In this document: one piece after another, positions 1 to 64,000 of the stretch
Position numbering within the stretch: the stretch's first letter is position 1
How the letters are laid out: the number at the start of each line of letters is the position of its first letter
Origin: a bacterium
Lineage (GTDB): Bacteria > Margulisbacteria > Marinamargulisbacteria > GCA-2716485 > JAYNIM01
NCBI GenBank assembly: GCA_038109055.1
Contig: JAYNIM010000001.1
Coordinates: 500,631-564,630 of the forward strand
DNA length: 64,000 bases
Direction of reading: 5' to 3'
The notes under the pieces: generated by a model
The model's input: the letters and a program-made list of their open reading frames with translations, nothing else
Database searches by the model: none
What the model was told of the DNA's origin: nothing
Translations under genes and position numbers: made by a program

Positions 1-229
1 TTGATTTTATTTTCTCGATTAAATGTAACGGCTCGAACTCTATATTTTCTTCTAATATCTGTCTATTTTCTTCAGAAATATTTGAAAAATCTTTGGTTTT
101 ATATTGATACTTTTTATATATCCAATCCATGAGTTGCTTGGCGACAAATTTTTTCATGTCTAATGCTGTGACTAGTTTTTCTAGCTCTTCTTTCGTTTTT
201 CCTAAAATTGATATCTTTTTTGTCTTCAT
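1..229 (-). CDS. rlmN: 23S rRNA (adenine2503-C2)-methyltransferase RlmN, N-terminal part; the gene runs off the left edge
   Basis: Minus-strand ATG at 229 (absent from the ORF track because the ORF is truncated). My translation is MKTKKISILGKTKEELEKLVTALDMKKFVAKQLMDWIYKKYQYKTKDFSNISEENRQILEE. It parallels the RlmN N-terminal domain pattern (INLLDL..QM.EFF..LGEKPFRA.QVMKWMY....F.EMT.I.K..R..L). Confidence 0.65.
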   Translation of the reverse strand, partial: MKTKKISILGKTKEELEKLVTALDMKKFVAKQLMDWIYKKYQYKTKDFSNISEENRQILEENIEFEPLHLIEKIKS

Positions 230-274
230 TATTTATGTTTCATCTATGCTTGTTTTTGGGTATATTAGGTAATA

Positions 275-1294
275 ATGGAACAAGAATTACGTCACTTAAA
301 ACAAGAATTGGCTCTTATTAGTGATGAGTCAAAAACGTATTTCAAACTCATCTTGCAACAATTATCTCGAATTGCACACTTAAACCCTAACGATAAATAT
401 CTTAAGCTTTTATCTAGTAATCTACAAGAATATGCCGACTCTATCGATGTTTTTCAACCTTATCACAATTATCCAAAAGTATGTTTGTTTGGATCTGCAC
501 GAACGTCTGCCAACACTCTTCTTTATCAGTTATCTGAGTCTATTTCTAAGCAATTAAGTGATGCTGGCTTTATGATTATCACAGGTGCGGGTCCTGGTAT
601 TATGGAAGCTGGAAATAAAGGGGCTCAAGACCAGGGTTTTGGGCTTAATATTTTGCTTCCTTTTGAGCAAGAGTCTAATCCGTTTATTCGAGATAGTGAT
701 AAACTTGTCTCTTATAAATATTTCTTTCTTCGAAAACTTATGTTTGTTAAAGAATCTCAGGCGACTGTCTTGTTTCCGGGAGGCTTTGGCACTTTTGATG
801 AGGCCTTTGAGCTTTTAACATTAATACAAACAGGCCGAACATCCCCACGCCCCATTGTTCTTTTTGATGAGCCTGGAAGTATCTACTGGAAAAGGTGGAT
901 TGAACTTTTTTATGAGCAACTTTTGGATACACACTATATCTCAAAAGATGATCTCTTATTATTTCAGCATTTTCAATCTATTACTCCTGCTGTTAATTAT
1001 ATTCAGACATTTTATCGCGTTTATCATTCTATCCGTTACCTTGATGACTATAGTATTATTTATCTTAATTGCACACTATCTTTGGATTTTGTTGCATCAT
1101 TGAATGAACAGTTTTCGCATATTCTTACCGAAGGTCACTTTAGCTATCATAAAGCTGATCACAACCCATGTCCCCTTGATTCTACGTCTCCTACTCCTTG
1201 CTTAACCTTTTCTTTTGATAAAAAACAATTTAGCACACTGGTCTTGTTGATTGATGCGTTAAATAAATTTGACTCGTCTCCCAGAAATTCTTGA
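275..1294 (+). CDS. LOG-family protein (TIGR00730-type nucleotide 5'-monophosphate nucleosidase / 'lysine decarboxylase-like') with a ~100 aa C-terminal extension
   Basis: Motifs VCLFGSARTS, ITGAGPGIMEAGNKGA, GLNILLPFEQESN and the LOG signature PGGFGTFDEAFELLTLIQTG. Confidence 0.75.
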   Translation: MEQELRHLKQELALISDESKTYFKLILQQLSRIAHLNPNDKYLKLLSSNLQEYADSIDVFQPYHNYPKVCLFGSARTSANTLLYQLSESISKQLSDAGFMIITGAGPGIMEAGNKGAQDQGFGLNILLPFEQESNPFIRDSDKLVSYKYFFLRKLMFVKESQATVLFPGGFGTFDEAFELLTLIQTGRTSPRPIVLFDEPGSIYWKRWIELFYEQLLDTHYISKDDLLLFQHFQSITPAVNYIQTFYRVYHSIRYLDDYSIIYLNCTLSLDFVASLNEQFSHILTEGHFSYHKADHNPCPLDSTSPTPCLTFSFDKKQFSTLVLLIDALNKFDSSPRNS

Positions 1295-1343
1295 GTATCT
1301 CTTTCTCTACCTTTTTCATTGATCTTTGTCTCTTATTTTTAAT

Positions 1344-1372
1344 TTGACGCTTGTTTTATTTAGTGGTAAATA
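1344..1372 (+). promoter_or_regulatory. Candidate sigma70-type promoter upstream of exbB
   Basis: TTGACG (1344-1349), 17-nt spacer, TAAATA (1367-1372), about 35 nt upstream of the exbB ATG. Pattern match only. Confidence 0.35.
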
Positions 1373-1405
1373 TTTATTTGATGATGTTCACTGTTAAATA
1401 TAGCT

Positions 1406-2008
1406 ATGTTTGAGTTATTCACTAAAGGTGGCCCAATCATGTGGGTATTGCTTGTGTGTTCAATGTTAGGCAGTTATATTGTTTTTTATAAATTATTCTA
1501 TTTCATTTTTCAAAATATTTCGTACACAAAAGTACGATCTGATGTTCAACGTATTATTAAAAATAATCAACCTGACGTTGCTATTGCTCAACTTCAGGGT
1601 CGCAATAATGTCTTAAAGAATGCTGCAGCAGAAGCGATTAAATCTGTACACCTATCTAGAGATAATCTTCATGATTCCCTACGTACCTATCTCTTAGAGC
1701 ATGTTTCCAAACTAGAACGTCACATGCCTATTTTGTCTAGTTTAATTACGATCACACCTATTTTGGGACTGATGGGAACTGTTTTAGGTCTTATGCATAT
1801 TTTCCAGGTGATATCTGGTGGTGGTATCGGCAACACAGAAGCCTTGTCTTTAGGTATAGCAGAAGCGCTCATTACGACCGTTGCTGGCCTTGCAATTGCT
1901 GTCCCTCTTATTGTGATGAATCATTACTTACAGCATCGTATTGAAGCACTTGCTCTTCAAATTGAGCGTATATTTCTAGATACTGTTCACTTTTGTAAAC
2001 AGATCTAA
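1406..2008 (+). CDS. exbB: MotA/TolQ/ExbB-family proton channel protein
   Basis: Three TM segments and the family C-terminal core LGLMGTVLGLMHIF...EALITTVAGLAIAVP. Followed by ExbD and TonB with overlapping stop/start codons. Confidence 0.85.
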   Translation: MFELFTKGGPIMWVLLVCSMLGSYIVFYKLFYFIFQNISYTKVRSDVQRIIKNNQPDVAIAQLQGRNNVLKNAAAEAIKSVHLSRDNLHDSLRTYLLEHVSKLERHMPILSSLITITPILGLMGTVLGLMHIFQVISGGGIGNTEALSLGIAEALITTVAGLAIAVPLIVMNHYLQHRIEALALQIERIFLDTVHFCKQI

Positions 2009-2418
2009 TGTCGTTACACTATCCCACTTATAAAAAGCATCGACTTGAGCCTCGCATTGAGTTGGCTCCCCTTATCGATATTATTTTTGTGTTGCTTATT
2101 TTTTTTGCTGTTTCAAGTAGTCTTATTTTAAAAAATCAAGGTATTTCTCTTTTATTACCTAAGGCTAAAAGTGTCTCTACTCACAAAAATGAACTTATTG
2201 TTCATATCGATCAGCAACGTCGTATTTTTTTTAATAAGAACGCCATTTCACACAAAGGCTTTAACTCTGAGCTTCGTGATATGATCAAACAATCTCCTAA
2301 ACTTCAGGTTATTCTACGAGCAGATCGAGAAACCCCTTACCACTTTGTTATCAATGTCTTGGACCAGATACGTTTAGCTGGGTGTTATGATATTGTTTTA
2401 GCTGCTGAAAAACCTTAA
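2008..2418 (+). CDS. exbD: Biopolymer transport protein ExbD/TolR
   Basis: N-terminal ELAPLIDIIFVLLIFF TM motif plus a periplasmic domain (ILRADRETPYHFVINVLDQIRLAG). ATG overlaps the exbB stop. Confidence 0.85.
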   Translation: MSLHYPTYKKHRLEPRIELAPLIDIIFVLLIFFAVSSSLILKNQGISLLLPKAKSVSTHKNELIVHIDQQRRIFFNKNAISHKGFNSELRDMIKQSPKLQVILRADRETPYHFVINVLDQIRLAGCYDIVLAAEKP

Positions 2419-2421
2419 TTT

Positions 2422-2931
2422 ATGTTAAAAATTATTGCTATTTTTTTTACCATTGGCTTGCATCTTTTGCTTTTTTTTATTTCAATCCCTCAACGATTTA
2501 TGACTAAAGATGTTGCGGTTAATCATGTCCCTATTCTTCTGCCTGTTACCTTGGTTTCCGAACAGAAACAACCACTTTTGCTTCTTGCAGATTCTGAATC
2601 ACCTAAGCAGGTGAAAGTCAAAGAAAAAAAGAAAATTAAACCTACTCAATTACCAGGAGATCGTAAATTTGCAACTATTTCCAAAAAAGTTCGCCCTGTT
2701 TATCCGAAAAAAGCCCTTAATTATGACTGGAAGGGTAAGATTGTTGTTCAAGCTACTATTAATCCTAAAGGAAAAGTCAGTCATATTAAAATTTTGAAGT
2801 CAACAGGCTATACAATTTTAGATCAATCTTTTGTTCGGACTGTCATGCAGTATTATGTATTTAAACCAAAGCGTGTCATGGGCAAAAATGTCTCGTCTTT
2901 TTTAAAATTGAGCTATGATTTTGACCTTTAA
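2422..2931 (+). CDS. tonB: TonB-family energy transducer
   Basis: N-terminal TM anchor, Lys/Pro-rich linker, and C-terminal TonB domain (PVYPKKALNYDWKGKIVVQATINPKGKVSHIKILKSTGYTILDQS). Operon context with exbBD. Confidence 0.75.
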   Translation: MLKIIAIFFTIGLHLLLFFISIPQRFMTKDVAVNHVPILLPVTLVSEQKQPLLLLADSESPKQVKVKEKKKIKPTQLPGDRKFATISKKVRPVYPKKALNYDWKGKIVVQATINPKGKVSHIKILKSTGYTILDQSFVRTVMQYYVFKPKRVMGKNVSSFLKLSYDFDL

Positions 2932-4855
2932 ATCTTTGTGTCTTTTCTTTCTCGTGACATTTACTTCATTTCTTTTTGCAAAGGAAATCCCTTCTCCACT
3001 CATGCTTCAAAATGAATTCATTAAACTTATTGTTAATCAGGATCCAATTAATATAGGGCGCTTTGCTATTGAAACTAGTCAAGGTGATCCAAAAAATAAA
3101 CGCGATGATGAAAAGCCCTTAATCTTTGGGCGTCCTTATCCTTGGACCTCCTACACCACAATCTATCTAGATGGTAAAATCTATATTTTTGGTGGTAAGA
3201 ACCCTAAATATCAAAAGCGTAGTTCTGAAAATTTGCACTTTGGTCAGGTTATACATCAGACAATTGAAAACAATCAGATTATTACAGTTTGTCGTTTTGA
3301 TGATTTATCTGTCACCCAACGTTTGTATTTTTTTCGACATCCAAACTCAAAGGTGTTTGATACCGCTATGCTTCATTATGAGGTTCATAATCTTGGATCT
3401 AAGAAACACCGTGTAGGGTTAAGAGTGATGTTAGATACCATGTTGGGGTCTAATGATGCAGCACCTTTTCGTTTTGGCTCATCTGTTATTACATCTGAAA
3501 AACAATTTCACAAAAAAGATTTTTTTAATTACTGGCAAACATTTGATAATTTAAAATCCCCTACAATTATTGCACAGGGCACGGTCCTTTTAGACAATCC
3601 TAATTTTATTGTTCCAGATCGTATTTTACTTTCGAATTGGGGACATTTGGTGGCTAATCCTTGGAAGGAAAACTATAAAAAAGAGCGTAGCTTTATACGG
3701 CAAGGTGAATTAGAACAAGACACGGCCTTGGCGTTGTATTGGGACCCTAGCACCTTGTCAGCGAATGAAACCAGGCACTACCAAACGCTTTATGGACTGG
3801 GCGGGGTTAATCTCAATGCGGGAGAACTTACCTTAGGAATGAGTGCCCCTAAACAACTTAATCAATTACAGAAAAAACCTTTTCTTATCATGGCCTATTT
3901 ACTTAATGCGGGAGGTTATGATTCTTATGACACGAGCATTTCTATTCAACTCCCTGAAGGTTTTTCCTTAGTTAAAGGTAAACTTCAACATTCTCTTGGT
4001 TTATTAAAAGCAAATGATACCTATCAATTTCCTCTTCAACTCTCTATTAAACCTAAACTTATCAAGACAGGCGCCCAACTTGTGACTTTTTCTGTTCAAT
4101 CAAAAAGTTTGGAAGATAATAGTTTAACTCAATCTATTAACGTTTTATCTCCTAGCCCAGCTAAAATCAATTTATCTATGCAAAAACAAATTTATCAACC
4201 TGATTCCGTGGTTTTTGTTCCTGTAAAATTAAGCATTCAAAATACCAGTCCTTTTCCTCTTGAGCATGTTACCTGTCAAATTCAACCCAATAAAGGTCAT
4301 TTTACCATTCCAAATTTTGAAATTCCTAGTAAATCTATTTTCTTGGCTCCGTATGCAAGTAAAGACATTAACTGGCTCTTATCTTTAGCTCCTAGTCAAC
4401 GTAATCATGCTGAATTATTTGTCAAAGTAGACTCTAGCTTTGATACCAACTATCTTTATGCACGTGCTGATGTCTTTAAACATGATGCTTCTTTTGTTTT
4501 TCGAATGAGTGCAGAGGATGTCAAAATTCATGACTATTTTTTTCTAGAGTTTCAGCTACCTCAACGACTTTTGGATCAAAATCCCCGTATTGAGATTGAT
4601 TTTCCTGAGCATTTGATTGAACTGTTACGATTTAATGTTCCTTCTTTCCTTCATGATCAACATCAATCTCGTTATTATCAACGTGCTCCTTCTCGATTGA
4701 TGTTTGACCTTCGTTCTTTTGACAAATTGCCAAACAGAATCATTTTTCGTTTGCATTTTAAGGCAAAACAAAAGGGGTATTCCAGCTTACGTATCTATAA
4801 TCACGGACATTTAATTAAGTCTCAACCTATATTAATTAATGATGCTATGTTATGA
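2915..4855 (+). CDS. Secreted protein of unknown function (646 aa)
   Basis: Long ORF with a signal-like N-terminus (LCLFFLVTFTSFLFAKE). Start overlaps the tonB end. I recognised no family motif. Confidence 0.5.
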   Translation: MILTFKSLCLFFLVTFTSFLFAKEIPSPLMLQNEFIKLIVNQDPINIGRFAIETSQGDPKNKRDDEKPLIFGRPYPWTSYTTIYLDGKIYIFGGKNPKYQKRSSENLHFGQVIHQTIENNQIITVCRFDDLSVTQRLYFFRHPNSKVFDTAMLHYEVHNLGSKKHRVGLRVMLDTMLGSNDAAPFRFGSSVITSEKQFHKKDFFNYWQTFDNLKSPTIIAQGTVLLDNPNFIVPDRILLSNWGHLVANPWKENYKKERSFIRQGELEQDTALALYWDPSTLSANETRHYQTLYGLGGVNLNAGELTLGMSAPKQLNQLQKKPFLIMAYLLNAGGYDSYDTSISIQLPEGFSLVKGKLQHSLGLLKANDTYQFPLQLSIKPKLIKTGAQLVTFSVQSKSLEDNSLTQSINVLSPSPAKINLSMQKQIYQPDSVVFVPVKLSIQNTSPFPLEHVTCQIQPNKGHFTIPNFEIPSKSIFLAPYASKDINWLLSLAPSQRNHAELFVKVDSSFDTNYLYARADVFKHDASFVFRMSAEDVKIHDYFFLEFQLPQRLLDQNPRIEIDFPEHLIELLRFNVPSFLHDQHQSRYYQRAPSRLMFDLRSFDKLPNRIIFRLHFKAKQKGYSSLRIYNHGHLIKSQPILINDAML

Positions 4856-5349
4856 TTTCGAAGATGTTTATAAGGTTATTTTTGTGTATTTATATCTTAC
4901 TTTTGTGTCATTTTGTTCATGCGTTCAAAATCAATGATTTAAACTCTTCTGATCCAGCGTATAATGCCGTTAAATCATCTATTGATAACGGTTATTTATC
5001 TCTTTATAAGAATCGTACCTTTCAAGGAAAACGGCCAGTTACCCGAAAAGAGATGGCTATTCTTATCGAGCGTTTACTCACCCGTAAAGAAAATTCAACT
5101 CTAGACTCAGACAAAATCCAAGACTTGTCTCATTTGTCAGAAAATTTCAAGCCACTTCTTTCTAATCTTCAGGAAGAATATGATCTCTTACAGGGGCTCT
5201 TTTTTGGCATTCAAGAAGAAAATATTGCGCTACATCGTGATGTATCTGTCTTGCAAGACAAACATCGAAGCCAAGAGCTTAAATTAAAGCGTCAGCAATT
5301 ATGGATTTATGCGCTATGTGGTTTTTCGATGCTTAATCTTTTTCTTTAA
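4852..5349 (+). CDS. SLH-like domain / coiled-coil protein with N-terminal signal and C-terminal TM
   Basis: DPAYNAVKSSIDNGYLSLYKNRTFQGKRPVTRKEMAILIERLL resembles the S-layer-homology motif (..G...G..dgtF.P...vTR.E.A..l.r.l). The C-terminus is hydrophobic. Overlaps both neighbours by 1-4 nt. Confidence 0.45.
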   Translation: MISKMFIRLFLCIYILLLCHFVHAFKINDLNSSDPAYNAVKSSIDNGYLSLYKNRTFQGKRPVTRKEMAILIERLLTRKENSTLDSDKIQDLSHLSENFKPLLSNLQEEYDLLQGLFFGIQEENIALHRDVSVLQDKHRSQELKLKRQQLWIYALCGFSMLNLFL

Positions 5350-6152
5350 TGTCTGCTTTTGTTACATCCTATTTAAAGGAGGTTTTAGACACATGGATTG
5401 CTAAAAATCACCTCCGTAATGGTCTTTTATTCTATGGGTCTACCTCAGGCTTCCCTAATAAAGTGGCCAATTATTTTATACAGGCTTACTTCTCTTCTTC
5501 TACCTTCTCCCTTGATACAAATCCTGACTTTTTACATATCTATTCTGAAAAACAAATTAAAATTGATCATATTCGTCACATTCTAGATCGTGTACGTTAT
5601 GGTCCAACGCAGCACGAAAGCATGATTGTTTTTATTGAACATTTAGAACGTCTCACCATTGAAGCCTCTAATGCCTTACTTAAGACTCTTGAAACACCTC
5701 CTAAACATGTTTATTTTCTAAGTAGTAGTCATTTATTTTCGTCATTATTGCCAACTATTACGTCTCGTTGTCAGCCTATTTACTGCCCCTCACTGACCTA
5801 TGACCAGTTGTTTAGCGCTGTAAATATGACTGTCTCTGAGATTAGTTCTACCTCAACTTATGAAGACTTACTTAAACTTGCCTGTGGTGTGGATCATCCG
5901 TCATACTGTTCTTTTCATGACTTTTTACACTTTTCTTTGTCGAAGCGTTTTGCTTTCTTTCACCAATATATTGATACTAAAGAAACCTTTACGACCCTTT
6001 TATATCACTGGCTTTCTGAACTTTCTACAGATCAAACCTATCGCTATCTTTCTTTAAGTAAACTTTTAAGAGAAACATTAACCCGTTTAACTCATCACGT
6101 TAACCTTAAACTTCAATTTGATTCATTTATTAGTCAATTACCTATCACGTAG
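5349..6152 (+). CDS. holB: DNA polymerase III subunit delta'
   Basis: ASNALLKTLETPPKHVYFLSSS....LPTITSRCQPIY matches the clamp-loader delta' motifs (A.NALLKTLEEPP ... TI.SRC). Confidence 0.75.
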   Translation: MSAFVTSYLKEVLDTWIAKNHLRNGLLFYGSTSGFPNKVANYFIQAYFSSSTFSLDTNPDFLHIYSEKQIKIDHIRHILDRVRYGPTQHESMIVFIEHLERLTIEASNALLKTLETPPKHVYFLSSSHLFSSLLPTITSRCQPIYCPSLTYDQLFSAVNMTVSEISSTSTYEDLLKLACGVDHPSYCSFHDFLHFSLSKRFAFFHQYIDTKETFTTLLYHWLSELSTDQTYRYLSLSKLLRETLTRLTHHVNLKLQFDSFISQLPIT

Positions 6153-6233
6153 ACATAAATATTGATTTTCATTTTTCACTGCTTGATCATTTATGCTATA
6201 TTTGAGTTATATTTTAGAAGGAGGTGACTGTAA

Positions 6234-6434
6234 GTGACCGAAGATAATGCTAAACAAAGTGAACGTAAGCAAGTTGATAGTCTTAATAGAAAATTAGGGA
6301 AATTTAAACGAGACTCTAAAACTAAACTCATAAATTTACGTAAAAAAATGTATTATGAGAAACCTTCAGATTTAAAAAAACAGCGTTTTGCTGATGCTCA
6401 ACGTCGTACCCGTTCTCAACAACGTGAAGATTAA
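6234..6434 (+). CDS. rpsU: 30S ribosomal protein S21 (probable)
   Basis: GTG start 10 nt after AGGAGG (6218-6223). LNRKLGKFKRDSKTKLINLRKKMYYEKPSDLKKQR parallels the S21 pattern ALRRFKR..EK.G...E.RRR.FYEKPS..RKR. Confidence 0.6.
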   Translation: MTEDNAKQSERKQVDSLNRKLGKFKRDSKTKLINLRKKMYYEKPSDLKKQRFADAQRRTRSQQRED

Positions 6435-8837
6435 TTGACTACAACATTTTTTACGCCTCATTCTTTAAGCAAAGCAGCCCTATTTCAAAGTGCTTTGCTT
6501 AAGATTGATCGGCATAATATTCATAGTTCTTGTGATGATTTATATCAATTTATCACTCAATACCCTCAGCAATCTGTAGATGTATTCATTTATTTATATG
6601 AGCGTTTTAATGCGACTCAAAATAATTATTTACGTTTTTTAATTGCTAAGCTTTATTTTAAATTAGAGCAGTACTCTATGGCCTTTCTTGAATTAAAAAT
6701 ATTGTTAGAGCGAAAAGATATCGCTTCTGCAGCTTATCCACTTTTATTTCAATTGTATGAAAAAGGTTTATTTAAATCTGAAATTATTAGCATTTTTGAA
6801 TTGTCGCATCGTGATGATCGTGACGAGTCTTTTTTGTTGGATTATTTACCTAAACTATATGTTGAAGATAAAAAATTTGACGAGTTAATTTCTTTCTATA
6901 CGGAATTAATTCATATTTCGCCTAATGATCTTCATTTGCAAGACAAATTGGCGTCAGCTTACCTGCGTGTCTCTCGTTATGAAGACGCCATTTCAACTTA
7001 CACAGCTATTTTTTCTAGTAACTCTGAATGGCGATATAAAGTAATTCCTCAAATTGAATCTTTTGTTAATGAACATTCGGATCTATTTTCTATGCGCTAC
7101 TTTTTAATTGATCTTTATATTAAACAGTGCCTTCCTGATAAAGCCCTTGCTTCTTTATCCTTACTTAACTCTGAATCTTCGAAGCATGCTGAAAAAGGCC
7201 TAGAGTATTGTAAACATATTATGGATATTTATCCGAATCATTTTAATACCCTCGTATTTTCAGCTGAGCTTTATTATAAACTGGATCGTTATACTGAATC
7301 TGTTACGGTTTTAACATCAGCATTTGCTCTTAATTCTGACAATCATCTTGTTATTCTTACCTTGTTAAAAAAAATACTTTCCCAAGAACCATCGCAAGTT
7401 TCCGCAAAACTTTTGTTATGTGATATTTATTTTAAGCAAAATAATTTGTCTTCTTACGTTCACATTCTTACTGAGCTTATTGAGAGTGAATACCCGGATC
7501 TAAACGAACTTCATTCTCGTATTAATAAACTCAAATCTGATGATAAGAGGGCGCTTAAATTGAAAGCCTTAATTTATTTATACCAAGGTGATGCACGCTG
7601 TTTAAGCATCTGTGAATCATTAAATGACTCCTCCATGTCGTTTGATATCTCTGTTATTGTTCTTCGATATTATTTCAAAAAAAATATGCTTTCTAAGGTC
7701 AAAGATACTCTAAAGGAATTGTTACTAGCTTCTCCATTTTCCTATGATCTTCATGATTATATCAAACAACTGCATCATTCTGCGATTCGAAATGATATTC
7801 AAATACTTAAACGTCATCAACCTAATGTTCAAAGTAACCGTCTTTCATTTCGTTTAGGATTACTTCACTTGCGTCAGGAAAATGTATTGACTGCCATTGA
7901 TTGTTTTCAACATGTTTCTTCAGAACATGTGCTTTATCAAAAATCAAATGCTTTGCTTGGACGTTGTTTTTTTGAAATTGGTCGTTTTGATCTTGCACAG
8001 CAAATTTTTCAACGTTTAATGATTCACTGTAAAAAGTCATCTCGATTTTTTACTAATCAAATTAGGTTTTCTAATGCTTGTAGCCAGATACTTAATGGTA
8101 ATCTGCAAAGTGGTATACGCTTACTTGAGCAAATTTATGCATCTCAAGTAACCTTTCCATGTTTACAAAATATGCTTTCTTATTATAAGAGTTTTCATTT
8201 TGATGATGGGCGTAGTCCTTTTCTTACGGCTTTTTATTTTAAAGATCGTTTTTTCCCTTGCACATTTTATCATTCTTCTATTTTTGATCACTATGAAGAT
8301 AGTTCTAAAAACGCCTGTTTATTTACGCTTAACTATAAAGCCATGCAGCATATTTTATCGTCTCATTATCAACTTGCAAGAGTTGAATTTATATCTATAC
8401 TACAACAAGCCCCGTCTTATGTGCCTGCAAAATTCAATCTTTGTCTGCTTAATATTTTGATGGATAATATTCCTGATGCTCAACGCTTGTTAGACACTCT
8501 TCGTGATTATAAAAACCTTGAAGTTCTTGCGTCGCTTTTTCAAAGTTTTATTGATCTAAAAAAAAATAAAATTTCTTCAGCTTTAACGTCGTTAAAAGAT
8601 CTAGCTTCTTCCTTTCAAACTCCAGAATACTTTTTACATTATAGTAGTTGTTTTTTGCTTAACAAGGATATTTCTGCTAGTCTTTCCCCATTAAAAGATA
8701 GTTGTAATGTTGCAATTCTGTTTCCTTTTATTCAACGATTACATGCTTACTTAGAAATTAACTCATTGGATATTACATATTGGTTGTCTCCTTTATCTTT
8801 TTCCTTTAACAGTCTTCTTAAGCGTTTTTATACATAA
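6435..8837 (+). CDS. TPR-repeat protein (800 aa)
   Basis: Long all-helical ORF with many TPR-like 34-residue units (e.g. AKLYFKLEQYSMAFLELKILLE, ASAYLRVSRYEDAISTYTAIF, GRCFFEIGRFDLAQQIFQRL). TTG start directly after the rpsU stop. Confidence 0.6.
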   Translation: MTTTFFTPHSLSKAALFQSALLKIDRHNIHSSCDDLYQFITQYPQQSVDVFIYLYERFNATQNNYLRFLIAKLYFKLEQYSMAFLELKILLERKDIASAAYPLLFQLYEKGLFKSEIISIFELSHRDDRDESFLLDYLPKLYVEDKKFDELISFYTELIHISPNDLHLQDKLASAYLRVSRYEDAISTYTAIFSSNSEWRYKVIPQIESFVNEHSDLFSMRYFLIDLYIKQCLPDKALASLSLLNSESSKHAEKGLEYCKHIMDIYPNHFNTLVFSAELYYKLDRYTESVTVLTSAFALNSDNHLVILTLLKKILSQEPSQVSAKLLLCDIYFKQNNLSSYVHILTELIESEYPDLNELHSRINKLKSDDKRALKLKALIYLYQGDARCLSICESLNDSSMSFDISVIVLRYYFKKNMLSKVKDTLKELLLASPFSYDLHDYIKQLHHSAIRNDIQILKRHQPNVQSNRLSFRLGLLHLRQENVLTAIDCFQHVSSEHVLYQKSNALLGRCFFEIGRFDLAQQIFQRLMIHCKKSSRFFTNQIRFSNACSQILNGNLQSGIRLLEQIYASQVTFPCLQNMLSYYKSFHFDDGRSPFLTAFYFKDRFFPCTFYHSSIFDHYEDSSKNACLFTLNYKAMQHILSSHYQLARVEFISILQQAPSYVPAKFNLCLLNILMDNIPDAQRLLDTLRDYKNLEVLASLFQSFIDLKKNKISSALTSLKDLASSFQTPEYFLHYSSCFLLNKDISASLSPLKDSCNVAILFPFIQRLHAYLEINSLDITYWLSPLSFSFNSLLKRFYT

Positions 8838-8849
8838 AATTTTTATTTC

Positions 8850-10280
8850 ATGTTTATGTCATTAAAACTAATGCCTATTCTATGTCATAGATTCGGCCTC
8901 TTTCATCATATATTACTATTTCGTTTAAGCTATATGTCTTTTTTTATGCTCCCCTGTCTATCAGCCTTTTTGTTATTTATCCCTTTTATTCTTCCCTCTT
9001 TATTCTATCTCCAATATCTTGCATTTCTTCCTTTATTTTATTTGCTTTCTTTTAGTAAATCTCGCTGTATTTTTGTTATTATATTTATATTCCTTTTTGC
9101 TTATTTGGCTTTACATCATTTATGGTTCTTTTTTCTTTCTCCCTGGATCCCTGTTTTTTATATTTTTATTTTTTATTTTTTTTATATTTTATCTTTAGCT
9201 CTTATTTTTTCTTTGCTGCTGTTTTTCTTACTTTATTGTAGAAAGACCTTTTTATTTTTTATCCCTTTTTGGATATTTTTTGAGTGGGTCTGTGAGCATG
9301 TTTTTTTAAATCCTAGTTTATATCTTGCATACGCTCAAGGAAAAAATTTATTTTTTAGTCAATGGGCCTCAATACTTCCTCTGCCTTTATTTGCTTTTAT
9401 TATTTTATTGCTTAATCTCCTTTTATTTTTTCTTTTCTCTGCACATCACATTAAATTAAGCGTTTGTATGATCCTTTGTGTACTATTTTTTATGCATGCT
9501 CCTGGTTTTATCAGACTACAAAATCAACCCCTTATTAAAGATTATATCTCGGTTGTTGCGATACATGCCCAACATAGTCAACATCAACGTTTAGACCCTA
9601 ATTTATCCCTGATGAACTTTCACGATTATCTTAGCTTGAGTCGTTCTATTTTAGATCAACAATCCGCTAATTTACTTATTTGGCCAGAAACTTCTACATC
9701 TTATTTTGTGATTGACGATCCTAGTATTAAGGAAACGCTTCAGTCTTTCTGTCTACGCTATTCCTGTGATCTAGTTTTGGGTAGCAAGCACGTCGATAAT
9801 GACTTATATTTTAATGGCGCTGCACATTTTCATTCAACTCAAAAAACACCTAATTTTGTTAATAAACATCGCCTTATGCCTATTGGTGAGTACTGGCCCT
9901 TTCCCTTTTTCACTACACGTTATCAACAACTTTTTTCAGTGCACAGCTATACAGCAACTGATTCTATTAAGCTATTTTCTATTTCTAACTACCCTATTGC
10001 TCTTGCTATATGTTTAGATGCCAGTTCTGTCTCTTTATTCCAATCTTTTAAACATCAAGGGGCTGTGGCAGCAATTGTTTTGGCTAATCTTGCTTGGTTT
10101 GAAGATCCATTTATCAAAGAACGGTTTTTTAGGTTCTGCCAATTTCGTGCCATTCAAATGGGTAAATCTCTTTATGTGTTGGCAAATTATGGCCGCTCAG
10201 CCTTATTCAACCCTTTTGGTCAAGCATCTATTGTTTCAGAGGACCGTTTTTCTCATCGCTTCCTTATGCCAATTTACTAA
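8850..10280 (+). CDS. lnt: Apolipoprotein N-acyltransferase
   Basis: Polytopic hydrophobic N-terminal half plus a CN-hydrolase domain with the E/K/C triad context LLIWPETS, NKHRLMPIGEYWPF, ALAICLDAS. Confidence 0.75.
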   Translation: MFMSLKLMPILCHRFGLFHHILLFRLSYMSFFMLPCLSAFLLFIPFILPSLFYLQYLAFLPLFYLLSFSKSRCIFVIIFIFLFAYLALHHLWFFFLSPWIPVFYIFIFYFFYILSLALIFSLLLFFLLYCRKTFLFFIPFWIFFEWVCEHVFLNPSLYLAYAQGKNLFFSQWASILPLPLFAFIILLLNLLLFFLFSAHHIKLSVCMILCVLFFMHAPGFIRLQNQPLIKDYISVVAIHAQHSQHQRLDPNLSLMNFHDYLSLSRSILDQQSANLLIWPETSTSYFVIDDPSIKETLQSFCLRYSCDLVLGSKHVDNDLYFNGAAHFHSTQKTPNFVNKHRLMPIGEYWPFPFFTTRYQQLFSVHSYTATDSIKLFSISNYPIALAICLDASSVSLFQSFKHQGAVAAIVLANLAWFEDPFIKERFFRFCQFRAIQMGKSLYVLANYGRSALFNPFGQASIVSEDRFSHRFLMPIY

Positions 10281-10285
10281 AAAAT

Positions 10286-11098
10286 CTATGTGCTTGTAGT
10301 TGTTAAATCAAATTCTTCATCTAATGATTCTAATGAAATTGGATCTGCATCTAAAAAATCATTTTCTTCAAATAAATCTTCTTCAATACTATTTTCTATT
10401 AATTCCTCATTTGTACCTTTGATACTTTGCATATTCTTTGTTTCTGTAAGCTTATTTAATTCTGTTGTGCTTTGAAAACTATCCTTACGTTCTTTATTTT
10501 GATAGGATTCTTCTCTGTTATTACTTTCTTCTTTGCTACCTACCTCTATCTCATCGTTTTCATAAAATTGCATATATAATGCGTTGAATATACTTTCATC
10601 TAAAGGCGTGTTTTTTACTTTAGTATTTAGTATTCTTGATTTTTCATTTTCAGAGTAATGTTTTAGAATATTTTCTTGTTCTTGAAGGTCTAATTTAGTC
10701 AAAAAAAAGGCGATTGTTTGTACCTGTTCATTTTTTAATATCTCGGCAATTTCACTGTAGCTTCTCTGTGACCTGTCTGGATGACTATCTGCTACCTCTA
10801 ACAGGTCATCATCTTCTTCCGAAGTTTTTTCTTCTTCCTCTTCTTCCTCTATGTCATTTAAAAAATTGTCTTCCTGTATAAGACTCATATCTTCTGGTTG
10901 CTCTAGTGTAATATGATCTACTTCTTCAATAAATTCTGCTATTAATTGGTTTAGCTCTTTTTGAGATGGCATTGGAGGTTGTTCTATTTTTAACAACCTA
11001 GTTAAAGTATCTTGCCGCATGTGCTTTAAAACAGCCTCTGCTTGATTACCTAAAACAGATACTATAACCTTTGCTTTTATATGATTTTCTAGTGTCAC
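10286..11098 (-). CDS. fliG: FliG-like rotor protein: N and middle domains only, with an acidic low-complexity C-terminus
   Basis: Position directly after fliF. The N-domain KAKVIVSVLGNQAEAVLKHMRQDTLTRLL resembles FliG (AAILL.SLGEE.AAEVLKHL.E.EI..L). The middle region EILKNEQVQTIAFFLTKLDLQEQENILKHYSE resembles the EHPQTIA...L motif. Residues ~180-270 are Glu/Asp/Asn-rich with no recognisable C-domain. Confidence 0.55.
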   Translation of the reverse strand: MTLENHIKAKVIVSVLGNQAEAVLKHMRQDTLTRLLKIEQPPMPSQKELNQLIAEFIEEVDHITLEQPEDMSLIQEDNFLNDIEEEEEEEKTSEEDDDLLEVADSHPDRSQRSYSEIAEILKNEQVQTIAFFLTKLDLQEQENILKHYSENEKSRILNTKVKNTPLDESIFNALYMQFYENDEIEVGSKEESNNREESYQNKERKDSFQSTTELNKLTETKNMQSIKGTNEELIENSIEEDLFEENDFLDADPISLESLDEEFDLTTTST

Positions 11099-12588
11099 GT
11101 AAGTACCTCTTCTTTTAATAATTCTTCTAGAGCAGCTGCTATATGTTCTGGGTTTGATGTTGCTTTTTTCTTTAAGTCATCTATATTTCTTTCTTTTTGA
11201 ATCTCTTCTTTTAGTTGTTCAAATTTAGTGACTTCGTTTTGCTTTTTATTCAAAGAGCTACTGCCCTTTTTTCTTGACTTTAAGAAAAAATAAACCAAAG
11301 TTAAGCCCATAGACAACATGCCTATAACACCCCAACTTTCAAAATATTCAAAGATAGTTTTACTTTCATCTTTATAAAAAGGGGCTTTATTAAGAAAAAT
11401 AATATCACGCCCATCTTGATAGCCTATAATTGCGGCTATGGTAGAAAACACCTCTATTTTTTTTGCATCATCCAGCACAATATCTTCGTTATATTCATCG
11501 ACTATTATACTCACCGTTGTTCGTTTAATTTCGGCACTGTTACCGTCTTTTGATGCAGTAATTTCTGCATTTGCAGCTACCTTAAATGAATTTCTAGGAA
11601 AAACTCCAGCCAATTGTTTATTAATTTTACTTAATATATTATTTTCAAAATTTTCTTTTATTGTGAACCATTGTTTAATATTCTCAAAATTTGGAAGTAT
11701 TGGCTGCAATTCTTTTATTTCATCTGATTTTTCTTCTTTCTTTTTATCTAAGAGTCTATCTTTCTCAAAGACTTTTATTTTTTGTTCATTTTTTATTTCA
11801 TCTAAAATACCATAGGACAACTCAGTTCCTTGTGTGTCTACAACTGTTATATTTTTAAGACTTAAGCTTTCTACGGCTTTTGCGACGAGCTGCATAATAC
11901 TATAAACCATGGTTGTGGTTAATGTTTTACCAGGTGTTTTTCTAACCAAAATACTTGCTGTTACTGGGGGCTGTTTTGATATAAATAGACGCTCTTTAGG
12001 CATTACAATTTGAACTTTAGCATCTTCGATCATTTCCAAACTTGTAATGACTTTTTCGAGTTCTCCAGACAAGGCTCTTAAATAACGTACTTTCTTATCA
12101 AATTCTGTGACGCCTAAAGTTTGAGTATTGTCTAATAACTCATAGCCTTTAACAGCACCTGAAGGCAAGCCCTTTGTTGCGAGTAATACCTTTGCAGTTT
12201 CTAATTTTTTACTATCGACTGATAAACTAAAATTCTTTCCTTTTTGTGCCAAGGTAAATGAAATATTTGCAAAGCTTAATTCTTTAATGACTTGTGAGAC
12301 TTGTGTCGCTGGTAATTGTGGGTATAGAACCAGGTATTTTATTTTCTTATCCCGCTTGGTTTTTTTCTTTGTTTGAGATTGTGCCTCATTTTTCCCCTTA
12401 TTTCCCTCTAACCCAATGTCATCATTATCTAAATTAACATAAAATAATAGGCCTCCTATTATTAAGGCTGTCATAATAATGGCAGCCATCCATATATTTT
12501 TTTTATGAAATAACCTAGATGTTTTATCTTGTGTTAAGTTATTTAAATCTTCTTCTAAATCATCAATTATCAAATTTTCTTCTGCCAT
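11095..12588 (-). CDS. fliF: Flagellar MS-ring protein FliF
   Basis: Two TM segments (IWMAAIIMTALIIGGLLFYV; VIGMLSMGLTLVYFFL) flank a YscJ/FliF-type periplasmic domain (SQVIKELSFANISFTL, AKVLLATKGLPSG, YLRALSGELEKVITSLEMIEDAKVQIVMP). Confidence 0.85.
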   Translation of the reverse strand: MAEENLIIDDLEEDLNNLTQDKTSRLFHKKNIWMAAIIMTALIIGGLLFYVNLDNDDIGLEGNKGKNEAQSQTKKKTKRDKKIKYLVLYPQLPATQVSQVIKELSFANISFTLAQKGKNFSLSVDSKKLETAKVLLATKGLPSGAVKGYELLDNTQTLGVTEFDKKVRYLRALSGELEKVITSLEMIEDAKVQIVMPKERLFISKQPPVTASILVRKTPGKTLTTTMVYSIMQLVAKAVESLSLKNITVVDTQGTELSYGILDEIKNEQKIKVFEKDRLLDKKKEEKSDEIKELQPILPNFENIKQWFTIKENFENNILSKINKQLAGVFPRNSFKVAANAEITASKDGNSAEIKRTTVSIIVDEYNEDIVLDDAKKIEVFSTIAAIIGYQDGRDIIFLNKAPFYKDESKTIFEYFESWGVIGMLSMGLTLVYFFLKSRKKGSSSLNKKQNEVTKFEQLKEEIQKERNIDDLKKKATSNPEHIAAALEELLKEEVLT

Positions 12589-12594
12589 AACTAC

Positions 12595-13173
12595 CTAAAT
12601 TTGCATTGATATTAATTCTTTGAATGTTTGAGATGCAGTTGAAATAACCGTGGTTGCAAAGCTTATTGCTAAGTTTAATTTTGTCGTTTCAATCGATACC
12701 TCCTCGATTGATACTTTCCCTTCTACATATTTTTGCATAAGGTCATTTACTCTAAATTCTAACTGGCTAACACTGTTTAATGATTTAACGGCTTGTTCAC
12801 TAAAATACTGAAAAGGTGTGATCTCTAGTGCATGGTCAAAATTTAAATATTCTAATTTTTCCTCTTCTTTCGTTTCTGCATCAAATAGCTCTTTTGTTCT
12901 TTTTTTTCTATCTTGAATTGTTAAATTTGGATCATTTGCAGTTGCTGCTTGTGCAATTAAGACATGTTGATTTAAGTTAATTGGGTTATTTTGTATTGTT
13001 ACTTGTGGTAGTGGATTTTTTTCCTGAGTTTTATTATCCATTATTCCATCTAACAATAACTTAAACTCATTTTTTATTTCTGGTTTTACGATATTTTGCG
13101 CAAAGGATGTTGCTGATGTTGTGGGGTTTACGTTGTTAAGAGGGTTTATATTAAGGGGACTTATATTACTCAT
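12595..13173 (-). CDS. fliE: Flagellar hook-basal body protein FliE with a long N-terminal extension
   Basis: Position between flgC and fliF. The C-terminal ~80 aa fit the FliE pattern, ending ...ASQTFKELISMQI (compare ..AYQEIMRMQV). Confidence 0.6.
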   Translation of the reverse strand: MSNISPLNINPLNNVNPTTSATSFAQNIVKPEIKNEFKLLLDGIMDNKTQEKNPLPQVTIQNNPINLNQHVLIAQAATANDPNLTIQDRKKRTKELFDAETKEEEKLEYLNFDHALEITPFQYFSEQAVKSLNSVSQLEFRVNDLMQKYVEGKVSIEEVSIETTKLNLAISFATTVISTASQTFKELISMQI

Positions 13174-13174
13174 A

Positions 13175-13630
13175 TTATTTCATTAACTCTATTGCACTTT
13201 GATACATTGATTTGCTAACTTTTAATGCGGTTATGTTTGCCTCATATACGGCCTCTGTAAATGTTAATGTCATCATCTCATTAGGCAGATTAACATTTGG
13301 ATAATAAAAATAACCATTTTCATCCGCTTGAGGTGCGGCTGGATCAAAATAACGCCCGAAAGGTTCTGTACTTCTTTTTATTCCAGTTACTTTTACCCCG
13401 TCTTTAAATTTTTCTAGTTGAATATATTTCTTTTGATAAGGTAATCCTGTTTCTTCGTCTTTTAAAGTATTTAAGTTTGCAACATTTTCTGCGATAATCA
13501 TCATTTTTGTTCTCTGTGCTAAAATCCCCGATATATTTATAGAAAATGAATCATCTAAATTTGAAACTGCATAGACTGAGTATGATACGTATACTGTTAT
13601 TATACATATAATTGCCGTTATTCTATTCAT
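13175..13630 (-). CDS. flgC: Flagellar basal-body rod protein FlgC
   Basis: ISGILAQRTKMMIIAENVANLNT (rod-protein N-motif) and C-terminal NVNLPNEMMTLTFTEAVYEANITALKVSKSMYQSAIEL. A ~25 aa hydrophobic N-terminal extension is present. Confidence 0.85.
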   Translation of the reverse strand: MNRITAIICIITVYVSYSVYAVSNLDDSFSINISGILAQRTKMMIIAENVANLNTLKDEETGLPYQKKYIQLEKFKDGVKVTGIKRSTEPFGRYFDPAAPQADENGYFYYPNVNLPNEMMTLTFTEAVYEANITALKVSKSMYQSAIELMK

Positions 13631-14043
13631 TATTGTTTACCTAGTGTCACTACTTTTCTTAAATTCTCTACGCGTTTTTTATAAAGTGTATATAACGCTT
13701 GTTGCCGTTTGTTGTTTTCTGCAATTTTTCCCATAAAATGTTCTATCATTACTTTCGAAAAGTATGCTTTATCTTCTGTTTCAACATTAAACAAGCGCTC
13801 TAATTCGGCTCTATCTTCTGGTAATAAAATTGGCCTAAATTTTGGTGTTGTGGCATTTGCTATGTTGTATGAATATATCGCATGTTTTTGGTTACTATAT
13901 TTTATAGCACGCTCTAATACCATCCCTGTTGAATCTTCAAGTATATGTCCTTTTGTTTTACTTTTTGCTATATCTAGTTTTTGTGCTAGTAAGGACGTAG
14001 TTAAACTTATAAATATAGCTATTACCAGTATTCTCGCTATCAT
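13630..14043 (-). CDS. flgB: Flagellar basal-body rod protein FlgB
   Basis: LERAIKYSNQKHAIYSYNIANATTPKF parallels FlgB L.LRA.RQ.VLA.NIANADTPGY. Gene order is flgB-flgC-fliE. Hydrophobic N-terminal extension present. Confidence 0.7.
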   Translation of the reverse strand: MIARILVIAIFISLTTSLLAQKLDIAKSKTKGHILEDSTGMVLERAIKYSNQKHAIYSYNIANATTPKFRPILLPEDRAELERLFNVETEDKAYFSKVMIEHFMGKIAENNKRQQALYTLYKKRVENLRKVVTLGKQ

Positions 14044-14052
14044 ATTTTTTGT

Positions 14053-14778
14053 TTATATATAAATATCTTTTTCTTCTAATTCTAAATATCTCTTAATTAA
14101 TTTTAACGCTTCCATATGGACTCTGCAAACTTTGCTTTTGGACACCTTTAATTTCTCTGCAACTTCGTTTTGTTTCATGTTACTTTGATAAATTAATTGT
14201 ATAACTTCTTTCTTAGCTGATTCTAATTTATTCACAATATTCCATATATTTGTTGTACTTTCAATATACGCTTCTTCTATATCTCTTCCACACGTATTGG
14301 CGGTAGAAAATTTCTCTAAATCGTTGGTATTTAGTAGATAGGATACGGATGACTGTGTCACGATCTCATTTAATGTTTTTTCAAAACTTTGTCTATTTGC
14401 TTTATTTTTATCGTCGAGTATATTCTCCGTAATCTCCATCATTTTTTCTTGTATATTTTCTCTATATCTTGCGTATTCAGCAGGATTCTTTTGTTTCCAT
14501 TCCAACCTCAAATTATCCATTATCTGACCTTGAATACGATAATATGCGTAGGTTTTAAAATTAGATTCTTTTTTTTCTTTGTATTGCACTTTCGCTTTAA
14601 TCAAGCCTTCAATACCCCAACTGATTAAATCCTCTTTTTCAACACCTGAAGGTATTTTAGACTTCATAAATATTTTACTCGCAACTCCTTTAACTAGAAT
14701 TAAATGGTCATCGATAAATGCTTGTGATACTTGCTGTTGTAATATCTCTTCTTTGCTATTCATATTTATGTTAGTCAA
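14053..14778 (-). CDS. fliA: Flagellar sigma factor FliA (sigma-28 family)
   Basis: Region 2 EDLISWGIEGLIKAKVQYKEKKESNFKTYAYYRIQGQIMDNLR. Region 4 HTH MKQNEVAEKLKVSKSKVCRVHMEALKLIKRYL. Embedded in the flagellar operon. Confidence 0.8.
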   Translation of the reverse strand: MTNINMNSKEEILQQQVSQAFIDDHLILVKGVASKIFMKSKIPSGVEKEDLISWGIEGLIKAKVQYKEKKESNFKTYAYYRIQGQIMDNLRLEWKQKNPAEYARYRENIQEKMMEITENILDDKNKANRQSFEKTLNEIVTQSSVSYLLNTNDLEKFSTANTCGRDIEEAYIESTTNIWNIVNKLESAKKEVIQLIYQSNMKQNEVAEKLKVSKSKVCRVHMEALKLIKRYLELEEKDIYI

Positions 14779-15406
14779 TTAATTTTTGTTTTGTTTTGTG
14801 TATATATATGATATCTCTTTCTTCATTATAATCTATAGTATCAGATACGATTAAAAAAACAGATTCTTCTATTTTTTCATCTAAACTATTCTCTTGTGCT
14901 AATATACTTATACTCTTTTTTTGAATAGTGCTATTATTTTTATTTAACTCTACTCTTGAGACTATTCTAAAGGATTTTTCTGGGAATGCTTCTCTCAACT
15001 TTCTTTTTACTCTATTGGATAAATTGTTTTCTATATGTTCTTTCCGTGAGAGTGATGCATCTTTGGGCAAAAATTTTTCCTCAAACTTTAATAAATCCAT
15101 TTTTGCAAGTTTATCTGCCATTTCTTTAGCTAGCAGATCATTGATCATGTCACTTTGTGTCACATCTATATAATCGATATCTTCATCTATAAATATTTCC
15201 ATTTTTTTAAAAGCAGGTTCCGTTAAAATCTTCTTGATAAAAAAAGACTGCATAAACTGGACTGCTTCTTTTCTTGTTCTGGGTTTTTTATTATTATACA
15301 AACTTGAAGAATAATGATTAGCCGCTAATGGTATTCCTTCGTAACTCATTGATGGAATAGCATAACTAATAGCAATAATACCTATAATTATTATAATTTT
15401 GTTCAA
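14771..15406 (-). CDS. Flagellar-operon protein in the flgJ position: signal peptide, rod-binding-like segment and a FliF-like C-terminal segment
   Basis: Lies between flgI and fliA. KEAVQFMQSFFIKKILTE resembles the FlgJ rod-binding motif (..QFE..F...ML..M). The C-terminus (FPEKSFRIVSRVE...IDYNEERDIIYIHK) resembles FliF 11095-12588 (FPRNSFKVAANAE...IGYQDGRDIIFLNK). Confidence 0.4.
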   Translation of the reverse strand: MNKIIIIIGIIAISYAIPSMSYEGIPLAANHYSSSLYNNKKPRTRKEAVQFMQSFFIKKILTEPAFKKMEIFIDEDIDYIDVTQSDMINDLLAKEMADKLAKMDLLKFEEKFLPKDASLSRKEHIENNLSNRVKRKLREAFPEKSFRIVSRVELNKNNSTIQKKSISILAQENSLDEKIEESVFLIVSDTIDYNEERDIIYIHKTKQKLID

Positions 15407-16476
15407 ATGATTTCAATGTTTGCTATCAGTGCGCCTGCTTCTTTTAGTGCTTGTATAATTGAAATTAAATCTCTTGGAGAAGCACCAATTTCATTTAAAG
15501 TATCTACTAAGCTTGATAGTGTTTCGTTTGATTTTAAATATACTAACTTTTTCTTCTCTTCATCAATTTCTAACTGATTTTGCTGATCTGATATTGCACC
15601 TGCTTGTGGTTCTGTAATTCGAATAGATACAGCCCCATGTGTCAAGGCTACAGGGCTTAAACGCACCATTTCTCCAATTACAATGGTACCTGTTCTTTCA
15701 TTAATGACAATTTTTGCTGATTGGTCAGGCTTTACTGAAATATTTTCTAATTTTGCAATGGTACTAATTAAATTTGCTGAATTCAAATCTGTTAATGGTA
15801 TTTTAATTTGTCTAGCATCTAATGCTTTTGCACCTAAAAAGCCCTCATCATGGATGGCATTAACTGCACGATCTATAGTTATAAAATTTGAATCATTTAA
15901 AACAATGGAGATATTGTGCACATCTGTAAAGGTGACGGGAACTTCTTTTTCTACAATGGCCCCATCTGTGATAATTCCAACTGTTGGTTTGTTTTTAGCA
16001 TACATAATGGTACTTGAACGCTGTGCTGCACCTCCCACTACAACCGAACCTTGGCCAACAGCATAAACTCTCATATCAGCACCTTTCAAGGGGGTCATCA
16101 ATAAGGTACCTCCATCTAAACTAGATGCATCTCCGAGTGCTGATACCGTTAGTGAAATCCGTTGTCCTGACTTTACAAATGCGGGTAGGGTTGCTGTCAC
16201 CATCACGGCTGCCGTGTTTCGTATATTACCAACACTACCTACTTGTACACCCATTTTAACTAATAAATTTCTCAGTGCAGTTGGTGTAAAAAAGGTATTT
16301 CGACTGTCACCAGTACTTTTCAATCCAACCACTAAGCCAAATCCAATTAATTGGTTATCTCTCATTTCTACAATTTTTGAAATATCTTTTAACCTTACTT
16401 CTACAGCAAAGCTTGCTGTAGTAAAGCTAAATAATACTAGTAGTAACAATGCTCGTTTCATTTTTAAAATACCCAA
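15403..16476 (-). CDS. flgI: Flagellar P-ring protein FlgI
   Basis: Signal peptide followed by RLKDISKIVEMRDNQLIGFGLVVGLKSTGD and full-length FlgI-like sequence, ending ...LKEAGALIANIEII. Confidence 0.9.
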   Translation of the reverse strand: MGILKMKRALLLLVLFSFTTASFAVEVRLKDISKIVEMRDNQLIGFGLVVGLKSTGDSRNTFFTPTALRNLLVKMGVQVGSVGNIRNTAAVMVTATLPAFVKSGQRISLTVSALGDASSLDGGTLLMTPLKGADMRVYAVGQGSVVVGGAAQRSSTIMYAKNKPTVGIITDGAIVEKEVPVTFTDVHNISIVLNDSNFITIDRAVNAIHDEGFLGAKALDARQIKIPLTDLNSANLISTIAKLENISVKPDQSAKIVINERTGTIVIGEMVRLSPVALTHGAVSIRITEPQAGAISDQQNQLEIDEEKKKLVYLKSNETLSSLVDTLNEIGASPRDLISIIQALKEAGALIANIEII

Positions 16477-17072
16477 TTAAATATCCTACTTATTATTCCT
16501 GGATTCTGCTTGGCTGCAACTGGTCCCCCTCTACCGCTTACTGAAACCTCAGCTTTTGCAATTTGATACGAAAAAATAGTATTCTTTGGAGTCACATCTG
16601 CAGGCCGCACAATCCCAGATACTCGAATAGTTTCGATGTCATGATTCACTTTAACCTTGTGTTCTCCCACTACAAATAAATTCCCGCTCTTTAACACTTC
16701 TGTCACAATTGCCGTTATAATTGCCTTTACGTTGCTTTTTCTCGTCGTTTGTCCATTGCCTTGATATCTATCACCCCCGCCTATAGAGATATCTCGTTTT
16801 TTCCTCACTCGTTCATTGCCTAATAAATTAGCCACTTGATCCCAATTGTCTGCAAGTGATGAGGTTAGTGAGGTTGTTTTTCCTGAAGAGGTGCTCGCCT
16901 GTTGTACAGCGGAGGTGGATTCGGATACGTAGATAGTAACGATATCCCCCACTGAAATTCTTCGTCGCGATGGTTGGTATATGCCTTCACTATAGGTTCT
17001 CCATAATGAATCTGCCCCAATAGATGTTGTTACTAAGATTAATAAACTAATCAATATAAATATTTTTTTCAT
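16464..17072 (-). CDS. flgH: Flagellar L-ring protein FlgH
   Basis: Signal peptide, SLW....RR..VGDIVTIYVSE, then ITAIVTEVLKSGNLFVVGEHKVKVNHDIETIRVSGIVRPADV, the typical FlgH core. Confidence 0.85.
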   Translation of the reverse strand: MKKIFILISLLILVTTSIGADSLWRTYSEGIYQPSRRRISVGDIVTIYVSESTSAVQQASTSSGKTTSLTSSLADNWDQVANLLGNERVRKKRDISIGGGDRYQGNGQTTRKSNVKAIITAIVTEVLKSGNLFVVGEHKVKVNHDIETIRVSGIVRPADVTPKNTIFSYQIAKAEVSVSGRGGPVAAKQNPGIISRIFNWVF

Positions 17073-17784
17073 CTATCACTTTTCCTTTTAATCGTTTTAG
17101 TGTTGATAATTTTGATGTTACCGGTATGTACCCACCTATTTGACCATCCGCTAATGCTTGTCCATCAACTTTTATTTGCCCCCATTTTTTATTTATTAAA
17201 ATTGATATAGGATCACCTTTTTGTATTGCTGGTTTTTCTTCTATGGCTAAATAATGTACCTGTGTATTTTTAGGAATACTACGTTTTGCTATTTTTCCTA
17301 TCATTTCTTCCTTAGTAAATATATAATTCTGCAGGGTTGATAATTTTGAATAAATTAATTTTTCTTTCATGATTAAATCAGACTCTGTAATCATTTTACC
17401 TCGTTGAATCAAGTGCTTTGTGACAGGCATTTTTGTGGTTGCTTCTATTTTTAATAAAAGGGTCTGTCTTTCTAGAAGAGTCCCCTGCCGGTCATAGAAA
17501 AAAATCGGCTGTATTTGAGTCCCCAGTAAATCGTTGATTTTAGGGTCTGGACATTTAAAATAACTGGCTTTTTCAGGTATATCTAATTTTGTTAAATCAA
17601 TTTTGAATGTCATTTTAAAGGTCATTAATTCTGCATTTATATTTCCCAGAACATGCTCTAATTTTTGTCGATAGACAGTTCTGACTTCTTTTTTGATATC
17701 TGCTAGACTCACCGCAGCATGAATCGTATTTATCGCTAGACTCACAATCAAACTAATAATAAAAAAAAGCCTACTTAATGTCAC
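17047..17784 (-). CDS. flgA: Flagellar P-ring assembly chaperone FlgA
   Basis: Signal peptide and C-terminal SAF/FlgA pattern (IAKRSIPKNTQV....IQKGDPISILINKKWGQIKVDGQALADGQIGGYIPV). Position upstream of flgH/flgI. Confidence 0.7.
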   Translation of the reverse strand: MTLSRLFFIISLIVSLAINTIHAAVSLADIKKEVRTVYRQKLEHVLGNINAELMTFKMTFKIDLTKLDIPEKASYFKCPDPKINDLLGTQIQPIFFYDRQGTLLERQTLLLKIEATTKMPVTKHLIQRGKMITESDLIMKEKLIYSKLSTLQNYIFTKEEMIGKIAKRSIPKNTQVHYLAIEEKPAIQKGDPISILINKKWGQIKVDGQALADGQIGGYIPVTSKLSTLKRLKGKVIDEKNIYID

Positions 17785-18568
17785 TTCCAGCCTTTAGCAT
17801 ATCATCGGATGCTTTCATTGCTTTAATAACCGTTTCAAAGGAACGTTGACACATCAGCATTTCCATCATTTCAGAGATAATATCTACATTTGAAAATTCC
17901 AATGATCGTTGCCTGATAGACCCCATGCCCTGTTCACCCGGTATAATTAATTGTGGATCCCCAGAGCTTTCTGTTTCTTGCATTAAATTTTGGCCAATAT
18001 CTTTTAAACCTTCTGGATTCATAAACTTTGCTAAGACCATCTGTCCAATTTCTTGTTGTTGAGTATCTCCATCTAATAAGGCAAAAATTCGGCCTTCTTG
18101 ATTCACAATAATTTCTCTTGCTTCTAAAGGGATAGTTAATGGTGGATCTAAGGGATGTCCGCTAGAATTTAATACTCTTCCTTGACTGTCTACATGAAAA
18201 TTTCCTGCTCGACTATAAGCGGCGCTTCCATCTGGCAATTGAAACTGAAACATACCATTCCCTTCGATTGCCATATCCATTTGCCTGTTTGTTACTTCGA
18301 TTGTTCCAGTACTAAAGTTCTTTGTAATACCCACGAACCGAACACCTTGACCAAACTCGATATATTTTTTTCTACGTTTGCTGCTACCTGTTTCTTCATC
18401 AGACTCCGTCACAGCTCTTTCAAAAATTAATGGAAACAAACTTTCCATCTCTAAGCGTCTTTCCTTATATCCTGGTGTTTGTGCATTTGAGATATTATTT
18501 GTAATAACCTGCATTTTTCGTTGAAACGAATATAATGCTGATTTTGCCATATGTAATTGAGATAACAT
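17771..18568 (-). CDS. flgG: Flagellar distal rod protein FlgG
   Basis: MAKSALYSFQRKMQVITNNISNAQTPGYK N-motif and C-terminal LEFSNVDIISEMMEMLMCQRSFETVIKAMKASDDML. Confidence 0.9.
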   Translation of the reverse strand: MLSQLHMAKSALYSFQRKMQVITNNISNAQTPGYKERRLEMESLFPLIFERAVTESDEETGSSKRRKKYIEFGQGVRFVGITKNFSTGTIEVTNRQMDMAIEGNGMFQFQLPDGSAAYSRAGNFHVDSQGRVLNSSGHPLDPPLTIPLEAREIIVNQEGRIFALLDGDTQQQEIGQMVLAKFMNPEGLKDIGQNLMQETESSGDPQLIIPGEQGMGSIRQRSLEFSNVDIISEMMEMLMCQRSFETVIKAMKASDDMLKAGSDIK

Positions 18569-18586
18569 AATTAAACTCCTTTTATT

Positions 18587-19393
18587 TTAATTTGGTGCGG
18601 CAATTTGTGTCGCTGTATTGGCTGATCGTGCCAATACTTTAAGAACCTTTGCATTTGATTGATACCCATTTGTTGCATAGGTTATATCTCCTACTAAGGC
18701 TTTTACTACATTATTTTCTTCTATATGACCTTGTACAACTTTATAGTACTCAACCCCACTCAAAATTTCAGCCTCTTCTACTAGTACAAATACGGATCCA
18801 TTCAGTGAATTGAGCTTTTGCATTTCTTTATAGGAGGCAAATACCGCTACTTTTATACGATCTACTTCTTCACCATCTACGTATATCATTCCAGATCGTG
18901 ACACAACAACATCGCCTTTAGGCAAGTATATTGGCCCTTTATCACCTAATACGGGATAATTTCCGGCAACAGTGACTAAACGGTCACTCCCATCTCTCGT
19001 GAAGCGCCCATCTCGGGTATAACCCAGAGTTGTTTTTAATTGTATAACAAAAAAACCTTTACTCATCGCATCTATGTAAAAATCTAATGGTCTATGTGTT
19101 TCAACGACCGGACCTGCTCGCCAACGATAAAAAGGAATGGCATCTATTCGTTTCTCTCCATTCTTATCAATCATTCTTGAATTAAACGCGCCTGTTTCGA
19201 TAAAGCCTGGTGTGTTTACATTCATGGTGTAAAACAACCAATTACTCCACTGAATTTGAAAAGCCCTCATTGCTTGCATACTTCCATTAGCGGCAATATC
19301 TTGAATCTCACCATAATCCTCATAAGAAGAAAGGTTACTCGTTATGATAAGTAGACATACTATCAAGGTCTTTATTTTATTAATACCGTTCAT
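18587..19393 (-). CDS. flgF: Flagellar proximal rod protein FlgF
   Basis: NVNTPGF N-motif, GYTRDGRFTRDGSDRLVTVAGNYPVLG core, C-terminal IEENNVVKALVGDITYATNGYQSNAKVLKV. Upstream of flgG. Hydrophobic ~35 aa N-terminal extension. Confidence 0.7.
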   Translation of the reverse strand: MNGINKIKTLIVCLLIITSNLSSYEDYGEIQDIAANGSMQAMRAFQIQWSNWLFYTMNVNTPGFIETGAFNSRMIDKNGEKRIDAIPFYRWRAGPVVETHRPLDFYIDAMSKGFFVIQLKTTLGYTRDGRFTRDGSDRLVTVAGNYPVLGDKGPIYLPKGDVVVSRSGMIYVDGEEVDRIKVAVFASYKEMQKLNSLNGSVFVLVEEAEILSGVEYYKVVQGHIEENNVVKALVGDITYATNGYQSNAKVLKVLARSANTATQIAAPN

Positions 19394-19408
19394 TTATCTC
19401 TATTCTCA

Positions 19409-19780
19409 TTATTTTCTTTTTAGTTTCTTATTAATCTTATTTCGTTTATCCGATAATTTTTCAAGTTGATACGCAAAGGCTAACACCTCTGCTATTATAG
19501 CATATAATTTTGATGGTATATGTTGATTCAATTCTAATTTAGACAACAAATTACTTAATACGGGATCTTCATACAGAGGTATTTTGTGATCTTCTGCAAT
19601 ATGTAAAATCATTTCAGCAATTGAGGCTTTACCAGATGCAACGATTTTTGGGGCCTTGTCTTTTTCAATATCATATTTTATTGCGACTGCTTTTAACTTT
19701 TCTTTTTTGGGTAGATTTAACTGATCAATACGTTTCTTAAAGTTGATCTTATGTTTCTTCTGATTCTCGTTTGCCATCAT
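19409..19780 (-). CDS. FlhB C-terminal-domain-like protein (EscU/YscU/FlhB cytoplasmic domain paralogue, YlqH-type)
   Basis: KAVAIKYDIEKDKAPKIVASGKASIAEMILHIAEDHKIPLYEDPVLSNLLSKLELNQHIPSKLYAIIAEVLAFAY matches the FlhB_C pattern (A.AL.Y......AP.VVAKG....A..I...A.E..IP......L...L......I.......VAE...). Confidence 0.75.
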   Translation of the reverse strand: MMANENQKKHKINFKKRIDQLNLPKKEKLKAVAIKYDIEKDKAPKIVASGKASIAEMILHIAEDHKIPLYEDPVLSNLLSKLELNQHIPSKLYAIIAEVLAFAYQLEKLSDKRNKINKKLKRK

Positions 19781-20994
19781 GCCTCTGTACTAATATGTGT
19801 TAACCTATCTAAATCAAAATTTGGACATAACAATTCTTTTACCGGGATCTTTTTATCCATATATTTCACACCTTTAACTTTATAGTTAATGGCTTCCATT
19901 TGCTTTATTAAATCTGGAACCAAACTTGAAATTATCCGTTTTGTTTCTCCGTCTTTGCTATTAAACGTATATATTAGCGTATTCTCTATGACATTGATCA
20001 CAATACTTAATTCCCCAATATTTTCTGTTTCAAACTTAATGATCATGGTTGTTTTATCTTCATTTATCTGTGAGTTTTGTTTATTATTTCGTTTTTGAAT
20101 GAGGATATCCATATTATTTACTGGCGAGGCTAATAAATTTGGTATTTGCCAAAAATGAAACAAGTCTGCCTTAATCATAAACTGTGACTCTTTGGATAAG
20201 ACCAAATAAGCTAAACTATGATCAATATATTTTTCTAGTGATTTTTGCGTTTTCTCAAAAACTTCTTTGAGGCTTTGTTGTTGATATACATCTTTTATTT
20301 GAGTCAGTATTTTTTTATCCATCCCTTTTAGAAGACTCAAAAACAGTTTCGACTCTTTCATTAACCCAACATATTTTTCAACTTTAAAATTCAGCATGTT
20401 CTTTTTATCAAATCTGTAAAATTGTAACTTCTCATCTATTGCCGCTACTATCGCCGCTAAATGTTGCGTAAAAGCAGGACTCAATCCATCCTTAGAGGCG
20501 TGCATCGCTGCTTGTAATGCTTGTAAGTTTTGCTGTAATTGTTTGACTGTCCCTGTTAAATCTAATTCATTTGATAAAAATTGTTTTAACACAGAAATAC
20601 TTTTACCGTTCCCTTTTAAATTTTTAGCAATTGATAAGACGATAGACTCTAAATCCTTTGATGACGTCTTTCCTTTCATCAAATTATCAATTATTTCAAA
20701 ATAATCTTGATTCAAAGGAACTCCATAAGAAAGCATCGTCATGCCAATCCTCATATTATCAACATTGGGACTCTTACCAAAACTTAAGAGTTGATTCATG
20801 ATGTCATCTTTCGAATAGGGCTGTCGTTTACTTTCTGTTTTTTTTGTTGTTGAACGCACATCTTCTGATTGTGCTGTATGAATAGATGATACATTCGTTT
20901 CGTGACTTGTCTTTGATAGGGATCTACTTTGAGATTCCTCCGGAAGCTTGGGAGGTTGCGCACGATGTGATGAACCGGGAACTGATAAATTCAT
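19777..20994 (-). CDS. fliK: Flagellar hook-length control protein FliK-like
   Basis: Disordered Ser/Thr/Pro-rich N-terminus. The C-terminal block IIKFETENIGELSIVINVIENTLIYTFNSKDGETKRIISSLVPDLIKQMEAINYKV fits the FliK C-domain pattern (L.P..LG.L.V.I.......F.......R..L...L..L...L). First gene of the flagellar operon. Confidence 0.55.
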   Translation of the reverse strand: MNLSVPGSSHRAQPPKLPEESQSRSLSKTSHETNVSSIHTAQSEDVRSTTKKTESKRQPYSKDDIMNQLLSFGKSPNVDNMRIGMTMLSYGVPLNQDYFEIIDNLMKGKTSSKDLESIVLSIAKNLKGNGKSISVLKQFLSNELDLTGTVKQLQQNLQALQAAMHASKDGLSPAFTQHLAAIVAAIDEKLQFYRFDKKNMLNFKVEKYVGLMKESKLFLSLLKGMDKKILTQIKDVYQQQSLKEVFEKTQKSLEKYIDHSLAYLVLSKESQFMIKADLFHFWQIPNLLASPVNNMDILIQKRNNKQNSQINEDKTTMIIKFETENIGELSIVINVIENTLIYTFNSKDGETKRIISSLVPDLIKQMEAINYKVKGVKYMDKKIPVKELLCPNFDLDRLTHISTEA

Positions 20995-21056
20995 AGTTGG
21001 TACCTTCTTTTAGTATATCATATTCCTGTATAAAAACTAAAAAAAAGGTTCTGAAA

Positions 21057-21905
21057 CTACGAAATTAATTTCTGATAACCTTCTGCGATACGTAATGTCA
21101 GATGTTTTGACTTTAGTTGTGGATAGCCCTTCACATGTTGAATAGAGACAACACCTCTTAAGGCATTTGTCAAAAATATTTCGTCAAAGTCATTTAACTC
21201 TGATAGTGTTACGGGCCTTAGGATAATCTCTATATTTAATTTATCTTGGTTATTTAGCAAGAACTGGCGAGTGACGCCTGTTAAGACGCAATTCGATTTA
21301 GGGGTTATCACTTGTTGCCCCTTAATAAAGAATAAGTTTGCTAAGGCTGTTTCTAAAATATAGTTGTCTGCATCATACAATAGGACATCATCATAATCTT
21401 CTTCACTAAAGCGCAATTCCAACCAATTTTTCATCCATGCCATGGTTTTTAAACAATCTAATGGCGTCCGTTGAAACGATTCTTGCTTTACGTCCAATTT
21501 GATTCCATCTTTTAAACTTTCTTTTTCATAAGGCCGTAATACCATAAGGAGCATTGGCTTTTGTTCACTTTTTTTAACCAGTAATCCCGAACGGTTCCCT
21601 GCACTTAAGTAGATATTTAACACAGCTTCTTTAGCCTTGTTCTTTTTAATAAGAACGTCTACAGCTTCGCATATTGCGTCTTGATCCCAGTTGATATTGA
21701 TATCGAGCATTAAACTACTGCGACGTAATCGTGTACAGTGATCTCTGATAAGTCTTGGCCGACCTTCTTTCACTAAAATACTTTCAAAAAGGCCGTAACC
21801 ATATAAAAAACCCATATCTAAATATGGAAAGCCGAGACTTTCTTGAGGTTTAGTTTCTAAATTGACTGATACATAGGGGTAAACGTCTTGTTTTATTTGT
21901 TCCAT
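21057..21905 (-). CDS. Class IV (fold type IV) PLP enzyme: aminodeoxychorismate lyase / branched-chain or D-amino-acid aminotransferase family
   Basis: GYGLFESILVKEGRPRLIRDHCTRLRRSSLML and C-terminal GVTRQFLL...EIFLTNALRGVVSI match the family pattern. Confidence 0.65.
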   Translation of the reverse strand: MEQIKQDVYPYVSVNLETKPQESLGFPYLDMGFLYGYGLFESILVKEGRPRLIRDHCTRLRRSSLMLDININWDQDAICEAVDVLIKKNKAKEAVLNIYLSAGNRSGLLVKKSEQKPMLLMVLRPYEKESLKDGIKLDVKQESFQRTPLDCLKTMAWMKNWLELRFSEEDYDDVLLYDADNYILETALANLFFIKGQQVITPKSNCVLTGVTRQFLLNNQDKLNIEIILRPVTLSELNDFDEIFLTNALRGVVSIQHVKGYPQLKSKHLTLRIAEGYQKLIS

Positions 21906-21933
21906 TGTGTGGCAAGTATACCTCTTTTTCTTG

Positions 21934-23727
21934 TTATTTGTCTAATTTTAACACCGATAAAAAGGCTTCTTTTGGAACCTCAACAGACCCAATTTGTTTC
22001 ATTTTCTTTTTGCCTTTTTTTTGTTTTTCTAATAATTTCCGTTTTCTGGAAATATCTCCTCCATAACATTTTGCTGTGACATTTTTTCGCATCGCAGAGA
22101 TGGTTTCACGACAGATTACTTTTGCACCAATAGCCGCTTGTAAAGGGACTTCGAACATTTGTCGTGGGATCAATGTCTTGAGTTTTTCTACAATTTTTCG
22201 CCCCAGAGTTTCGGCATTTTGCGCGTGACAAATAAATGATAACGCATCAACGGGTTCGGCTTTGATCAAAATATCAACCTTGACGAGTTTCGTTTCGACA
22301 TACCCTTTAAAGCTATAATCCATACTGGCATAGCCTTTTGTGGCTGATTTCAGTCTGTCAAAAAAGGCATGAATGAGTTCGTTTAAGGGTATATCAACAT
22401 GCAGTACTTGTCGCGTTCCATCTAAAAGTTCTGATTTTTTGTACAGGCCTCTGTTCTCTTTAACCAAGTCGTTTACAACCCCCAAATAATTATTGGGCGT
22501 GACGATTGCCAGCTCCATCAAGGGTTCTTTCATGGTTTCAATCTCTGTTACCTGCGGAAATTGACTTGGATTTTCTACTTTGATGAGCGTCCCATCTGTT
22601 TTTCTGATTTCATAGGTGACGTTTGGGGCGGTGATAATTAGTTCGATTCCAAACTCGCGTTGGATACGCTCTTGGGTAATTTCCATATGTAGTAGACCTA
22701 AAAACCCACAACGAAAACCAAAGCCCAAGGCCTGTGACGACTCCACCTCGTATTGGAGTGCGGCATCATTTAATTTTAATTTTTCTAAGGCTTCTTTTAA
22801 ATCGTTATAATCTTGGGTATCAACGGGATAAAAACCCGAAAACACCATGGGTTTGACCTCTTTATAACCAGGCAAGCTTTGGGGGCTTGGATGCTGAGCA
22901 TCGGTAATGGTATCCCCAATTTTGGCATCTGCAATGGTTTTGATATTACAAATCAAATACCCTACTTCGCCAGCTTCTAAGCTATTTAATGGCGTCATTT
23001 TGGGTTTAAAGCAGCCTAATTCTAATACCTCGTACTGTTTATCACTGGCCATAAACATGATTTTCTGCCTTTTACTTAACACTCCATTTATTACACGCAC
23101 ATAAGCAATGACTCCGCGATATTCATCATAGTGGGCATCATATACTAGGGCTTGTAGGGTTGTATTTACGTCGCCTTTTGGACTGGGGATTTGGGTAACC
23201 ACTTTTTCTAAAATATCACTAACACCTTGCCCTGTTTTTGCTGAACACTGCACACAGTCTTCGGCTGGAATGCCTAATACCAATTCGATATCGTCGAGTA
23301 CCCGTTCGGGCTCGGCTGAGGGCAGGTCGATTTTGTTTATTAGAGGGATAATTTCAAGGTCGTGTTCGAGGGCCAAATAAAAATTGGCCAAGGTTTGCGC
23401 CTCAATCCCTTGGCTCGCATCTACTAATAATAAAGCCCCTTCACATGCTGCTAAAGAGCGCGAGACTTCGTAGGTAAAATCCACATGACCAGGCGTATCG
23501 ATCAAATTTAATTGGTAGTCATGTCCATCCTTGGCCTTGTACGTCATTCGTACGGCTTGCATTTTGATGGTAATCCCACGCTCACGCTCCAAATCCATAC
23601 CATCTAGGACCTGGGCTTTCATTTCGCGCTGACTTAAGGTTTGTGTTTCTTCGATCAGGCGATCTGATAGCGTTGATTTCCCATGATCAATATGAGCAAT
23701 AATCGCGAAGTTCCGTGTATTTTTCAT
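21934..23727 (-). CDS. lepA: Elongation factor 4 (LepA)
   Basis: [37 protein letters not shown] GTPase motifs and full-length LepA colinearity, including the C-terminal [24 protein letters not shown]. Confidence 0.95.
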
Positions 23728-23892
23728 TCATTTTATGCTAGCACTATCTTGGGATTTGTGGCAAAGCGCTCTTTGTGTTGAATTGGGCTTTTCTGTGCTT
23801 CTCATTTTATATTCTGTCTTTTTTTATGTTTTAGGTTTTTTTTCGCTCATGGTTTATGATTGCAAGATAATCTTAAATTATAGGAGATATGG

Positions 23893-25833
23893 ATGACAAT
23901 TGACTCTTTTTCGGATGATACGGAAGTAATAGCAGCTTCATCTGCCTTTTGTAGAGATGCTCGTTATAAAGACCCCTCTATTTATGATCAGGCAAATAAA
24001 GATCCTGAAGCCTTTTGGGCGAAACAAGCTCGGCAACTTCAATGGATGCGCCCATTTACGCAGGTATTAGATTGGCAAACACCGCAGGCAAAATGGTTTG
24101 CAGATGGTACGTTGAATGTTGCCGATAATTGCTTGGATGTCCATCTCGCTACACACGCAAAAAAAACGGCTATTATTTGGGAAGGTGAAGAAGGTGAGAG
24201 TCGTCGTTTGAGCTACTTGGCCTTGACGATGGCAGTGAACCAGTTAGCGAATACCTTAAAACATACTTTTTACTTAAACAAAGGTGATCGCGTGACTTTA
24301 TACATGCCCATGGTCCCGGAACTCGCTATTGCAGTATTAGCCTGTGCTCGCTTAGGCGTGATTCACAGTGTCGTATTTGCTGGATTCTCTGCCAAGGCCT
24401 TGAAAGAACGTATTGTGGACTCGGGCTCTCGGGTCCTTATTACAGCGGATGCCGCTAAACGTCGTGGCCAATTGCTTCCTCTTAAGCAAATTGTTGATCA
24501 GGCCCTGCGTGATGATGATACGACCATAGAAAATGTCTTAGTTTTGGGCCATATTGGGGCGAAGAGTCAGTGTCAGATGCAGGCTGATCGTGACTATGAC
24601 TACTATGAAACTGTGCAAGAACAGTCGTCACAAATCGCCTCGGAAGAAATGGCCAGTGAGGATATTCTTTTCATTTTATATACCTCCGGCACTACTGGAA
24701 AACCCAAGGGAATTATGCATAGTTCTGGGGGCTATTTGACCCATGCACACTTTTCGACGAAAGCTGTTTTTGATCTGAAAGATGCGGATATTTTTTGGTG
24801 CACCGCTGATATTGGCTGGATTACGGGGCATAGCTATGTCATTTATGGTCCCTTAAGTATGGGTGCCACGGTTGTCATGTACGAAGGTAGTCCGGATTAT
24901 CCCAAAAAAGACCGTTTTTGGGAACTGATCTCCAAACATCAAGTCTCTATTTTGTATACAGCACCTACGGCTATTCGCGCCTTTATGAAATGGGGGGATC
25001 ATCTCCCAAAAGCGCATGATTTATCTTCCTTACGCTTGTTAGGGACAGTGGGTGAGCCCATTAATCCTGAGGCGTGGAAATGGTATCATCAGCATATCGG
25101 TCAGGGACGTTGTCCCATCGTTGATACCTGGTGGCAAACAGAAACGGGTGGCATTATGATCAGTAATCTCTCGGCTCTAAATCCCATGAAACCGGGGATT
25201 GCTGGCCTGCCCCTGCCGGGTATTGAAGCCAAGGTACTGAATGAGAAAGGGGAATCTGTCTCTGAAGGAGGTGGCTATTTGTCGCTTACCCAACCATGGC
25301 CCTCAATGCTGCGGGGTATTTGGGGAGATGAGGCCCGTTTTCGTGAGACCTATTGGTCTAAATTTGATAGCTATTTTGCAGGTGATGCGGCTATTGTGGA
25401 TCATGATGGTTATCTGAAAGTGTTGGGACGTGTGGATGACGTATTGAATGTCTCGGGTCATCGTATTGGTACTATGGAAGTTGAAAGTGCCTTGGTCGCA
25501 CATCCAGCTGTCGCTGAAGCTGCAGTCGTAGGTATGCCTGATGAGATTAAGGGACAAGCTATTGTAGCGTTTGTGATTCTAACGGCTAATCAGGATGTCT
25601 ATGAGGGCATAGAATTGGACTTGGTTCGTGCTGTTGCAGAAGATATTGGAGCCATTGCTAAGCCCAAGCAAATCGTCATCAGCCCGGACTTACCCAAAAC
25701 GCGTAGTGGTAAAATTATGCGTCGAATTTTAAAATCATTGGTTGCTCAGCAAGAACTAGGTGATTGTAGTACACTAGCTAATCCTGACATTGTTGATACT
25801 CTTCAGAAACAGCTTCAACTCCAGCATGCATAA
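23893..25833 (+). CDS. acs: Acetyl-CoA synthetase
   Basis: AGGAG RBS. ILYTSGTTGKPKG AMP-binding motif, WWQTETGG, and C-terminal PKTRSGKIMRRIL. Full-length Acs colinearity. Confidence 0.95.
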   Translation: MTIDSFSDDTEVIAASSAFCRDARYKDPSIYDQANKDPEAFWAKQARQLQWMRPFTQVLDWQTPQAKWFADGTLNVADNCLDVHLATHAKKTAIIWEGEEGESRRLSYLALTMAVNQLANTLKHTFYLNKGDRVTLYMPMVPELAIAVLACARLGVIHSVVFAGFSAKALKERIVDSGSRVLITADAAKRRGQLLPLKQIVDQALRDDDTTIENVLVLGHIGAKSQCQMQADRDYDYYETVQEQSSQIASEEMASEDILFILYTSGTTGKPKGIMHSSGGYLTHAHFSTKAVFDLKDADIFWCTADIGWITGHSYVIYGPLSMGATVVMYEGSPDYPKKDRFWELISKHQVSILYTAPTAIRAFMKWGDHLPKAHDLSSLRLLGTVGEPINPEAWKWYHQHIGQGRCPIVDTWWQTETGGIMISNLSALNPMKPGIAGLPLPGIEAKVLNEKGESVSEGGGYLSLTQPWPSMLRGIWGDEARFRETYWSKFDSYFAGDAAIVDHDGYLKVLGRVDDVLNVSGHRIGTMEVESALVAHPAVAEAAVVGMPDEIKGQAIVAFVILTANQDVYEGIELDLVRAVAEDIGAIAKPKQIVISPDLPKTRSGKIMRRILKSLVAQQELGDCSTLANPDIVDTLQKQLQLQHA

Positions 25834-25852
25834 CACTCGATCTTTGGGGGGA

Positions 25853-26659
25853 ATGACTGTCTCTATTTTGGGCTGTGGATGGCTAGGTCTTGGGGTAGCG
25901 AAGGATCTTATCACTTTGGGTGTTCGTGTTAAAGGATCTAGCACAAGTGCTCAAAGGCTTCGTTTACTATCTGATTTAGATATAGACCCTTATCTCATCC
26001 AATGTCGTAGGGATATCGAAGGGGATCGCCTTCCTGATTTTTTTAACTCAGACGTTCTGATAGTGACCCTGCCCTTTAAGCGTCACTTTAATCCCCCCTC
26101 TATCTATGTAGATCAAATGAACTTATTGAAGACTTACTTACAAAAATCGCCCCTTAAAATGCTTATTTTTACAAGCTCTACCGGTATTTATGATGGCTGT
26201 TCAGGAGAGGTTAATGAAAACACAGCTTTGAGTTTAGATAAACCACGCGTCGCTGCGTTAGCCCAGGTAGAGTCTGATTTGATGGCTATTGATACGCTGG
26301 ATACCTGTATACTGCGCTTGGCAGGGCTTTATGGGCCAGATCGTGCATTGGGAACATTCTGGGCAGGCAAGCATTGTCCAAAGCCTGCCAATACACCTGT
26401 CAATCTCCTCCATCAAGCTGATTGTATCGCGATTATACGTAGCTGCATTCAACAAGGCTGTACGGGAATCTATAACGCCGTCAGTGATAGGCATCCTTCA
26501 CGACAGCATCTCTACACGCATGCTGCTCTTCGTATGGGCTTAGCTCCGCCACTATTTAATTCCACACTCAGTGATTCCTTGCAACGCCAGGTCTCTAATC
26601 AGGCCTTAAAACGCTGCTTAAGGTATGCCTTTCTTTATCCTGACCCCATGGGGTTATAA
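25853..26659 (+). CDS. NAD(P)-binding Rossmann-fold protein (SDR/epimerase-like)
   Basis: MTVSILGCGWLGLGVAKDL glycine-rich dinucleotide motif at the N-terminus. I chose ATG 25853 over the track start at 25790, which overlaps acs. Confidence 0.55.
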   Translation: MTVSILGCGWLGLGVAKDLITLGVRVKGSSTSAQRLRLLSDLDIDPYLIQCRRDIEGDRLPDFFNSDVLIVTLPFKRHFNPPSIYVDQMNLLKTYLQKSPLKMLIFTSSTGIYDGCSGEVNENTALSLDKPRVAALAQVESDLMAIDTLDTCILRLAGLYGPDRALGTFWAGKHCPKPANTPVNLLHQADCIAIIRSCIQQGCTGIYNAVSDRHPSRQHLYTHAALRMGLAPPLFNSTLSDSLQRQVSNQALKRCLRYAFLYPDPMGL

Positions 26660-26720
26660 GCGTATTTCTTGCGTTTTTCCTTACATACAAGCTTCTTTCT
26701 GCAAGGTTTAGATATTGGCT

Positions 26721-26852
26721 CTGTCGCAAAAGGCACAATCTGAAAAATTTTCGCCTAATTCATGTATAGGTATACACTTCTTTGTGCGAGAATTTTCCCA
26801 TCTCATCCCTTTTTCCACATCGCGTTTTTACGTTTTTGCCATTTTGCGACAG
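26721..26852. repeat. Imperfect long inverted repeat in the intergenic region upstream of the USP-NADAR gene
   Basis: CTGTCGCAAAA(g)GCA at 26721 pairs with TGCCATTTTGCGACAG ending at 26852. Inner partial pairs are GAAAAATTTTCGC / GCGAGAATTTTCC and a central TGTATAGGTATACA near-palindrome. Confidence 0.5.
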
Positions 26853-27079
26853 TCCCATATTAAATTTATTTAAATCTTAGCAATATAGTTATGTTCATTA
26901 TTTAAAATAGTTTTTTGTATTAAACTTAGCATCTTAAAACATAATTTTACTTGATTTTGTTTACTTTTTATTCAAAACGGGAACTGTTTTGTTATGGATT
27001 ATACATTATTTTCCGCGTTTCTATCTCTCCCTAATCTGGCTACACAATTTCATGCTGACTTTTTCAAGCATAGGAAGGG

Positions 27080-30000
27080 ATGTCTATGAGTACCCCTGGT
27101 TTACCTCCAGGTTCAAGTTTACCTCAAGCTTTACATTCGCACCCCTATGCATCTGTTGCTCTTCCCAATGCTGTTGCTGCTTCCGATACTACGTCCTCTA
27201 CTGCTGCTACGGCTCTTTCTCCTCTTGCTTCTGCTTCTGGAGATGGGCCTAAATTTGATATTACTTCTCCGGATACCGAATCGGCTATTAAGTCTATTAG
27301 GGAGACAACGTCACATTTAAACAAATTATACGACGCTGATAAACGCACTAAAAACTTTGCTACATTTCGAGCACAACGTGACACGGAGATCAGCGCAATG
27401 AATAAGTTTTTTAAGACTGATCCCGACTCAATCTGCCCTTTACTTCTATTAGAGACTATCGGAGCTCAAACTGAGACTCTTTTTAGTTCCAATGTAGATA
27501 CGACTTGCGGAATCATCGCAAAGGATGCTGAAGAGTTACGTAAAGTTCAAAATAAATTTTTCTTATTTGCTAAAGTAGCTGCAGTGCTGCTTCAACGGAT
27601 TCTTGATGATGCACAGACTAAGCTTAATAAATTGGCTCTTAAACGTGCTATTACCTTATTTTCGCAATTAATGACTGTCTTAAAAGCTAATCTTGATCCC
27701 ACATATCAATATCAAGCTGATATTCATGTCTTGAATGACTATTTTTCTGCTGCTGTTAAGGGAACCCCTCAACATGGTGGGCGTATGCTAGAAAAAAAAT
27801 GGTTCGCTTATTTTCCTGTCAAGCCTTCTAAGGATCGGATCACGTTATTAAAGGATGTTGATGGTAGTGATACTGAGTTACTTGAAGATTCATACTTTGA
27901 TACACATAAGTTTAATCTTGGGGAAAACACTTGTTATCTTGGTTATCAAAGCAACTCTTCAACCCCTCCTTCTACGGCTAAAATAGATCTAGATTTATTT
28001 CGACTGAGCTATTGTGGTACGAAGACACATCACGGGTCTGTTTTTGGCCCTCACGTTTCATCTGAGACTAGGATTTCCTTAGGTTCTAAACTTTATCAGG
28101 AGCTTATAGACTTAAACGATCCCCTAATCCAGTCTAAACTAACTCCGTCTACTTCTGATATCAGTTATACTGAACTGCAAGAATTGATTTCTTATGTCGC
28201 TGAACTTCCTCACACTAGAGATGATTTATTAGCTTCATTACTTTCTCTAAATGACGGTATTTCAACGGCTCAGGCACGTTCTCTTGCGAAAGATACTCTT
28301 AGGGCTGAAAAGTGTGAGGATGTTCTTGGAATCAACAATCCTGGAAACCACTGCTATGCAAATGCCACCATACAAATGCTACGCTCTTTGCCGCAGACAT
28401 TTCGCGATTATCTGGAATCAGTCCCTTTTCCACCTGACGCTATTTCTTTATCTGATCCTCTATACGCAAACTTCGTAGCAGATAATATTGTTCATTTAAA
28501 GGATCTTCTTGATCCTAAAACTTCAGCAAAAGATGCTAATACTGCTCTTTCAGCTATATTGAAATCCTTTGATGACGAGAACGACACTGATTTTAATACA
28601 GCTCAACAAGATCCTCATGAGTTACTCACTCAGATCATTTCATGTTTCTTACCTGATCTTAATGATCATTCCAGATTACAGGAGTATGCAACTAAGACAG
28701 GCATGCCTATTCATGTTAAAAGTCACTATGTATCTAGTAATTTTTCTTCTCATCGTGCACAAATTGGTCCAGTAGAATATAACTGGTTCGATGAGTTCCA
28801 GGTTCAAGAACTAGATGATTCCCACAATGCTCAAGATACCTTTCTAGCTCCGAAAAAGAGAGAAAGTGAACTAAACGGGAATGGAGGATGTGTTAATGCT
28901 GATGTGCTTGCCTATTATGATCAGCATAAAGGCACCTTAAGTGCCTCAGAACAACAGGCCATTGATGGAGCTGGACTTAGTGAGCAGCAAAAGGTGGCAC
29001 TTATTATGCAGACATTCACAAACAAGGATTCCTCCCTTGATTTTTCTCAGGTAAAACAAGTTGATGTTAAAGAGACTATCTTTCCTTCAACTCGTTCTGA
29101 TGATCCGCCTATACGCCATCTTTCCTTTAGACGTGATGCTCAAAATGGCAGAAAACTCACCAACCCAGTCGACTTAACTCACACAACGTGTATTATCGTT
29201 CATCAAGGTCCGTCGATGAATCAAGGTCATTATGTGACCTATCGTCTTCTCGAACAATATGGACAAGATAATATCTGGGTATGTTTAAATGATGGGAGAT
29301 CTACAATTTGTTCTGACCCTCGAAATGATCCGACTATACGTGCAAACGCTGTCTATGCGATTTATGACGCAACTGCCCCTCCTGTTGTTGCTGCCAGTAG
29401 TCGAGACACAGTTGATCTGTTTAGACCCTTAGCTGCTGCTTCTGCTGAGGCTGCTGGATCTTCAGTCCCATTGCCTGCTGTTCGAGGTATTGCTGCGTCT
29501 GGGTATTTACATCACCTTCAACAACAACATTTCAGACAGGATCCTCACATAGGGCTAGATATGCAACATGTTGCCCATGATACTATTGCTTTTAATGAAG
29601 AAAACCATGCGACGGGTGTATTATCGAATACAGCACGTGCCCCTTTTAAGGCAAAGGTACCCTATCATGGACCCGAACAAGAAAAAGAGTTTCCATCAGC
29701 TGAACATTATTTTCATTATATGAAATTGGCTTATATTGAACAGAATTCTACCCATGGGCTATTACATGGTAACGACCCACAAACTAAGGAATACTGGCTT
29801 AAACGCATGTTACCTCTACAAGGTTCACAGTTGCAAGATCAGTGTGATGACTGGGGATTCAATGACGCTTTTAAATCACCTGGCGTTCCCGAATGGCATG
29901 ACGAGGGTAAAAAAAAAGTGATGTGGGATGCCTTATGCCTCAAATATCAGGCCCCTCATAACCAAGAGTTTAGAAAGATGATCAATGAAATAGCTAGGTG

Positions 30001-37088: not shown

Positions 37089-37478
37089 TTAGCCCTTTTC
37101 TTTCTCTTTTTTTTGTTCCGTTTTTTTAGCTGTCGTTTTCTTTTTAGTCTTGGATTCTGTCTTTTTCGTGACCTTCGTTGTTGAACTATCCTGGTCTTTT
37201 TTTGCTGCTTGCTCTGCTGTTTGATTGCTTGATTTTTTCTTTTTACGTGTAAGTTTTAATAGACCTGCTTCTCTTAAAACAGATTCGATGCCGTTTTTGG
37301 CAATGGTTCTTAAAGCTGAGGTGCTGACTTTTAAACGTACCCAGCGTTTTTGTTCGGGTAACCAAAAGCGTTTCCACTGTATATTTACCTGCTGTTCGCG
37401 TTTTGTCTTACGGTTTGAATGGCTGACGTTATTTCCTACCAATCGTTTCTTTTTTGTTATCTGACACTGTCTAGACAT
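37089..37478 (-). CDS. rpmB: 50S ribosomal protein L28 with a Lys-rich C-terminal extension
   Basis: MSRQCQITKKKRLVGNNVSHSNRKTKREQQVNIQWKRFWLPEQKRWVRLKVSTSALRTIAKNGI is a canonical L28 core. It is followed by ~55 extra Lys/Thr/Glu-rich residues. Confidence 0.9.
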   Translation of the reverse strand: MSRQCQITKKKRLVGNNVSHSNRKTKREQQVNIQWKRFWLPEQKRWVRLKVSTSALRTIAKNGIESVLREAGLLKLTRKKKKSSNQTAEQAAKKDQDSSTTKVTKKTESKTKKKTTAKKTEQKKEKEKG

Positions 37479-37512
37479 GTGACTTATCTCCTTCGTACAT
37501 TAGTCTTCTAGT

Positions 37513-38910
37513 TTATTCAACTTCAAGCTGTTTTGCAACACTTAAACCTGATTTTTTCAATTGATCTTTTATTTTACTATAGTCGCTTACCAATACAATC
37601 TGCCATTCCTTGTCTTTAAAATAGCGTTTTATAAAGGTATTTACTTCTTTTAACGTTACCTTTTCTAGATTTAAGAGTTCTTGTCTAATCTCCTGATCAC
37701 TCAAGCCCTGTTGCCATGCGTTTAACATATGACTGGCTTTTTGTAAGGGGGTTTCGTAACGAATAGGTAAATTTCCGCGGTAATAGGATTTGGCTGCGTC
37801 TAACTCTTCCTTGGTCATTCCCTCGTTGATCAATTGATCACAGGTTTGTTTTATCGCGTCAATGGTCACGGCCACTTCCTCGTTTCGGGTAAAAGTTTTG
37901 ATCGTAAATAACCCATAATCAGGTTCTAACTGCATACTTGAATAAATCGAATAGGTTAAGCCTTTTTTAACCCTAACTTCGTTCATCAAACGTGAAGAAA
38001 ATGATGAGGCGCCTAAGATATAGTTCATCATGCGATAGGCGACAAATTCTGGATCTGTTTGTTTAAGTCCAGGCAATGATAGAGCAATGGTGGTTTGACT
38101 TAAACCTTCTTTGTTTACTACCCAAAGTTGTTGTTTTGTGGCGCTTTGTGGTTGTTCTGTTTGTTTATTCATCGTCTTGGCCGCCCAGGATGAAAATCTT
38201 TTTGTTAATTTCTTCTTTAGTTCCTTGCTATTAATATCTCCAATACATACCAAGACAGTGCCCACTGGCGAGGCATGATTATAATAAAAGTCATTGATAT
38301 TACTTTGATTAATCTTTGAAATACTTTGGATGGTTGCTTCTCGGCCACTGCGCTGTTTGGGCCCAAAAACAAGTTCATCTAAATAGCGTGTAGCAAGATA
38401 GTCTGGGTCTGTTTTTTGTTTTTTGATTGCAAAGACACTTTGCTTTTTTTTACGCTCCAAGTCTTTGGCTGGAAAGGTAGGAAATTGGCTAAGTTCTTGG
38501 ATAAGACTGATGGCCAAATCGATATCTTTCTTTAACACTTGGCAGTGTATTTCTAGTCCATACAAACTTGGCAGTACTGTTAAACGCCCTCCTACCTGAT
38601 TGATTTTCCGGGTAATGTCTTCCCCACTAAATGATCGGGTACCCTGCTCTAGCATCTGAGAAATTAATGTGAGCATGCCTTCTTTTCCCAATGGATCGTA
38701 AAGCGTCCCTATAGGCATCATTAACTGAAAAAAAACAACCGGTTGTTCCTTGTCTTCTGATAACCATAGGCTCATGCCATTTTCTAATATTGTTTTTTCA
38801 AAAACTGGTAATTTTAATGGATTCATTTTTTTTTCTGTACTTAGGGCTAAAACATGCACGTTTAGGCTTAGTAAAAGACCGACTAGGGCTATCCTCAGGT
38901 AGCTAGCCAT
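37513..38910 (-). CDS. M16-family peptidase, probable non-catalytic subunit
   Basis: Signal peptide and M16 fold colinearity with the upstream paralogue. The zinc motif position reads LISQMLEQGT (no HxxEH). Confidence 0.8.
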   Translation of the reverse strand: MASYLRIALVGLLLSLNVHVLALSTEKKMNPLKLPVFEKTILENGMSLWLSEDKEQPVVFFQLMMPIGTLYDPLGKEGMLTLISQMLEQGTRSFSGEDITRKINQVGGRLTVLPSLYGLEIHCQVLKKDIDLAISLIQELSQFPTFPAKDLERKKKQSVFAIKKQKTDPDYLATRYLDELVFGPKQRSGREATIQSISKINQSNINDFYYNHASPVGTVLVCIGDINSKELKKKLTKRFSSWAAKTMNKQTEQPQSATKQQLWVVNKEGLSQTTIALSLPGLKQTDPEFVAYRMMNYILGASSFSSRLMNEVRVKKGLTYSIYSSMQLEPDYGLFTIKTFTRNEEVAVTIDAIKQTCDQLINEGMTKEELDAAKSYYRGNLPIRYETPLQKASHMLNAWQQGLSDQEIRQELLNLEKVTLKEVNTFIKRYFKDKEWQIVLVSDYSKIKDQLKKSGLSVAKQLEVE

Positions 38911-40288
38911 TTGTCTCTTTTATGTCCTCCTTTTTTGGATAAAAAAGTAATTCTGTTGCATTACCGGGCCGTAAATATTTTCTGGCGACACGTATAATAT
39001 CATCATGAGAGACATTTTTTACCTCTTCAATATAGTGTTCATAACTCTGATAACCGTTCTCGATCAAGGCGGCATGTAGTAATTGTGACGCAATTTTTTC
39101 TGCGGTATAACTGTCAAAATAACGACGTGCTAATGCTTGATTCTTGGCTTTTTGTAGTTCTTGATCCGTCGCGCCTTTTTGTTGAATATCTTGAATCTCT
39201 TTAAAAATAATGTCTCTAATTTTTGATTCTGCCTCGGGTTGATGATATGCCATGAAAGACAAGGTGCCTGTCCCTAGAGAAAAGTCTGGATAACTGACAA
39301 AATTAAAGGCAAGCTCATTTTCTTTGACAATTTTACGATGAAAACGTGCTCCCTTATCATAGTCTAAAATTGAATAGAGTAATTTTAGTGGAATCGCATC
39401 CGGGTGTCTTGCTTCTGGGGTATAAAACGTCCAAATAGTCACAGGAGTAGGCAAGCTACTTTGATCTTTAAACGTCGTTAATTCTTGGGTTTGTCTTGGG
39501 GCTAAGTCCAAATTAATATCCGGCATTTTTGGCCTAGAAGGTATTGCTGTAAAATATTTTTTGGCTAACTGTTTAACAGTGTCTGGAGAAACGTCTCCCA
39601 CAACAACTAATACCGCCTTATTAGGGGCATAGTGTTTTTTATAAAAAGCCTCACATTGTGCCACTGTAAAATGATTAATATCCTCTAATTTTCCGATAGG
39701 TCCATACATGAAAGGATGATTTGGATAAAGTTTTTGTTGTGCTTTGTAATACATTTCTCCATCTGGGTTGTTTTGCACACGCCAATGATATTCTTCTTTG
39801 ACAACTTCGCGCTCTTTATCCAAACGTTGCTGATCAATTTGTAAATATTGCATACGATCAGCTTCTAATCGAAAAACAAGCTCTATTTCAGATGCAGGGA
39901 TTGTTTGAACATAGACGGTTCTGTCATCCGCTGTATACGCATTACTATATCCGCCCACTGCTTGGATTAACTGACTATGTTCTTCATCCCCCACATTTTT
40001 GGATCCGCGAAACATCATATGTTCAAATAAATGAGCCATCCCTTTCTCACCCTTTTGTTCTACATAAGATCCCACACGATAACCGAGATAAACAGCGGCT
40101 TTTGCGGTGCTATGTTTTTCGTAGACAATACACTCCAAACCATTTTTCAATTTAAACGTAGAGATGGGACTTTGCTTGTGTTTTGTTTGAATCTTGTCTG
40201 TTATTTTTGCCATTGTAGATGTTGCATAAATGATTGATAGTAGATAAAAACTTAGTGTTGTTAATTTAAAAAATTTTATTTTTTCCAT
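38903..40288 (-). CDS. M16-family zinc peptidase (pitrilysin family), catalytic subunit
   Basis: Inverted zinc motif HLFEHMMFRGS (HxxEH) followed by GG..NAYT. Signal peptide present. Overlaps the downstream paralogue by 8 nt. Confidence 0.85.
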   Translation of the reverse strand: MEKIKFFKLTTLSFYLLSIIYATSTMAKITDKIQTKHKQSPISTFKLKNGLECIVYEKHSTAKAAVYLGYRVGSYVEQKGEKGMAHLFEHMMFRGSKNVGDEEHSQLIQAVGGYSNAYTADDRTVYVQTIPASEIELVFRLEADRMQYLQIDQQRLDKEREVVKEEYHWRVQNNPDGEMYYKAQQKLYPNHPFMYGPIGKLEDINHFTVAQCEAFYKKHYAPNKAVLVVVGDVSPDTVKQLAKKYFTAIPSRPKMPDINLDLAPRQTQELTTFKDQSSLPTPVTIWTFYTPEARHPDAIPLKLLYSILDYDKGARFHRKIVKENELAFNFVSYPDFSLGTGTLSFMAYHQPEAESKIRDIIFKEIQDIQQKGATDQELQKAKNQALARRYFDSYTAEKIASQLLHAALIENGYQSYEHYIEEVKNVSHDDIIRVARKYLRPGNATELLFYPKKEDIKETNG

Positions 40289-40313
40289 TATTAGCTGTTA
40301 AACTTATGATGAT

Positions 40314-41765
40314 ATGGCTTTAAAATCAATGGTTCTTATCATAGCACTAAAAGATACATGTACAGAAGTCCAACTTTTAAATTCGCAAGCCAAGGTCTGT
40401 GCGTCTGCTACACAAGAGTATTCTAGTCATGATCAACACGCCGATATGATCTCCTATGATCCGATTGAACTCTTATTTCATGTTCGTTCTGCCATCCAAC
40501 AGGTGCTTCAACAGGCCAAACAGTGCCATATTGCCCATATTCTTATTTGCAATCACAGTCAAACAGCCATGTATTGGGATGCTGATAGTGGAAAACCCCT
40601 GTCTCCTGTTATTGGTAGTACATGTTTGAGAGGTATCAGTAGTTGTCGTTTTTTTCAAAACAATCATTTAGCTGATGATATTTATCATAAAACTGGACTC
40701 CCTCTATCTCCTAGTTACCTAGGCATCAAATGTCACTGGCTAAACGAGAATTTCTCTGATGCCTTTTTCTCTAAAAAAATCATGTTTGGAGGATTTGAAA
40801 CCTGGCTCCTGTATCAATTAAGCGGTAAAAAAGCGTATTGTATGTCTCTGTGTCAAGCAAGTCAAAGTATGCTTTTTAATATTTCTAGTTGTGATTGGGA
40901 TCCTTTATTATGTTCAGACTGCCTTCCTCAAAACCACCTTTTACCCAAGGTCATTTCTGATCCAAGCTCTATTTTTGCTAAAACGCTGCACTTTATGCCG
41001 TTGCTTGATGATATCCCTATTACTATCATCTGTCATGAAAACAAATCGAAATATTGGGCCTGTCAGCACTTTAACTTCTCAGACTTAGTGATTGATTTTT
41101 CTGCTGAACGCTTTTCCTTGCTTTCTCATTCTGGCCACCATTTTAACAAAACAAATACCCGATTACCCCAACACTTGATTCATCGTGCAGATGACTCACT
41201 TTATTTGTTTAAGAAAACCGTGGAACTTGCACCTTGGCCCCAACAGCTTTTCCCTCAACTTTCTACCAAATTATTATCTGATACCCCTATTTCACTTGAA
41301 CATATTCAACATCCTCAGGTGATTATTCATTCTACTAGTTTACCAAGGCCTTCTTTTGGTCGACCTAAACAGACCTTGGGTATCCTAGGACTTGATGCTA
41401 CTTCCTCTATCGATGATTTAACCTGGGCGTTTATTGCACATCGCGCCTTTGTTTTATTTGAAGCCATAGAATCACTGTCTACTGTTCTATCTAAGTCGCC
41501 TCAACATCTTTTCTTTGCCAGTCACTGTCTGAGTTCTGAATCGTATATACTATGTGAGTTGCTCCAACGGCCACTTAGCTGTTTTTATGGCCCTTCTTGG
41601 GACCTTTATGGATGCCTGTTATTATTTCAGAAGCAGACCTCTTTTTTTTCTGAACTTTCTTTAAAAAAATGGCTCAAATCAAAAACCTTATTACCTAATT
41701 TGGATCCTATTACTGTGTATGGGTTAAAACAAAGCTGGACCCAGGCGTCTTCTAACACAAAATAG
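40314..41765 (+). CDS. FGGY-family carbohydrate kinase-like protein (glycerol-kinase-like) with degenerate active-site motifs
   Basis: FETWLLYQLSGKKAYCMSLCQASQSMLFNISSCDWDPLL parallels GlpK DTWLIWKLTGG..H.TD.TNASRTMLFNI..L.WD..L. The N-terminal phosphate-1 motif ALDQGTTS is replaced by ALKDTCTE. Confidence 0.55.
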   Translation: MALKSMVLIIALKDTCTEVQLLNSQAKVCASATQEYSSHDQHADMISYDPIELLFHVRSAIQQVLQQAKQCHIAHILICNHSQTAMYWDADSGKPLSPVIGSTCLRGISSCRFFQNNHLADDIYHKTGLPLSPSYLGIKCHWLNENFSDAFFSKKIMFGGFETWLLYQLSGKKAYCMSLCQASQSMLFNISSCDWDPLLCSDCLPQNHLLPKVISDPSSIFAKTLHFMPLLDDIPITIICHENKSKYWACQHFNFSDLVIDFSAERFSLLSHSGHHFNKTNTRLPQHLIHRADDSLYLFKKTVELAPWPQQLFPQLSTKLLSDTPISLEHIQHPQVIIHSTSLPRPSFGRPKQTLGILGLDATSSIDDLTWAFIAHRAFVLFEAIESLSTVLSKSPQHLFFASHCLSSESYILCELLQRPLSCFYGPSWDLYGCLLLFQKQTSFFSELSLKKWLKSKTLLPNLDPITVYGLKQSWTQASSNTK

Positions 41766-41823
41766 ATAACCTGTATTATATGTTTACGAAAACTTAAACT
41801 GGGGCATATAATACATACAACCT

Positions 41824-42462
41824 ATGATTTTATGTATCAATACTGCTTGTTTTCCATTTGGCATTGCCCTTTTTGATAAAGGTCAATTATCTGCGAGTCG
41901 CTACCCTATTGATGGACAGTCTTTATCAGAGAATTTAATTTCTCAGTTACATGACCTGACGCGTCCCTTTGGAGGTCTACGTCAGTTGTCTGGTATCGCG
42001 TGTCTAAAAGGTCCCGGACGTTACATTAGTTTGCGTATTGGTTCGACGACTGTTCGTACAATTGCGCAAATATTTGACATCCCTATTCGAGGGTTTTGTT
42101 CGTTGACCTGTATGGCCATGCCTTACCGTTTTCATGCAGGCCTTTATATGTCGATTCTTCCCTCCTATGCGTCGCATTATCATGTTCGTCTTTTTGGCTC
42201 AGATGGCATGACATTACAGCCTAAAACCTCTCTTATGCATCTTGATCACGACCGTTTATGTCAGCATTTATCTGCCTATAAAAAAGAGGTCTCTGTTATT
42301 TGTAACTCTGATTGTTCCTTTTCTAAACAGTTTGATCATCAGCCTTGGATTCGTTTTTTGACCTGTGATTCTCATTTGCAAAATTTACTCGCTTGTTATC
42401 TTGATATCCCCAGCCATCACACGTCTTGGAGGGAACTTGACCTTGTTTATCAAGAACATTAG
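41824..42462 (+). CDS. tsaB: tRNA threonylcarbamoyladenosine biosynthesis protein TsaB
   Basis: MILCINTACFPFGIALFDKG ... IACLKGPGRYISLRIGSTTVRTIAQIFDIPIRGFCSL parallels TsaB (ILAIDTA.E.CSVAL ... GPGSFTG.RIG...A.GLA......I.GVS.L). Confidence 0.7.
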   Translation: MILCINTACFPFGIALFDKGQLSASRYPIDGQSLSENLISQLHDLTRPFGGLRQLSGIACLKGPGRYISLRIGSTTVRTIAQIFDIPIRGFCSLTCMAMPYRFHAGLYMSILPSYASHYHVRLFGSDGMTLQPKTSLMHLDHDRLCQHLSAYKKEVSVICNSDCSFSKQFDHQPWIRFLTCDSHLQNLLACYLDIPSHHTSWRELDLVYQEH

Positions 42463-44836
42463 TACTGCTTTTCGACAAACTACATTTGTTGCTTTATTTC
42501 CTACATTCCTGACTTGGCTTATTTTTTATTTTATTATCTTTGTTCCTATCTCTTTGTCTGCGACATCCTCTACCTTGTATGATGCCTTAAAACAAGGCCT
42601 TAATACTCGTGCTCATACTATGGGTCAATCTTTTACAGCCATTGCTGATAATGGCAGTGGATTAAGCTATAACCCAGCAGGGATTTCTCGCTTAGATTTT
42701 GGCCTTGATTTTCAACATATTGATGTACAACATGCGGTCTATGAGCGCGCATCAACCTATAGTTTAAAATTACCCCCGCTGGCCTTAAATATTGACAGTT
42801 ACCACTCTAGTTCAGATGTTTTTGCACGTGTTTCTGCATTAAACTTTGGCTCTGTTAAGCCTCGTTCAATCTCCTGGGGCTTTCGTTATAAATATATTGA
42901 ATCGTCTGATAAAGATGGTTGGAGTAGCGATATTGGATTGTTGCTACACACCTACCCTTTTATGGATATTGGCCTTGTTGCCAAAGACTTTATCAATACC
43001 GTTGATATTGATAGCACCTTTGCTATTGGCTCTGCTTTTTTTACCCCTCAGAAGCGCTTTATTTTTGCTAGCGACCTTATTTATGATAGCTCCTCTTTGC
43101 GTGGATCTTCTTATGATCTTACTGTTGGCATTGAATTTCATGTCTTACAAGAATTGGCATTGCGAGCCGGATATGGCCAACATCATTCTCGCTTGGGCTT
43201 TGGATTTTTATTCCCTTTTGGAAGCCTTGATTATGGGGTTAAATTTTTATCGAATGAAGAACAACATATGCTTGGTATTCAGATTGGCCTGCCTCGCAGT
43301 TTTCGTCCTAAATTTTATCAAACGCTTACTCGGCCATCTCATTATACCTTTATTGAGTTAGGACAGGGCAGCCTTAGTCAGGGCAAATCAGAAAAAAGTT
43401 TATTGGGTGGCAATAAATTAGGGAGTAACGATTTATTATCCTTGATTCATACCTCTAGTCTGGATCCTTTCTGTGAAGGCTATGTCATTAAACTTCATTC
43501 TTTATCGTCAGATTTGGCATCGTTAAGTTTACTGCAAGAACTTCGTCTTGAACTTGAGAAAGCCAAAAAAAATGGTAAAAAAATCTATGTTTATATTACG
43601 CACTGGGCCACCATGCCTGATTATTATCTTGCTAGTATCGCTGATCACATTGTTATCCCTGAACTTGGCACACTGAGCCATTTGGGCTTAACCTTAGATA
43701 TTAAAAAAACCAAAGCATTTTTGAATAAATTTGGCATACAGCCTATTGTCCTATCTCAAGGTGCGTATAAAACAAGCTCTTCTCCACATACGGATCCCCT
43801 TGAAGACTACGAAAAATCTTTTTTAGAAGATTTATTACAAACTATGTACATGCAACTGGCTGAAGATATTCAATCTTCTCGTCATATTACTTGGCAGTCG
43901 ATTCATCATTATTTTGATGGCCAATTGATTACTGCCTCGCAAGCCAAAAAAATTGGCCTTGTTGATCACTTGGCATACTGGCCTGATTTAAAGCATGTTG
44001 TAAATAAAAATGGTGATGACATACGTCTTGTCCCTATTGAGGCGTATCTCCCCCCCCCACAAGCACGACCTCTCTTAGATTTTTCTGATTATATTGCAGT
44101 CATTGAAATTGATGGGTTTATTCAGCAAGGCCCTAATACAACTAATTTCCTTTTTGGACAGAATGCGACGGGCTCTGATGACTTTGACGAGATGATTGAT
44201 TCACTCATTAAAAACGCTCATATTAAGGGGCTTATTGTACGGATTAATAGTGGTGGTGGTAGTATGATGGCGTCTGATCAAATATATCAAGCTCTACAAA
44301 AATTTCGCTCATCTGGCCGGCCTGTTTATAGTTCTATGGGAAATTTAGCTGCTTCTGGCGGATACTATGTTGCACTGGGAAGTGATAAAATCTTTGCTAA
44401 TAGTTCGACGTTAACAGGCAGCATTGGAGTCATGTCGTCTTTTTTGAATTTCCAAGAACTTTACGAACGTTTAGGTATTTCTCATGACCAGTTGAAAACC
44501 GGTAAATTCATGGATTTATTTTCGTCAAATCACTTACCTAGTGAGGAGCATCTGCAGATGATCAAAGCTCACCAGCAAAAACATTATGATTTTTTTTCAG
44601 CTAGAGTGATGAAAGATCGTCACCTGACTGATGACGAAGCATTTTTTGTTTCTCAAGGTCAATTATTTACTGGAAAACAAGCTAAAAAATTAAAGTTAAT
44701 TGATGAAGTCGGAAACTTTCAGGATACTATACAGACACTTGCAACTAAGCTTTCTATCAATCCTAAAAACTTACTATTTATTCGGAAGAAAGCTAAACAA
44801 CATTTTTCTTTGATGGATATTCTTTCGTTGTTTTAA
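42365..44836 (+). CDS. sppA: Signal peptide peptidase SppA (67K type, two ClpP-like halves) with a ~330 aa N-terminal beta-barrel-like extension
   Basis: RINSGGGSMMASDQIYQAL and GNLAASGGYYVALGSDKIFANSSTLTGSIGV (catalytic Ser context). The N-terminal region begins ...LNTRAHTMGQSFTAIADNGSGLSYNPAGI and continues strand-like. The start is uncertain because the ORF overlaps tsaB by ~100 nt. Confidence 0.75.
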   Translation: MILICKIYSLVILISPAITRLGGNLTLFIKNISTAFRQTTFVALFPTFLTWLIFYFIIFVPISLSATSSTLYDALKQGLNTRAHTMGQSFTAIADNGSGLSYNPAGISRLDFGLDFQHIDVQHAVYERASTYSLKLPPLALNIDSYHSSSDVFARVSALNFGSVKPRSISWGFRYKYIESSDKDGWSSDIGLLLHTYPFMDIGLVAKDFINTVDIDSTFAIGSAFFTPQKRFIFASDLIYDSSSLRGSSYDLTVGIEFHVLQELALRAGYGQHHSRLGFGFLFPFGSLDYGVKFLSNEEQHMLGIQIGLPRSFRPKFYQTLTRPSHYTFIELGQGSLSQGKSEKSLLGGNKLGSNDLLSLIHTSSLDPFCEGYVIKLHSLSSDLASLSLLQELRLELEKAKKNGKKIYVYITHWATMPDYYLASIADHIVIPELGTLSHLGLTLDIKKTKAFLNKFGIQPIVLSQGAYKTSSSPHTDPLEDYEKSFLEDLLQTMYMQLAEDIQSSRHITWQSIHHYFDGQLITASQAKKIGLVDHLAYWPDLKHVVNKNGDDIRLVPIEAYLPPPQARPLLDFSDYIAVIEIDGFIQQGPNTTNFLFGQNATGSDDFDEMIDSLIKNAHIKGLIVRINSGGGSMMASDQIYQALQKFRSSGRPVYSSMGNLAASGGYYVALGSDKIFANSSTLTGSIGVMSSFLNFQELYERLGISHDQLKTGKFMDLFSSNHLPSEEHLQMIKAHQQKHYDFFSARVMKDRHLTDDEAFFVSQGQLFTGKQAKKLKLIDEVGNFQDTIQTLATKLSINPKNLLFIRKKAKQHFSLMDILSLF

Positions 44837-45146
44837 TCCCTTATCTTTACTCAAATCATTTAAGGATAGTCTGTATATATCTGATTCAAGAAATTTCTGC
44901 CCCCTTTGATTAAGATTATAAGACCTTAGTTAAATTTTACAATATTTTTATTCATCCGGATCTATTTCATCTTTTAAGAGGATGCAGAGTTTTTGTCGCT
45001 AAAGGTATAAATTTTACTGAAAACTAAGCCAATAAAACACTTGCTATTCTAGCTAAAAATGTCGTCTTTCTTTTGAAAGAGTCCAAAGAAGGATTTTTGA
45101 TGGGTATCTATACCTTCTTTTTTAATTTTTTTTCTTTTGTATGTAA

Positions 45147-45446
45147 TTAATAGTCGCTTCTGTTTGACCCAAAACTTGATGAGCGGCCTTTGGGTCTTCT
45201 ATCTTCTGCTTCATTTACTCTGAGTGCACGACCTTGTAATTCTTCGCCATTTTTTTTACAGGCTTCTTGCATGCCTTCTTCTGTTTTAAATGTAATAAAA
45301 GCAAAACCCTTAGAACGGCCTGTTTGCATATCTGAAATAAGTTTTACTTCTTCAATTTCTCCGCATTTGCTAAATTCTTCTTCTAGCGCTTCTTCTGAAA
45401 GAGAAAAAGACAAATTTCCAACATATACTTTTCTATTATTTTTCAT
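45147..45446 (-). CDS. RRM-type RNA-binding protein
   Basis: RNP-2 KVYVGNL and RNP-1 KGFAFITF motifs, with an Arg/Ser-rich tail. Confidence 0.9.
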   Translation of the reverse strand: MKNNRKVYVGNLSFSLSEEALEEEFSKCGEIEEVKLISDMQTGRSKGFAFITFKTEEGMQEACKKNGEELQGRALRVNEAEDRRPKGRSSSFGSNRSDY

Positions 45447-45511
45447 TTTTTCCTTTTTTTACCTACCCATAGTTAATTTTTCTACTATACATTCAGCGTA
45501 TGGATTCGCCT

Positions 45512-46945
45512 TTAAACTCGTATAATGAATCTGAACAATAACAGAAACAATAAGCTTATTGCAACTGTCACGACTGCTTTTTTTATAAAACTTGTCTGTT
45601 TTTGTTCATTACCGTTGCTTTTTAATTCTCTATTTACTGTTTTAATAGCTTCACTTTCTTTAATTTCTGGCTTGCTTATATTTATTTTAGATGTACCCTC
45701 TAATTTTAATAACTCTTTGATTTGTTTCTGTCTAGCCTTCACTTGCTTCTTTGATACCTTTTCTGACTTTGCCTTTCTTAGCTGCTCTAAATTAATTTTT
45801 TTGATAGGCACTGTTATTATTGCTTTAGGTGTTATAACAGGTTTCGCTATGGCGTGTATTGGTTCCTTGATTACTGGGATGTTCTTTTCTATGACAATAA
45901 GGTCTTCTTTTTTCTCTATCTCTTGCTTTTTCTCAGTTTTCTCTATTTTTTCTACCTTTTTTTCCTTTGTAATTAGTTTCTTGAGATTAATAGAAAAATA
46001 AAACTGATTTTGATTGACCTCATAATCAGTTTTTTCATAAGCAAAATCAAAACTAACCTTCCCTATGTCTACGTTTATCCCCATACTATACTGCCCAAAA
46101 CGCTTATTCTGCGCGATATGTTGTGAATATCCCCCAGAGACTGTAATAGTAGGTACATTAAACACCGTTTTTTCTAAGGCAATGGCTGGACAAAGGTAGA
46201 CCCTATTATCTGCGTAGGTATTGTTATAGCTTAGGATATTTAGCTGTCCTAGGATATTAAGGTCTTGTACCTGATATTTGAGCGCTGCTTGAACCTGTTG
46301 AGGTAAGTGATAGCTAATTCCATTACTTTCGCCTCCGCTATAGTTCATTTTAGAGAACGATAGAATATTTTTTAACCCGATACTTGTTGATAAACGCTCA
46401 TTAATCTGGGTATATAGACCTAGATCCATGTTGAATGCACTACCACTCACTCTATCCATTTTATAGCTAAAATGAGAAAGATTTATCCCTATTTTGTGTC
46501 TTTCCTTCAAACTATTGGCATAGCCCACTTTTAACACGCTATCTTTATAGGCGAAGTAGTAATCGACTCTGGGAAAATCTGTCTCTCCTAAACCTTCGAC
46601 CTTAATTAAAGCCGTTGTATGTGGAATCACATCTGAACTATGCTGTATATATCCAATCGCGATACTTCCTTTTTTGAACGGATAATTGATCGCGAGGCTA
46701 CTTAGTTTACCTTCTCTGTCTGCAATATAGCTATCAAACAGGGTCATACTTGCATAGTTTAAATTGTCTAAGGCTGCTGGATTCTCGAATATCACTGTGG
46801 CTGTCTGTCCAAAACCGGCGATCCTGGCTTGCCTTAAAAAACTCGCTGAACTTGGTAATAAGGAGACATCTAAGGCGGTACTCGCCAAGGTTGTACTAAT
46901 CAACATGCCCATCATTACTGTTATTATTTTTCTTATGATTTTCAT
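45512..46945 (-). CDS. Putative outer-membrane beta-barrel protein (PorV/TraF/UPF0164-like N-terminal region) with a Lys/Glu-rich linker and C-terminal TM segment
   Basis: Signal peptide. ARIAGFGQTATVIFENPAALDNL resembles the ..R..GMGGA..A..DD..A...NPA motif. About 300 aa of alternating strand pattern are followed by KEKKVEKIEKTEKKQEIEKKE and a terminal VVTVAISLLFLLLFRFII. Confidence 0.4.
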   Translation of the reverse strand: MKIIRKIITVMMGMLISTTLASTALDVSLLPSSASFLRQARIAGFGQTATVIFENPAALDNLNYASMTLFDSYIADREGKLSSLAINYPFKKGSIAIGYIQHSSDVIPHTTALIKVEGLGETDFPRVDYYFAYKDSVLKVGYANSLKERHKIGINLSHFSYKMDRVSGSAFNMDLGLYTQINERLSTSIGLKNILSFSKMNYSGGESNGISYHLPQQVQAALKYQVQDLNILGQLNILSYNNTYADNRVYLCPAIALEKTVFNVPTITVSGGYSQHIAQNKRFGQYSMGINVDIGKVSFDFAYEKTDYEVNQNQFYFSINLKKLITKEKKVEKIEKTEKKQEIEKKEDLIVIEKNIPVIKEPIHAIAKPVITPKAIITVPIKKINLEQLRKAKSEKVSKKQVKARQKQIKELLKLEGTSKINISKPEIKESEAIKTVNRELKSNGNEQKQTSFIKKAVVTVAISLLFLLLFRFIIRV

Positions 46946-47394
46946 GGCTGTACGGCTATCTTTCCTTTATACAAGAGGGTATTACTGTCTTTTTCGTAAA
47001 TCAGAAATAAATAAACGCCCGGTGTGAAATACTGATTTGCAAGTTCAGCTCGTTTGATCTCAACTTTATTTACTCCCTGTTTAGCCCCTGCTTGATTACG
47101 TAATATTACTTTTGTAAATAAGGCATTTCCTATCGAATTGTAGATGTTTATTTTGATTGTTTCTGCAGATTCTAAATAATAAAACAGTGTAGGAAATCCT
47201 CCTTTGTTGATATAGAAGGGATTCGGCCAGCTTAAGGCTTGTTTTTTAACTGTTTCTAAACTTAGGGTCTCGTCTGAACTGCTAGTAGATATAAAGGAAA
47301 ATGGTGGATCGCCAAAGGAAGAAAATGCGACATACGCAGATAGTGACGTCTGTAATGCCATAGCCATGACAATTACGATGATGATTCTTTTCAT
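46942..47394 (-). CDS. Small secreted protein with a C-terminal beta-sandwich resembling T9SS-type / FlgD-Ig-like sorting domains
   Basis: Signal peptide. WPNPFYINKGGFPTLFYYLESAETIKINIYNSIGNALF......GVYLFLIYEKD...YKGKIAV resembles the pattern ..PNPF......I.Y.L.....V.I.IY...G..V.....G.Y.......K... Confidence 0.4.
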   Translation of the reverse strand: MKRIIIVIVMAMALQTSLSAYVAFSSFGDPPFSFISTSSSDETLSLETVKKQALSWPNPFYINKGGFPTLFYYLESAETIKINIYNSIGNALFTKVILRNQAGAKQGVNKVEIKRAELANQYFTPGVYLFLIYEKDSNTLLYKGKIAVQP

Positions 47395-47417
47395 TCCCCC
47401 CCCTTTTTTTTATATTT

Positions 47418-49751
47418 TTATTGCAATGAAATTAAAACCAGAACATAGTCTGTTTCCCCTATGTTTAAACGTGTTAAGGCTTTGCCTAAAATAGCACCGT
47501 GGGCTTGGGTGGTATCGACTGCCTTCATGGCATGTCCTTCTGTATCAGAACTTGTTAAAAAGTCACCTATTTCAATCCCTGTGTTTAAACCAACACTTTT
47601 TACCCATACACGTCCCAACATCGCGATATTCTGATCTCCATCCATGAGGGTTCCTTCTTGTCCTTTCAAAATCATTCCAGGACTCACCCCCTTAGCGCCA
47701 CTTATGACACCAATGACTTTTTTATCGTAGGCACTATTAGATAGTTTTGCCTTTCCAGGATTCTGTGTATCTGCAATCACTACCATCCCAGGCTCAATCG
47801 TTGTGTTAGATGCGGATACAAAGAATTTCTCTGCAATATCTGCACTCCCATCGGTCAAATATGCCTCGCCAGCTGGAATCATAATACTTCCGTTGACTTC
47901 TAGTTTTTCAGTTGGATCAGTTACACCTATTCCTACATTGCCATTTGCTTGAATTGTCATGATATTATTTACATCCCAAAAACCAAAATGCATTTTGTTA
48001 GATGCACTGGTATCTGCAACATGTTCATAACCTATCCAAGCTGTATTGTATGAAGTCAATGATTTACCAAAGGCAAAATTCGCAATTTGACCACTTGTTA
48101 ATGCTGAATTTACATATTCCCATCCACGAGTCCGTGTTCCATCTGTAAAAGATTTATTAATTCGAAAAGGGATACTTGAATCAGAAATATCAATTTGAAA
48201 TTTTGCGTCACTAGGATCGCTTGTTCCAATCCCAACATTCCCCTTATCTTTAATAAAGATGCCATTAGACTCATCATCATAAAGGCCAAGACCATTCCCA
48301 TCTTGAGCTTGAATGCTAGAGCTAAAAAAGGCTGTTGCTGTCGCATTTCCTGTTAATTTTATATCTCCACTTACCCCAATATTCCCCACTACAGATAATT
48401 TTTTATCAGGGGTTTCCGTTCCTATCCCTACATTTCCTAAGGTGTAATAGGCTACGTTATTATTTCCTGTGACAAAGACACGTTCACTTGAAATACCGGT
48501 CAAATTTGACCCATCTATCGCTGGCAAAGACCCTATCAGTTCATTTGCTGGTATCTTTCTTAAACCACTCCCTTCTCCACTAAAACTTTTTGCCGTAATG
48601 GATCCATTTGCTGTAGCATCTCCTGTTAGTGTTATATCTCCACTTACCCCAATATTCCCCACTACAGATAATTTTTTATCTGGGGTTTCTGTTCCGATTC
48701 CTACATTCCCTAAGCTGTAATAGGCTACGTTATTATTTCCTGTGACAAAGACACGTTCAATTGAAATACCGGTCAAGTTTGATCCATCTATCGCTGGCAA
48801 CGATCCTTTAAGTTCAGCTGCGGTTAGATTTGTTAAGCCACTTCCATCCCCACTAATATTTGTTGCTAATACACTACCATTTGCTGATACATGTCCGTCT
48901 ATATACATAAAGTTATTTCCCGACACCTTTCCTACTTCAAGTATATTACTTTTCATATTTTCCATATTTCCAAGTCCATCACCTATTGCAAAATACAGGT
49001 CTGCTTCTGCATCATATTCACTACTTGTTTTATTGAATTTCCCAATGACTAATGAGTTGTCCCATGCGCTTAGTGTATAATTCCCCATAGCGGTTGAATA
49101 ATCTCCTGAAGCGACTGTTCCCCATCCACTGGCGCTTGCATAATCTCCTGTAGCTGATGTATTTGCCGATCCCCATTTTAATGCATTAGTTCCGCTTCCT
49201 TCCTCTAGTCCTGCGGGAAGGACGGTTGTTGTATTTGATGAAATCACCGTCCCATTCGTCAACATAATACTGTCCGCTTGTAGAGTTCCATTAATACTTA
49301 CATTGCCAGTATAATTATTGGTGACAATTTTGTTATTTACTGGATCTGTCCAGTCTAAAGAATTTGCAACTACTGCAAAAGGGACCGTTGTTATGTAGGA
49401 TGTTTTATAGATAGTATTCATGTCATTCACATAAATGTCTATTCTTGGTAAGTGTGTAGCGTCTGGAAAATCATAGGCCATTATTGCTTCTTCGAATGTT
49501 TGTCTGACGCCATTTCCATTTACATGTTCATCTAAGTCAATTTTAATAATAGAATTGTTTATATCTTCGTTATGAGCACCTGTTTCCCAAATCATGTTTC
49601 CACTACTATCTAAAAGTTTGACATTGACTTGTGCAGTTCCGTTTGGACTTGAAACTTGAACATGAATCTGCGCATGAGGAGGATTTGCCATGAGGGGTAA
49701 TGCTAATAAACATAGACTAACCGCTAGGATTCCTATTATTTTCTTATACAC
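47418..49751 (-). CDS. Large secreted repeat protein with tail-fibre-like GNVGIGT repeats
   Basis: Signal peptide. Multiple GNVGIGTETPDKKLSVVGNIGVSGDI / GNVGIGTSDPSDAKFQI / GNVGIGVTDPTEKLEVNGSI units, as seen in tail-fibre-like and chlorovirus-glycoprotein-repeat proteins. Contains an internal 91-aa tandem duplication. Confidence 0.6.
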   Translation of the reverse strand: MYKKIIGILAVSLCLLALPLMANPPHAQIHVQVSSPNGTAQVNVKLLDSSGNMIWETGAHNEDINNSIIKIDLDEHVNGNGVRQTFEEAIMAYDFPDATHLPRIDIYVNDMNTIYKTSYITTVPFAVVANSLDWTDPVNNKIVTNNYTGNVSINGTLQADSIMLTNGTVISSNTTTVLPAGLEEGSGTNALKWGSANTSATGDYASASGWGTVASGDYSTAMGNYTLSAWDNSLVIGKFNKTSSEYDAEADLYFAIGDGLGNMENMKSNILEVGKVSGNNFMYIDGHVSANGSVLATNISGDGSGLTNLTAAELKGSLPAIDGSNLTGISIERVFVTGNNNVAYYSLGNVGIGTETPDKKLSVVGNIGVSGDITLTGDATANGSITAKSFSGEGSGLRKIPANELIGSLPAIDGSNLTGISSERVFVTGNNNVAYYTLGNVGIGTETPDKKLSVVGNIGVSGDIKLTGNATATAFFSSSIQAQDGNGLGLYDDESNGIFIKDKGNVGIGTSDPSDAKFQIDISDSSIPFRINKSFTDGTRTRGWEYVNSALTSGQIANFAFGKSLTSYNTAWIGYEHVADTSASNKMHFGFWDVNNIMTIQANGNVGIGVTDPTEKLEVNGSIMIPAGEAYLTDGSADIAEKFFVSASNTTIEPGMVVIADTQNPGKAKLSNSAYDKKVIGVISGAKGVSPGMILKGQEGTLMDGDQNIAMLGRVWVKSVGLNTGIEIGDFLTSSDTEGHAMKAVDTTQAHGAILGKALTRLNIGETDYVLVLISLQ
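48361..48801 (-). repeat. Intragenic tandem duplication, period 273 bp (91 aa)
   Basis: 48361-48528 and 48634-48801 are nearly identical. The protein reads ...GSLPAIDGSNLTGIS(I/S)ERVFVTGNNNVAYY(S/T)LGNVGIGTETPDKKLSVVGNIGVSGDI... twice. Confidence 0.85.
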
Positions 49752-49959
49752 GTTTTATCACTCCCATGTTTATTTCCCCCTTTTATCTTGAACTCAGGTT
49801 TTATTGATAGTTTTACTTATTCTTTGTTCCACATTATGTTTTTTTACCCACATTCTGCCTATTTTAAACATTTATTTTTATCCCCCTCTATTTTTACTAT
49901 GTTGTGATCTACCTATAGCTCCTATCCTTTTACGTGGTAATTTTTTAGCGTGTTTGACG

Positions 49960-52269
49960 CTATTTTTTATTAATCAACAGCAGCGTATTTCCCACAAAGC
50001 TTGGCCTTGTTTGTTCCGGCTCTTTGGGGGGTGTTTTTTCAGATAGGTCACGCATCCATATGGCGAGGCTTTGGCCTTGGTGGTAGGTGTTTGATGACTG
50101 GCCTGTTTTTTTAGCTTGATCGATCTTATTTTGACCGTTTTCATCGATAAATAAGGCAAAACTACTATGATCTGCAGCTGCTATGCTAAAGGTTTGATCG
50201 GGTGTTTGGTACTGGTCATGTCCGTCTTTGTCTATAAACATCGTGACGCTTTGATCCCAGGCAGCCGAGATTTTCACCCCTTGGCTCCCACGATAACGAT
50301 CATTTCCTCCTTCGTCATAAAACAACCCAACAGCTTGATGTGCCGCAGTGGCCATACTATAACGTGAAGCCTGATATTCATCGTCTTCGTTGCCTAAATT
50401 TAATAGGACCCCTAAGCCATACGCATAGCCTGTTCCTAAGGAAAAATTCCCGGCCAAAAAGCTGTCCTTTCCCTGCCTGTCTAATAACAACCCGATACCG
50501 CCAGAGGCCATTTCTCTAAATCCTATCCCCAGTCCCTGCGCTGCACCTTTAAAGACATTGTCTGTCCCATAACTACTTTTAAAGCCGCCAAGAGCGCGAT
50601 AGCGGTCATGCCCCTTTCTGTCATCTATAAATCCCAGTCCTCTGGGCAGCCCCAGCCCCTGACCAAAGCCTTGTATCTGATACTGATCCTGCCCCTTTTG
50701 ATCAATAATGCCCCCAACCCCTGCAAATCCAATGCCCTGACAGAGTTGTTGGCCGATATAGGTATCGTTGCCTTGCTGATCGATCACTAAACCCAGTCCA
50801 AAAATACCTATACCCTGCCCCCAGACCTTCGAGATATAGGTATCGTTGCCTTTGACATCTATGAGTATCGATACCCCTAAACACGCTGCCCCCTGCGCTA
50901 AGGGTTCTGTGGCGATGTAGCTGTCATCTCCGTCAAAATCAAGGATGATCTGTGACTGGCCCGGACTGGCATGTGTGAGATACTGATCGTTGCCCCCTAA
51001 ATCAATGATTACTGCGACGGATTTTGTGTAGACCTGATCACTTTCATTGCCAATTATGATGTCTCCAAAGGCTGTTTTTTCCTGTCGTAATATCCCATTT
51101 TTGCTAGGACGTCGTTGGCCTACGGTGTTTTTGAGATGTTTTTTAAAGGCCTTCAACCAACGTTTATCTTGCAAAAAAGCCAGTGTATCACTGGCCTGAT
51201 ATAGGGAAGGAAGATCGACCTTTCGAACCAAGTCTACTAGTCTTTCTGACTTGTCGAAAGTGTTGGGTTCTCCTAAGGCTGATAGGGCGTAATGTTCGAC
51301 TAACTCTGTATTTAAAAAGCTGAGTGACTCTTGAATTGTTTGGCGTTCTTCGCTGTTTAAAGGGTTAAAGGCAGCTTCTGCTTGTTTAAAGGCTTTTTCG
51401 AGACCTTGCTTAAACCCAAGTAAGGTAGCTGGTGGTATATTCATCTCCTGTTTAGAGACGAGAGGGACTGATTGCAAATATTGAAAATAATGCCGTAGTT
51501 GCTGTGCTGTGTTCTGTCTGTGTTGTTGCATCATATGGGTTAGTACCTGATCTGCACCTGCAATAGGGTCTTGTTTGATGTATCTTAATAAGGGGACTCT
51601 AATTCCATCATCCCAGTATTCGGTTTTTTTGATCAAGGATTTTACCTGTTGATACTGTGTCCATTTATCTACCTGTTTTAACGCGTCTTTACACACTGCT
51701 TCTAGCTCTGAATTTTGAGATAGTTGAGGAAATAGTTCCTTGTTGCTTGATGGGGGCGTGAGTCGTTCAAAACGTTTTTGCCTTAGGGTAATCCTGTAGT
51801 TTAAGACCTCCCCTTTTTTAAAAAACTTTAGTGGTAGGTATTGGTTTAGGGGCATTTTTTCGGCCATGAGATCTAACTGTGCATCTGTGACGGGTATTTG
51901 TTGATAGCTAAGCTCTGTGTGGGCACGTAGAACCTTTAGACTGAGTTCTTCCCCAATCTGTTTGACCTTAGTAAGATGTTTTTTAAATTGTTGAAGTTGC
52001 TGATTAGGCGTACAGTCCTGAAAGTTATTACCATCATAACTCAAAATAATGTCGCCTGCTTTTAAGCCTGCTGCTTTGGCTGCTGTATTTTGTAAAACAA
52101 CATTAATTTTAATGGCCTGTTGCTTGCTGCTGTCTTTGGATACCTGTACCTCGATGGCTTTCATGGCAATTCCCAAAAAAGGGGTTGGTCTGTGTGCTGT
52201 CTTGGGATCTGCCTGTATAGACATACTGGCAATTACACTCAGAACTAACGATAGATACCTAAGAGACAT
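49960..52269 (-). CDS. Secreted PDZ-domain protein with a C-terminal array of ~11 short GxDxY repeats
   Basis: Signal peptide MSLRYLSLVLSVIASMSIQA. PDZ-like block INVVLQNTAAKAAGLKAGDIILSYDG. Repeats GGNDQY, DGDDSY, KGNDTY, QGNDTY, KGQDQY, KGHDRY, QGKDSF, NEDDEY, GGNDRY, DGHDQY. Confidence 0.6.
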   Translation of the reverse strand: MSLRYLSLVLSVIASMSIQADPKTAHRPTPFLGIAMKAIEVQVSKDSSKQQAIKINVVLQNTAAKAAGLKAGDIILSYDGNNFQDCTPNQQLQQFKKHLTKVKQIGEELSLKVLRAHTELSYQQIPVTDAQLDLMAEKMPLNQYLPLKFFKKGEVLNYRITLRQKRFERLTPPSSNKELFPQLSQNSELEAVCKDALKQVDKWTQYQQVKSLIKKTEYWDDGIRVPLLRYIKQDPIAGADQVLTHMMQQHRQNTAQQLRHYFQYLQSVPLVSKQEMNIPPATLLGFKQGLEKAFKQAEAAFNPLNSEERQTIQESLSFLNTELVEHYALSALGEPNTFDKSERLVDLVRKVDLPSLYQASDTLAFLQDKRWLKAFKKHLKNTVGQRRPSKNGILRQEKTAFGDIIIGNESDQVYTKSVAVIIDLGGNDQYLTHASPGQSQIILDFDGDDSYIATEPLAQGAACLGVSILIDVKGNDTYISKVWGQGIGIFGLGLVIDQQGNDTYIGQQLCQGIGFAGVGGIIDQKGQDQYQIQGFGQGLGLPRGLGFIDDRKGHDRYRALGGFKSSYGTDNVFKGAAQGLGIGFREMASGGIGLLLDRQGKDSFLAGNFSLGTGYAYGLGVLLNLGNEDDEYQASRYSMATAAHQAVGLFYDEGGNDRYRGSQGVKISAAWDQSVTMFIDKDGHDQYQTPDQTFSIAAADHSSFALFIDENGQNKIDQAKKTGQSSNTYHQGQSLAIWMRDLSEKTPPKEPEQTRPSFVGNTLLLINKK
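50170..51000 (-). repeat. Coding array of ~20-25 aa (I/L)xDxxGxDxY...QG.G.G repeats
   Basis: Read directly from the translation of 49960-52269 (aa ~425-700). Boundaries are approximate. Confidence 0.6.
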
Positions 52270-52324
52270 TCATCTTAGAATAACATAGCCCCTTTCTTCT
52301 CTGTAGTAACTTATGGTTTATTAA

Positions 52325-52425
52325 CTGCCTCATTAAATTGCACTAAAAAAACCAAACTACAGTAAAAACAAAACAAGAAACACTTTTTTTAATTTAACCC
52401 CTAATTTTTCTTCATTCAAAAAAAC
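52325..52425. mobile_element. Solo terminal fragment (101 bp) of the IS found intact at 55497-56586
   Basis: CTGCCTCATTAAATTGCACTAAAAAAACCAAACTACAGTAAAAACAAAACAAGAAACAC...TTCATTCAAAAAAAC matches the 55497-55621 end of the IS, apart from a ~22-bp internal duplication and a 1-nt A-run difference in the full copy. It is preceded by the same TTAA. Confidence 0.8.
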
Positions 52426-52466
52426 ATCACGAGTTAGCAATAAGATGTTTTCTTAAAAGAAATTCA

Positions 52467-52973
52467 TTATTTTTCAATAAAAATTAACTTCAGAAACAAA
52501 GAAACTGTCCTTGATACCCCCATGGTCATTCCCTTTTCTAACTCCTCAACATCCGAAGAAATTAAATATAATCCAGACAATATCTTGGGTTTTAAGGCTG
52601 TTAAACACAGAGCTTTTTCTATTTCATAAACATCATAACGAAGCGTATTAAACAAGGCATTACCAGAATATTCCTCCAATACACGCAAAGCTTCTGTTGC
52701 TCGCTTAAAATTAGCCGTTAATAAGGCCTGTAAAGACAATCTTGAGGGCAGGGTTTCTTTCGCACGTTGATCTTGTGAGGTGTCTCGGGCCATCAAATGC
52801 GCCTGGCGATCAGGATAGACCCCATTAATTTTCTTTCGTAGCCCGGCCAATGCATCCGTCAGTGCTTTATTGCCGCATTCAAAACGGCAATAATCTTCTA
52901 ATGCGCGCAATCCTTCACTGGCCCTGTTAATATTTGCATCAATAATGGCACTGTAATCGTTCTTAGCTAACAT
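52467..52973 (-). pseudogene. thiE: 3'-truncated thiamine-phosphate synthase gene (ThiD2-type N-terminal domain plus only the first ~20 aa of the ThiE barrel)
   Basis: IIDANINRASEGLRALEDYCRF and ANFKRATEALRVLEEY are ThiD2-domain repeats. The ThiE start LYLISSDVEELEKGMTMGV breaks off after a few residues into unrelated sequence and a stop, 41 bp from the solo IS end. Confidence 0.55.
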
Positions 52974-53290
52974 TGTTTTTAATCGTTTCTTCAGTTTTTA
53001 TTGAAGTCAGATCTATAAAAAATCTCTCTAAATAATCACATAGCAGTAAGGCAAGCTCGTTTTTAGTAATATCATCAAACGATCTCACCTTATCAGACGA
53101 ATCAATAAAAGACACACTCGTCGTATCCTGATTGAAAAACTTTATTATTCGAAATATCATTTACCACAATCAAATCAAGCTGTTTTGAGTGCCGTTTAAC
53201 TGTTGCACGAGCAATAACATCCTCACTTTCAGAAGCAAATCCCACCACGCAGGTCGGGCGTTTTGAATGATGAGCGTTCTGTTTTTGATA
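52963..53290 (-). pseudogene. coaBC: Remnant of coaBC (dfp): C-terminal ~105 codons only, with a frameshift
   Basis: My translation of one minus frame gives KRPTCVVGFASESEDVIARATVKRHSKQLDLIVVNDISNNK. After a shift near 53140-53160, the track ORF 52963-53160 continues FNQDTTSVSFIDSSDKVRSFDDITKNELALLLCDYL. Together these parallel the E. coli Dfp C-terminus [72 protein letters not shown]. An in-frame stop lies at 53291-53293 and there is no upstream coaBC sequence. Confidence 0.65.
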
Positions 53291-53371
53291 TCAAGAAAAG
53301 TTTTGAACAGAAGTTAGTTCGTGAAGCAAGACAATTGTTTGTGTCTTATGTTCAAGCTAAAAAAAATATTT

Positions 53372-55306
53372 TCATATGCTATAACCATACCTATCAAGTG
53401 CTGCTTTACATATTTTATCTAATAACATTTCGTAAGAAATTCCCGCAAATCCAGCCATTAAATTTAATTTTCCATCCCAGCACCATCCAGGATTAGGATT
53501 AACTTCCAATAATTTAAGTTTTCCATAGGCATCACATCTAAAATCCATACGAGCATAATCTCGACAATCTAAACGCTCAAATAACATTTTTGAATAATCA
53601 ATCAACTTGGATTGCTCATCAGCAGACAAAAGTGCTTCGTGATACGAAATTTTTTGCCAATAAGCAGAATCGGGCATCCATTTTGACTCATATGATAAAA
53701 TTTTGGGTAATTCTTGGGGAAGTTGATCATAATTAACCTCTAAAATAGGTAAGGCTTCTACTAAAGATCCATTGCCAATTAACCCAACACTATATTCATT
53801 GCCTGCTAAAAATTCTTGTATCAAAATAGGCGTATTTGGAAATTGATATGTAAGCTCTGTTAAATAATCCAAGAGTTCCATCGCATTATATACCACCGCA
53901 TTTTGTGTAATTCCTATCGAGCTATCTCCATAAGCAGGTTTTAAAAGAGCCGGAAAAACAGAGGGAATATTGGCGGCTTGATCATTAGGATGATAATACG
54001 TTTCTTGAGCAACAGGAATACCCATACTATCTGCAATAGCTCTGACTTTTGACTTATCATAACAAAGAGATAAACAAGTAGGAGCCGCACCTGAGTATGG
54101 AACCCCTAATATTTCTAAAAGAGCTGGAATATGCAATTCCATTTTTGCATTATTTTTAAAGCCTTCATCACACAAATTAAACACAAAATCAGGAGGTGTA
54201 TGGATTAATTTTTGAAGTAAATCTTTGTGATTATCTAAAAAGCTAAGTTGGTAAGTATTAAGCTTTTTTAATGCTTTTTTTAAACACTTTATTGTTTCAA
54301 GATCTTCAGTATTAAATTTCCCATCTTTTTTTACAGCATCGGGTAAGCGATGATCTCCAAGAATAACGGTCATTCTTTTTTTAACCGTTGTGGATACATG
54401 AATATTTTTTTTAGCAGGGGCTTCACACGTTATAAATAAACGATTGGCCATCATCCCTAAATCTTGTCCACGGGTAGATAAGGCCTGAACCGAACAAAAA
54501 TCCTTGATTGTTTTAAATCCCAAGTCACTTAATATACGCTTTATTTCACTTAATTCATAAATTCTTTCTGCATAAAACTGATCTGCAAGAATTCCTTTTT
54601 CTGCATGAGTAATGACTTCCCGTGTTATAATACGGGTCCCATCTGAACTTAAGCTTCGTTCTCTGTTAACAAAATGTTGCTGGTCTATCCATTCCCATGA
54701 TCTTGCTTCAAAATGCTGCCTCATCCATGATCCATCCACAATATCTAACACCAATTTACCTTTTGATTTCAGCAGCAATAAAATTGAATTTAAAATAGAA
54801 ATATCATCTTCTTCTCGTTCAAAATAACCAAAAGAATTTCCTAATAAAAACACACAATCTACAGAATGAGAGACCCCTTTTAATTTGCGGGCATCTCCTT
54901 CCGAAAATTGAATACGCAAGCCTTTTTCAAGTGCACGTTTTCTAGCTAATCTTATTAAATAACGCGATCGATCTATCCCTTTTACCTTGCTAAATCCCCT
55001 ACGGGCCAATTCTATAGAATGACGACCTTGACCACAACATACATCCAATAACTGGTCATTTGTGCTAATACCGGTAGCTTTTATAAGCAAATCAATTTCA
55101 TATTTGGTATTAAGATCATTTTCAACCACATCTCCATCTGTTTTTAAATATAAGGAATTAAAAATATTTTTCCACCAATCCGAAGGCAAATGCCTTTCTA
55201 AATCAGAAATAGGACCCAAGGATTTCAAAGGTTTTACAGTTTTATCTATTTTTTTTGTAAGCACTTCTTTTTTTTTGATTTTTATATTCACCAAGATATC
55301 TCCCAA
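53372..55306 (-). CDS. Fusion protein: class I SAM-dependent methyltransferase (N-terminal) plus D-Ala-D-Ala-ligase-like ATP-grasp enzyme (C-terminal)
   Basis: MTase motif I LLDVCCGQGRHSIELARRGF and post-I/II FSEGDARKL, VDCVFLLGNSFGYF. ATP-grasp: KSKVRAIADSMGIPVA, PALLKPAYGDSSIGI, ILIQEFLAGNEYSVGLIG, ARMDFRCDAYGKLKLLEVNPNPGW. Confidence 0.75.
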   Translation of the reverse strand: MGDILVNIKIKKKEVLTKKIDKTVKPLKSLGPISDLERHLPSDWWKNIFNSLYLKTDGDVVENDLNTKYEIDLLIKATGISTNDQLLDVCCGQGRHSIELARRGFSKVKGIDRSRYLIRLARKRALEKGLRIQFSEGDARKLKGVSHSVDCVFLLGNSFGYFEREEDDISILNSILLLLKSKGKLVLDIVDGSWMRQHFEARSWEWIDQQHFVNRERSLSSDGTRIITREVITHAEKGILADQFYAERIYELSEIKRILSDLGFKTIKDFCSVQALSTRGQDLGMMANRLFITCEAPAKKNIHVSTTVKKRMTVILGDHRLPDAVKKDGKFNTEDLETIKCLKKALKKLNTYQLSFLDNHKDLLQKLIHTPPDFVFNLCDEGFKNNAKMELHIPALLEILGVPYSGAAPTCLSLCYDKSKVRAIADSMGIPVAQETYYHPNDQAANIPSVFPALLKPAYGDSSIGITQNAVVYNAMELLDYLTELTYQFPNTPILIQEFLAGNEYSVGLIGNGSLVEALPILEVNYDQLPQELPKILSYESKWMPDSAYWQKISYHEALLSADEQSKLIDYSKMLFERLDCRDYARMDFRCDAYGKLKLLEVNPNPGWCWDGKLNLMAGFAGISYEMLLDKICKAALDRYGYSI

Positions 55307-55496
55307 TCATTTAAAAATTTATTTAGTTAAATATTCATTTTATACAAAAAAACTTAAATAAAAGAAAGCATTTTTTAAACTCAAAAAAAAATCAACCCTT
55401 AAAAGAAATTTCAATATTTCTAATGCATATTACATCGCTTTTTTTGGTGAGTCTGTTTATTATGTTTTGCTCGTATTTTTTTAAATATTTCTTTAA

Positions 55497-64000: not shown

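Follow-up and report, generated by a model that had tools for sequence, protein, structure and literature searches.

A conserved flagellar rod-and-ring operon of Marinamargulisbacteria and its relation to flagellar genes at other loci

Does a compact operon for flagellar rod and rings, with no other flagellar gene around it, belong to a reduced machine put to a new use, or to a motor whose other genes lie elsewhere? The question arises from a 64-kb stretch of DNA, analysed as a whole (the window), from a divergent Candidatus Marinamargulisbacteria member, an NCBI MAG whose locus tags begin with VW378. A preliminary description had listed 14 genes, suggested that they could encode a repurposed basal body without switch, motor and gate, and added that the missing genes may lie elsewhere; the list and the caveat stood, whereas comparison did not support the suggested reading. 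We consider the operon, with a probability of roughly 0.7, to be a conserved single-copy, envelope-spanning flagellar module whose export gate, switch, stators and hook are encoded at other loci. Its basal-body-only look most probably reflects flagellar genes dispersed over the genome, judging by a described relative. The operon represents a conserved flagellar layout of a little-studied marine bacterial group.

Gene content of the operon and its flanks

The operon comprises 14 co-oriented ORFs for a flagellar basal-body set on the minus strand (20994..10286, 10.7 kb). In the ORF listing, adjoining ORFs overlap by at most 26 nt or are separated by at most 18 nt, in agreement with the tight same-strand packing first described; with the shorter starts of public gene callers, the gaps are 2–18 nt. 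From this spacing, the 14 genes probably form one transcription unit; promoter and terminator scans of the operon gave signal at chance level. Families were called by Pfam and NCBIfam profile searches, with bit scores set against each model's cut-off, and the 14 proposed identities were borne out, that of flgJ-like by position and two motifs.

All 14 genes are given in minus-strand coordinates. The FliK-like protein (405 aa, 19777..20994) carries a hook-length-control (Flg_hook/T3S4) domain in its C-terminal part, at residues 305–376 (Pfam PF02120 (Flg_hook), 32.7 bits against a 29.8 cut-off) and a polar, disordered-looking N-terminus without a signal peptide. Its orthologues measure 396–458 aa and are encoded by the first operon gene in relatives; a hydrophobic N-terminus was seen in 0/24 of them. 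The following 123-aa protein (19409..19780) matched Pfam Bac_export_2 positions 262–334 of 335, covering just the FlhB portion after the NPTH cleavage site, with the membrane domain absent. TIGR00789 flhB_rel was its best NCBIfam model, at 89.1 bits against a cut-off of 117.35, and it is a stand-alone FlhB C-terminal domain of the FlhX/YlqH type.

The FlgF-like proximal rod protein (268 aa, 18587..19393) matched TIGR02490 (82.8 bits, below cut-off) and Pfam LlgE_F_G_D1, and the distal rod protein FlgG (265 aa, 17771..18568) matched TIGR02488 (260.2 bits against 252.75) and three Pfam rod domains. Next come the P-ring chaperone FlgA (245 aa, 17047..17784; ChapFlgA 69.2 bits, TIGR03170 72.8 against 54.65), the L-ring protein FlgH (202 aa, 16464..17072; Pfam FlgH 146 bits, NCBIfam FlgH models at most 120 bits) and the P-ring protein FlgI (15403..16476; Pfam FlgI 358 bits, NF003676 357.5 against 300). 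Public gene callers start FlgI five codons later, giving 352 aa, over which P0001 is 100% identical. The 211-aa ORF behind flgI (14771..15406) had no match in Pfam or NCBIfam and is called FlgJ-N-like (rod-binding) from its position and two short motifs, F.Q.FFIKK.. and ..LAKQD.LGLKK; these recur in the ORF 3' of flgI at ~35 loci and parallel the canonical FlgJ of outgroup loci L040 and L042, and the enzymatic (muramidase/peptidase) domain is absent.

The FliA/WhiG-like sigma factor (236–241 aa, 14053..14778) contains Sigma70_r2 and r4, and TIGR02479 FliA_WhiG was its best NCBIfam model despite a score of 102 bits, below the 189.6 cut-off. The operon is completed by the FlgB-like (137 aa, 13630..14043; TIGR01396, 24.8 bits, E = 2e-5) and FlgC (151 aa, 13175..13630; TIGR01395, 102.6 bits against 102.1) proximal rod proteins, FliE (192 aa, 12595..13173; Pfam FliE 26 bits against 22.4, TIGR00205 22.9, below 30), the MS-ring protein FliF (497 aa, 11095..12588; YscJ_FliF 164 bits, TIGR00206 143.2 against 129.75) and a FliG-like protein (270 aa, 10286..11098; FliG_M 29.8 bits, FliG_N 22 bits, with scores of 14–30 bits across family models).

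As initially noted, unrelated genes flank the operon: lnt (8850–10280, plus strand) on one side, and a class IV aminotransferase (21057–21905, minus strand) on the other, with LepA (21934–23727, minus strand) beyond it. The 36 other ORFs of at least 100 aa in the window gave no flagellar family match, confirming that it holds no further flagellar genes. The genes at 1406–2931 (MotA_ExbB/ExbD/TonB_C) were rejected as MotAB, their best scores being to TolQ/TolR/ExbBD.

Conservation of the operon and flagellar genes at other loci in a relative

The same operon is present in ~35 Candidatus Marinamargulisbacteria genomes, mostly planktonic, marine and freshwater. The order is the same in L003 (ENA; FlgI 70% identical), in a 152-kb JGI contig and in at least 30 GTDB species representatives (labelled Marinamargulisbacteria, Margulisiibacteriota, unclassified or otherwise), one of them a 576-kb contig. 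The window has its LepA, aminotransferase IV and lnt neighbours in common with L007, L011, L013 and L016, a TPR gene flanks the operon in the JGI contig and L003, and secA lies directly 3' of it in four deep-branching relatives. Flank genes that recurred or were sampled either lacked annotation or had housekeeping roles (SecA, PrfB, RNase III, glutamate dehydrogenase, methyltransferase), and no flagellar gene was found within ~10 kb of the operon in any flank checked. The ORFs are intact, and amino-acid identity between the window and L003 is 28–85% (FlgG 85%, FlgC 77%), indicating purifying selection.

A decaying relic under genome reduction, its missing genes lost and the rest becoming pseudogenes, would account for the weak family scores (FlgB 24.8, FliE 23–26, FliG-like 14–30 bits) and for a truncated FliG-like protein rich in low-complexity acidic sequence. 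However, the 14 intact, tightly spaced ORFs are colinear in ~35 genomes, the weak scorers, the short FliG-like protein included, keep length and motifs across the clade, FlgG and FlgC retain the above identities to the nearest relative, and 'Ca. Ruthmannia eludens' transcribes several of the counterparts. Conservation across the clade largely refutes decay, to which we attach a negligible probability.

Among described relatives, 'Ca. Ruthmannia eludens', an intracellular symbiont of Trichoplax H2 within the Marinamargulisbacteria (PMC6784892), is the only one with a complete gene table, and the comparison uses its RAST gene names only (PMC6784892, supplement 3). FlgI/LepA similarity and synteny place Ruthmannia and the window in one bacterial class. 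Its peg.311–303 read aminotransferase-FliK(hyp)-FlhB-FlgF-FlgG-(hyp)-FlgH-FlgI-(hyp) and its peg.520–514 read sigma-(hyp)-FlgC-(hyp)...FliF (PMC6784892), with the sigma counterpart named 'sigma factor for flagellar operon' by RAST. The gene order is that of the window, including the aminodeoxychorismate-lyase/class IV aminotransferase neighbour and the short FlhB, but the block is in two parts (peg.303–311 and peg.514–520) instead of one 10.7-kb unit; several counterparts are transcribed (PMC6784892). FlgC, FlgG, FlgH, FlgI and FliF are single in this genome, with no other rod or ring genes annotated (PMC6784892). FliG-MotA-MotB are found at peg.420–422, FliM, FliN, FliP, FliQ, FliR, FlhB and FlhA at peg.1251–1260, FliI at peg 232 and FlgE at peg 763 (PMC6784892). 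Since motor, switch, gate and hook genes thus occupy other loci in Ruthmannia, its organisation is dispersed and not a basal-body-only set, which leaves the proposed Buchnera-like basal body without switch, motor and gate unsupported and upholds the caveat on missing genes. By analogy, we infer that the remaining flagellar genes are present in the same genome as the window operon, which would then be part of a working (rotating) motor.

The 21 flagellar entries in the Ruthmannia RAST table include no flagellin, FlgK, FlgL, FliD, FliS, FliH or FlgD name, which counts against a dispersed motor, and its paper neither reports flagella nor discusses flagellar genes (PMC6784892). These absences would suit a filament-less, repurposed hook-basal body of Buchnera-like type, serving as exporter or envelope anchor, with the gate and perhaps switch and stators elsewhere and no flagellin or hook-associated proteins; we consider such a repurposing improbable. 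Also in its favour, the FliG-like protein lacks a torque domain, the nearest FlgI, at 79% identity, belongs to a EukProt assembly of eukaryotic origin (contig named COSAG01), and UCH/USP, NADAR and LRR proteins of eukaryote-like type are encoded in the window. The UCH and LRR proteins are consistent with a host-associated lifestyle where motility could be lost, and likewise count against the dispersed-motor reading. On the other hand, MotA/MotB of Ruthmannia adjoin a RAST-named FliG, whereas Buchnera-type sets are not known to include MotA/MotB. The sigma-28-like factor and FliK-like ruler are kept in ~35 mostly planktonic genomes, which fits a complete late-gene programme, and a missing RAST name is a weak sign of gene absence. 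A survey lists flagellins for the phylum 'Candidatus Margulisbacteria' (PMC7018530). The effector-like genes in the window showed no upstream promoter of sigma-28 type, and no evidence tied the UCH/NADAR proteins nearby to flagellar secretion. With no flagellin, FlgK or FlgL named in Ruthmannia, a filament-less system keeps some probability, although a low one.

Sec-type leaders on rod proteins and a truncated FliG-like protein

FlgA, FlgH and FlgI are true Sec substrates, and the Sec signal on FlgA is as usual for this protein. Sec-type signal-peptide-like N-termini were also observed, clade-wide, on FlgB, FlgC, FlgF and the FlgJ-like protein, in 83–100% of orthologues, the level of FlgA, FlgH and FlgI. 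Such leaders on rod and cap-like proteins are not expected from canonical rod assembly and are truly unusual and clade-wide. FlgF has an N-terminal extension of ~30 aa (residue 56 aligns to TIGR02490 position 22), and 94% of its 31 orthologues carry a hydrophobic leader. The extension is ~35 aa in FlgB (residues 39–108 align to TIGR01396 profile 4–74; leader in 83% of 29 orthologues), where the rod motif YNIANATTP is kept in orthologues, and ~25 aa in FlgC (residues 28–151 align to TIGR01395 profile 3–137; leader in 90% of 31). All 11 BLAST-detected FlgJ-like orthologues carry a leader. In the best 150 FlgC-like representatives drawn from 1.84 billion proteins, the rod motif lies at position 20–29 in 109 and, preceded by a hydrophobic leader, at 40–59 in ~22. 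The resemblance of three rod proteins and a cap-like protein to Sec substrates counts against the dispersed-motor reading.

FlgG has a canonical N-terminus (hydrophobic leader in 0/38 orthologues), FliE (Pfam domain at residues 124–192; orthologues 103–252 aa) has a polar N-terminal extension of ~120 aa without a signal peptide, and FlgG, FliE and FliK show a leader in none of their orthologues. Their type-III-substrate-like N-termini imply that an export gate is required and that the operon is not self-sufficient. This bears on a self-contained periplasmic rod-and-ring device without a type III gate, in which Sec-exported parts (FlgB, FlgC, FlgF, FlgA, FlgH, FlgI and FlgJ-like) would assemble from the periplasm on FliF, itself merely capped by truncated FliG. 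The leader frequencies, an operon always alone amid housekeeping genes in the relatives' flanks checked, and the secA gene directly behind it in four deep-branching relatives would agree with such a device, but type III export would still be required for the leaderless proteins, a FliK or FlhX-like protein is meaningful only with an FlhB-containing gate, and Ruthmannia has, by name, FlhA, FlhB, FliPQR and FliI with a single rod/ring set. We regard it as very improbable.

FliF comprises RBM1-2, a shorter RBM3 region and a second membrane segment, matches Salmonella FliF residues 51–221 (E = 3e-24), and ends in a FliG-binding-type helix as read from its sequence (motif ..NPEHIAAALEELLKEE..). The atypical FliG first noted consists of a FliG N-terminal (FliF-binding) module (weak FliG_N match, residues 9–63), an acidic disordered linker, only the first half of the middle (FliM-binding) domain (FliG_M residues 116–158) and an acidic tail; Pfam and NCBIfam detected no FliG_C (torque) domain. 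A 20-orthologue profile matched Salmonella FliG residues 4–157 of 328 (E = 2.5e-11), and orthologues measure 140–271 aa. The AlphaFold model was confident at residues ~111–180 only (pLDDT < 50 at 183–270), and its best Foldseek matches were all FliG/FliG-M (e.g. 4qrm_D, rmsd 2.0, 68 columns). A FliG-like protein without a torque domain is truly unusual and clade-wide; adjoining fliF, it counts against the dispersed-motor reading.

In the preferred reading of a module completed from other loci, FliF would form the MS ring, FliE with FlgB, FlgC and FlgF the proximal rod, FlgG the distal rod, and FlgI and FlgH the P and L rings with FlgA as chaperone, while the FlgJ-N-like protein may play a rod-cap-like role. 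The FliK-like/FlhX-like pair would act on the export-specificity switch as in known systems, the sigma-28-like factor would direct late-gene transcription, and the short FliG-like protein may dock on the FliF C-terminus. Export gate, ATPase, FliM/N, full FliG, stators and hook would come from other loci, as in Ruthmannia.

Comparison with known flagellar systems

A fliK2-flhX pair has been described in Pseudomonas putida (bioRxiv 10.1101/2021.08.29.457346), where the FlhB-CTD gene directly follows a FliK-C-domain gene, as in the window; the window pair heads a structural operon, whereas that of P. putida is a separate FliA-dependent unit. As in the FlhX (HP1575)/YlqH family, the 123-aa protein corresponds to the C-terminal subdomain that cleavage of FlhB leaves.

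The Salmonella/E. coli loci share with the window the families FliF, FliE, FlgB/C/F/G, FlgA, FlgH, FlgI, FlgJ-like and FliK, and the local orders flgF-G-(A)-H-I-J, flgB-C and fliE-F-G are recognisable; FlgG, FlgI, FlgC and FliF reach NCBIfam cut-offs. In contrast to those loci, the window operon has no flgD/flgE between flgC and flgF, no fliH, fliI or fliJ behind fliG, and fliA inside the operon. At the protein level, it differs in the Sec-type leaders on FlgB, FlgC, FlgF and FlgJ-like, in a FliE ~90 aa longer, in a FlgJ-like protein without the muramidase/peptidase domain, and in a FliG-like protein missing the second M-domain half and the entire C domain.

Buchnera aphidicola keeps export gate and switch genes and is not known to have motAB or fliA. 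It shares with the window a basal-body-rich gene set in a possibly host-associated bacterium, and its hook-basal bodies have no filament, just as Ruthmannia, the window's relative, has no named flagellin. The window, however, has a sigma-28-like gene and Ruthmannia has motAB, and the window layout is common to many planktonic relatives and not to symbionts alone.

Composition and surroundings of the operon

The preliminary description had reported a compact 14-gene flagellar operon with no hook, filament, switch, motor or export-gate genes nearby, and our annotation bears this out. The minus strand (20994-10286) holds 14 ORFs, and neighbouring ORFs overlap or are separated by 18 nt or less. 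In a family scan, none of the 64-kb window's remaining 36 ORFs of 100 aa or more matched a flagellar family, and genes for the export gate (FlhA, FlhB, FliPQR) and the ATPase are absent from the window. The flanking genes are unrelated, as had also been described: lnt on the plus strand at one side, and a class IV aminotransferase and LepA, encoded on the same strand as the operon, at the other.

FlgG, the distal rod protein, scored 260.2 bits with TIGR02488, above the equivalog cut-off of 252.75. Pfam matches identified the FlgA chaperone (69 bits), FlgH of the L ring (146 bits) and FlgI of the P ring (15403-16476; 358 bits), the last also scoring 357.5 bits with NF003676 (cut-off 300). The MS-ring protein FliF matched TIGR00206 (143.2 bits, cut-off 129.75) and Pfam YscJ_FliF (164 bits), and aligned to residues 51-221 of Salmonella FliF (E = 3e-24). 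FlgC (13175-13630) barely passed its cut-off (102.6 versus 102.1 bits). Three further proteins scored below the cut-offs, each being the best match at the right position: FlgF-like (18587-19393; TIGR02490, 82.8 versus 178.5 bits), FlgB-like (13630-14043; 24.8 versus 59 bits, NCBIfam) and FliE (12595-13173; 22.9 versus 30 bits, NCBIfam), of which only the C-terminal 70 aa were matched. The sigma factor (14053-14778) fits FliA_WhiG best, at 102 bits and below the cut-off of 189.6. The 211-aa FlgJ-like protein (14771-15406) matched no family in Pfam or NCBIfam, and the 270-aa FliG-like protein (10286-11098) gave only partial FliG_N and partial FliG_M matches. The names flgJ-like, flgB, fliA and fliG-like are weak or positional assignments.

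The FliK-like protein carries a Flg_hook domain (residues 305-376, Pfam). The 123-aa FlhB-CTD protein is equivalent to the final 73 positions in the model of the FlhB family: its residues 31-102 align to positions 262-334 of the 335 in Bac_export_2, and its top model is TIGR00789 (flhB_rel; E = 1.6e-25, 89.1 bits, below the cut-off of 117.35). Judged by its sequence, it qualifies as a small soluble protein of the FlhX/YlqH type, homologous only to the FlhB subdomain that follows the NPTH cleavage site.

The longest-ORF TTG starts of flgI and the sigma gene probably lie too far upstream; with the public gene calls (FlgI 352 aa, sigma factor 236 aa) the apparent overlaps become gaps of 2 and 7 nt. 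FliE begins with a polar extension of ~120 aa in which N, Q and P are abundant; most of the clade shares it (171-252 aa proteins), and it is missing from the deepest-branching relatives (103-146 aa).

We asked whether a MotA_ExbB/ExbD pair at 1406-2418 might encode hidden stators and dismissed the idea: the pair scores best with TolQ/TolR/ExbBD models, and a TonB_C protein follows it. The pair is part of a Tol/Ton-like cluster (1406-5349) that comprises a MotA_ExbB family member (best model TolQ), ExbD/TolR and TonB_C (1406-2931), a 646-aa protein without a family match and a small SLH-domain protein. Scans of the window for sigma-70 promoters and terminators gave counts at or under the shuffle expectation, and sigma-28 consensus promoters were not above chance (0-2 matches, 0.3-2.4 expected). 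No tRNA and no Rfam match was detected in the window.

Conservation across the clade and probable dispersal of flagellar genes

BLAST of the 14 proteins against the ORFs of all fetched loci recovered one gene order in ~35 genomes: fliK, flhB-CTD, flgF, flgG, flgA, flgH, flgI, X (the FlgJ-like ORF), sigma, flgB, flgC, fliE, fliF and short fliG, with flgF duplicated in some of them. Public gene calls agree on this order for L003 (an ENA metagenome contig, the nearest relative's locus), a 576-kb Margulisiibacteriota contig and a 152-kb JGI contig. Flank genes that recur or were sampled have housekeeping roles or no annotation; among them are LepA, PabB/PabC-like genes, lnt, a TPR protein, SecA, PrfB, RNase III and glutamate dehydrogenase. 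The shared layout and these flanks indicate that, in this class, the operon normally stands apart from other flagellar genes. The conservation of all 14 ORFs in ~35 genomes led us to reject the reading of the operon as a decaying relic or set of pseudogenes, to which we give almost no weight. Directly downstream of short fliG, on the same strand, four deep-branching relatives have secA and then prfB, a DUF5693 gene and the RNase III gene (L027 15867-18389, with homologous genes in L037, L038 and L039).

The alignment-based FlgI scan yielded 37 loci whose FlgI is 38-63% identical to that of the window; the majority bear the title Candidatus Marinamargulisbacteria or Margulisiibacteriota, or come from unclassified or mislabelled MAGs. 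No close relative was found among GTDB species representatives. LepA is 66-69% identical to that of Marinamargulisbacteria SAGs, and the LepA-aminotransferase-operon-lnt synteny is common to both. The nearest FlgI sequences come from a EukProt assembly contig (COSAG01, 79% identical) and an ENA metagenome contig (70%). From these similarities we conclude that the window represents a divergent Marinamargulisbacteria-like lineage. An identical 10.6-kb contig is present in Logan run SRR26337569, and the exact FliG-like protein is NCBI entry VW378_02265 ('MAG: hypothetical protein'), encoded on a 709-kb contig.

P0002, the closest non-identical FlgI, lies in a eukaryote data set of EukProt, on contig COSAG01_NODE_519, whose name looks like that of a single-cell-genome co-assembly. 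Its source suggests that a relative of the window bacterium may be an associate or the prey of a marine protist. The window also encodes a 1040-aa UCH/USP and NADAR protein (27080-30202), a 1312-aa NADAR protein (31118-35056), an LRR protein (60326-61087) and a YadA-head repeat protein (47418-49751). These eukaryote-like or adhesin-like proteins hint at a host-associated lifestyle; we found no link between them and the flagellar operon. A 1.55-kb direct repeat (29450-30999 and 34304-35853, 99.9% identical, spacing 4854 nt) spans the NADAR-containing C-terminus of both giant proteins and the DUF481 outer-membrane-type gene that follows each of them (30250-31017, 35104-35871). The repeat reflects a very recent duplication or else an artefact of the assembly.

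For the rest of the flagellum, we turned to 'Ca. Ruthmannia eludens', an intracellular symbiont of Trichoplax H2 and the only described member of the group with a public gene table (transcriptome table, supplement 3 of PMC6784892); RAST names alone were compared. The first half of the operon is mirrored by the names at peg.311-303, which also show the aminotransferase neighbour and the short FlhB; the second half, running from the sigma factor to FliF, is mirrored by those at peg.520-514 (PMC6784892). FlgC, FlgG, FlgH, FlgI and FliF are named once each (PMC6784892), so these would be the only rod and ring genes of Ruthmannia. Other loci carry FliG-MotA-MotB (peg.420-422), FliM, FliN, FliP, FliQ, FliR, FlhB and FlhA (peg.1251-1260), FliI (peg.232), FlgE (peg.763) and a second FlgF (peg.944) (PMC6784892). 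No entry in the table is named flagellin, FlgK, FlgL, FliD, FliS, FliH or FlgD (RAST names, PMC6784892). Flagella in this group are not discussed in PMC6784892 or in the Margulisbacteria genomics paper PMC6349859.

By analogy with these dispersed loci, the hook, switch, stator and export-gate genes of the window genome most likely lie at other loci, in line with the earlier caution that the missing genes may simply be elsewhere. Flagellar genes are commonly dispersed. We put the probability at about 70% that a dispersed gene organisation, typical of the class, explains why the operon lacks the remaining flagellar genes; its separation from them would then be ordinary.

Putative Sec-type leaders on rod proteins

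Canonical rod proteins are type III secretion substrates without Sec-type leaders. The FlgB-, FlgC-, FlgF- and FlgJ-like proteins each open with a basic residue, after which come a hydrophobic run 10-15 residues long and a small-residue site, often ending ..A|Q; the conserved rod N-helix starts right after this signal-peptide-like leader. As a property, the leaders are shared by ~35 genomes. Family-model alignments begin at residue 28 of FlgC, 39 of FlgB and ~35 of FlgF. Using a Kyte-Doolittle window of at least 2.2 over 11 aa as the criterion, a hydrophobic leader was found in 83% of FlgB, 90% of FlgC, 94% of FlgF and 100% of FlgJ-like orthologues, compared with 86-94% for the true Sec substrates FlgA, FlgH and FlgI and 0% for FlgG, FliE, FliK, FlhB-CTD, sigma and FliG-like proteins. 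A crude n-h-c rule was satisfied by 68-77% of the leader-bearing rod and cap proteins, 66-88% of true Sec substrates and 0-17% of controls. Thus the textbook feature that all axial rod proteins lack a Sec signal peptide does not hold for FlgB, FlgC, FlgF and the FlgJ-like protein, given their predicted leaders.

When FlgC was searched against 1.84 billion representatives, 109 of the 139 best matches with the rod motif placed it at the canonical positions 20-29. Approximately 22 of the 139, concentrated among the top 30, placed it at 40-59 behind a hydrophobic leader. The leader is missing on FlgB and/or the FlgJ-like protein and kept on FlgC at the deep-branching loci L039, L041, L027, L033 and L036-L038; this partial distribution suggests stepwise acquisition of leaders within the clade. 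No description of Sec-dependent rod proteins was found in the searchable literature.

The leaders suggest Sec export of FlgB, FlgC, FlgF and the FlgJ-like cap; on a tentative reading, which we hold to be less likely than not, these four would be added to the nascent rod from the periplasm. FlgG, FliE and FliK would still pass through the export gate: their N-termini are polar and leaderless in every orthologue, so they should need it. A stand-alone Sec-assembled device is very improbable in our view; it would suit the four leader-bearing proteins, and those three would still need type III export. In known systems, the FlhB switch is what FliK-like rulers and FlhX-like FlhB fragments act on. 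In Pseudomonas putida, fliK2 and flhX have been described as a pair (bioRxiv 10.1101/2021.08.29.457346), and the same preprint cites partial replacement of FlhB by FlhX in Helicobacter pylori. The sigma-28-like factor in the operon implies that there are late genes to transcribe. Like the Ruthmannia comparison, these features of the operon itself speak for further flagellar genes at other loci.

The FliG-like protein and comparison with known systems

The protein docked on FliF is canonically a three-domain FliG, whose C domain carries the stator-facing torque helix. The short protein encoded at the end of the operon departs from this N + M + C architecture, and no FliG_C match was found in it with Pfam or NCBIfam. 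A profile of 20 orthologues matched residues 4-157 of 328 in Salmonella FliG (E = 2.5e-11) and nothing beyond. Of its two conserved blocks, one matches the FliF-binding N domain and the other the first M-domain helices, with (Q/E)KPQ in place of the FliG EHPQ. Across the clade, the two modules (FliG_N and the first half of FliG_M) are joined by a variable acidic linker, and orthologues are 140-271 aa long. In the AlphaFold model, confidence is confined to residues ~111-180, and disorder is predicted for the linker and the final 90 residues; the top Foldseek matches are all FliG or FliG-M, with weak E-values and rmsd of 2.0-2.2 over ~68 columns. A search with the single sequence retrieved only itself, and the 20-sequence profile retrieved seven short proteins and no full-length FliG. 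Our literature search for C-terminally truncated FliG paralogues found nothing relevant.

The C-terminal helix of FliF, read from the sequence as ..NPEHIAAALEELL.., was judged to be of the FliG-binding type (..NPEHIAAALEELLKEE..). On the tentative reading given above, the partner of FliF would be a FliG-like protein with no torque domain that retains the parts binding FliF and FliM. In Ruthmannia, a gene named FliG adjoins motAB (peg.420, PMC6784892). By analogy, the window genome may have a separate full FliG elsewhere, and the group as a whole may have a duplicated or a split FliG. If the motAB-adjacent FliG of Ruthmannia is full length, the short protein would be an accessory FliF-docking paralogue; if it consists of the C domain only, FliG would be split.

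Taken together, what is new here is the combination of leader-bearing rod proteins and a torque-less FliG-like protein, not the gene inventory: an apparent clade-wide departure from two textbook rules, type III export of the rod and a torque-receiving three-domain FliG. With part of the axial structure off the type III pathway and such a partner for FliF, a differently assembled basal body, possibly driven differently or non-rotating, is conceivable, and we put it forward tentatively, as doubtful on balance. If functional, the leaders would provide a natural experiment on how a flagellar rod can assemble, and would bear on how substrates move between secretion pathways in evolution. Some members of the group live inside the cells of early-branching animals as symbionts (Ruthmannia, in placozoans); for these, the state of the flagellum as propeller, exporter or anchor bears on the workings of the symbiosis.

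The operon had also been likened to the repurposed basal body of Buchnera. A Buchnera-type filament-less basal body used for export is not known to be accompanied, anywhere in the genome, by flagellin or hook-associated proteins, stator genes (motAB) or a late-gene sigma factor. The comparison is not supported for the switch, motor, gate and hook, all of which are named elsewhere in Ruthmannia. It survives for the filament as an unlikely alternative, to which the Ruthmannia table, containing by name no flagellin, FlgK, FlgL or other hook-associated protein, lends some support. The remaining Buchnera-type absences are not seen: MotA and MotB are named in Ruthmannia and, in contrast to the Buchnera type, the window operon itself contains a FliA/WhiG-like, sigma-28-like gene.

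Follow-up and report, generated by a model that had tools for sequence, protein, structure and literature searches.

Only the N and middle domains of the flagellar rotor protein FliG are encoded by the 270-aa open reading frame at positions 10286–11098 (minus strand) of the window, that is, of the whole 64,000-nt stretch of DNA analysed here. This short homologue, called FliG-NM below, was identified by Pfam, a family profile, AlphaFold and Foldseek. The torque-generating C-domain is absent from it, and this absence is a conserved trait of the whole protein family. The ORF, which NCBI annotates as hypothetical, is orthologous to fliG and belongs to a compact cluster of 14 genes for a basal body (MS ring, rod, P and L rings). 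We put at about one half the probability that FliG-NM is an adaptor docking onto FliF in a basal body to which no stator supplies torque.

Domain structure of FliG-NM

Based on the family alignment, AlphaFold predicted two confident domains (residues 1–66 and 111–180; pLDDT >90), with the rest of the protein disordered, and the top Foldseek matches to this model are FliG chains (domain-level rmsd 2–2.5 Å). The N-domain (residues 1–66; 10901–11098, minus strand) has three helices and is the predicted docking site for the C-terminal tail of FliF. It superposes on Thermotoga maritima FliG_N of the FliF_C:FliG_N complex 5tdy with an rmsd of 1.9–2.2 Å over 62–67 columns, and about 65 of the approximately 100 residues of FliG_N are present. 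With the single sequence, Pfam FliG_N matches residues 9–63 at 22 bits, just under the 25-bit cutoff, and this match includes VIVSVLGNQAEAVLKHM (residues 11–27). The middle (ARM_M) domain (residues 111–180; 10559–10768, minus strand) has five helices and superposes on FliG_M of the FliG–FliM complexes 4qrm, 4fq0 and 3soh (rmsd about 2.5 Å, TM 0.63–0.68). Pfam FliG_M matches residues 116–158 of it with 29.8 bits (cutoff 25; E = 7 × 10-7), including the segment EILKNEQVQ...SRIL (residues 119–157). Between the two domains lies an acidic disordered linker (residues 67–110; 10769–10900, minus strand; pLDDT about 50), 48% of which is Asp or Glu and which includes the acidic insert EEEEEEKTSEEDDD at residues 84–97.

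A search of the PDB with the single FliG-NM sequence gave no match, and the family profile was needed: it aligned, from family residue 3 onward, to residues 4–158 of Salmonella FliG (E = 10-12), and it also matched Aquifex FliG (E = 3 × 10-10), the matches being confined to FliG residues 4–160. An FliG-like N-domain, an acidic insert and a middle-domain-like block had been proposed in a first-pass annotation of this DNA, and all three are confirmed. The same annotation read the EHPQ motif of the middle domain as NEQVQ. This is correct for the window protein, in which the motif corresponds to E124-Q125-V126-Q127 by family column statistics. To call the motif degenerate would not be right for the family, whose members keep it in part as [Q/E]-[K/R/S]-P-Q (Pro in 65% and Gln in 96%), followed by a variable residue at the Arg position; the Val in place of Pro makes the window protein the outlier.

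Absence of the torque-generating domain

Torque is universally generated at FliG_C, whose charged ridge must contact MotA. A natural flagellar system with a FliG devoid of this domain is not known to us, and full-text literature searches found no description of such a FliG. In its place, FliG-NM has a disordered acidic and polar tail (residues 181–270; 10289–10558, minus strand; pLDDT about 50, no secondary structure), which is 30% Asp/Glu and 38% Ser/Thr/Asn/Gln/Gly/Pro and bears the acid-Phe motifs DLF, NDFL and EEFDL close to its end. Pfam gave no match to PF01706 (FliG_C) in FliG-NM; NCBIfam returned no family at E ≤ 0.01, so that its curated full-length FliG model was not passed; and six-frame phmmer searches of the window and 14 loci with a canonical FliG query recovered only N and middle-domain matches, with FliG_C in no frame. 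The possibility that the tail is a cryptic FliG_C was rejected, as profile matches end at about residue 160, the tail is predicted to be disordered and the six-frame search was negative. Nor is there room for a C-domain downstream, because the stop codon of FliG-NM is 5 bp from the convergent gene lnt (apolipoprotein N-acyltransferase; 8850–10280, plus strand; Pfam LNT_N and CN_hydrolase), which marks the end of the cluster. The first-pass annotation had described the last 90 or so residues as acidic, polar and of low complexity and had failed to find the C-terminal helical domain in them; the composition and predicted disorder of the tail agree with the former, and the alignments to domain models and the structure prediction, which recovered the N and middle domains and no FliG_C, with the latter.

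The source is a metagenome-assembled genome, and the FliG-NM ORF contains one homopolymer (T8, the only one), so that a frameshift or a chimeric join hiding a full-length fliG had to be considered. However, an independent assembly, of run SRR26337569, has exactly the same sequence at window positions 9690–12098 (2.4 kb), the longest open stretches in the remaining minus-strand frames are 27 and 32 aa, and the T8 lies inside a conserved IAFFL motif that is in frame on both sides. In addition, lnt abuts the stop codon, and relatives from unrelated samples end at the same point as the window protein. A sequencing error, for which the first-pass annotation had proposed a check, is thus effectively refuted, and we regard an artefact of this kind as having a practically negligible probability.

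A conserved family of short FliG proteins

An exhaustive phmmer search with clustering at 50% identity yielded 48 cluster representatives, all of them built as N-linker-M. Word-seeded searches had returned only the query itself, and then 4 and 9 relatives, with acidic low-complexity words swamping the selection of candidates; a metagenome scan with a 12-sequence subset added three short contigs only and no further context. Members are mostly 150–280 aa in length and consist of an N block of about 65 aa, a linker of 27–97 aa, a middle block of about 75 aa and a tail of 0–161 aa. The two longest (338 and 362 aa) differ only by longer tails, and several terminate directly after the middle block without any tail. 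The truncation point is identical across members, and the core residues K8, L16, L35, A118, L121, Q127, F131 and P165 are near-invariant. Where present, the acidic tails terminate in a conserved aromatic motif, aromatic residues making up 22% of the last six tail positions versus 5% (Fisher p = 6 × 10-14).

With 24–27% identity, FliG-NM is the fastest-evolving protein of the cluster (FliF, 36–44%; FlgI, 54–61%), which may reflect relaxed or changed constraint. This low conservation would suit a flagellum in the course of being lost, in which the short fliG is the non-functional leftover of a 3' deletion, as would the low complexity of the linker and tail, the missing Pro of the PQ motif in the window protein and a Leu in place of a conserved Trp in the window FliF. 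Against such erosion, the architecture persists in all 48 clusters with its near-invariant core and its common truncation point, the ORFs are intact and translationally coupled at every locus, and both domains are predicted from the family alignment with high confidence. We consider erosion to be very improbable; the short FliG is a real, evolutionarily conserved form, and not the product of decay, error or a one-off truncation. Annotation now labels the family "hypothetical", and predictors of motility from genomes would score FliG in such organisms as absent, or might miscount it as present.

The 14-gene basal-body cluster

The cluster runs in the order FliK-like, FlhB-C-like, FlgF, FlgG, FlgA, FlgH, FlgI, protein X, sigma factor, FlgB, FlgC, FliE, FliF and FliG-NM, all on the minus strand of the window, and the same 14 genes, with FliG-NM last, were found in nine distinct lineages or contexts with differing downstream neighbours. 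Assemblies that contain the cluster are the VW378 MAG (proteins around MEK9657182–MEK9657221, on a 709,387-bp contig), PBBE01 (SP4294), GCA_040960175.1, GCA_964349635.1 and GCA_965002935.1, as well as the 136-kb JGI contig Ga0172373_10000071. The arrangement of FliG-NM next to lnt is repeated in four loci (L001, L009, L017 and L018). The GTG start codon of FliG-NM overlaps the stop codon of fliF by 4 nt, and FliG-NM is translationally coupled to fliF. The latter gene (11095–12588) encodes an MS-ring protein of 497 aa that matches Pfam YscJ_FliF (E = 4 × 10-48) and residues 51–221 of Salmonella FliF. Its C-terminal tail contains the FliG-binding-like motif NPEHIAAALEELL; a motif (D/N)P..[IV]A..[IL]..W[LV] near the FliF C-terminus is conserved in six loci, and it is the Trp of this motif that is replaced by Leu in the window. 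Retention of the motif supports a putative binding of FliG-NM to FliF.

Upstream of fliF lie genes for a FliE-like protein (12595–13173; 192 aa, N-terminally extended and, by hydropathy, without a signal peptide; Pfam FliE 26 bits, NCBIfam fliE below cutoff), FlgC (13175–13630; NCBIfam FlgC 102.6 bits, cutoff 102.1) and a FlgB-like protein (13630–14043), residues 39–108 of which match positions 4–74 of the NCBIfam FlgB profile weakly. A FliA/WhiG-like sigma factor (14053–14778; Pfam Sigma70_r2 and r4; NCBIfam FliA_WhiG 102 bits, below the cutoff of 189.6) is encoded at the same position of the cluster in all complete loci. Protein X (14771–15406; 211 aa) is secreted and has no match in Pfam or NCBIfam. 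On visual impression only, it contains a motif like that of the rod-binding FlgJ N-terminal domain. The ring genes comprise flgI (P-ring; 15403–16476; Pfam FlgI, E = 4 × 10-107), flgH (L-ring; 16464–17072; Pfam FlgH, E = 10-42), whose product, judged from N-termini, has no lipobox cysteine, and flgA (P-ring chaperone; 17047–17784; Pfam ChapFlgA, E = 4 × 10-19). The distal rod protein FlgG (17771–18568; NCBIfam flgG_G_neg 260.2 bits, cutoff 252.75) has a canonical N-terminus and no signal peptide, and next to its gene is that of a FlgF-like rod protein (18587–19393; Pfam LlgE_F_G_D1; NCBIfam flgF 82.8 bits, below cutoff). The first two genes of the cluster encode a stand-alone protein of 123 aa resembling the C-terminal subdomain of FlhB (19409–19780; positions 262–334 of the 335 of Pfam Bac_export_2; NCBIfam flhB_rel 89 bits, below cutoff) and a FliK-like protein (19777–20994; 405 aa) that bears a Flg_hook (T3S4) domain at its C-terminus (Pfam Flg_hook 32.7 bits); the stop codon of the FliK-like gene overlaps the start of the FlhB-C-like gene.

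The sequence covered here is about 69 kb, out of a 709-kb contig, around the window gene, and at other loci up to 10 kb on either side of FliG-NM. No other flagellar genes were found in the 64-kb window and 5 kb upstream of it, nor within 10 kb of the cluster at the other loci. This applies to genes for the export gate, C-ring, stator, hook and filament (FliPQR, FlhA/B, FliI, FliM/N, MotA/B, FlgE and FliC). ExbB/ExbD/TonB genes at 1406–2931 were considered as a stator and rejected, being Ton-type proteins by Pfam.

Predicted Sec signal peptides on rod proteins

Rod proteins exported by the flagellar type III system have no Sec signal peptide, and their N-termini begin with the rod motif. The FlgB, FlgC and FlgF proteins of the cluster depart from this: together with protein X, they have Sec signal peptides in six of six loci, according to hydropathy calculation and inspection. 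In these loci the N-termini of FlgB, FlgC and FlgF consist of a basic n-region, 12–20 hydrophobic residues and a small-x-small site. In the window FlgC the signal peptide is 22 aa long and precedes the canonical N-terminus, residues 27 and 29 aligning to residues 5 and 7 of solved FlgC chains. Full-text literature searches found no description of Sec-routed rod proteins. As judged from these N-termini, rerouting of FlgB, FlgC, FlgF and X to Sec would fit a rebuilt, non-canonical assembly. A type III export gate is expected elsewhere in the genome, because the FliK-like and FlhB-C-like proteins are present and FlgG and FliE have no signal peptides.

The expected gate would also suit a normal rotating flagellum whose torque domain is supplied in trans, by a separate FliG_C protein or a second full-length FliG, with FliG-NM being the FliF-proximal half of the rotor or part of a second, specialised basal body. 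Flagellar genes are often spread over several loci; the LP-ring and FlgA genes are kept and well conserved; and the conserved [Q/E]xPQ corresponds to the surface that binds FliM in canonical FliG. On the other hand, neither a FliG_C-like sequence nor a further flagellar gene was detected in the searches of the window and the fetched loci described above. Assembly of the canonical ring relies on stacking of ARM_M on ARM_C between neighbouring chains, no natural split FliG is known to us or was found in the literature searches, and FliG-NM evolves faster than FliF, the opposite of canonical motors. We therefore consider a split or duplicated rotor unlikely, though far from negligible.

Comparison with known systems

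FliG-NM resembles canonical FliG (PF14842 + PF14841 + PF01706; TIGR00207; Salmonella 8umd_B and Aquifex 3hjl) in the position and translational coupling of its gene directly downstream of fliF, in an N-domain fold that matches the FliF_C-binding domain, in a middle ARM domain with a PQ-containing motif and in the alignment of its family profile to FliG residues 4–160. The differences begin in FliG_N, of which about 65 residues are left, an acidic disordered linker standing in for its remainder and for helix-NM. Helix-MC, ARM_C and the torque-helix domain are missing, and many members instead end in an acidic tail tipped by an aromatic motif. Conservation does not extend to the Arg of EHPQR, and the NCBIfam FliG model is failed. 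Weak Foldseek matches (ranks 20–47) to cytosolic domains of MgtE reflect the FliG-type helical ARM fold of the MgtE N-terminal domain. Their scores are far weaker than those of FliG, however, and FliG-NM has neither CBS nor membrane domains and stands in a purely flagellar context.

The sorting platform of the injectisome (the non-flagellar type III secretion system) belongs to a flagellum-related basal body whose cytoplasmic face is an adaptor or platform without torque, and the likeness to FliG-NM is conceptual. Injectisomes lack FliG homologues and flagellar rod proteins and use a secretin in place of an LP ring, whereas FlgB/C/F/G, FlgH and FlgI are kept here. Buchnera aphidicola has likewise kept basal-body genes (FliE, FliF and FlgB/C/F/G/H/I) where motility seems lost (PMC8109811). 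In that bacterium fliC and motAB are lost, but a full-size FliG (38 kDa), FliM, FliN, the whole export gate and its ATPase are retained (PMC8109811). The present situation is different, since the loss lies within FliG itself, which is full-size in the non-motile Buchnera bodies, and several rod proteins carry Sec signal peptides; the present system is known from the genes of one cluster. Lysobacter enzymogenes OH11, which has no flagella, also keeps a partial flagellar set (FlgC, FlgG, FlgH, FlgI, FliF and others), without detectable FliG, FliM and FliC, which is apparently reused for secretion (PMC7688988). In OH11, however, FliG is undetected and not truncated, the retained core is the export apparatus, and Sec-routed rod proteins are not reported.

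A possible non-rotating basal body

If FliG-NM is a FliF-docking adaptor, its N-domain would fold together with the tail that is conserved at the C-terminus of FliF, as happens in canonical motors, and this co-folding may stabilise or nucleate the MS ring, the formation of which is promoted by FliG (PMC10941966). The middle domain would build a thin cytoplasmic ring layer, on which the conserved [Q/E]xPQ surface would still be available to a partner, FliM-like or other, while the flexible acidic tail may recruit a further partner via its terminal Phe-rich motif. Such a rotor layer would present no surface for MotA/PomA. Because FliG-NM, without a C-domain, offers none, the basal body of the cluster is most likely non-rotating, and it would span the envelope as a static structure that is used for export or as a scaffold. 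The view taken in the first-pass annotation, that the rotor may be unable to couple to a stator and that this fits a non-motile use of the basal body, is plausible.

Three features speak against the adaptor reading. The FliK-like ruler and the FlhB-C-like protein are kept, and a FliK ruler usually implies a hook, so that the cluster alone may understate how complete, and how conventional, the system is. The LP ring, whose best-known role is to act as a bushing around a rod that rotates, is retained. Finally, the conserved [Q/E]xPQ surface, as seen in the family alignment, hints at a FliM-type C-ring partner.

A wider scenario, which we advance tentatively and consider somewhat doubtful, is that a diderm lineage without cultured members, met with in marine and freshwater metagenomes, has converted its flagellar basal body into an apparatus that spans the envelope and does not rotate. 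FliG without its torque domain would then be an adaptor held by FliF, recruiting through a disordered, acidic tail with Phe at its tip, and the proximal rod (FlgB, FlgC, FlgF and the cap-like X) would be delivered by Sec and not through the type III channel. If true, the flagellum would have been exapted here independently of the injectisome, in a second case of its rebuilding for another purpose; it would show how a rotary machine can be reduced to a static structure across the envelope, and the rod would possibly be the first of flagellar type to be assembled from the periplasm. FliG-NM would also be a natural minimal FliG for studies of MS-ring nucleation and of FliF–FliG co-folding.

Other features of the loci

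Searches for rRNA, tRNA and Rfam families gave no match within the window. Genes with SLH domains occur near the cluster and prompt the tentative guess of a Margulisbacteria-like lineage, on which literature searches returned nothing. Nqr and RlmN genes were noted in the 5 kb beyond one end of the window. One of the relatives, L001, is labelled Actinomycetota; this label is doubtful because L001 encodes L and P rings and LptF/G-type neighbours.

A FliG homolog without the torque-generating domain

The 497-aa gene for FliF (MS ring) overlaps by 4 nt, at its stop codon, an ORF of 270 aa with a GTG start (10286..11098, minus strand), annotated at NCBI, on a contig of 709,387 bp, as 'MAG: hypothetical protein VW378_02265 [bacterium]' and named FliG-NM here. 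Pfam recognizes FliG_M in residues 116–158 (29.8 bits against a cutoff of 25, E = 7e-7) and, slightly below its cutoff, FliG_N in residues 9–63 (22 bits), FliG_C was not found in the ORF, and there was no match in NCBIfam. The sequence features quoted in the first-pass annotation were each located in the ORF where it had placed them, and the missing C-terminal torque domain that it reported is borne out by Pfam, by structure prediction, by the family profile and by six-frame phmmer searches, in which a canonical 343-aa FliG (P0049) gave only N/M matches, and nothing like a C-domain, in the window and every fetched locus.

A convergent lnt gene ends 5 bp from the stop codon of the ORF, so that no room is left for a FliG C-domain downstream. 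In the remaining two frames of the same strand the longest open stretches are 27 and 32 aa, and the sole homopolymer of the ORF, T8, lies within the conserved IAFFL motif and is in frame on either side. A sequencing or assembly artefact, which would also yield a short ORF and for which a frameshift check had been proposed, is contradicted by an independent assembly of run SRR26337569, base-for-base the same over 9690-12098, and by the relatives described below, and is extremely improbable. The truncation of the FliG ORF is real.

The FliG-NM family

A word-seeded homologue search retrieved FliG-NM itself only; phmmer, run exhaustively over 1.84 billion cluster representatives (E ≤ 1e-3), gave 48 relatives, nearly all of 150–280 aa. 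Their architecture is strikingly uniform, with an N block (about 65 aa), an acidic linker (27–97 aa), an M block (about 75 aa) and a tail (0–161 aa). Several members end right at the M block and have no tail, and the extra length of the two longest (338 and 362 aa) consists of longer acidic tails. Against solved FliG chains, the match of the family profile is confined to FliG residues 4–160 (Salmonella 8umd_B, E = 1e-12; Aquifex 3hjl, 3e-10). AlphaFold2, run on the family alignment, predicts confident helical domains at residues 1–66 and 111–180 (pLDDT >90) and disorder at 67–110 and 181–270 (pLDDT about 50), the latter leaving no C-domain fold. FliG chains were the top Foldseek matches of this predicted model in the PDB: the N block superposes on Thermotoga maritima FliG_N bound to the FliF C-terminus (5tdy, rmsd 1.9–2.2 Å), and the M block on FliG_M of the FliG–FliM complexes 4qrm, 4fq0 and 3soh (rmsd about 2.5 Å, TM 0.63–0.68).

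Profiles and predicted structure together show FliG-NM, at the level of sequence, to be a conserved FliG orthologue without the torque domain; this much of the first-pass interpretation stands, and for the family as a whole. Decay of a shortened fliG gene is contradicted by the same family-wide conservation and is improbable. FliG-NM has the N-domain, the M-domain with a partly kept EHPQ motif, and the synteny with fliF, and it lacks the C-domain and gives no match to the full-length curated model. We would place it in a subfamily of FliG and not with canonical FliG.

Putative binding sites

At its C-terminus, FliF of six loci retains (D/N)P..[IV]A..[IL]..W[LV], with Leu in place of Trp in the window protein; this motif resembles the FliG-binding tail of canonical FliF. 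At the EHPQ-equivalent of the M block the family reads [Q/E](98%)-[K/R/S]-P(65%)-Q(96%), and the window protein E-Q-V-Q; the position equivalent to Arg of EHPQR is unconserved. Since PQ is kept and the Arg position varies, the M block seems to retain a putative binding surface, though not clearly one for FliM. Linkers and tails are acidic. Over the 36 tails that reach 12 aa or more, 22% of the residues in the last six positions are aromatic, versus 5% elsewhere (Fisher p = 6e-14), the usual endings being ..LFSF, ..SFFS and ..QPFF; the window tail (10289-10558) carries DLF, NDFL and EEFDL near its end. The Phe-rich tail end has the look of a short linear docking motif carried by a flexible arm.

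A conserved basal-body gene cluster

FliG-NM closes a compact, co-directional gene cluster on the minus strand, in which Pfam and NCBIfam identify the order FliK-like, FlhB-C-subdomain-like, FlgF-like, FlgG, FlgA, FlgH (L ring), FlgI (P ring), protein X (211 aa, no family match), FliA/WhiG-like sigma, FlgB-like, FlgC, FliE-like, FliF and FliG-NM. The identical order, with FliG-NM last, was found at L001 (from a Tara Oceans MAG), L002, L005/L006, L009, L015/L016, L017 and L018/L019; L007 differs by an inverted FliK to FlgF part, and L003 contains the cluster in part. The gene beyond FliG-NM varies (lnt, an 897-aa unknown protein, a Ser/Thr kinase-STAND protein, a methyltransferase-like protein, a Wza-like exporter or SecA), and at no fetched locus is it fliH or fliI, the successors of fliG in canonical operons with this order. 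Divergence from the window proteins is deep, with identities of 54–61% for FlgI, 46–57% for FlgG, 36–44% for FliF and 24–27% for FliG-NM, the fastest-evolving protein of the cluster; FliG of ordinary flagella ranks with their best-conserved proteins. Gene order and sequence show the cluster to be a conserved module predicted to specify MS ring, rod and LP ring.

Sec signal peptides on rod proteins

FlgB and FlgC (13175-14043), protein X (14771-15406) and FlgF (18587-19393), all on the minus strand, carry an N-terminal Sec signal peptide of typical build in each of the six loci examined (the window, L001, L002, L005, L007 and L009): a basic n-region, 12–20 hydrophobic residues and a cleavage site of the small-x-small type. 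By hydropathy calculation and inspection (not SignalP), these N-termini are similar to those of the Sec substrates FlgA, FlgH and FlgI, and FlgG, FliE and the FliK-like and FlhB-C-like proteins have no signal peptide. In alignments with solved FlgC chains, residues 27/29 of the window FlgC fall on residues 5/7, so that the 22-aa peptide is grafted exactly ahead of the canonical N-terminus. Because rod proteins of canonical flagella lack a signal peptide and are type III substrates, the Sec peptides suggest delivery of part of the rod via Sec.

A static basal body or a flagellum

We propose that the N-domain of FliG-NM would bind the FliF tail and aid formation of the MS ring, a process promoted by FliG (PMC10941966), that the M-domains would make a thin cytoplasmic layer, and that the acidic, Phe-tipped tail may recruit a partner. 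Without FliG_C, such a layer would give a MotA-type stator nothing to push on; the basal body would most likely be non-rotating, a static apparatus for export or scaffolding with a proximal rod delivered in part via Sec. To this joint reading we give a probability of about 0.5. The main rival is a functional flagellum whose torque domain, or a complete second fliG, is encoded elsewhere. In its favor are the FliK-like and FlhB-C-like proteins, FlgG and FliE without signal peptides, and the conserved PQ surface, and all but the last imply a type III gate somewhere. Further flagellar genes were found neither in the 64-kb window, nor 5 kb upstream, nor within 10 kb of the cluster at any fetched locus, and we regard this rival as rather unlikely. 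The ExbB/ExbD/TonB genes at 1406-2931 were considered as a stator and rejected, being a Ton system by Pfam.

To our knowledge, injectisomes have neither FliG nor an LP ring. The basal bodies of Buchnera lack flagellin and MotAB and keep a full-size FliG (38 kDa), FliM/N and the export gate (PMC8109811), and Lysobacter enzymogenes OH11, a bacterium without flagella, has a residual flagellar type III system in which FliG and FliM were undetected (PMC7688988). Reduction of FliG to N- and M-domains and Sec-routed rod proteins are features of the FliG-NM cluster that none of the three shares; full-text literature searches turned up a description of neither.

Other features of the cluster and its neighborhood

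The FliK-like gene (C-terminal T3S4/Flg_hook) overlaps the FlhB-C-like gene by 4 nt (19409-20994, minus strand), and the two are adjacent at all loci with both on the fetched DNA. The stand-alone FlhB C-subdomain-like protein (123 aa) begins past where the NPTH cleavage site would lie, and the cluster contains no hook gene for the FliK-like ruler to measure. The sigma factor gene (14053-14778, minus strand), below the NCBIfam cutoff, keeps its place amid the structural operon in all complete loci, and no FlgM-like anti-sigma gene was seen near it. By eye, protein X has a FlgJ rod-binding-like motif, for which there was no profile support. FlgH (16464-17072) has a signal peptide but lacks a lipobox cysteine in all six loci, and is probably not a lipoprotein here; despite this, lnt adjoins the cluster in five lineages. 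Recognizable conservation of FliF (11095-12588) is limited to RBM1–RBM2 (Salmonella residues 51–221), and the RBM3 and beta-collar region, which in Salmonella encloses the proximal rod, gave no Pfam match and almost no PDB match; this may be linked with Sec routing of the proximal rod proteins.

A direct repeat of about 1.6 kb with near-identical copies (29430-31020 and 34284-35874, spacing 4854 bp) takes in the C-terminal NADAR-domain portions of two large proteins (one of 1040 aa that carries a eukaryote-like UCH, or ubiquitin hydrolase, domain, the other of 1312 aa) and the complete DUF481 gene after each. It may have arisen by recent duplication or be an artefact of assembly. Eukaryote-like domains at 27080-30202, 57300-58598 and 60326-61087 (UCH deubiquitinase, PIF1-type helicase and leucine-rich repeats) are a hint that the source organism lives in association with a host. 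Locus L001 (PBBE01000005.1), labelled 'Actinomycetota bacterium', encodes FlgH and FlgI, and LptF/G and Lnt adjoin its cluster; because L/P rings, LptF/G and Lnt are diderm features, this label is probably wrong.

Follow-up and report, generated by a model that had tools for sequence, protein, structure and literature searches.

From our analysis of the flagellar operon in a 64,000-nucleotide stretch of a Marinamargulisbacteria genome (assembly GCA_038109055.1, contig JAYNIM010000001.1; hereafter the window) and of the corresponding loci of relatives sampled in 22 genomes of Marinamargulisbacteria and other Margulisbacteria, each read with 10 kb on either side, the proximal rod proteins FlgB, FlgC and FlgF carry N-terminal segments that are indistinguishable by our heuristic from the Sec signals of FlgA, FlgH and FlgI encoded in the same operons. 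To our knowledge, every current flagellar model takes all axial proteins through the type III gate and the growing channel, and Sec is used only by ring proteins and chaperones. We consider it somewhat probable, judging from the sequences, that FlgB, FlgC and FlgF, probably together with a FlgJ-like protein, are exported by Sec, cleaved by signal peptidase I and assembled from a periplasmic pool. This suggests an inner rod built from the periplasm, which would contradict the textbook assembly model.

The operon and the identity of its rod proteins

All genes of the operon are on the minus strand. It starts with a fliK-like gene (19777-20994; Pfam Flg_hook) and a stand-alone gene for the FlhB C-terminal domain (19409-19780; Pfam Bac_export_2), both without a signal peptide, followed by flgF (18587-19393; proximal rod protein, 268 aa), flgG (17771-18568; distal rod), the Sec substrates flgA (17047-17784), flgH (16464-17072) and flgI (15403-16476), ORF211 (14771-15406), fliA (14053-14778; a sigma-28-type factor with Pfam Sigma70_r2 and Sigma70_r4), the proximal rod genes flgB (13630-14043; 137 aa) and flgC (13175-13630; 151 aa), and fliE (12595-13173; 192 aa). 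At its end are fliF (11095-12588; TIGR00206, 143 bits) and a short FliG-like gene (10286-11098) with FliG_N and FliG_M domains only. The operon resembles the canonical rod operon in having the same neighbours fliE, fliF, flgG, flgA, flgH and flgI; flgB sits in a fliA-flgB-flgC-fliE synteny and its orthologues were found in 22/22 loci. An Rfam scan of the whole window gave no matches.

The rod proteins were assigned by profile, structure and position. FlgC passes the NCBIfam equivalog TIGR01395 (102.6 bits against a cut-off of 102.1; residues 28-151 on profile positions 3-137), matches Pfam Flg_bbr_C above its cut-off, and its AlphaFold model, which retains the D0 helices and the beta-hairpin, has as its best 9 Foldseek matches solved proximal-rod chains of Salmonella and Vibrio at ~30% identity. 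FlgB falls below the cut-off of TIGR01396 (24.8 bits against 59.05; residues 39-108 on positions 4-74), and FlgB models are its only NCBIfam matches; its place directly upstream of flgC and the rod motif NIANATTPKF indicate a divergent FlgB orthologue. FlgF likewise stays below the cut-off of TIGR02490 (82.8 bits against 178.5), yet this is its best match; Pfam LlgE_F_G_D1 scores 34.7 bits (cut-off 27), an NCBIfam NF009280 match begins at residue 33 (profile position 7), and the place of the gene directly upstream of flgG supports the identity. The NCBIfam models thus start well inside FlgB, FlgC and FlgF, and the extensions are therefore real additions of about 25-35 residues. FlgG matches TIGR02488 over its cut-off (260 bits) from residue 5 (profile position 2), and the Pfam FliE match covers residues 124-192 of FliE.

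N-terminal segments of FlgB, FlgC and FlgF

The earlier note, read from the letters alone, had given the positions and N-termini of flgB, flgC and flgF exactly, and had pointed to tight coupling. The ATG of flgC indeed shares bases with the stop of flgB (TAATG), and flgB begins 9 nt after the fliA stop. It had also described Sec-signal-like extensions on the three rod proteins and none on FlgG and FliE, and had proposed a comparison with orthologues. In that comparison the extensions are present in all 22 sampled relatives and in essentially all orthologues, and FlgG and FliE are indeed without a hydrophobic extension, FliE having one of ~100 hydrophilic residues. The mature parts are homologous to the type III-exported FlgB, FlgC and FlgF of Salmonella and E. 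coli; however, the canonical rod proteins start 3-10 residues before the rod motif, whereas those of Margulisbacteria add about 20-25 residues with the n-, h- and c-regions of a Sec-type signal.

In the window, the predicted signal peptide of FlgB spans residues 1-20 (13984-14043; MIARILVIAIFISLTTSLLA↓QKLD, the arrow marking the predicted cut), and its n-region contains R4; the 12-aa Kyte-Doolittle (KD) maximum is 2.86 and the site L-L-A↓Q. That of FlgC spans residues 1-21 (13568-13630; MNRITAIICIITVYVSYSVYA↓VSNLDD), with a 12-aa KD maximum of 2.71 and the site V-Y-A↓V, and that of FlgF residues 1-23 (19325-19393; MNGINKIKTLIVCLLIITSNLSS↓YEDYGEI), the n-region containing K6 and K8 and the 12-aa KD maximum being 2.57; the FlgF cut was set by alignment to orthologues (e.g., ...LFA↓YEHYDEV, ...ANA↓YVHYDEV, ...LYA↓FDDYGEI). 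The family profiles begin right after these predicted cuts, and the predicted mature N-termini have the canonical length, so that the extensions are pure additions to family-length proteins. The AlphaFold model of FlgC shows residues 2-22 as a helix of its own, which is interrupted at 23-24, ahead of the D0 helix at 25-55.

We scored orthologues with a signal-peptide heuristic of our own (12-aa KD maximum of 2.0 or more, together with a -3/-1 site), using internal controls. Among the Margulisbacteria orthologues, 22/22 FlgB, 20/23 FlgC and 18/20 FlgF were signal-peptide-like, and the three FlgC misses are so too with the start chosen properly. The positive controls gave 17/18 (FlgA), 21/21 (FlgH) and 18/21 (FlgI); the negative controls gave 0/20 (FlgG), 0/21 (FliE), 0/16 (FliK) and 0/16 (FlhB C-terminal-domain gene), with none among the FliA and FliG orthologues, and 13 of the 49 window ORFs with 150 aa or more were positive as background. 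In FlgC cluster representatives, the heuristic picked 0/114 of canonical length versus 25/29 that are N-terminally extended, a difference beyond chance; the canonical ones are hydrophilic before the rod motif in 114 of 114.

The composition of the segments follows that of the Sec controls. K or R occurs within the first 12 residues in 22/22 FlgB, 19/20 FlgC and 16/18 FlgF, and the median 12-aa KD maxima are 2.66, 2.50 and 2.38, respectively, with 2.6-3.0 in FlgA, FlgH and FlgI and less than 1.4 in FlgG, FliE and FliK; the N-termini of the latter three are polar and those of the rod-protein precursors are not. The uncharged hydrophobic core is mostly 12-17 residues, shorter than a membrane span, and P, S or G residues in the c-region break the helix ahead of a small-residue -3/-1 site of A-x-A type, often A↓Q. 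By our own scoring, position -1 is Ala in 15/22 FlgB, 15/20 FlgC and 11/18 FlgF (41/60 overall) and nearly always A, G or S, position -3 is V, L, S, A or I, and Pro is absent at +1; Gln is at +1 in 10/22 FlgB and 13/20 FlgC (6/20 in the FlgI control). FlgA, FlgH and FlgI have the same cleavage-site composition, and the median predicted lengths are 21 (FlgB), 20.5 (FlgC) and 24.5 (FlgF) against 23, 23 and 21.5 (FlgA, FlgH and FlgI). In these features, including the frequent +1 Gln, the rod proteins resemble the ring and chaperone precursors of their own genomes. The last 14 signal residues are only 16-19% identical between orthologues versus 42-59% in the mature parts, and the mean hydrophobicity of the diverging segments stays near 1.9-2.0, a pattern of fast turnover with hydrophobicity kept that is typical of cleaved signal peptides and that FlgA, FlgH and FlgI share. 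Across 27 homologues the FlgC segment is hydrophobic without sequence conservation.

Other signal classes were rejected. A lipobox ([LVI][ASTVI][GAS]C) occurs in 1/22 FlgB, 0/20 FlgC and 0/18 FlgF, a Tat motif (S/T-R-R-x-F-L-K) in 0/60 Margulisbacteria orthologues, and a type IV prepilin-like leader (ending in Gly, followed by F or M, with Glu at +5) in 0/60. A twin Arg is present in one alphaproteobacterial FlgB (contig L028; MTRRNAV...).

Occurrence in other lineages and in a FlgJ-like protein

Lineages beyond Margulisbacteria were found by contig look-ups and single-sequence search; a profile search that used a mixed alignment of signal-bearing FlgC drifted to FlgC in general, mostly from Firmicutes. 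About 30 alphaproteobacterial FlgC clusters (150-167 aa) have signals of the types ...FAG↓S and ...ANA↓G; the closest named relatives of these clusters are canonical Rhodospirillales FlgC of 135 aa. In this clade, FlgB is signal-peptide-like in 3/3 contigs examined, and FliE is canonical in both contigs with fliE (L023 and L027). The feature is, on these sequence comparisons, an independent acquisition by FlgB and FlgC of an uncultured alphaproteobacterial clade. A further lineage bears the signal on FlgC alone, with a canonical FlgB and a full-length FliG.

The predicted signal peptide of ORF211 (residues 1-16) precedes a FlgJ-like rod-binding region and a C-terminal FliF-like part. The gene occupies the flgJ position between flgI and fliA, and the N-terminus of ORF211 and its orthologues is signal-peptide-like in 19/20 loci. 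The window copy gave no match to Pfam PF10135; two of seven orthologues gave weak ones (E ~0.01; 16.5-16.9 bits, under the cut-off of 25.1), and hhalign against an approximate sequence of the Salmonella FlgJ N-terminus gave E 0.0023 at a probability of 12%. A PDB sequence search with the FlgJ-like profile returned nothing relevant. The C-terminal part matches FliF residues 311-401 (BLASTP E 9e-12) and is a copy of part of the FliF periplasmic domain. ORF211 is, as a lead, a probable FlgJ-like rod-binding protein, similar to single-domain FlgJ (PF10135, Rod-binding) in its place after flgI and in a weak likeness to the rod-binding motif. Known FlgJ proteins are type III substrates; the ORF211 family differs in its Sec-type signal, and the window copy in its fusion to the FliF-like domain.

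Export route and competing readings

In the Sec reading, FlgB, FlgC, FlgF and probably the FlgJ-like protein would be made as precursors with classical Sec-type signal peptides. SecYEG would translocate them, signal peptidase I would cut them at the A-x-A-type site, often A↓Q, to leave family-length subunits in the periplasm, and the rod subunits would be added from that side to the FliE/FliPQR platform, within the MS ring, and polymerise there. The flagellar type III channel would remain the route for FliE, FlgG and FliK, and presumably for the proteins of hook and filament. The signal is carried only by axial parts that stay in the periplasm, and the N-termini of the type III substrates FlgG, FliE and FliK are hydrophilic, which indicates that the type III system of this lineage needs no long hydrophobic signals. 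Flagellin and hook protein polymerise in vitro onto seeds from bulk solution, and addition of subunits from outside the axial end is therefore physically possible. The wider proposition, that the type III channel would serve only FliE and the parts from FlgG outward and that this mixed route is fixed in the sampled Margulisbacteria, evolved independently at least once more (in the alphaproteobacterial clade) and exists in a FlgC-only form in a further lineage, seems to us evenly poised.

The earlier note had offered three ways of reading the extensions: the Sec route, a membrane anchor, or true starts lying downstream; either of the first two would be a marked departure from known basal-body assembly. 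The view of a marked departure stands, and in a broader form, the departure being phylum-wide, convergent in Alphaproteobacteria and inclusive of the FlgJ-like protein. If true, type III export is not an intrinsic requirement for the periplasmic part of the axial structure, and a phylum-wide and convergent switch of the proximal rod to Sec signals would demonstrate that construction of the first axial layers is possible from outside the channel. This would bear on gate opening and capping, on the real roles of FlgJ and FliE, on how export order is enforced, and on the evolutionary recruitment of an axial structure to a secretion system.

Several considerations weigh against Sec export. Rod subunits with disordered termini might be degraded in the periplasm, and a periplasmic route would require FlgB to reach FliE inside the MS-ring collar from outside. 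We know of no precedent for a mixed-route rod. These genomes may also carry a second, canonical set of rod genes outside the stretches that were read. As the FliG of the operon has no torque domain, the apparatus may be something other than a conventional rotating flagellum. In the textbook view, axial proteins are exported by type III (PMC8298488), and early type III substrates use a short hydrophobic N-terminal signal (PMC8983047); both count against the Sec reading. Our search of the literature on Margulisbacteria flagella and rod-protein signal peptides turned up no account of a rod protein with a Sec signal, and none was found for any axial protein of the rod, hook or filament families; a Liberibacter paper taken up as a possible precedent concerns a peptidoglycan hydrolase. 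Spirochaete FlaA and Rhodobacter SltF are Sec-dependent flagellar parts. FlgH and FlgI are also known Sec substrates (PMC8298488), and the signal of FliP is cleaved (PMC12403130). By function, these known Sec-dependent parts, with FlgA, belong to the rings or serve as chaperone, gate subunit, sheath or enzyme, and none is an axial, helically polymerising protein.

It is rather unlikely, in our judgement, that the segment is an enlarged form of the early type III hydrophobic signal, with export still through FlhAB-FliPQR and perhaps with a part in gate opening. Such a signal is favoured by the ability of virulence type III systems to export proteins that contain transmembrane segments. In Salmonella, FlgD and FlgE depend on small hydrophobic residues close to the N-terminus, a proposed trigger of gate opening, placed upstream of the gate-recognition motif by ~27 residues or more (PMC8983047; Bryant et al., 2022), and the likeness lies in N-terminal hydrophobic residues that precede the folded or D0 part of rod- and hook-class subunits. 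That signal, however, amounts to a few small hydrophobic residues, the N-terminus around them being polar and disordered, and has no cleavage site (PMC8983047), whereas the Margulisbacteria segments have a core of 12-17 residues, a basic n-region and a c-region of A-x-A type. A segment of this kind is also absent in the type III substrates FlgG, FliE and FliK of the same operons (0/~57 orthologues). The rod segments show the full n/h/c architecture with -3/-1 sites identical to those of FlgI and FlgA, and their 12-aa KD of about 2.5-3 is within the range of the Sec controls, against values never above 1.6 in canonical FlgC (n=114). An uncleaved 20-residue hydrophobic helix on 16 subunits would, moreover, occupy or adjoin the rod channel.

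We hold it to be quite improbable that the segments are uncleaved signal-anchors tethering FlgB, FlgC and FlgF to the inner membrane, whether permanently, as a non-rotating base, or transiently, as in pilins, before extraction into the rod. They are hydrophobic enough to span or dip into the membrane, the FlgC model has a helix at residues 2-22, and FliG lacks the C-terminal torque domain in several lineages, so that the machine may be one without rotation. Among fibre subunits, type IV pilins and type II pseudopilins have a hydrophobic helix at the N-terminus, reach the membrane by Sec/SRP and are assembled from the side of the membrane or periplasm; FlgB, FlgC and FlgF differ from them in having no homology, an unconserved segment and no G↓F(M)xxxE motif for a prepilin peptidase (0/60). 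A packing helix would be expected to be conserved or periodic, and none is seen at 16-19% identity. The alphaproteobacterial clade and the L026 lineage share the feature, and the FliG of L026 is full-length. The short h-regions, the c-region and site, the FlgI-like A↓Q, the turnover and the predicted canonical mature N-terminus together favour a cleaved Sec signal over a membrane anchor.

A degenerate or repurposed flagellar relic in host-associated bacteria, with FlgB, FlgC and FlgF as periplasmic proteins that form no drive shaft or with a canonical rod set encoded elsewhere, seems very unlikely. UCH and NADAR proteins of eukaryote-like type are indeed encoded in the window, a eukaryote assembly contains a protein with 80% identity to FlgC, FliG is truncated, FlgB and FlgF are below their family cut-offs, and one known member of the Marinamargulisbacteria is an intracellular symbiont (PMC6784892). 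However, all genes of the operon are intact, with the synteny of canonical rod and ring operons, FlgC and FlgG pass their equivalog cut-offs, and the mature parts are 42-63% identical in MAGs and SAGs of free-living pelagic, lake and groundwater bacteria. The feature is also found in Alphaproteobacteria and in a lineage with a complete fliFGHIJ.

The third reading of the earlier note, an annotation artefact in which translation begins downstream of the long starts, is scarcely credible. Met41 of the window FlgB and Met39/Met42 of FlgF do coincide in alignment with the beginnings of canonical FlgB and FlgF. In flgC, however, no ATG, GTG or TTG is in frame between codon 1 and Met43, which is already inside the rod motif, and the hydrophobic segment, the K/R n-region and the cut site are kept in the 22 genomes and in other phyla. 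Met41 of FlgB is missing in most orthologues, which keep the hydrophobic segment. In FlgF, the residues from the cut site to Met39, with the motif Y-x-x-Y/F-x-E-V/I, are conserved as protein, and Met39 is absent in the L013 orthologue. Downstream true starts are thereby excluded; the segments must be translated, and the long starts are real. In annotation practice, trimming of such "odd" N-termini by gene callers or curators would erase the feature. Dual translation starts at Met41 of FlgB and Met39 of FlgF, neither of them conserved, are possible in this one genome.

Operon layout and start sites of the rod genes

The window carries a flagellar basal-body operon on the minus strand which, in transcription order, comprises a fliK-like gene (19777-20994), a stand-alone FlhB C-terminal-domain gene of 123 aa (19409-19780; PF01312 positions 262-334), flgF (18587-19393), flgG (17771-18568), flgA (17047-17784), flgH (16464-17072), flgI (15403-16476), ORF211 (14771-15406), fliA (14053-14778), flgB (13630-14043), flgC (13175-13630), fliE (12595-13173; 192 aa, Pfam match at residues 124-192), fliF (11095-12588), and a short fliG-like gene (10286-11098). 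The FlhB-type gene, which sits between the fliK-like gene and flgF, is kept in 15 loci. The closest relatives of FlgC come from Candidatus Marinamargulisbacteria single-cell genomes and MAGs, and an identical protein is present on a 709-kb contig of a MAG. The window FlgB and FlgF did not reach the family cut-offs of the curated profiles.

An earlier note had described hydrophobic, Sec-signal-like extensions on FlgB, FlgC, and FlgF, and the N-termini it quoted match the window exactly. The overlap it described between the flgC start and the flgB stop is seen as TAATG, and the tight coupling of fliA and flgB also holds, with a gap of 9 nt after the fliA stop instead of 10. We compared 22 loci with the same operon from species-representative genomes, labelled as Marinamargulisbacteria, Margulisiibacteriota, or (mislabelled) Rickettsiales/Actinomycetota. 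Alignment of the orthologues showed that the hydrophobic segment of FlgB is kept in every locus, while its possible restart Met (Met41 in the window) is mostly missing. In flgC, there is no in-frame ATG, GTG, or TTG from codon 1 to Met43, which itself falls within the conserved rod motif. In FlgF, the hydrophobic segment is followed, ahead of the internal Met, by a conserved protein motif (YEHYDEV, YVHYDEV, FDDYGEI, YTDYNEI), and one orthologue lacks this Met. For these reasons, the suggestion that the real starts of the three proteins lie downstream is essentially excluded.

The curated profiles begin well inside the three proteins: TIGR01395 positions 3-137 correspond to FlgC residues 28-151, the TIGR01396 match begins at FlgB residue 39 (profile position 4), and the NF009280 match at FlgF residue 33 (profile position 7), which indicates that each protein is of canonical length apart from its added extension. 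FlgG is matched from profile position 2 onwards, beginning at its residue 5. In the FlgC structure predicted by AlphaFold (mean pLDDT 68), residues 2-22 form a helix, a break follows at 23-24, and after it come the usual D0 helix, a beta-hairpin, and a C-terminal helix; the nine best Foldseek PDB matches of this model are solved proximal-rod chains of Salmonella and Vibrio (∼30% identity).

Signal-peptide character of the extensions

All operon proteins and their orthologues were scored with a heuristic of our own, a 12-residue Kyte-Doolittle maximum of at least 2.0 together with a -3/-1 small-residue site behind the hydrophobic core. Within the operon loci compared, signal-peptide-like N-termini were found in FlgB (22/22), FlgC (20/23), and FlgF (18/20), in the known Sec substrates FlgA (17/18), FlgH (21/21), and FlgI (18/21), and in none of FlgG, FliE, FliK, FliA, and FliG. 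If non-ATG starts are allowed, the remaining three FlgC are visibly signal-like, too. The background among long window ORFs was 13 of 49. For specificity, FlgC cluster representatives from a 1.84-billion-protein library were scored; none of the 114 whose rod motif is canonically placed was signal-like, against 25 of the 29 with an N-terminal extension.

A crude cut-site picker placed Ala at -1 in 15/22 FlgB, 15/20 FlgC, and 11/18 FlgF, and Gln at +1 in 10/22 FlgB and 13/20 FlgC, a +1 residue also seen in FlgI from these genomes. The predicted signals have median lengths of 21, 20.5, and 24.5 residues for FlgB, FlgC, and FlgF, and 23, 23, and 21.5 for FlgA, FlgH, and FlgI. Over the C-terminal 14 residues of the predicted signals, identity among orthologues is only 16-19%, compared with 42-59% for the mature parts, while mean signal hydrophobicity stays constant (∼1.9-2.0), exactly the pattern of FlgA, FlgH, and FlgI. 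Motif counts revealed no Tat or prepilin motif in the predicted signals of FlgB, FlgC, and FlgF, and a lipobox in a single FlgB (1/22). Judged by sequence, these hydrophobic segments look like Sec signal peptides.

Distribution and possible export route

All three rod proteins bear signals across the 22 loci, which come from Margulisbacteria of marine, lake, and groundwater habitats. In L024, a locus with the same operon from a more distant, AT-rich genome, the signal is on FlgC and FlgF, and FlgB (MENKTINS...) and the FlgJ-like protein are canonical; in L026 (flgBC-fliEFGHIJ, full-length FliG) it is on FlgC only. Clear signals (...SFAG↓S, ...ANAG↓A, ...AHAQ↓G) are also seen in approximately 30 FlgC clusters whose members have 150-167 aa, and the named proteins closest to them are canonical FlgC of 135-140 aa from Rhodospirillales and other Alphaproteobacteria. 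FlgB is signal-like alongside FlgC in three contigs of this clade, namely L023 (Tim44-SecB synteny), L027 (a TARA contig), and L028 (carrying the alphaproteobacterial regulator FliX); FliE is canonical in L023 and L027, the two that carry it. FlgC is the most frequent carrier, and this distribution indicates that the signal on rod proteins arose more than once. The signal-bearing FlgB of L028 (9540-10001) starts with MTRRNAVTYAL..., whose twin arginine could mark a Tat instead of a Sec signal in that organism.

In published accounts, axial proteins pass through the flagellar export apparatus, and FlgH and FlgI have cleavable signals and are exported by Sec (PMC8298488); the FliP signal is also cleaved (PMC12403130). 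Full-text literature searches turned up no publication that describes a Sec signal on a rod protein, and the Marinamargulisbacteria literature examined makes no mention of flagella. The proteins and the machine are known; what would be unexpected is the export route.

The best-supported reading, an inference for every step after translation, is that FlgB, FlgC, and FlgF would be translocated by Sec, that signal peptidase I would remove the signals, and that the proximal rod would polymerise from a periplasmic pool onto FliE/FliPQR. The type III channel would stay the route for FliE, FlgG, FliK, and the external parts. Three observations agree with this reading: the signal is confined to axial components staying in the periplasm, the mature ends predicted for these proteins are of canonical length, and the type III substrates of the same operon remain hydrophilic. 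In vitro, axial proteins can join a growing end from bulk solution. The main rival readings are that the extensions are an enlarged counterpart of the type III signal, short and hydrophobic, that has been described in FlgD and FlgE (PMC8983047), that they are uncleaved signal-anchors, or that the apparatus is repurposed or a relic.

Other features of the apparatus and the window

The fliG-position protein (window 10286-11098, minus strand; 12713-13339 in L007, 12689-13336 in L018, and 12896-13441 in L024) has 180-270 aa, similarity to FliG_N and FliG_M only, and an acidic tail. None of the Margulisbacteria-type loci examined has the torque-generating FliG_C domain at this position; either the lineage as a whole has a truncated FliG or its C-terminal function resides in another gene, and the apparatus may therefore be unusual in other ways too. 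In one related contig, fliH and fliI directly follow the short fliG. In the window FliE, ∼100 hydrophilic residues with much N, P, and T precede the FliE domain as an N-terminal extension. FliE reaches a comparable length in L007 (187 aa) and L018 (213 aa), and has 114 aa in L024. Enterobacterial FlgH is a lipoprotein; a lipobox was found in 0/20 FlgH orthologues here, and signal peptidase I is predicted to cut at A↓DSLW.

The flgI-fliA interval, the usual flgJ position, is occupied by a small protein gene (ORF211 in the window), whose product type has a signal-like N-terminus in 19/20 loci. PF10135 (FlgJ rod-binding) matched weakly (E about 0.01) in 2/7 orthologues, and hhalign against the Salmonella FlgJ N-terminus gave E 0.0023 at low probability. 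The C-terminal domain of ORF211 is similar to FliF residues 311-401 (BLASTP E 9e-12), a part found in 0/5 BLAST-detected orthologues; orthologues elsewhere have 103-155 aa. The FlgJ assignment of ORF211 should be read as a lead rather than a finding.

Two paralogues of very large size on the plus strand (27080-30202 and 31118-35056) share a nearly identical C-terminal NADAR-domain region, and the former also carries a eukaryote-type ubiquitin C-terminal hydrolase (UCH) domain; they look like host-interaction effectors. A FlgC match 80% identical to that of the window (P0002) comes from a EukProt eukaryote assembly (COSAG01). This match, the UCH protein, and Ruthmannia eludens, a published placozoan symbiont (PMC6784892), suggest that relatives inhabit eukaryotic hosts or live on their surface. 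Each large paralogue is followed by one of two identical 255-aa DUF481 (outer-membrane-like) ORFs (30250-31017 and 35104-35871, plus strand), the product of a recent tandem duplication of ∼4.85 kb; a direct repeat, 99-100% identical, lies at 29432 and 34286.
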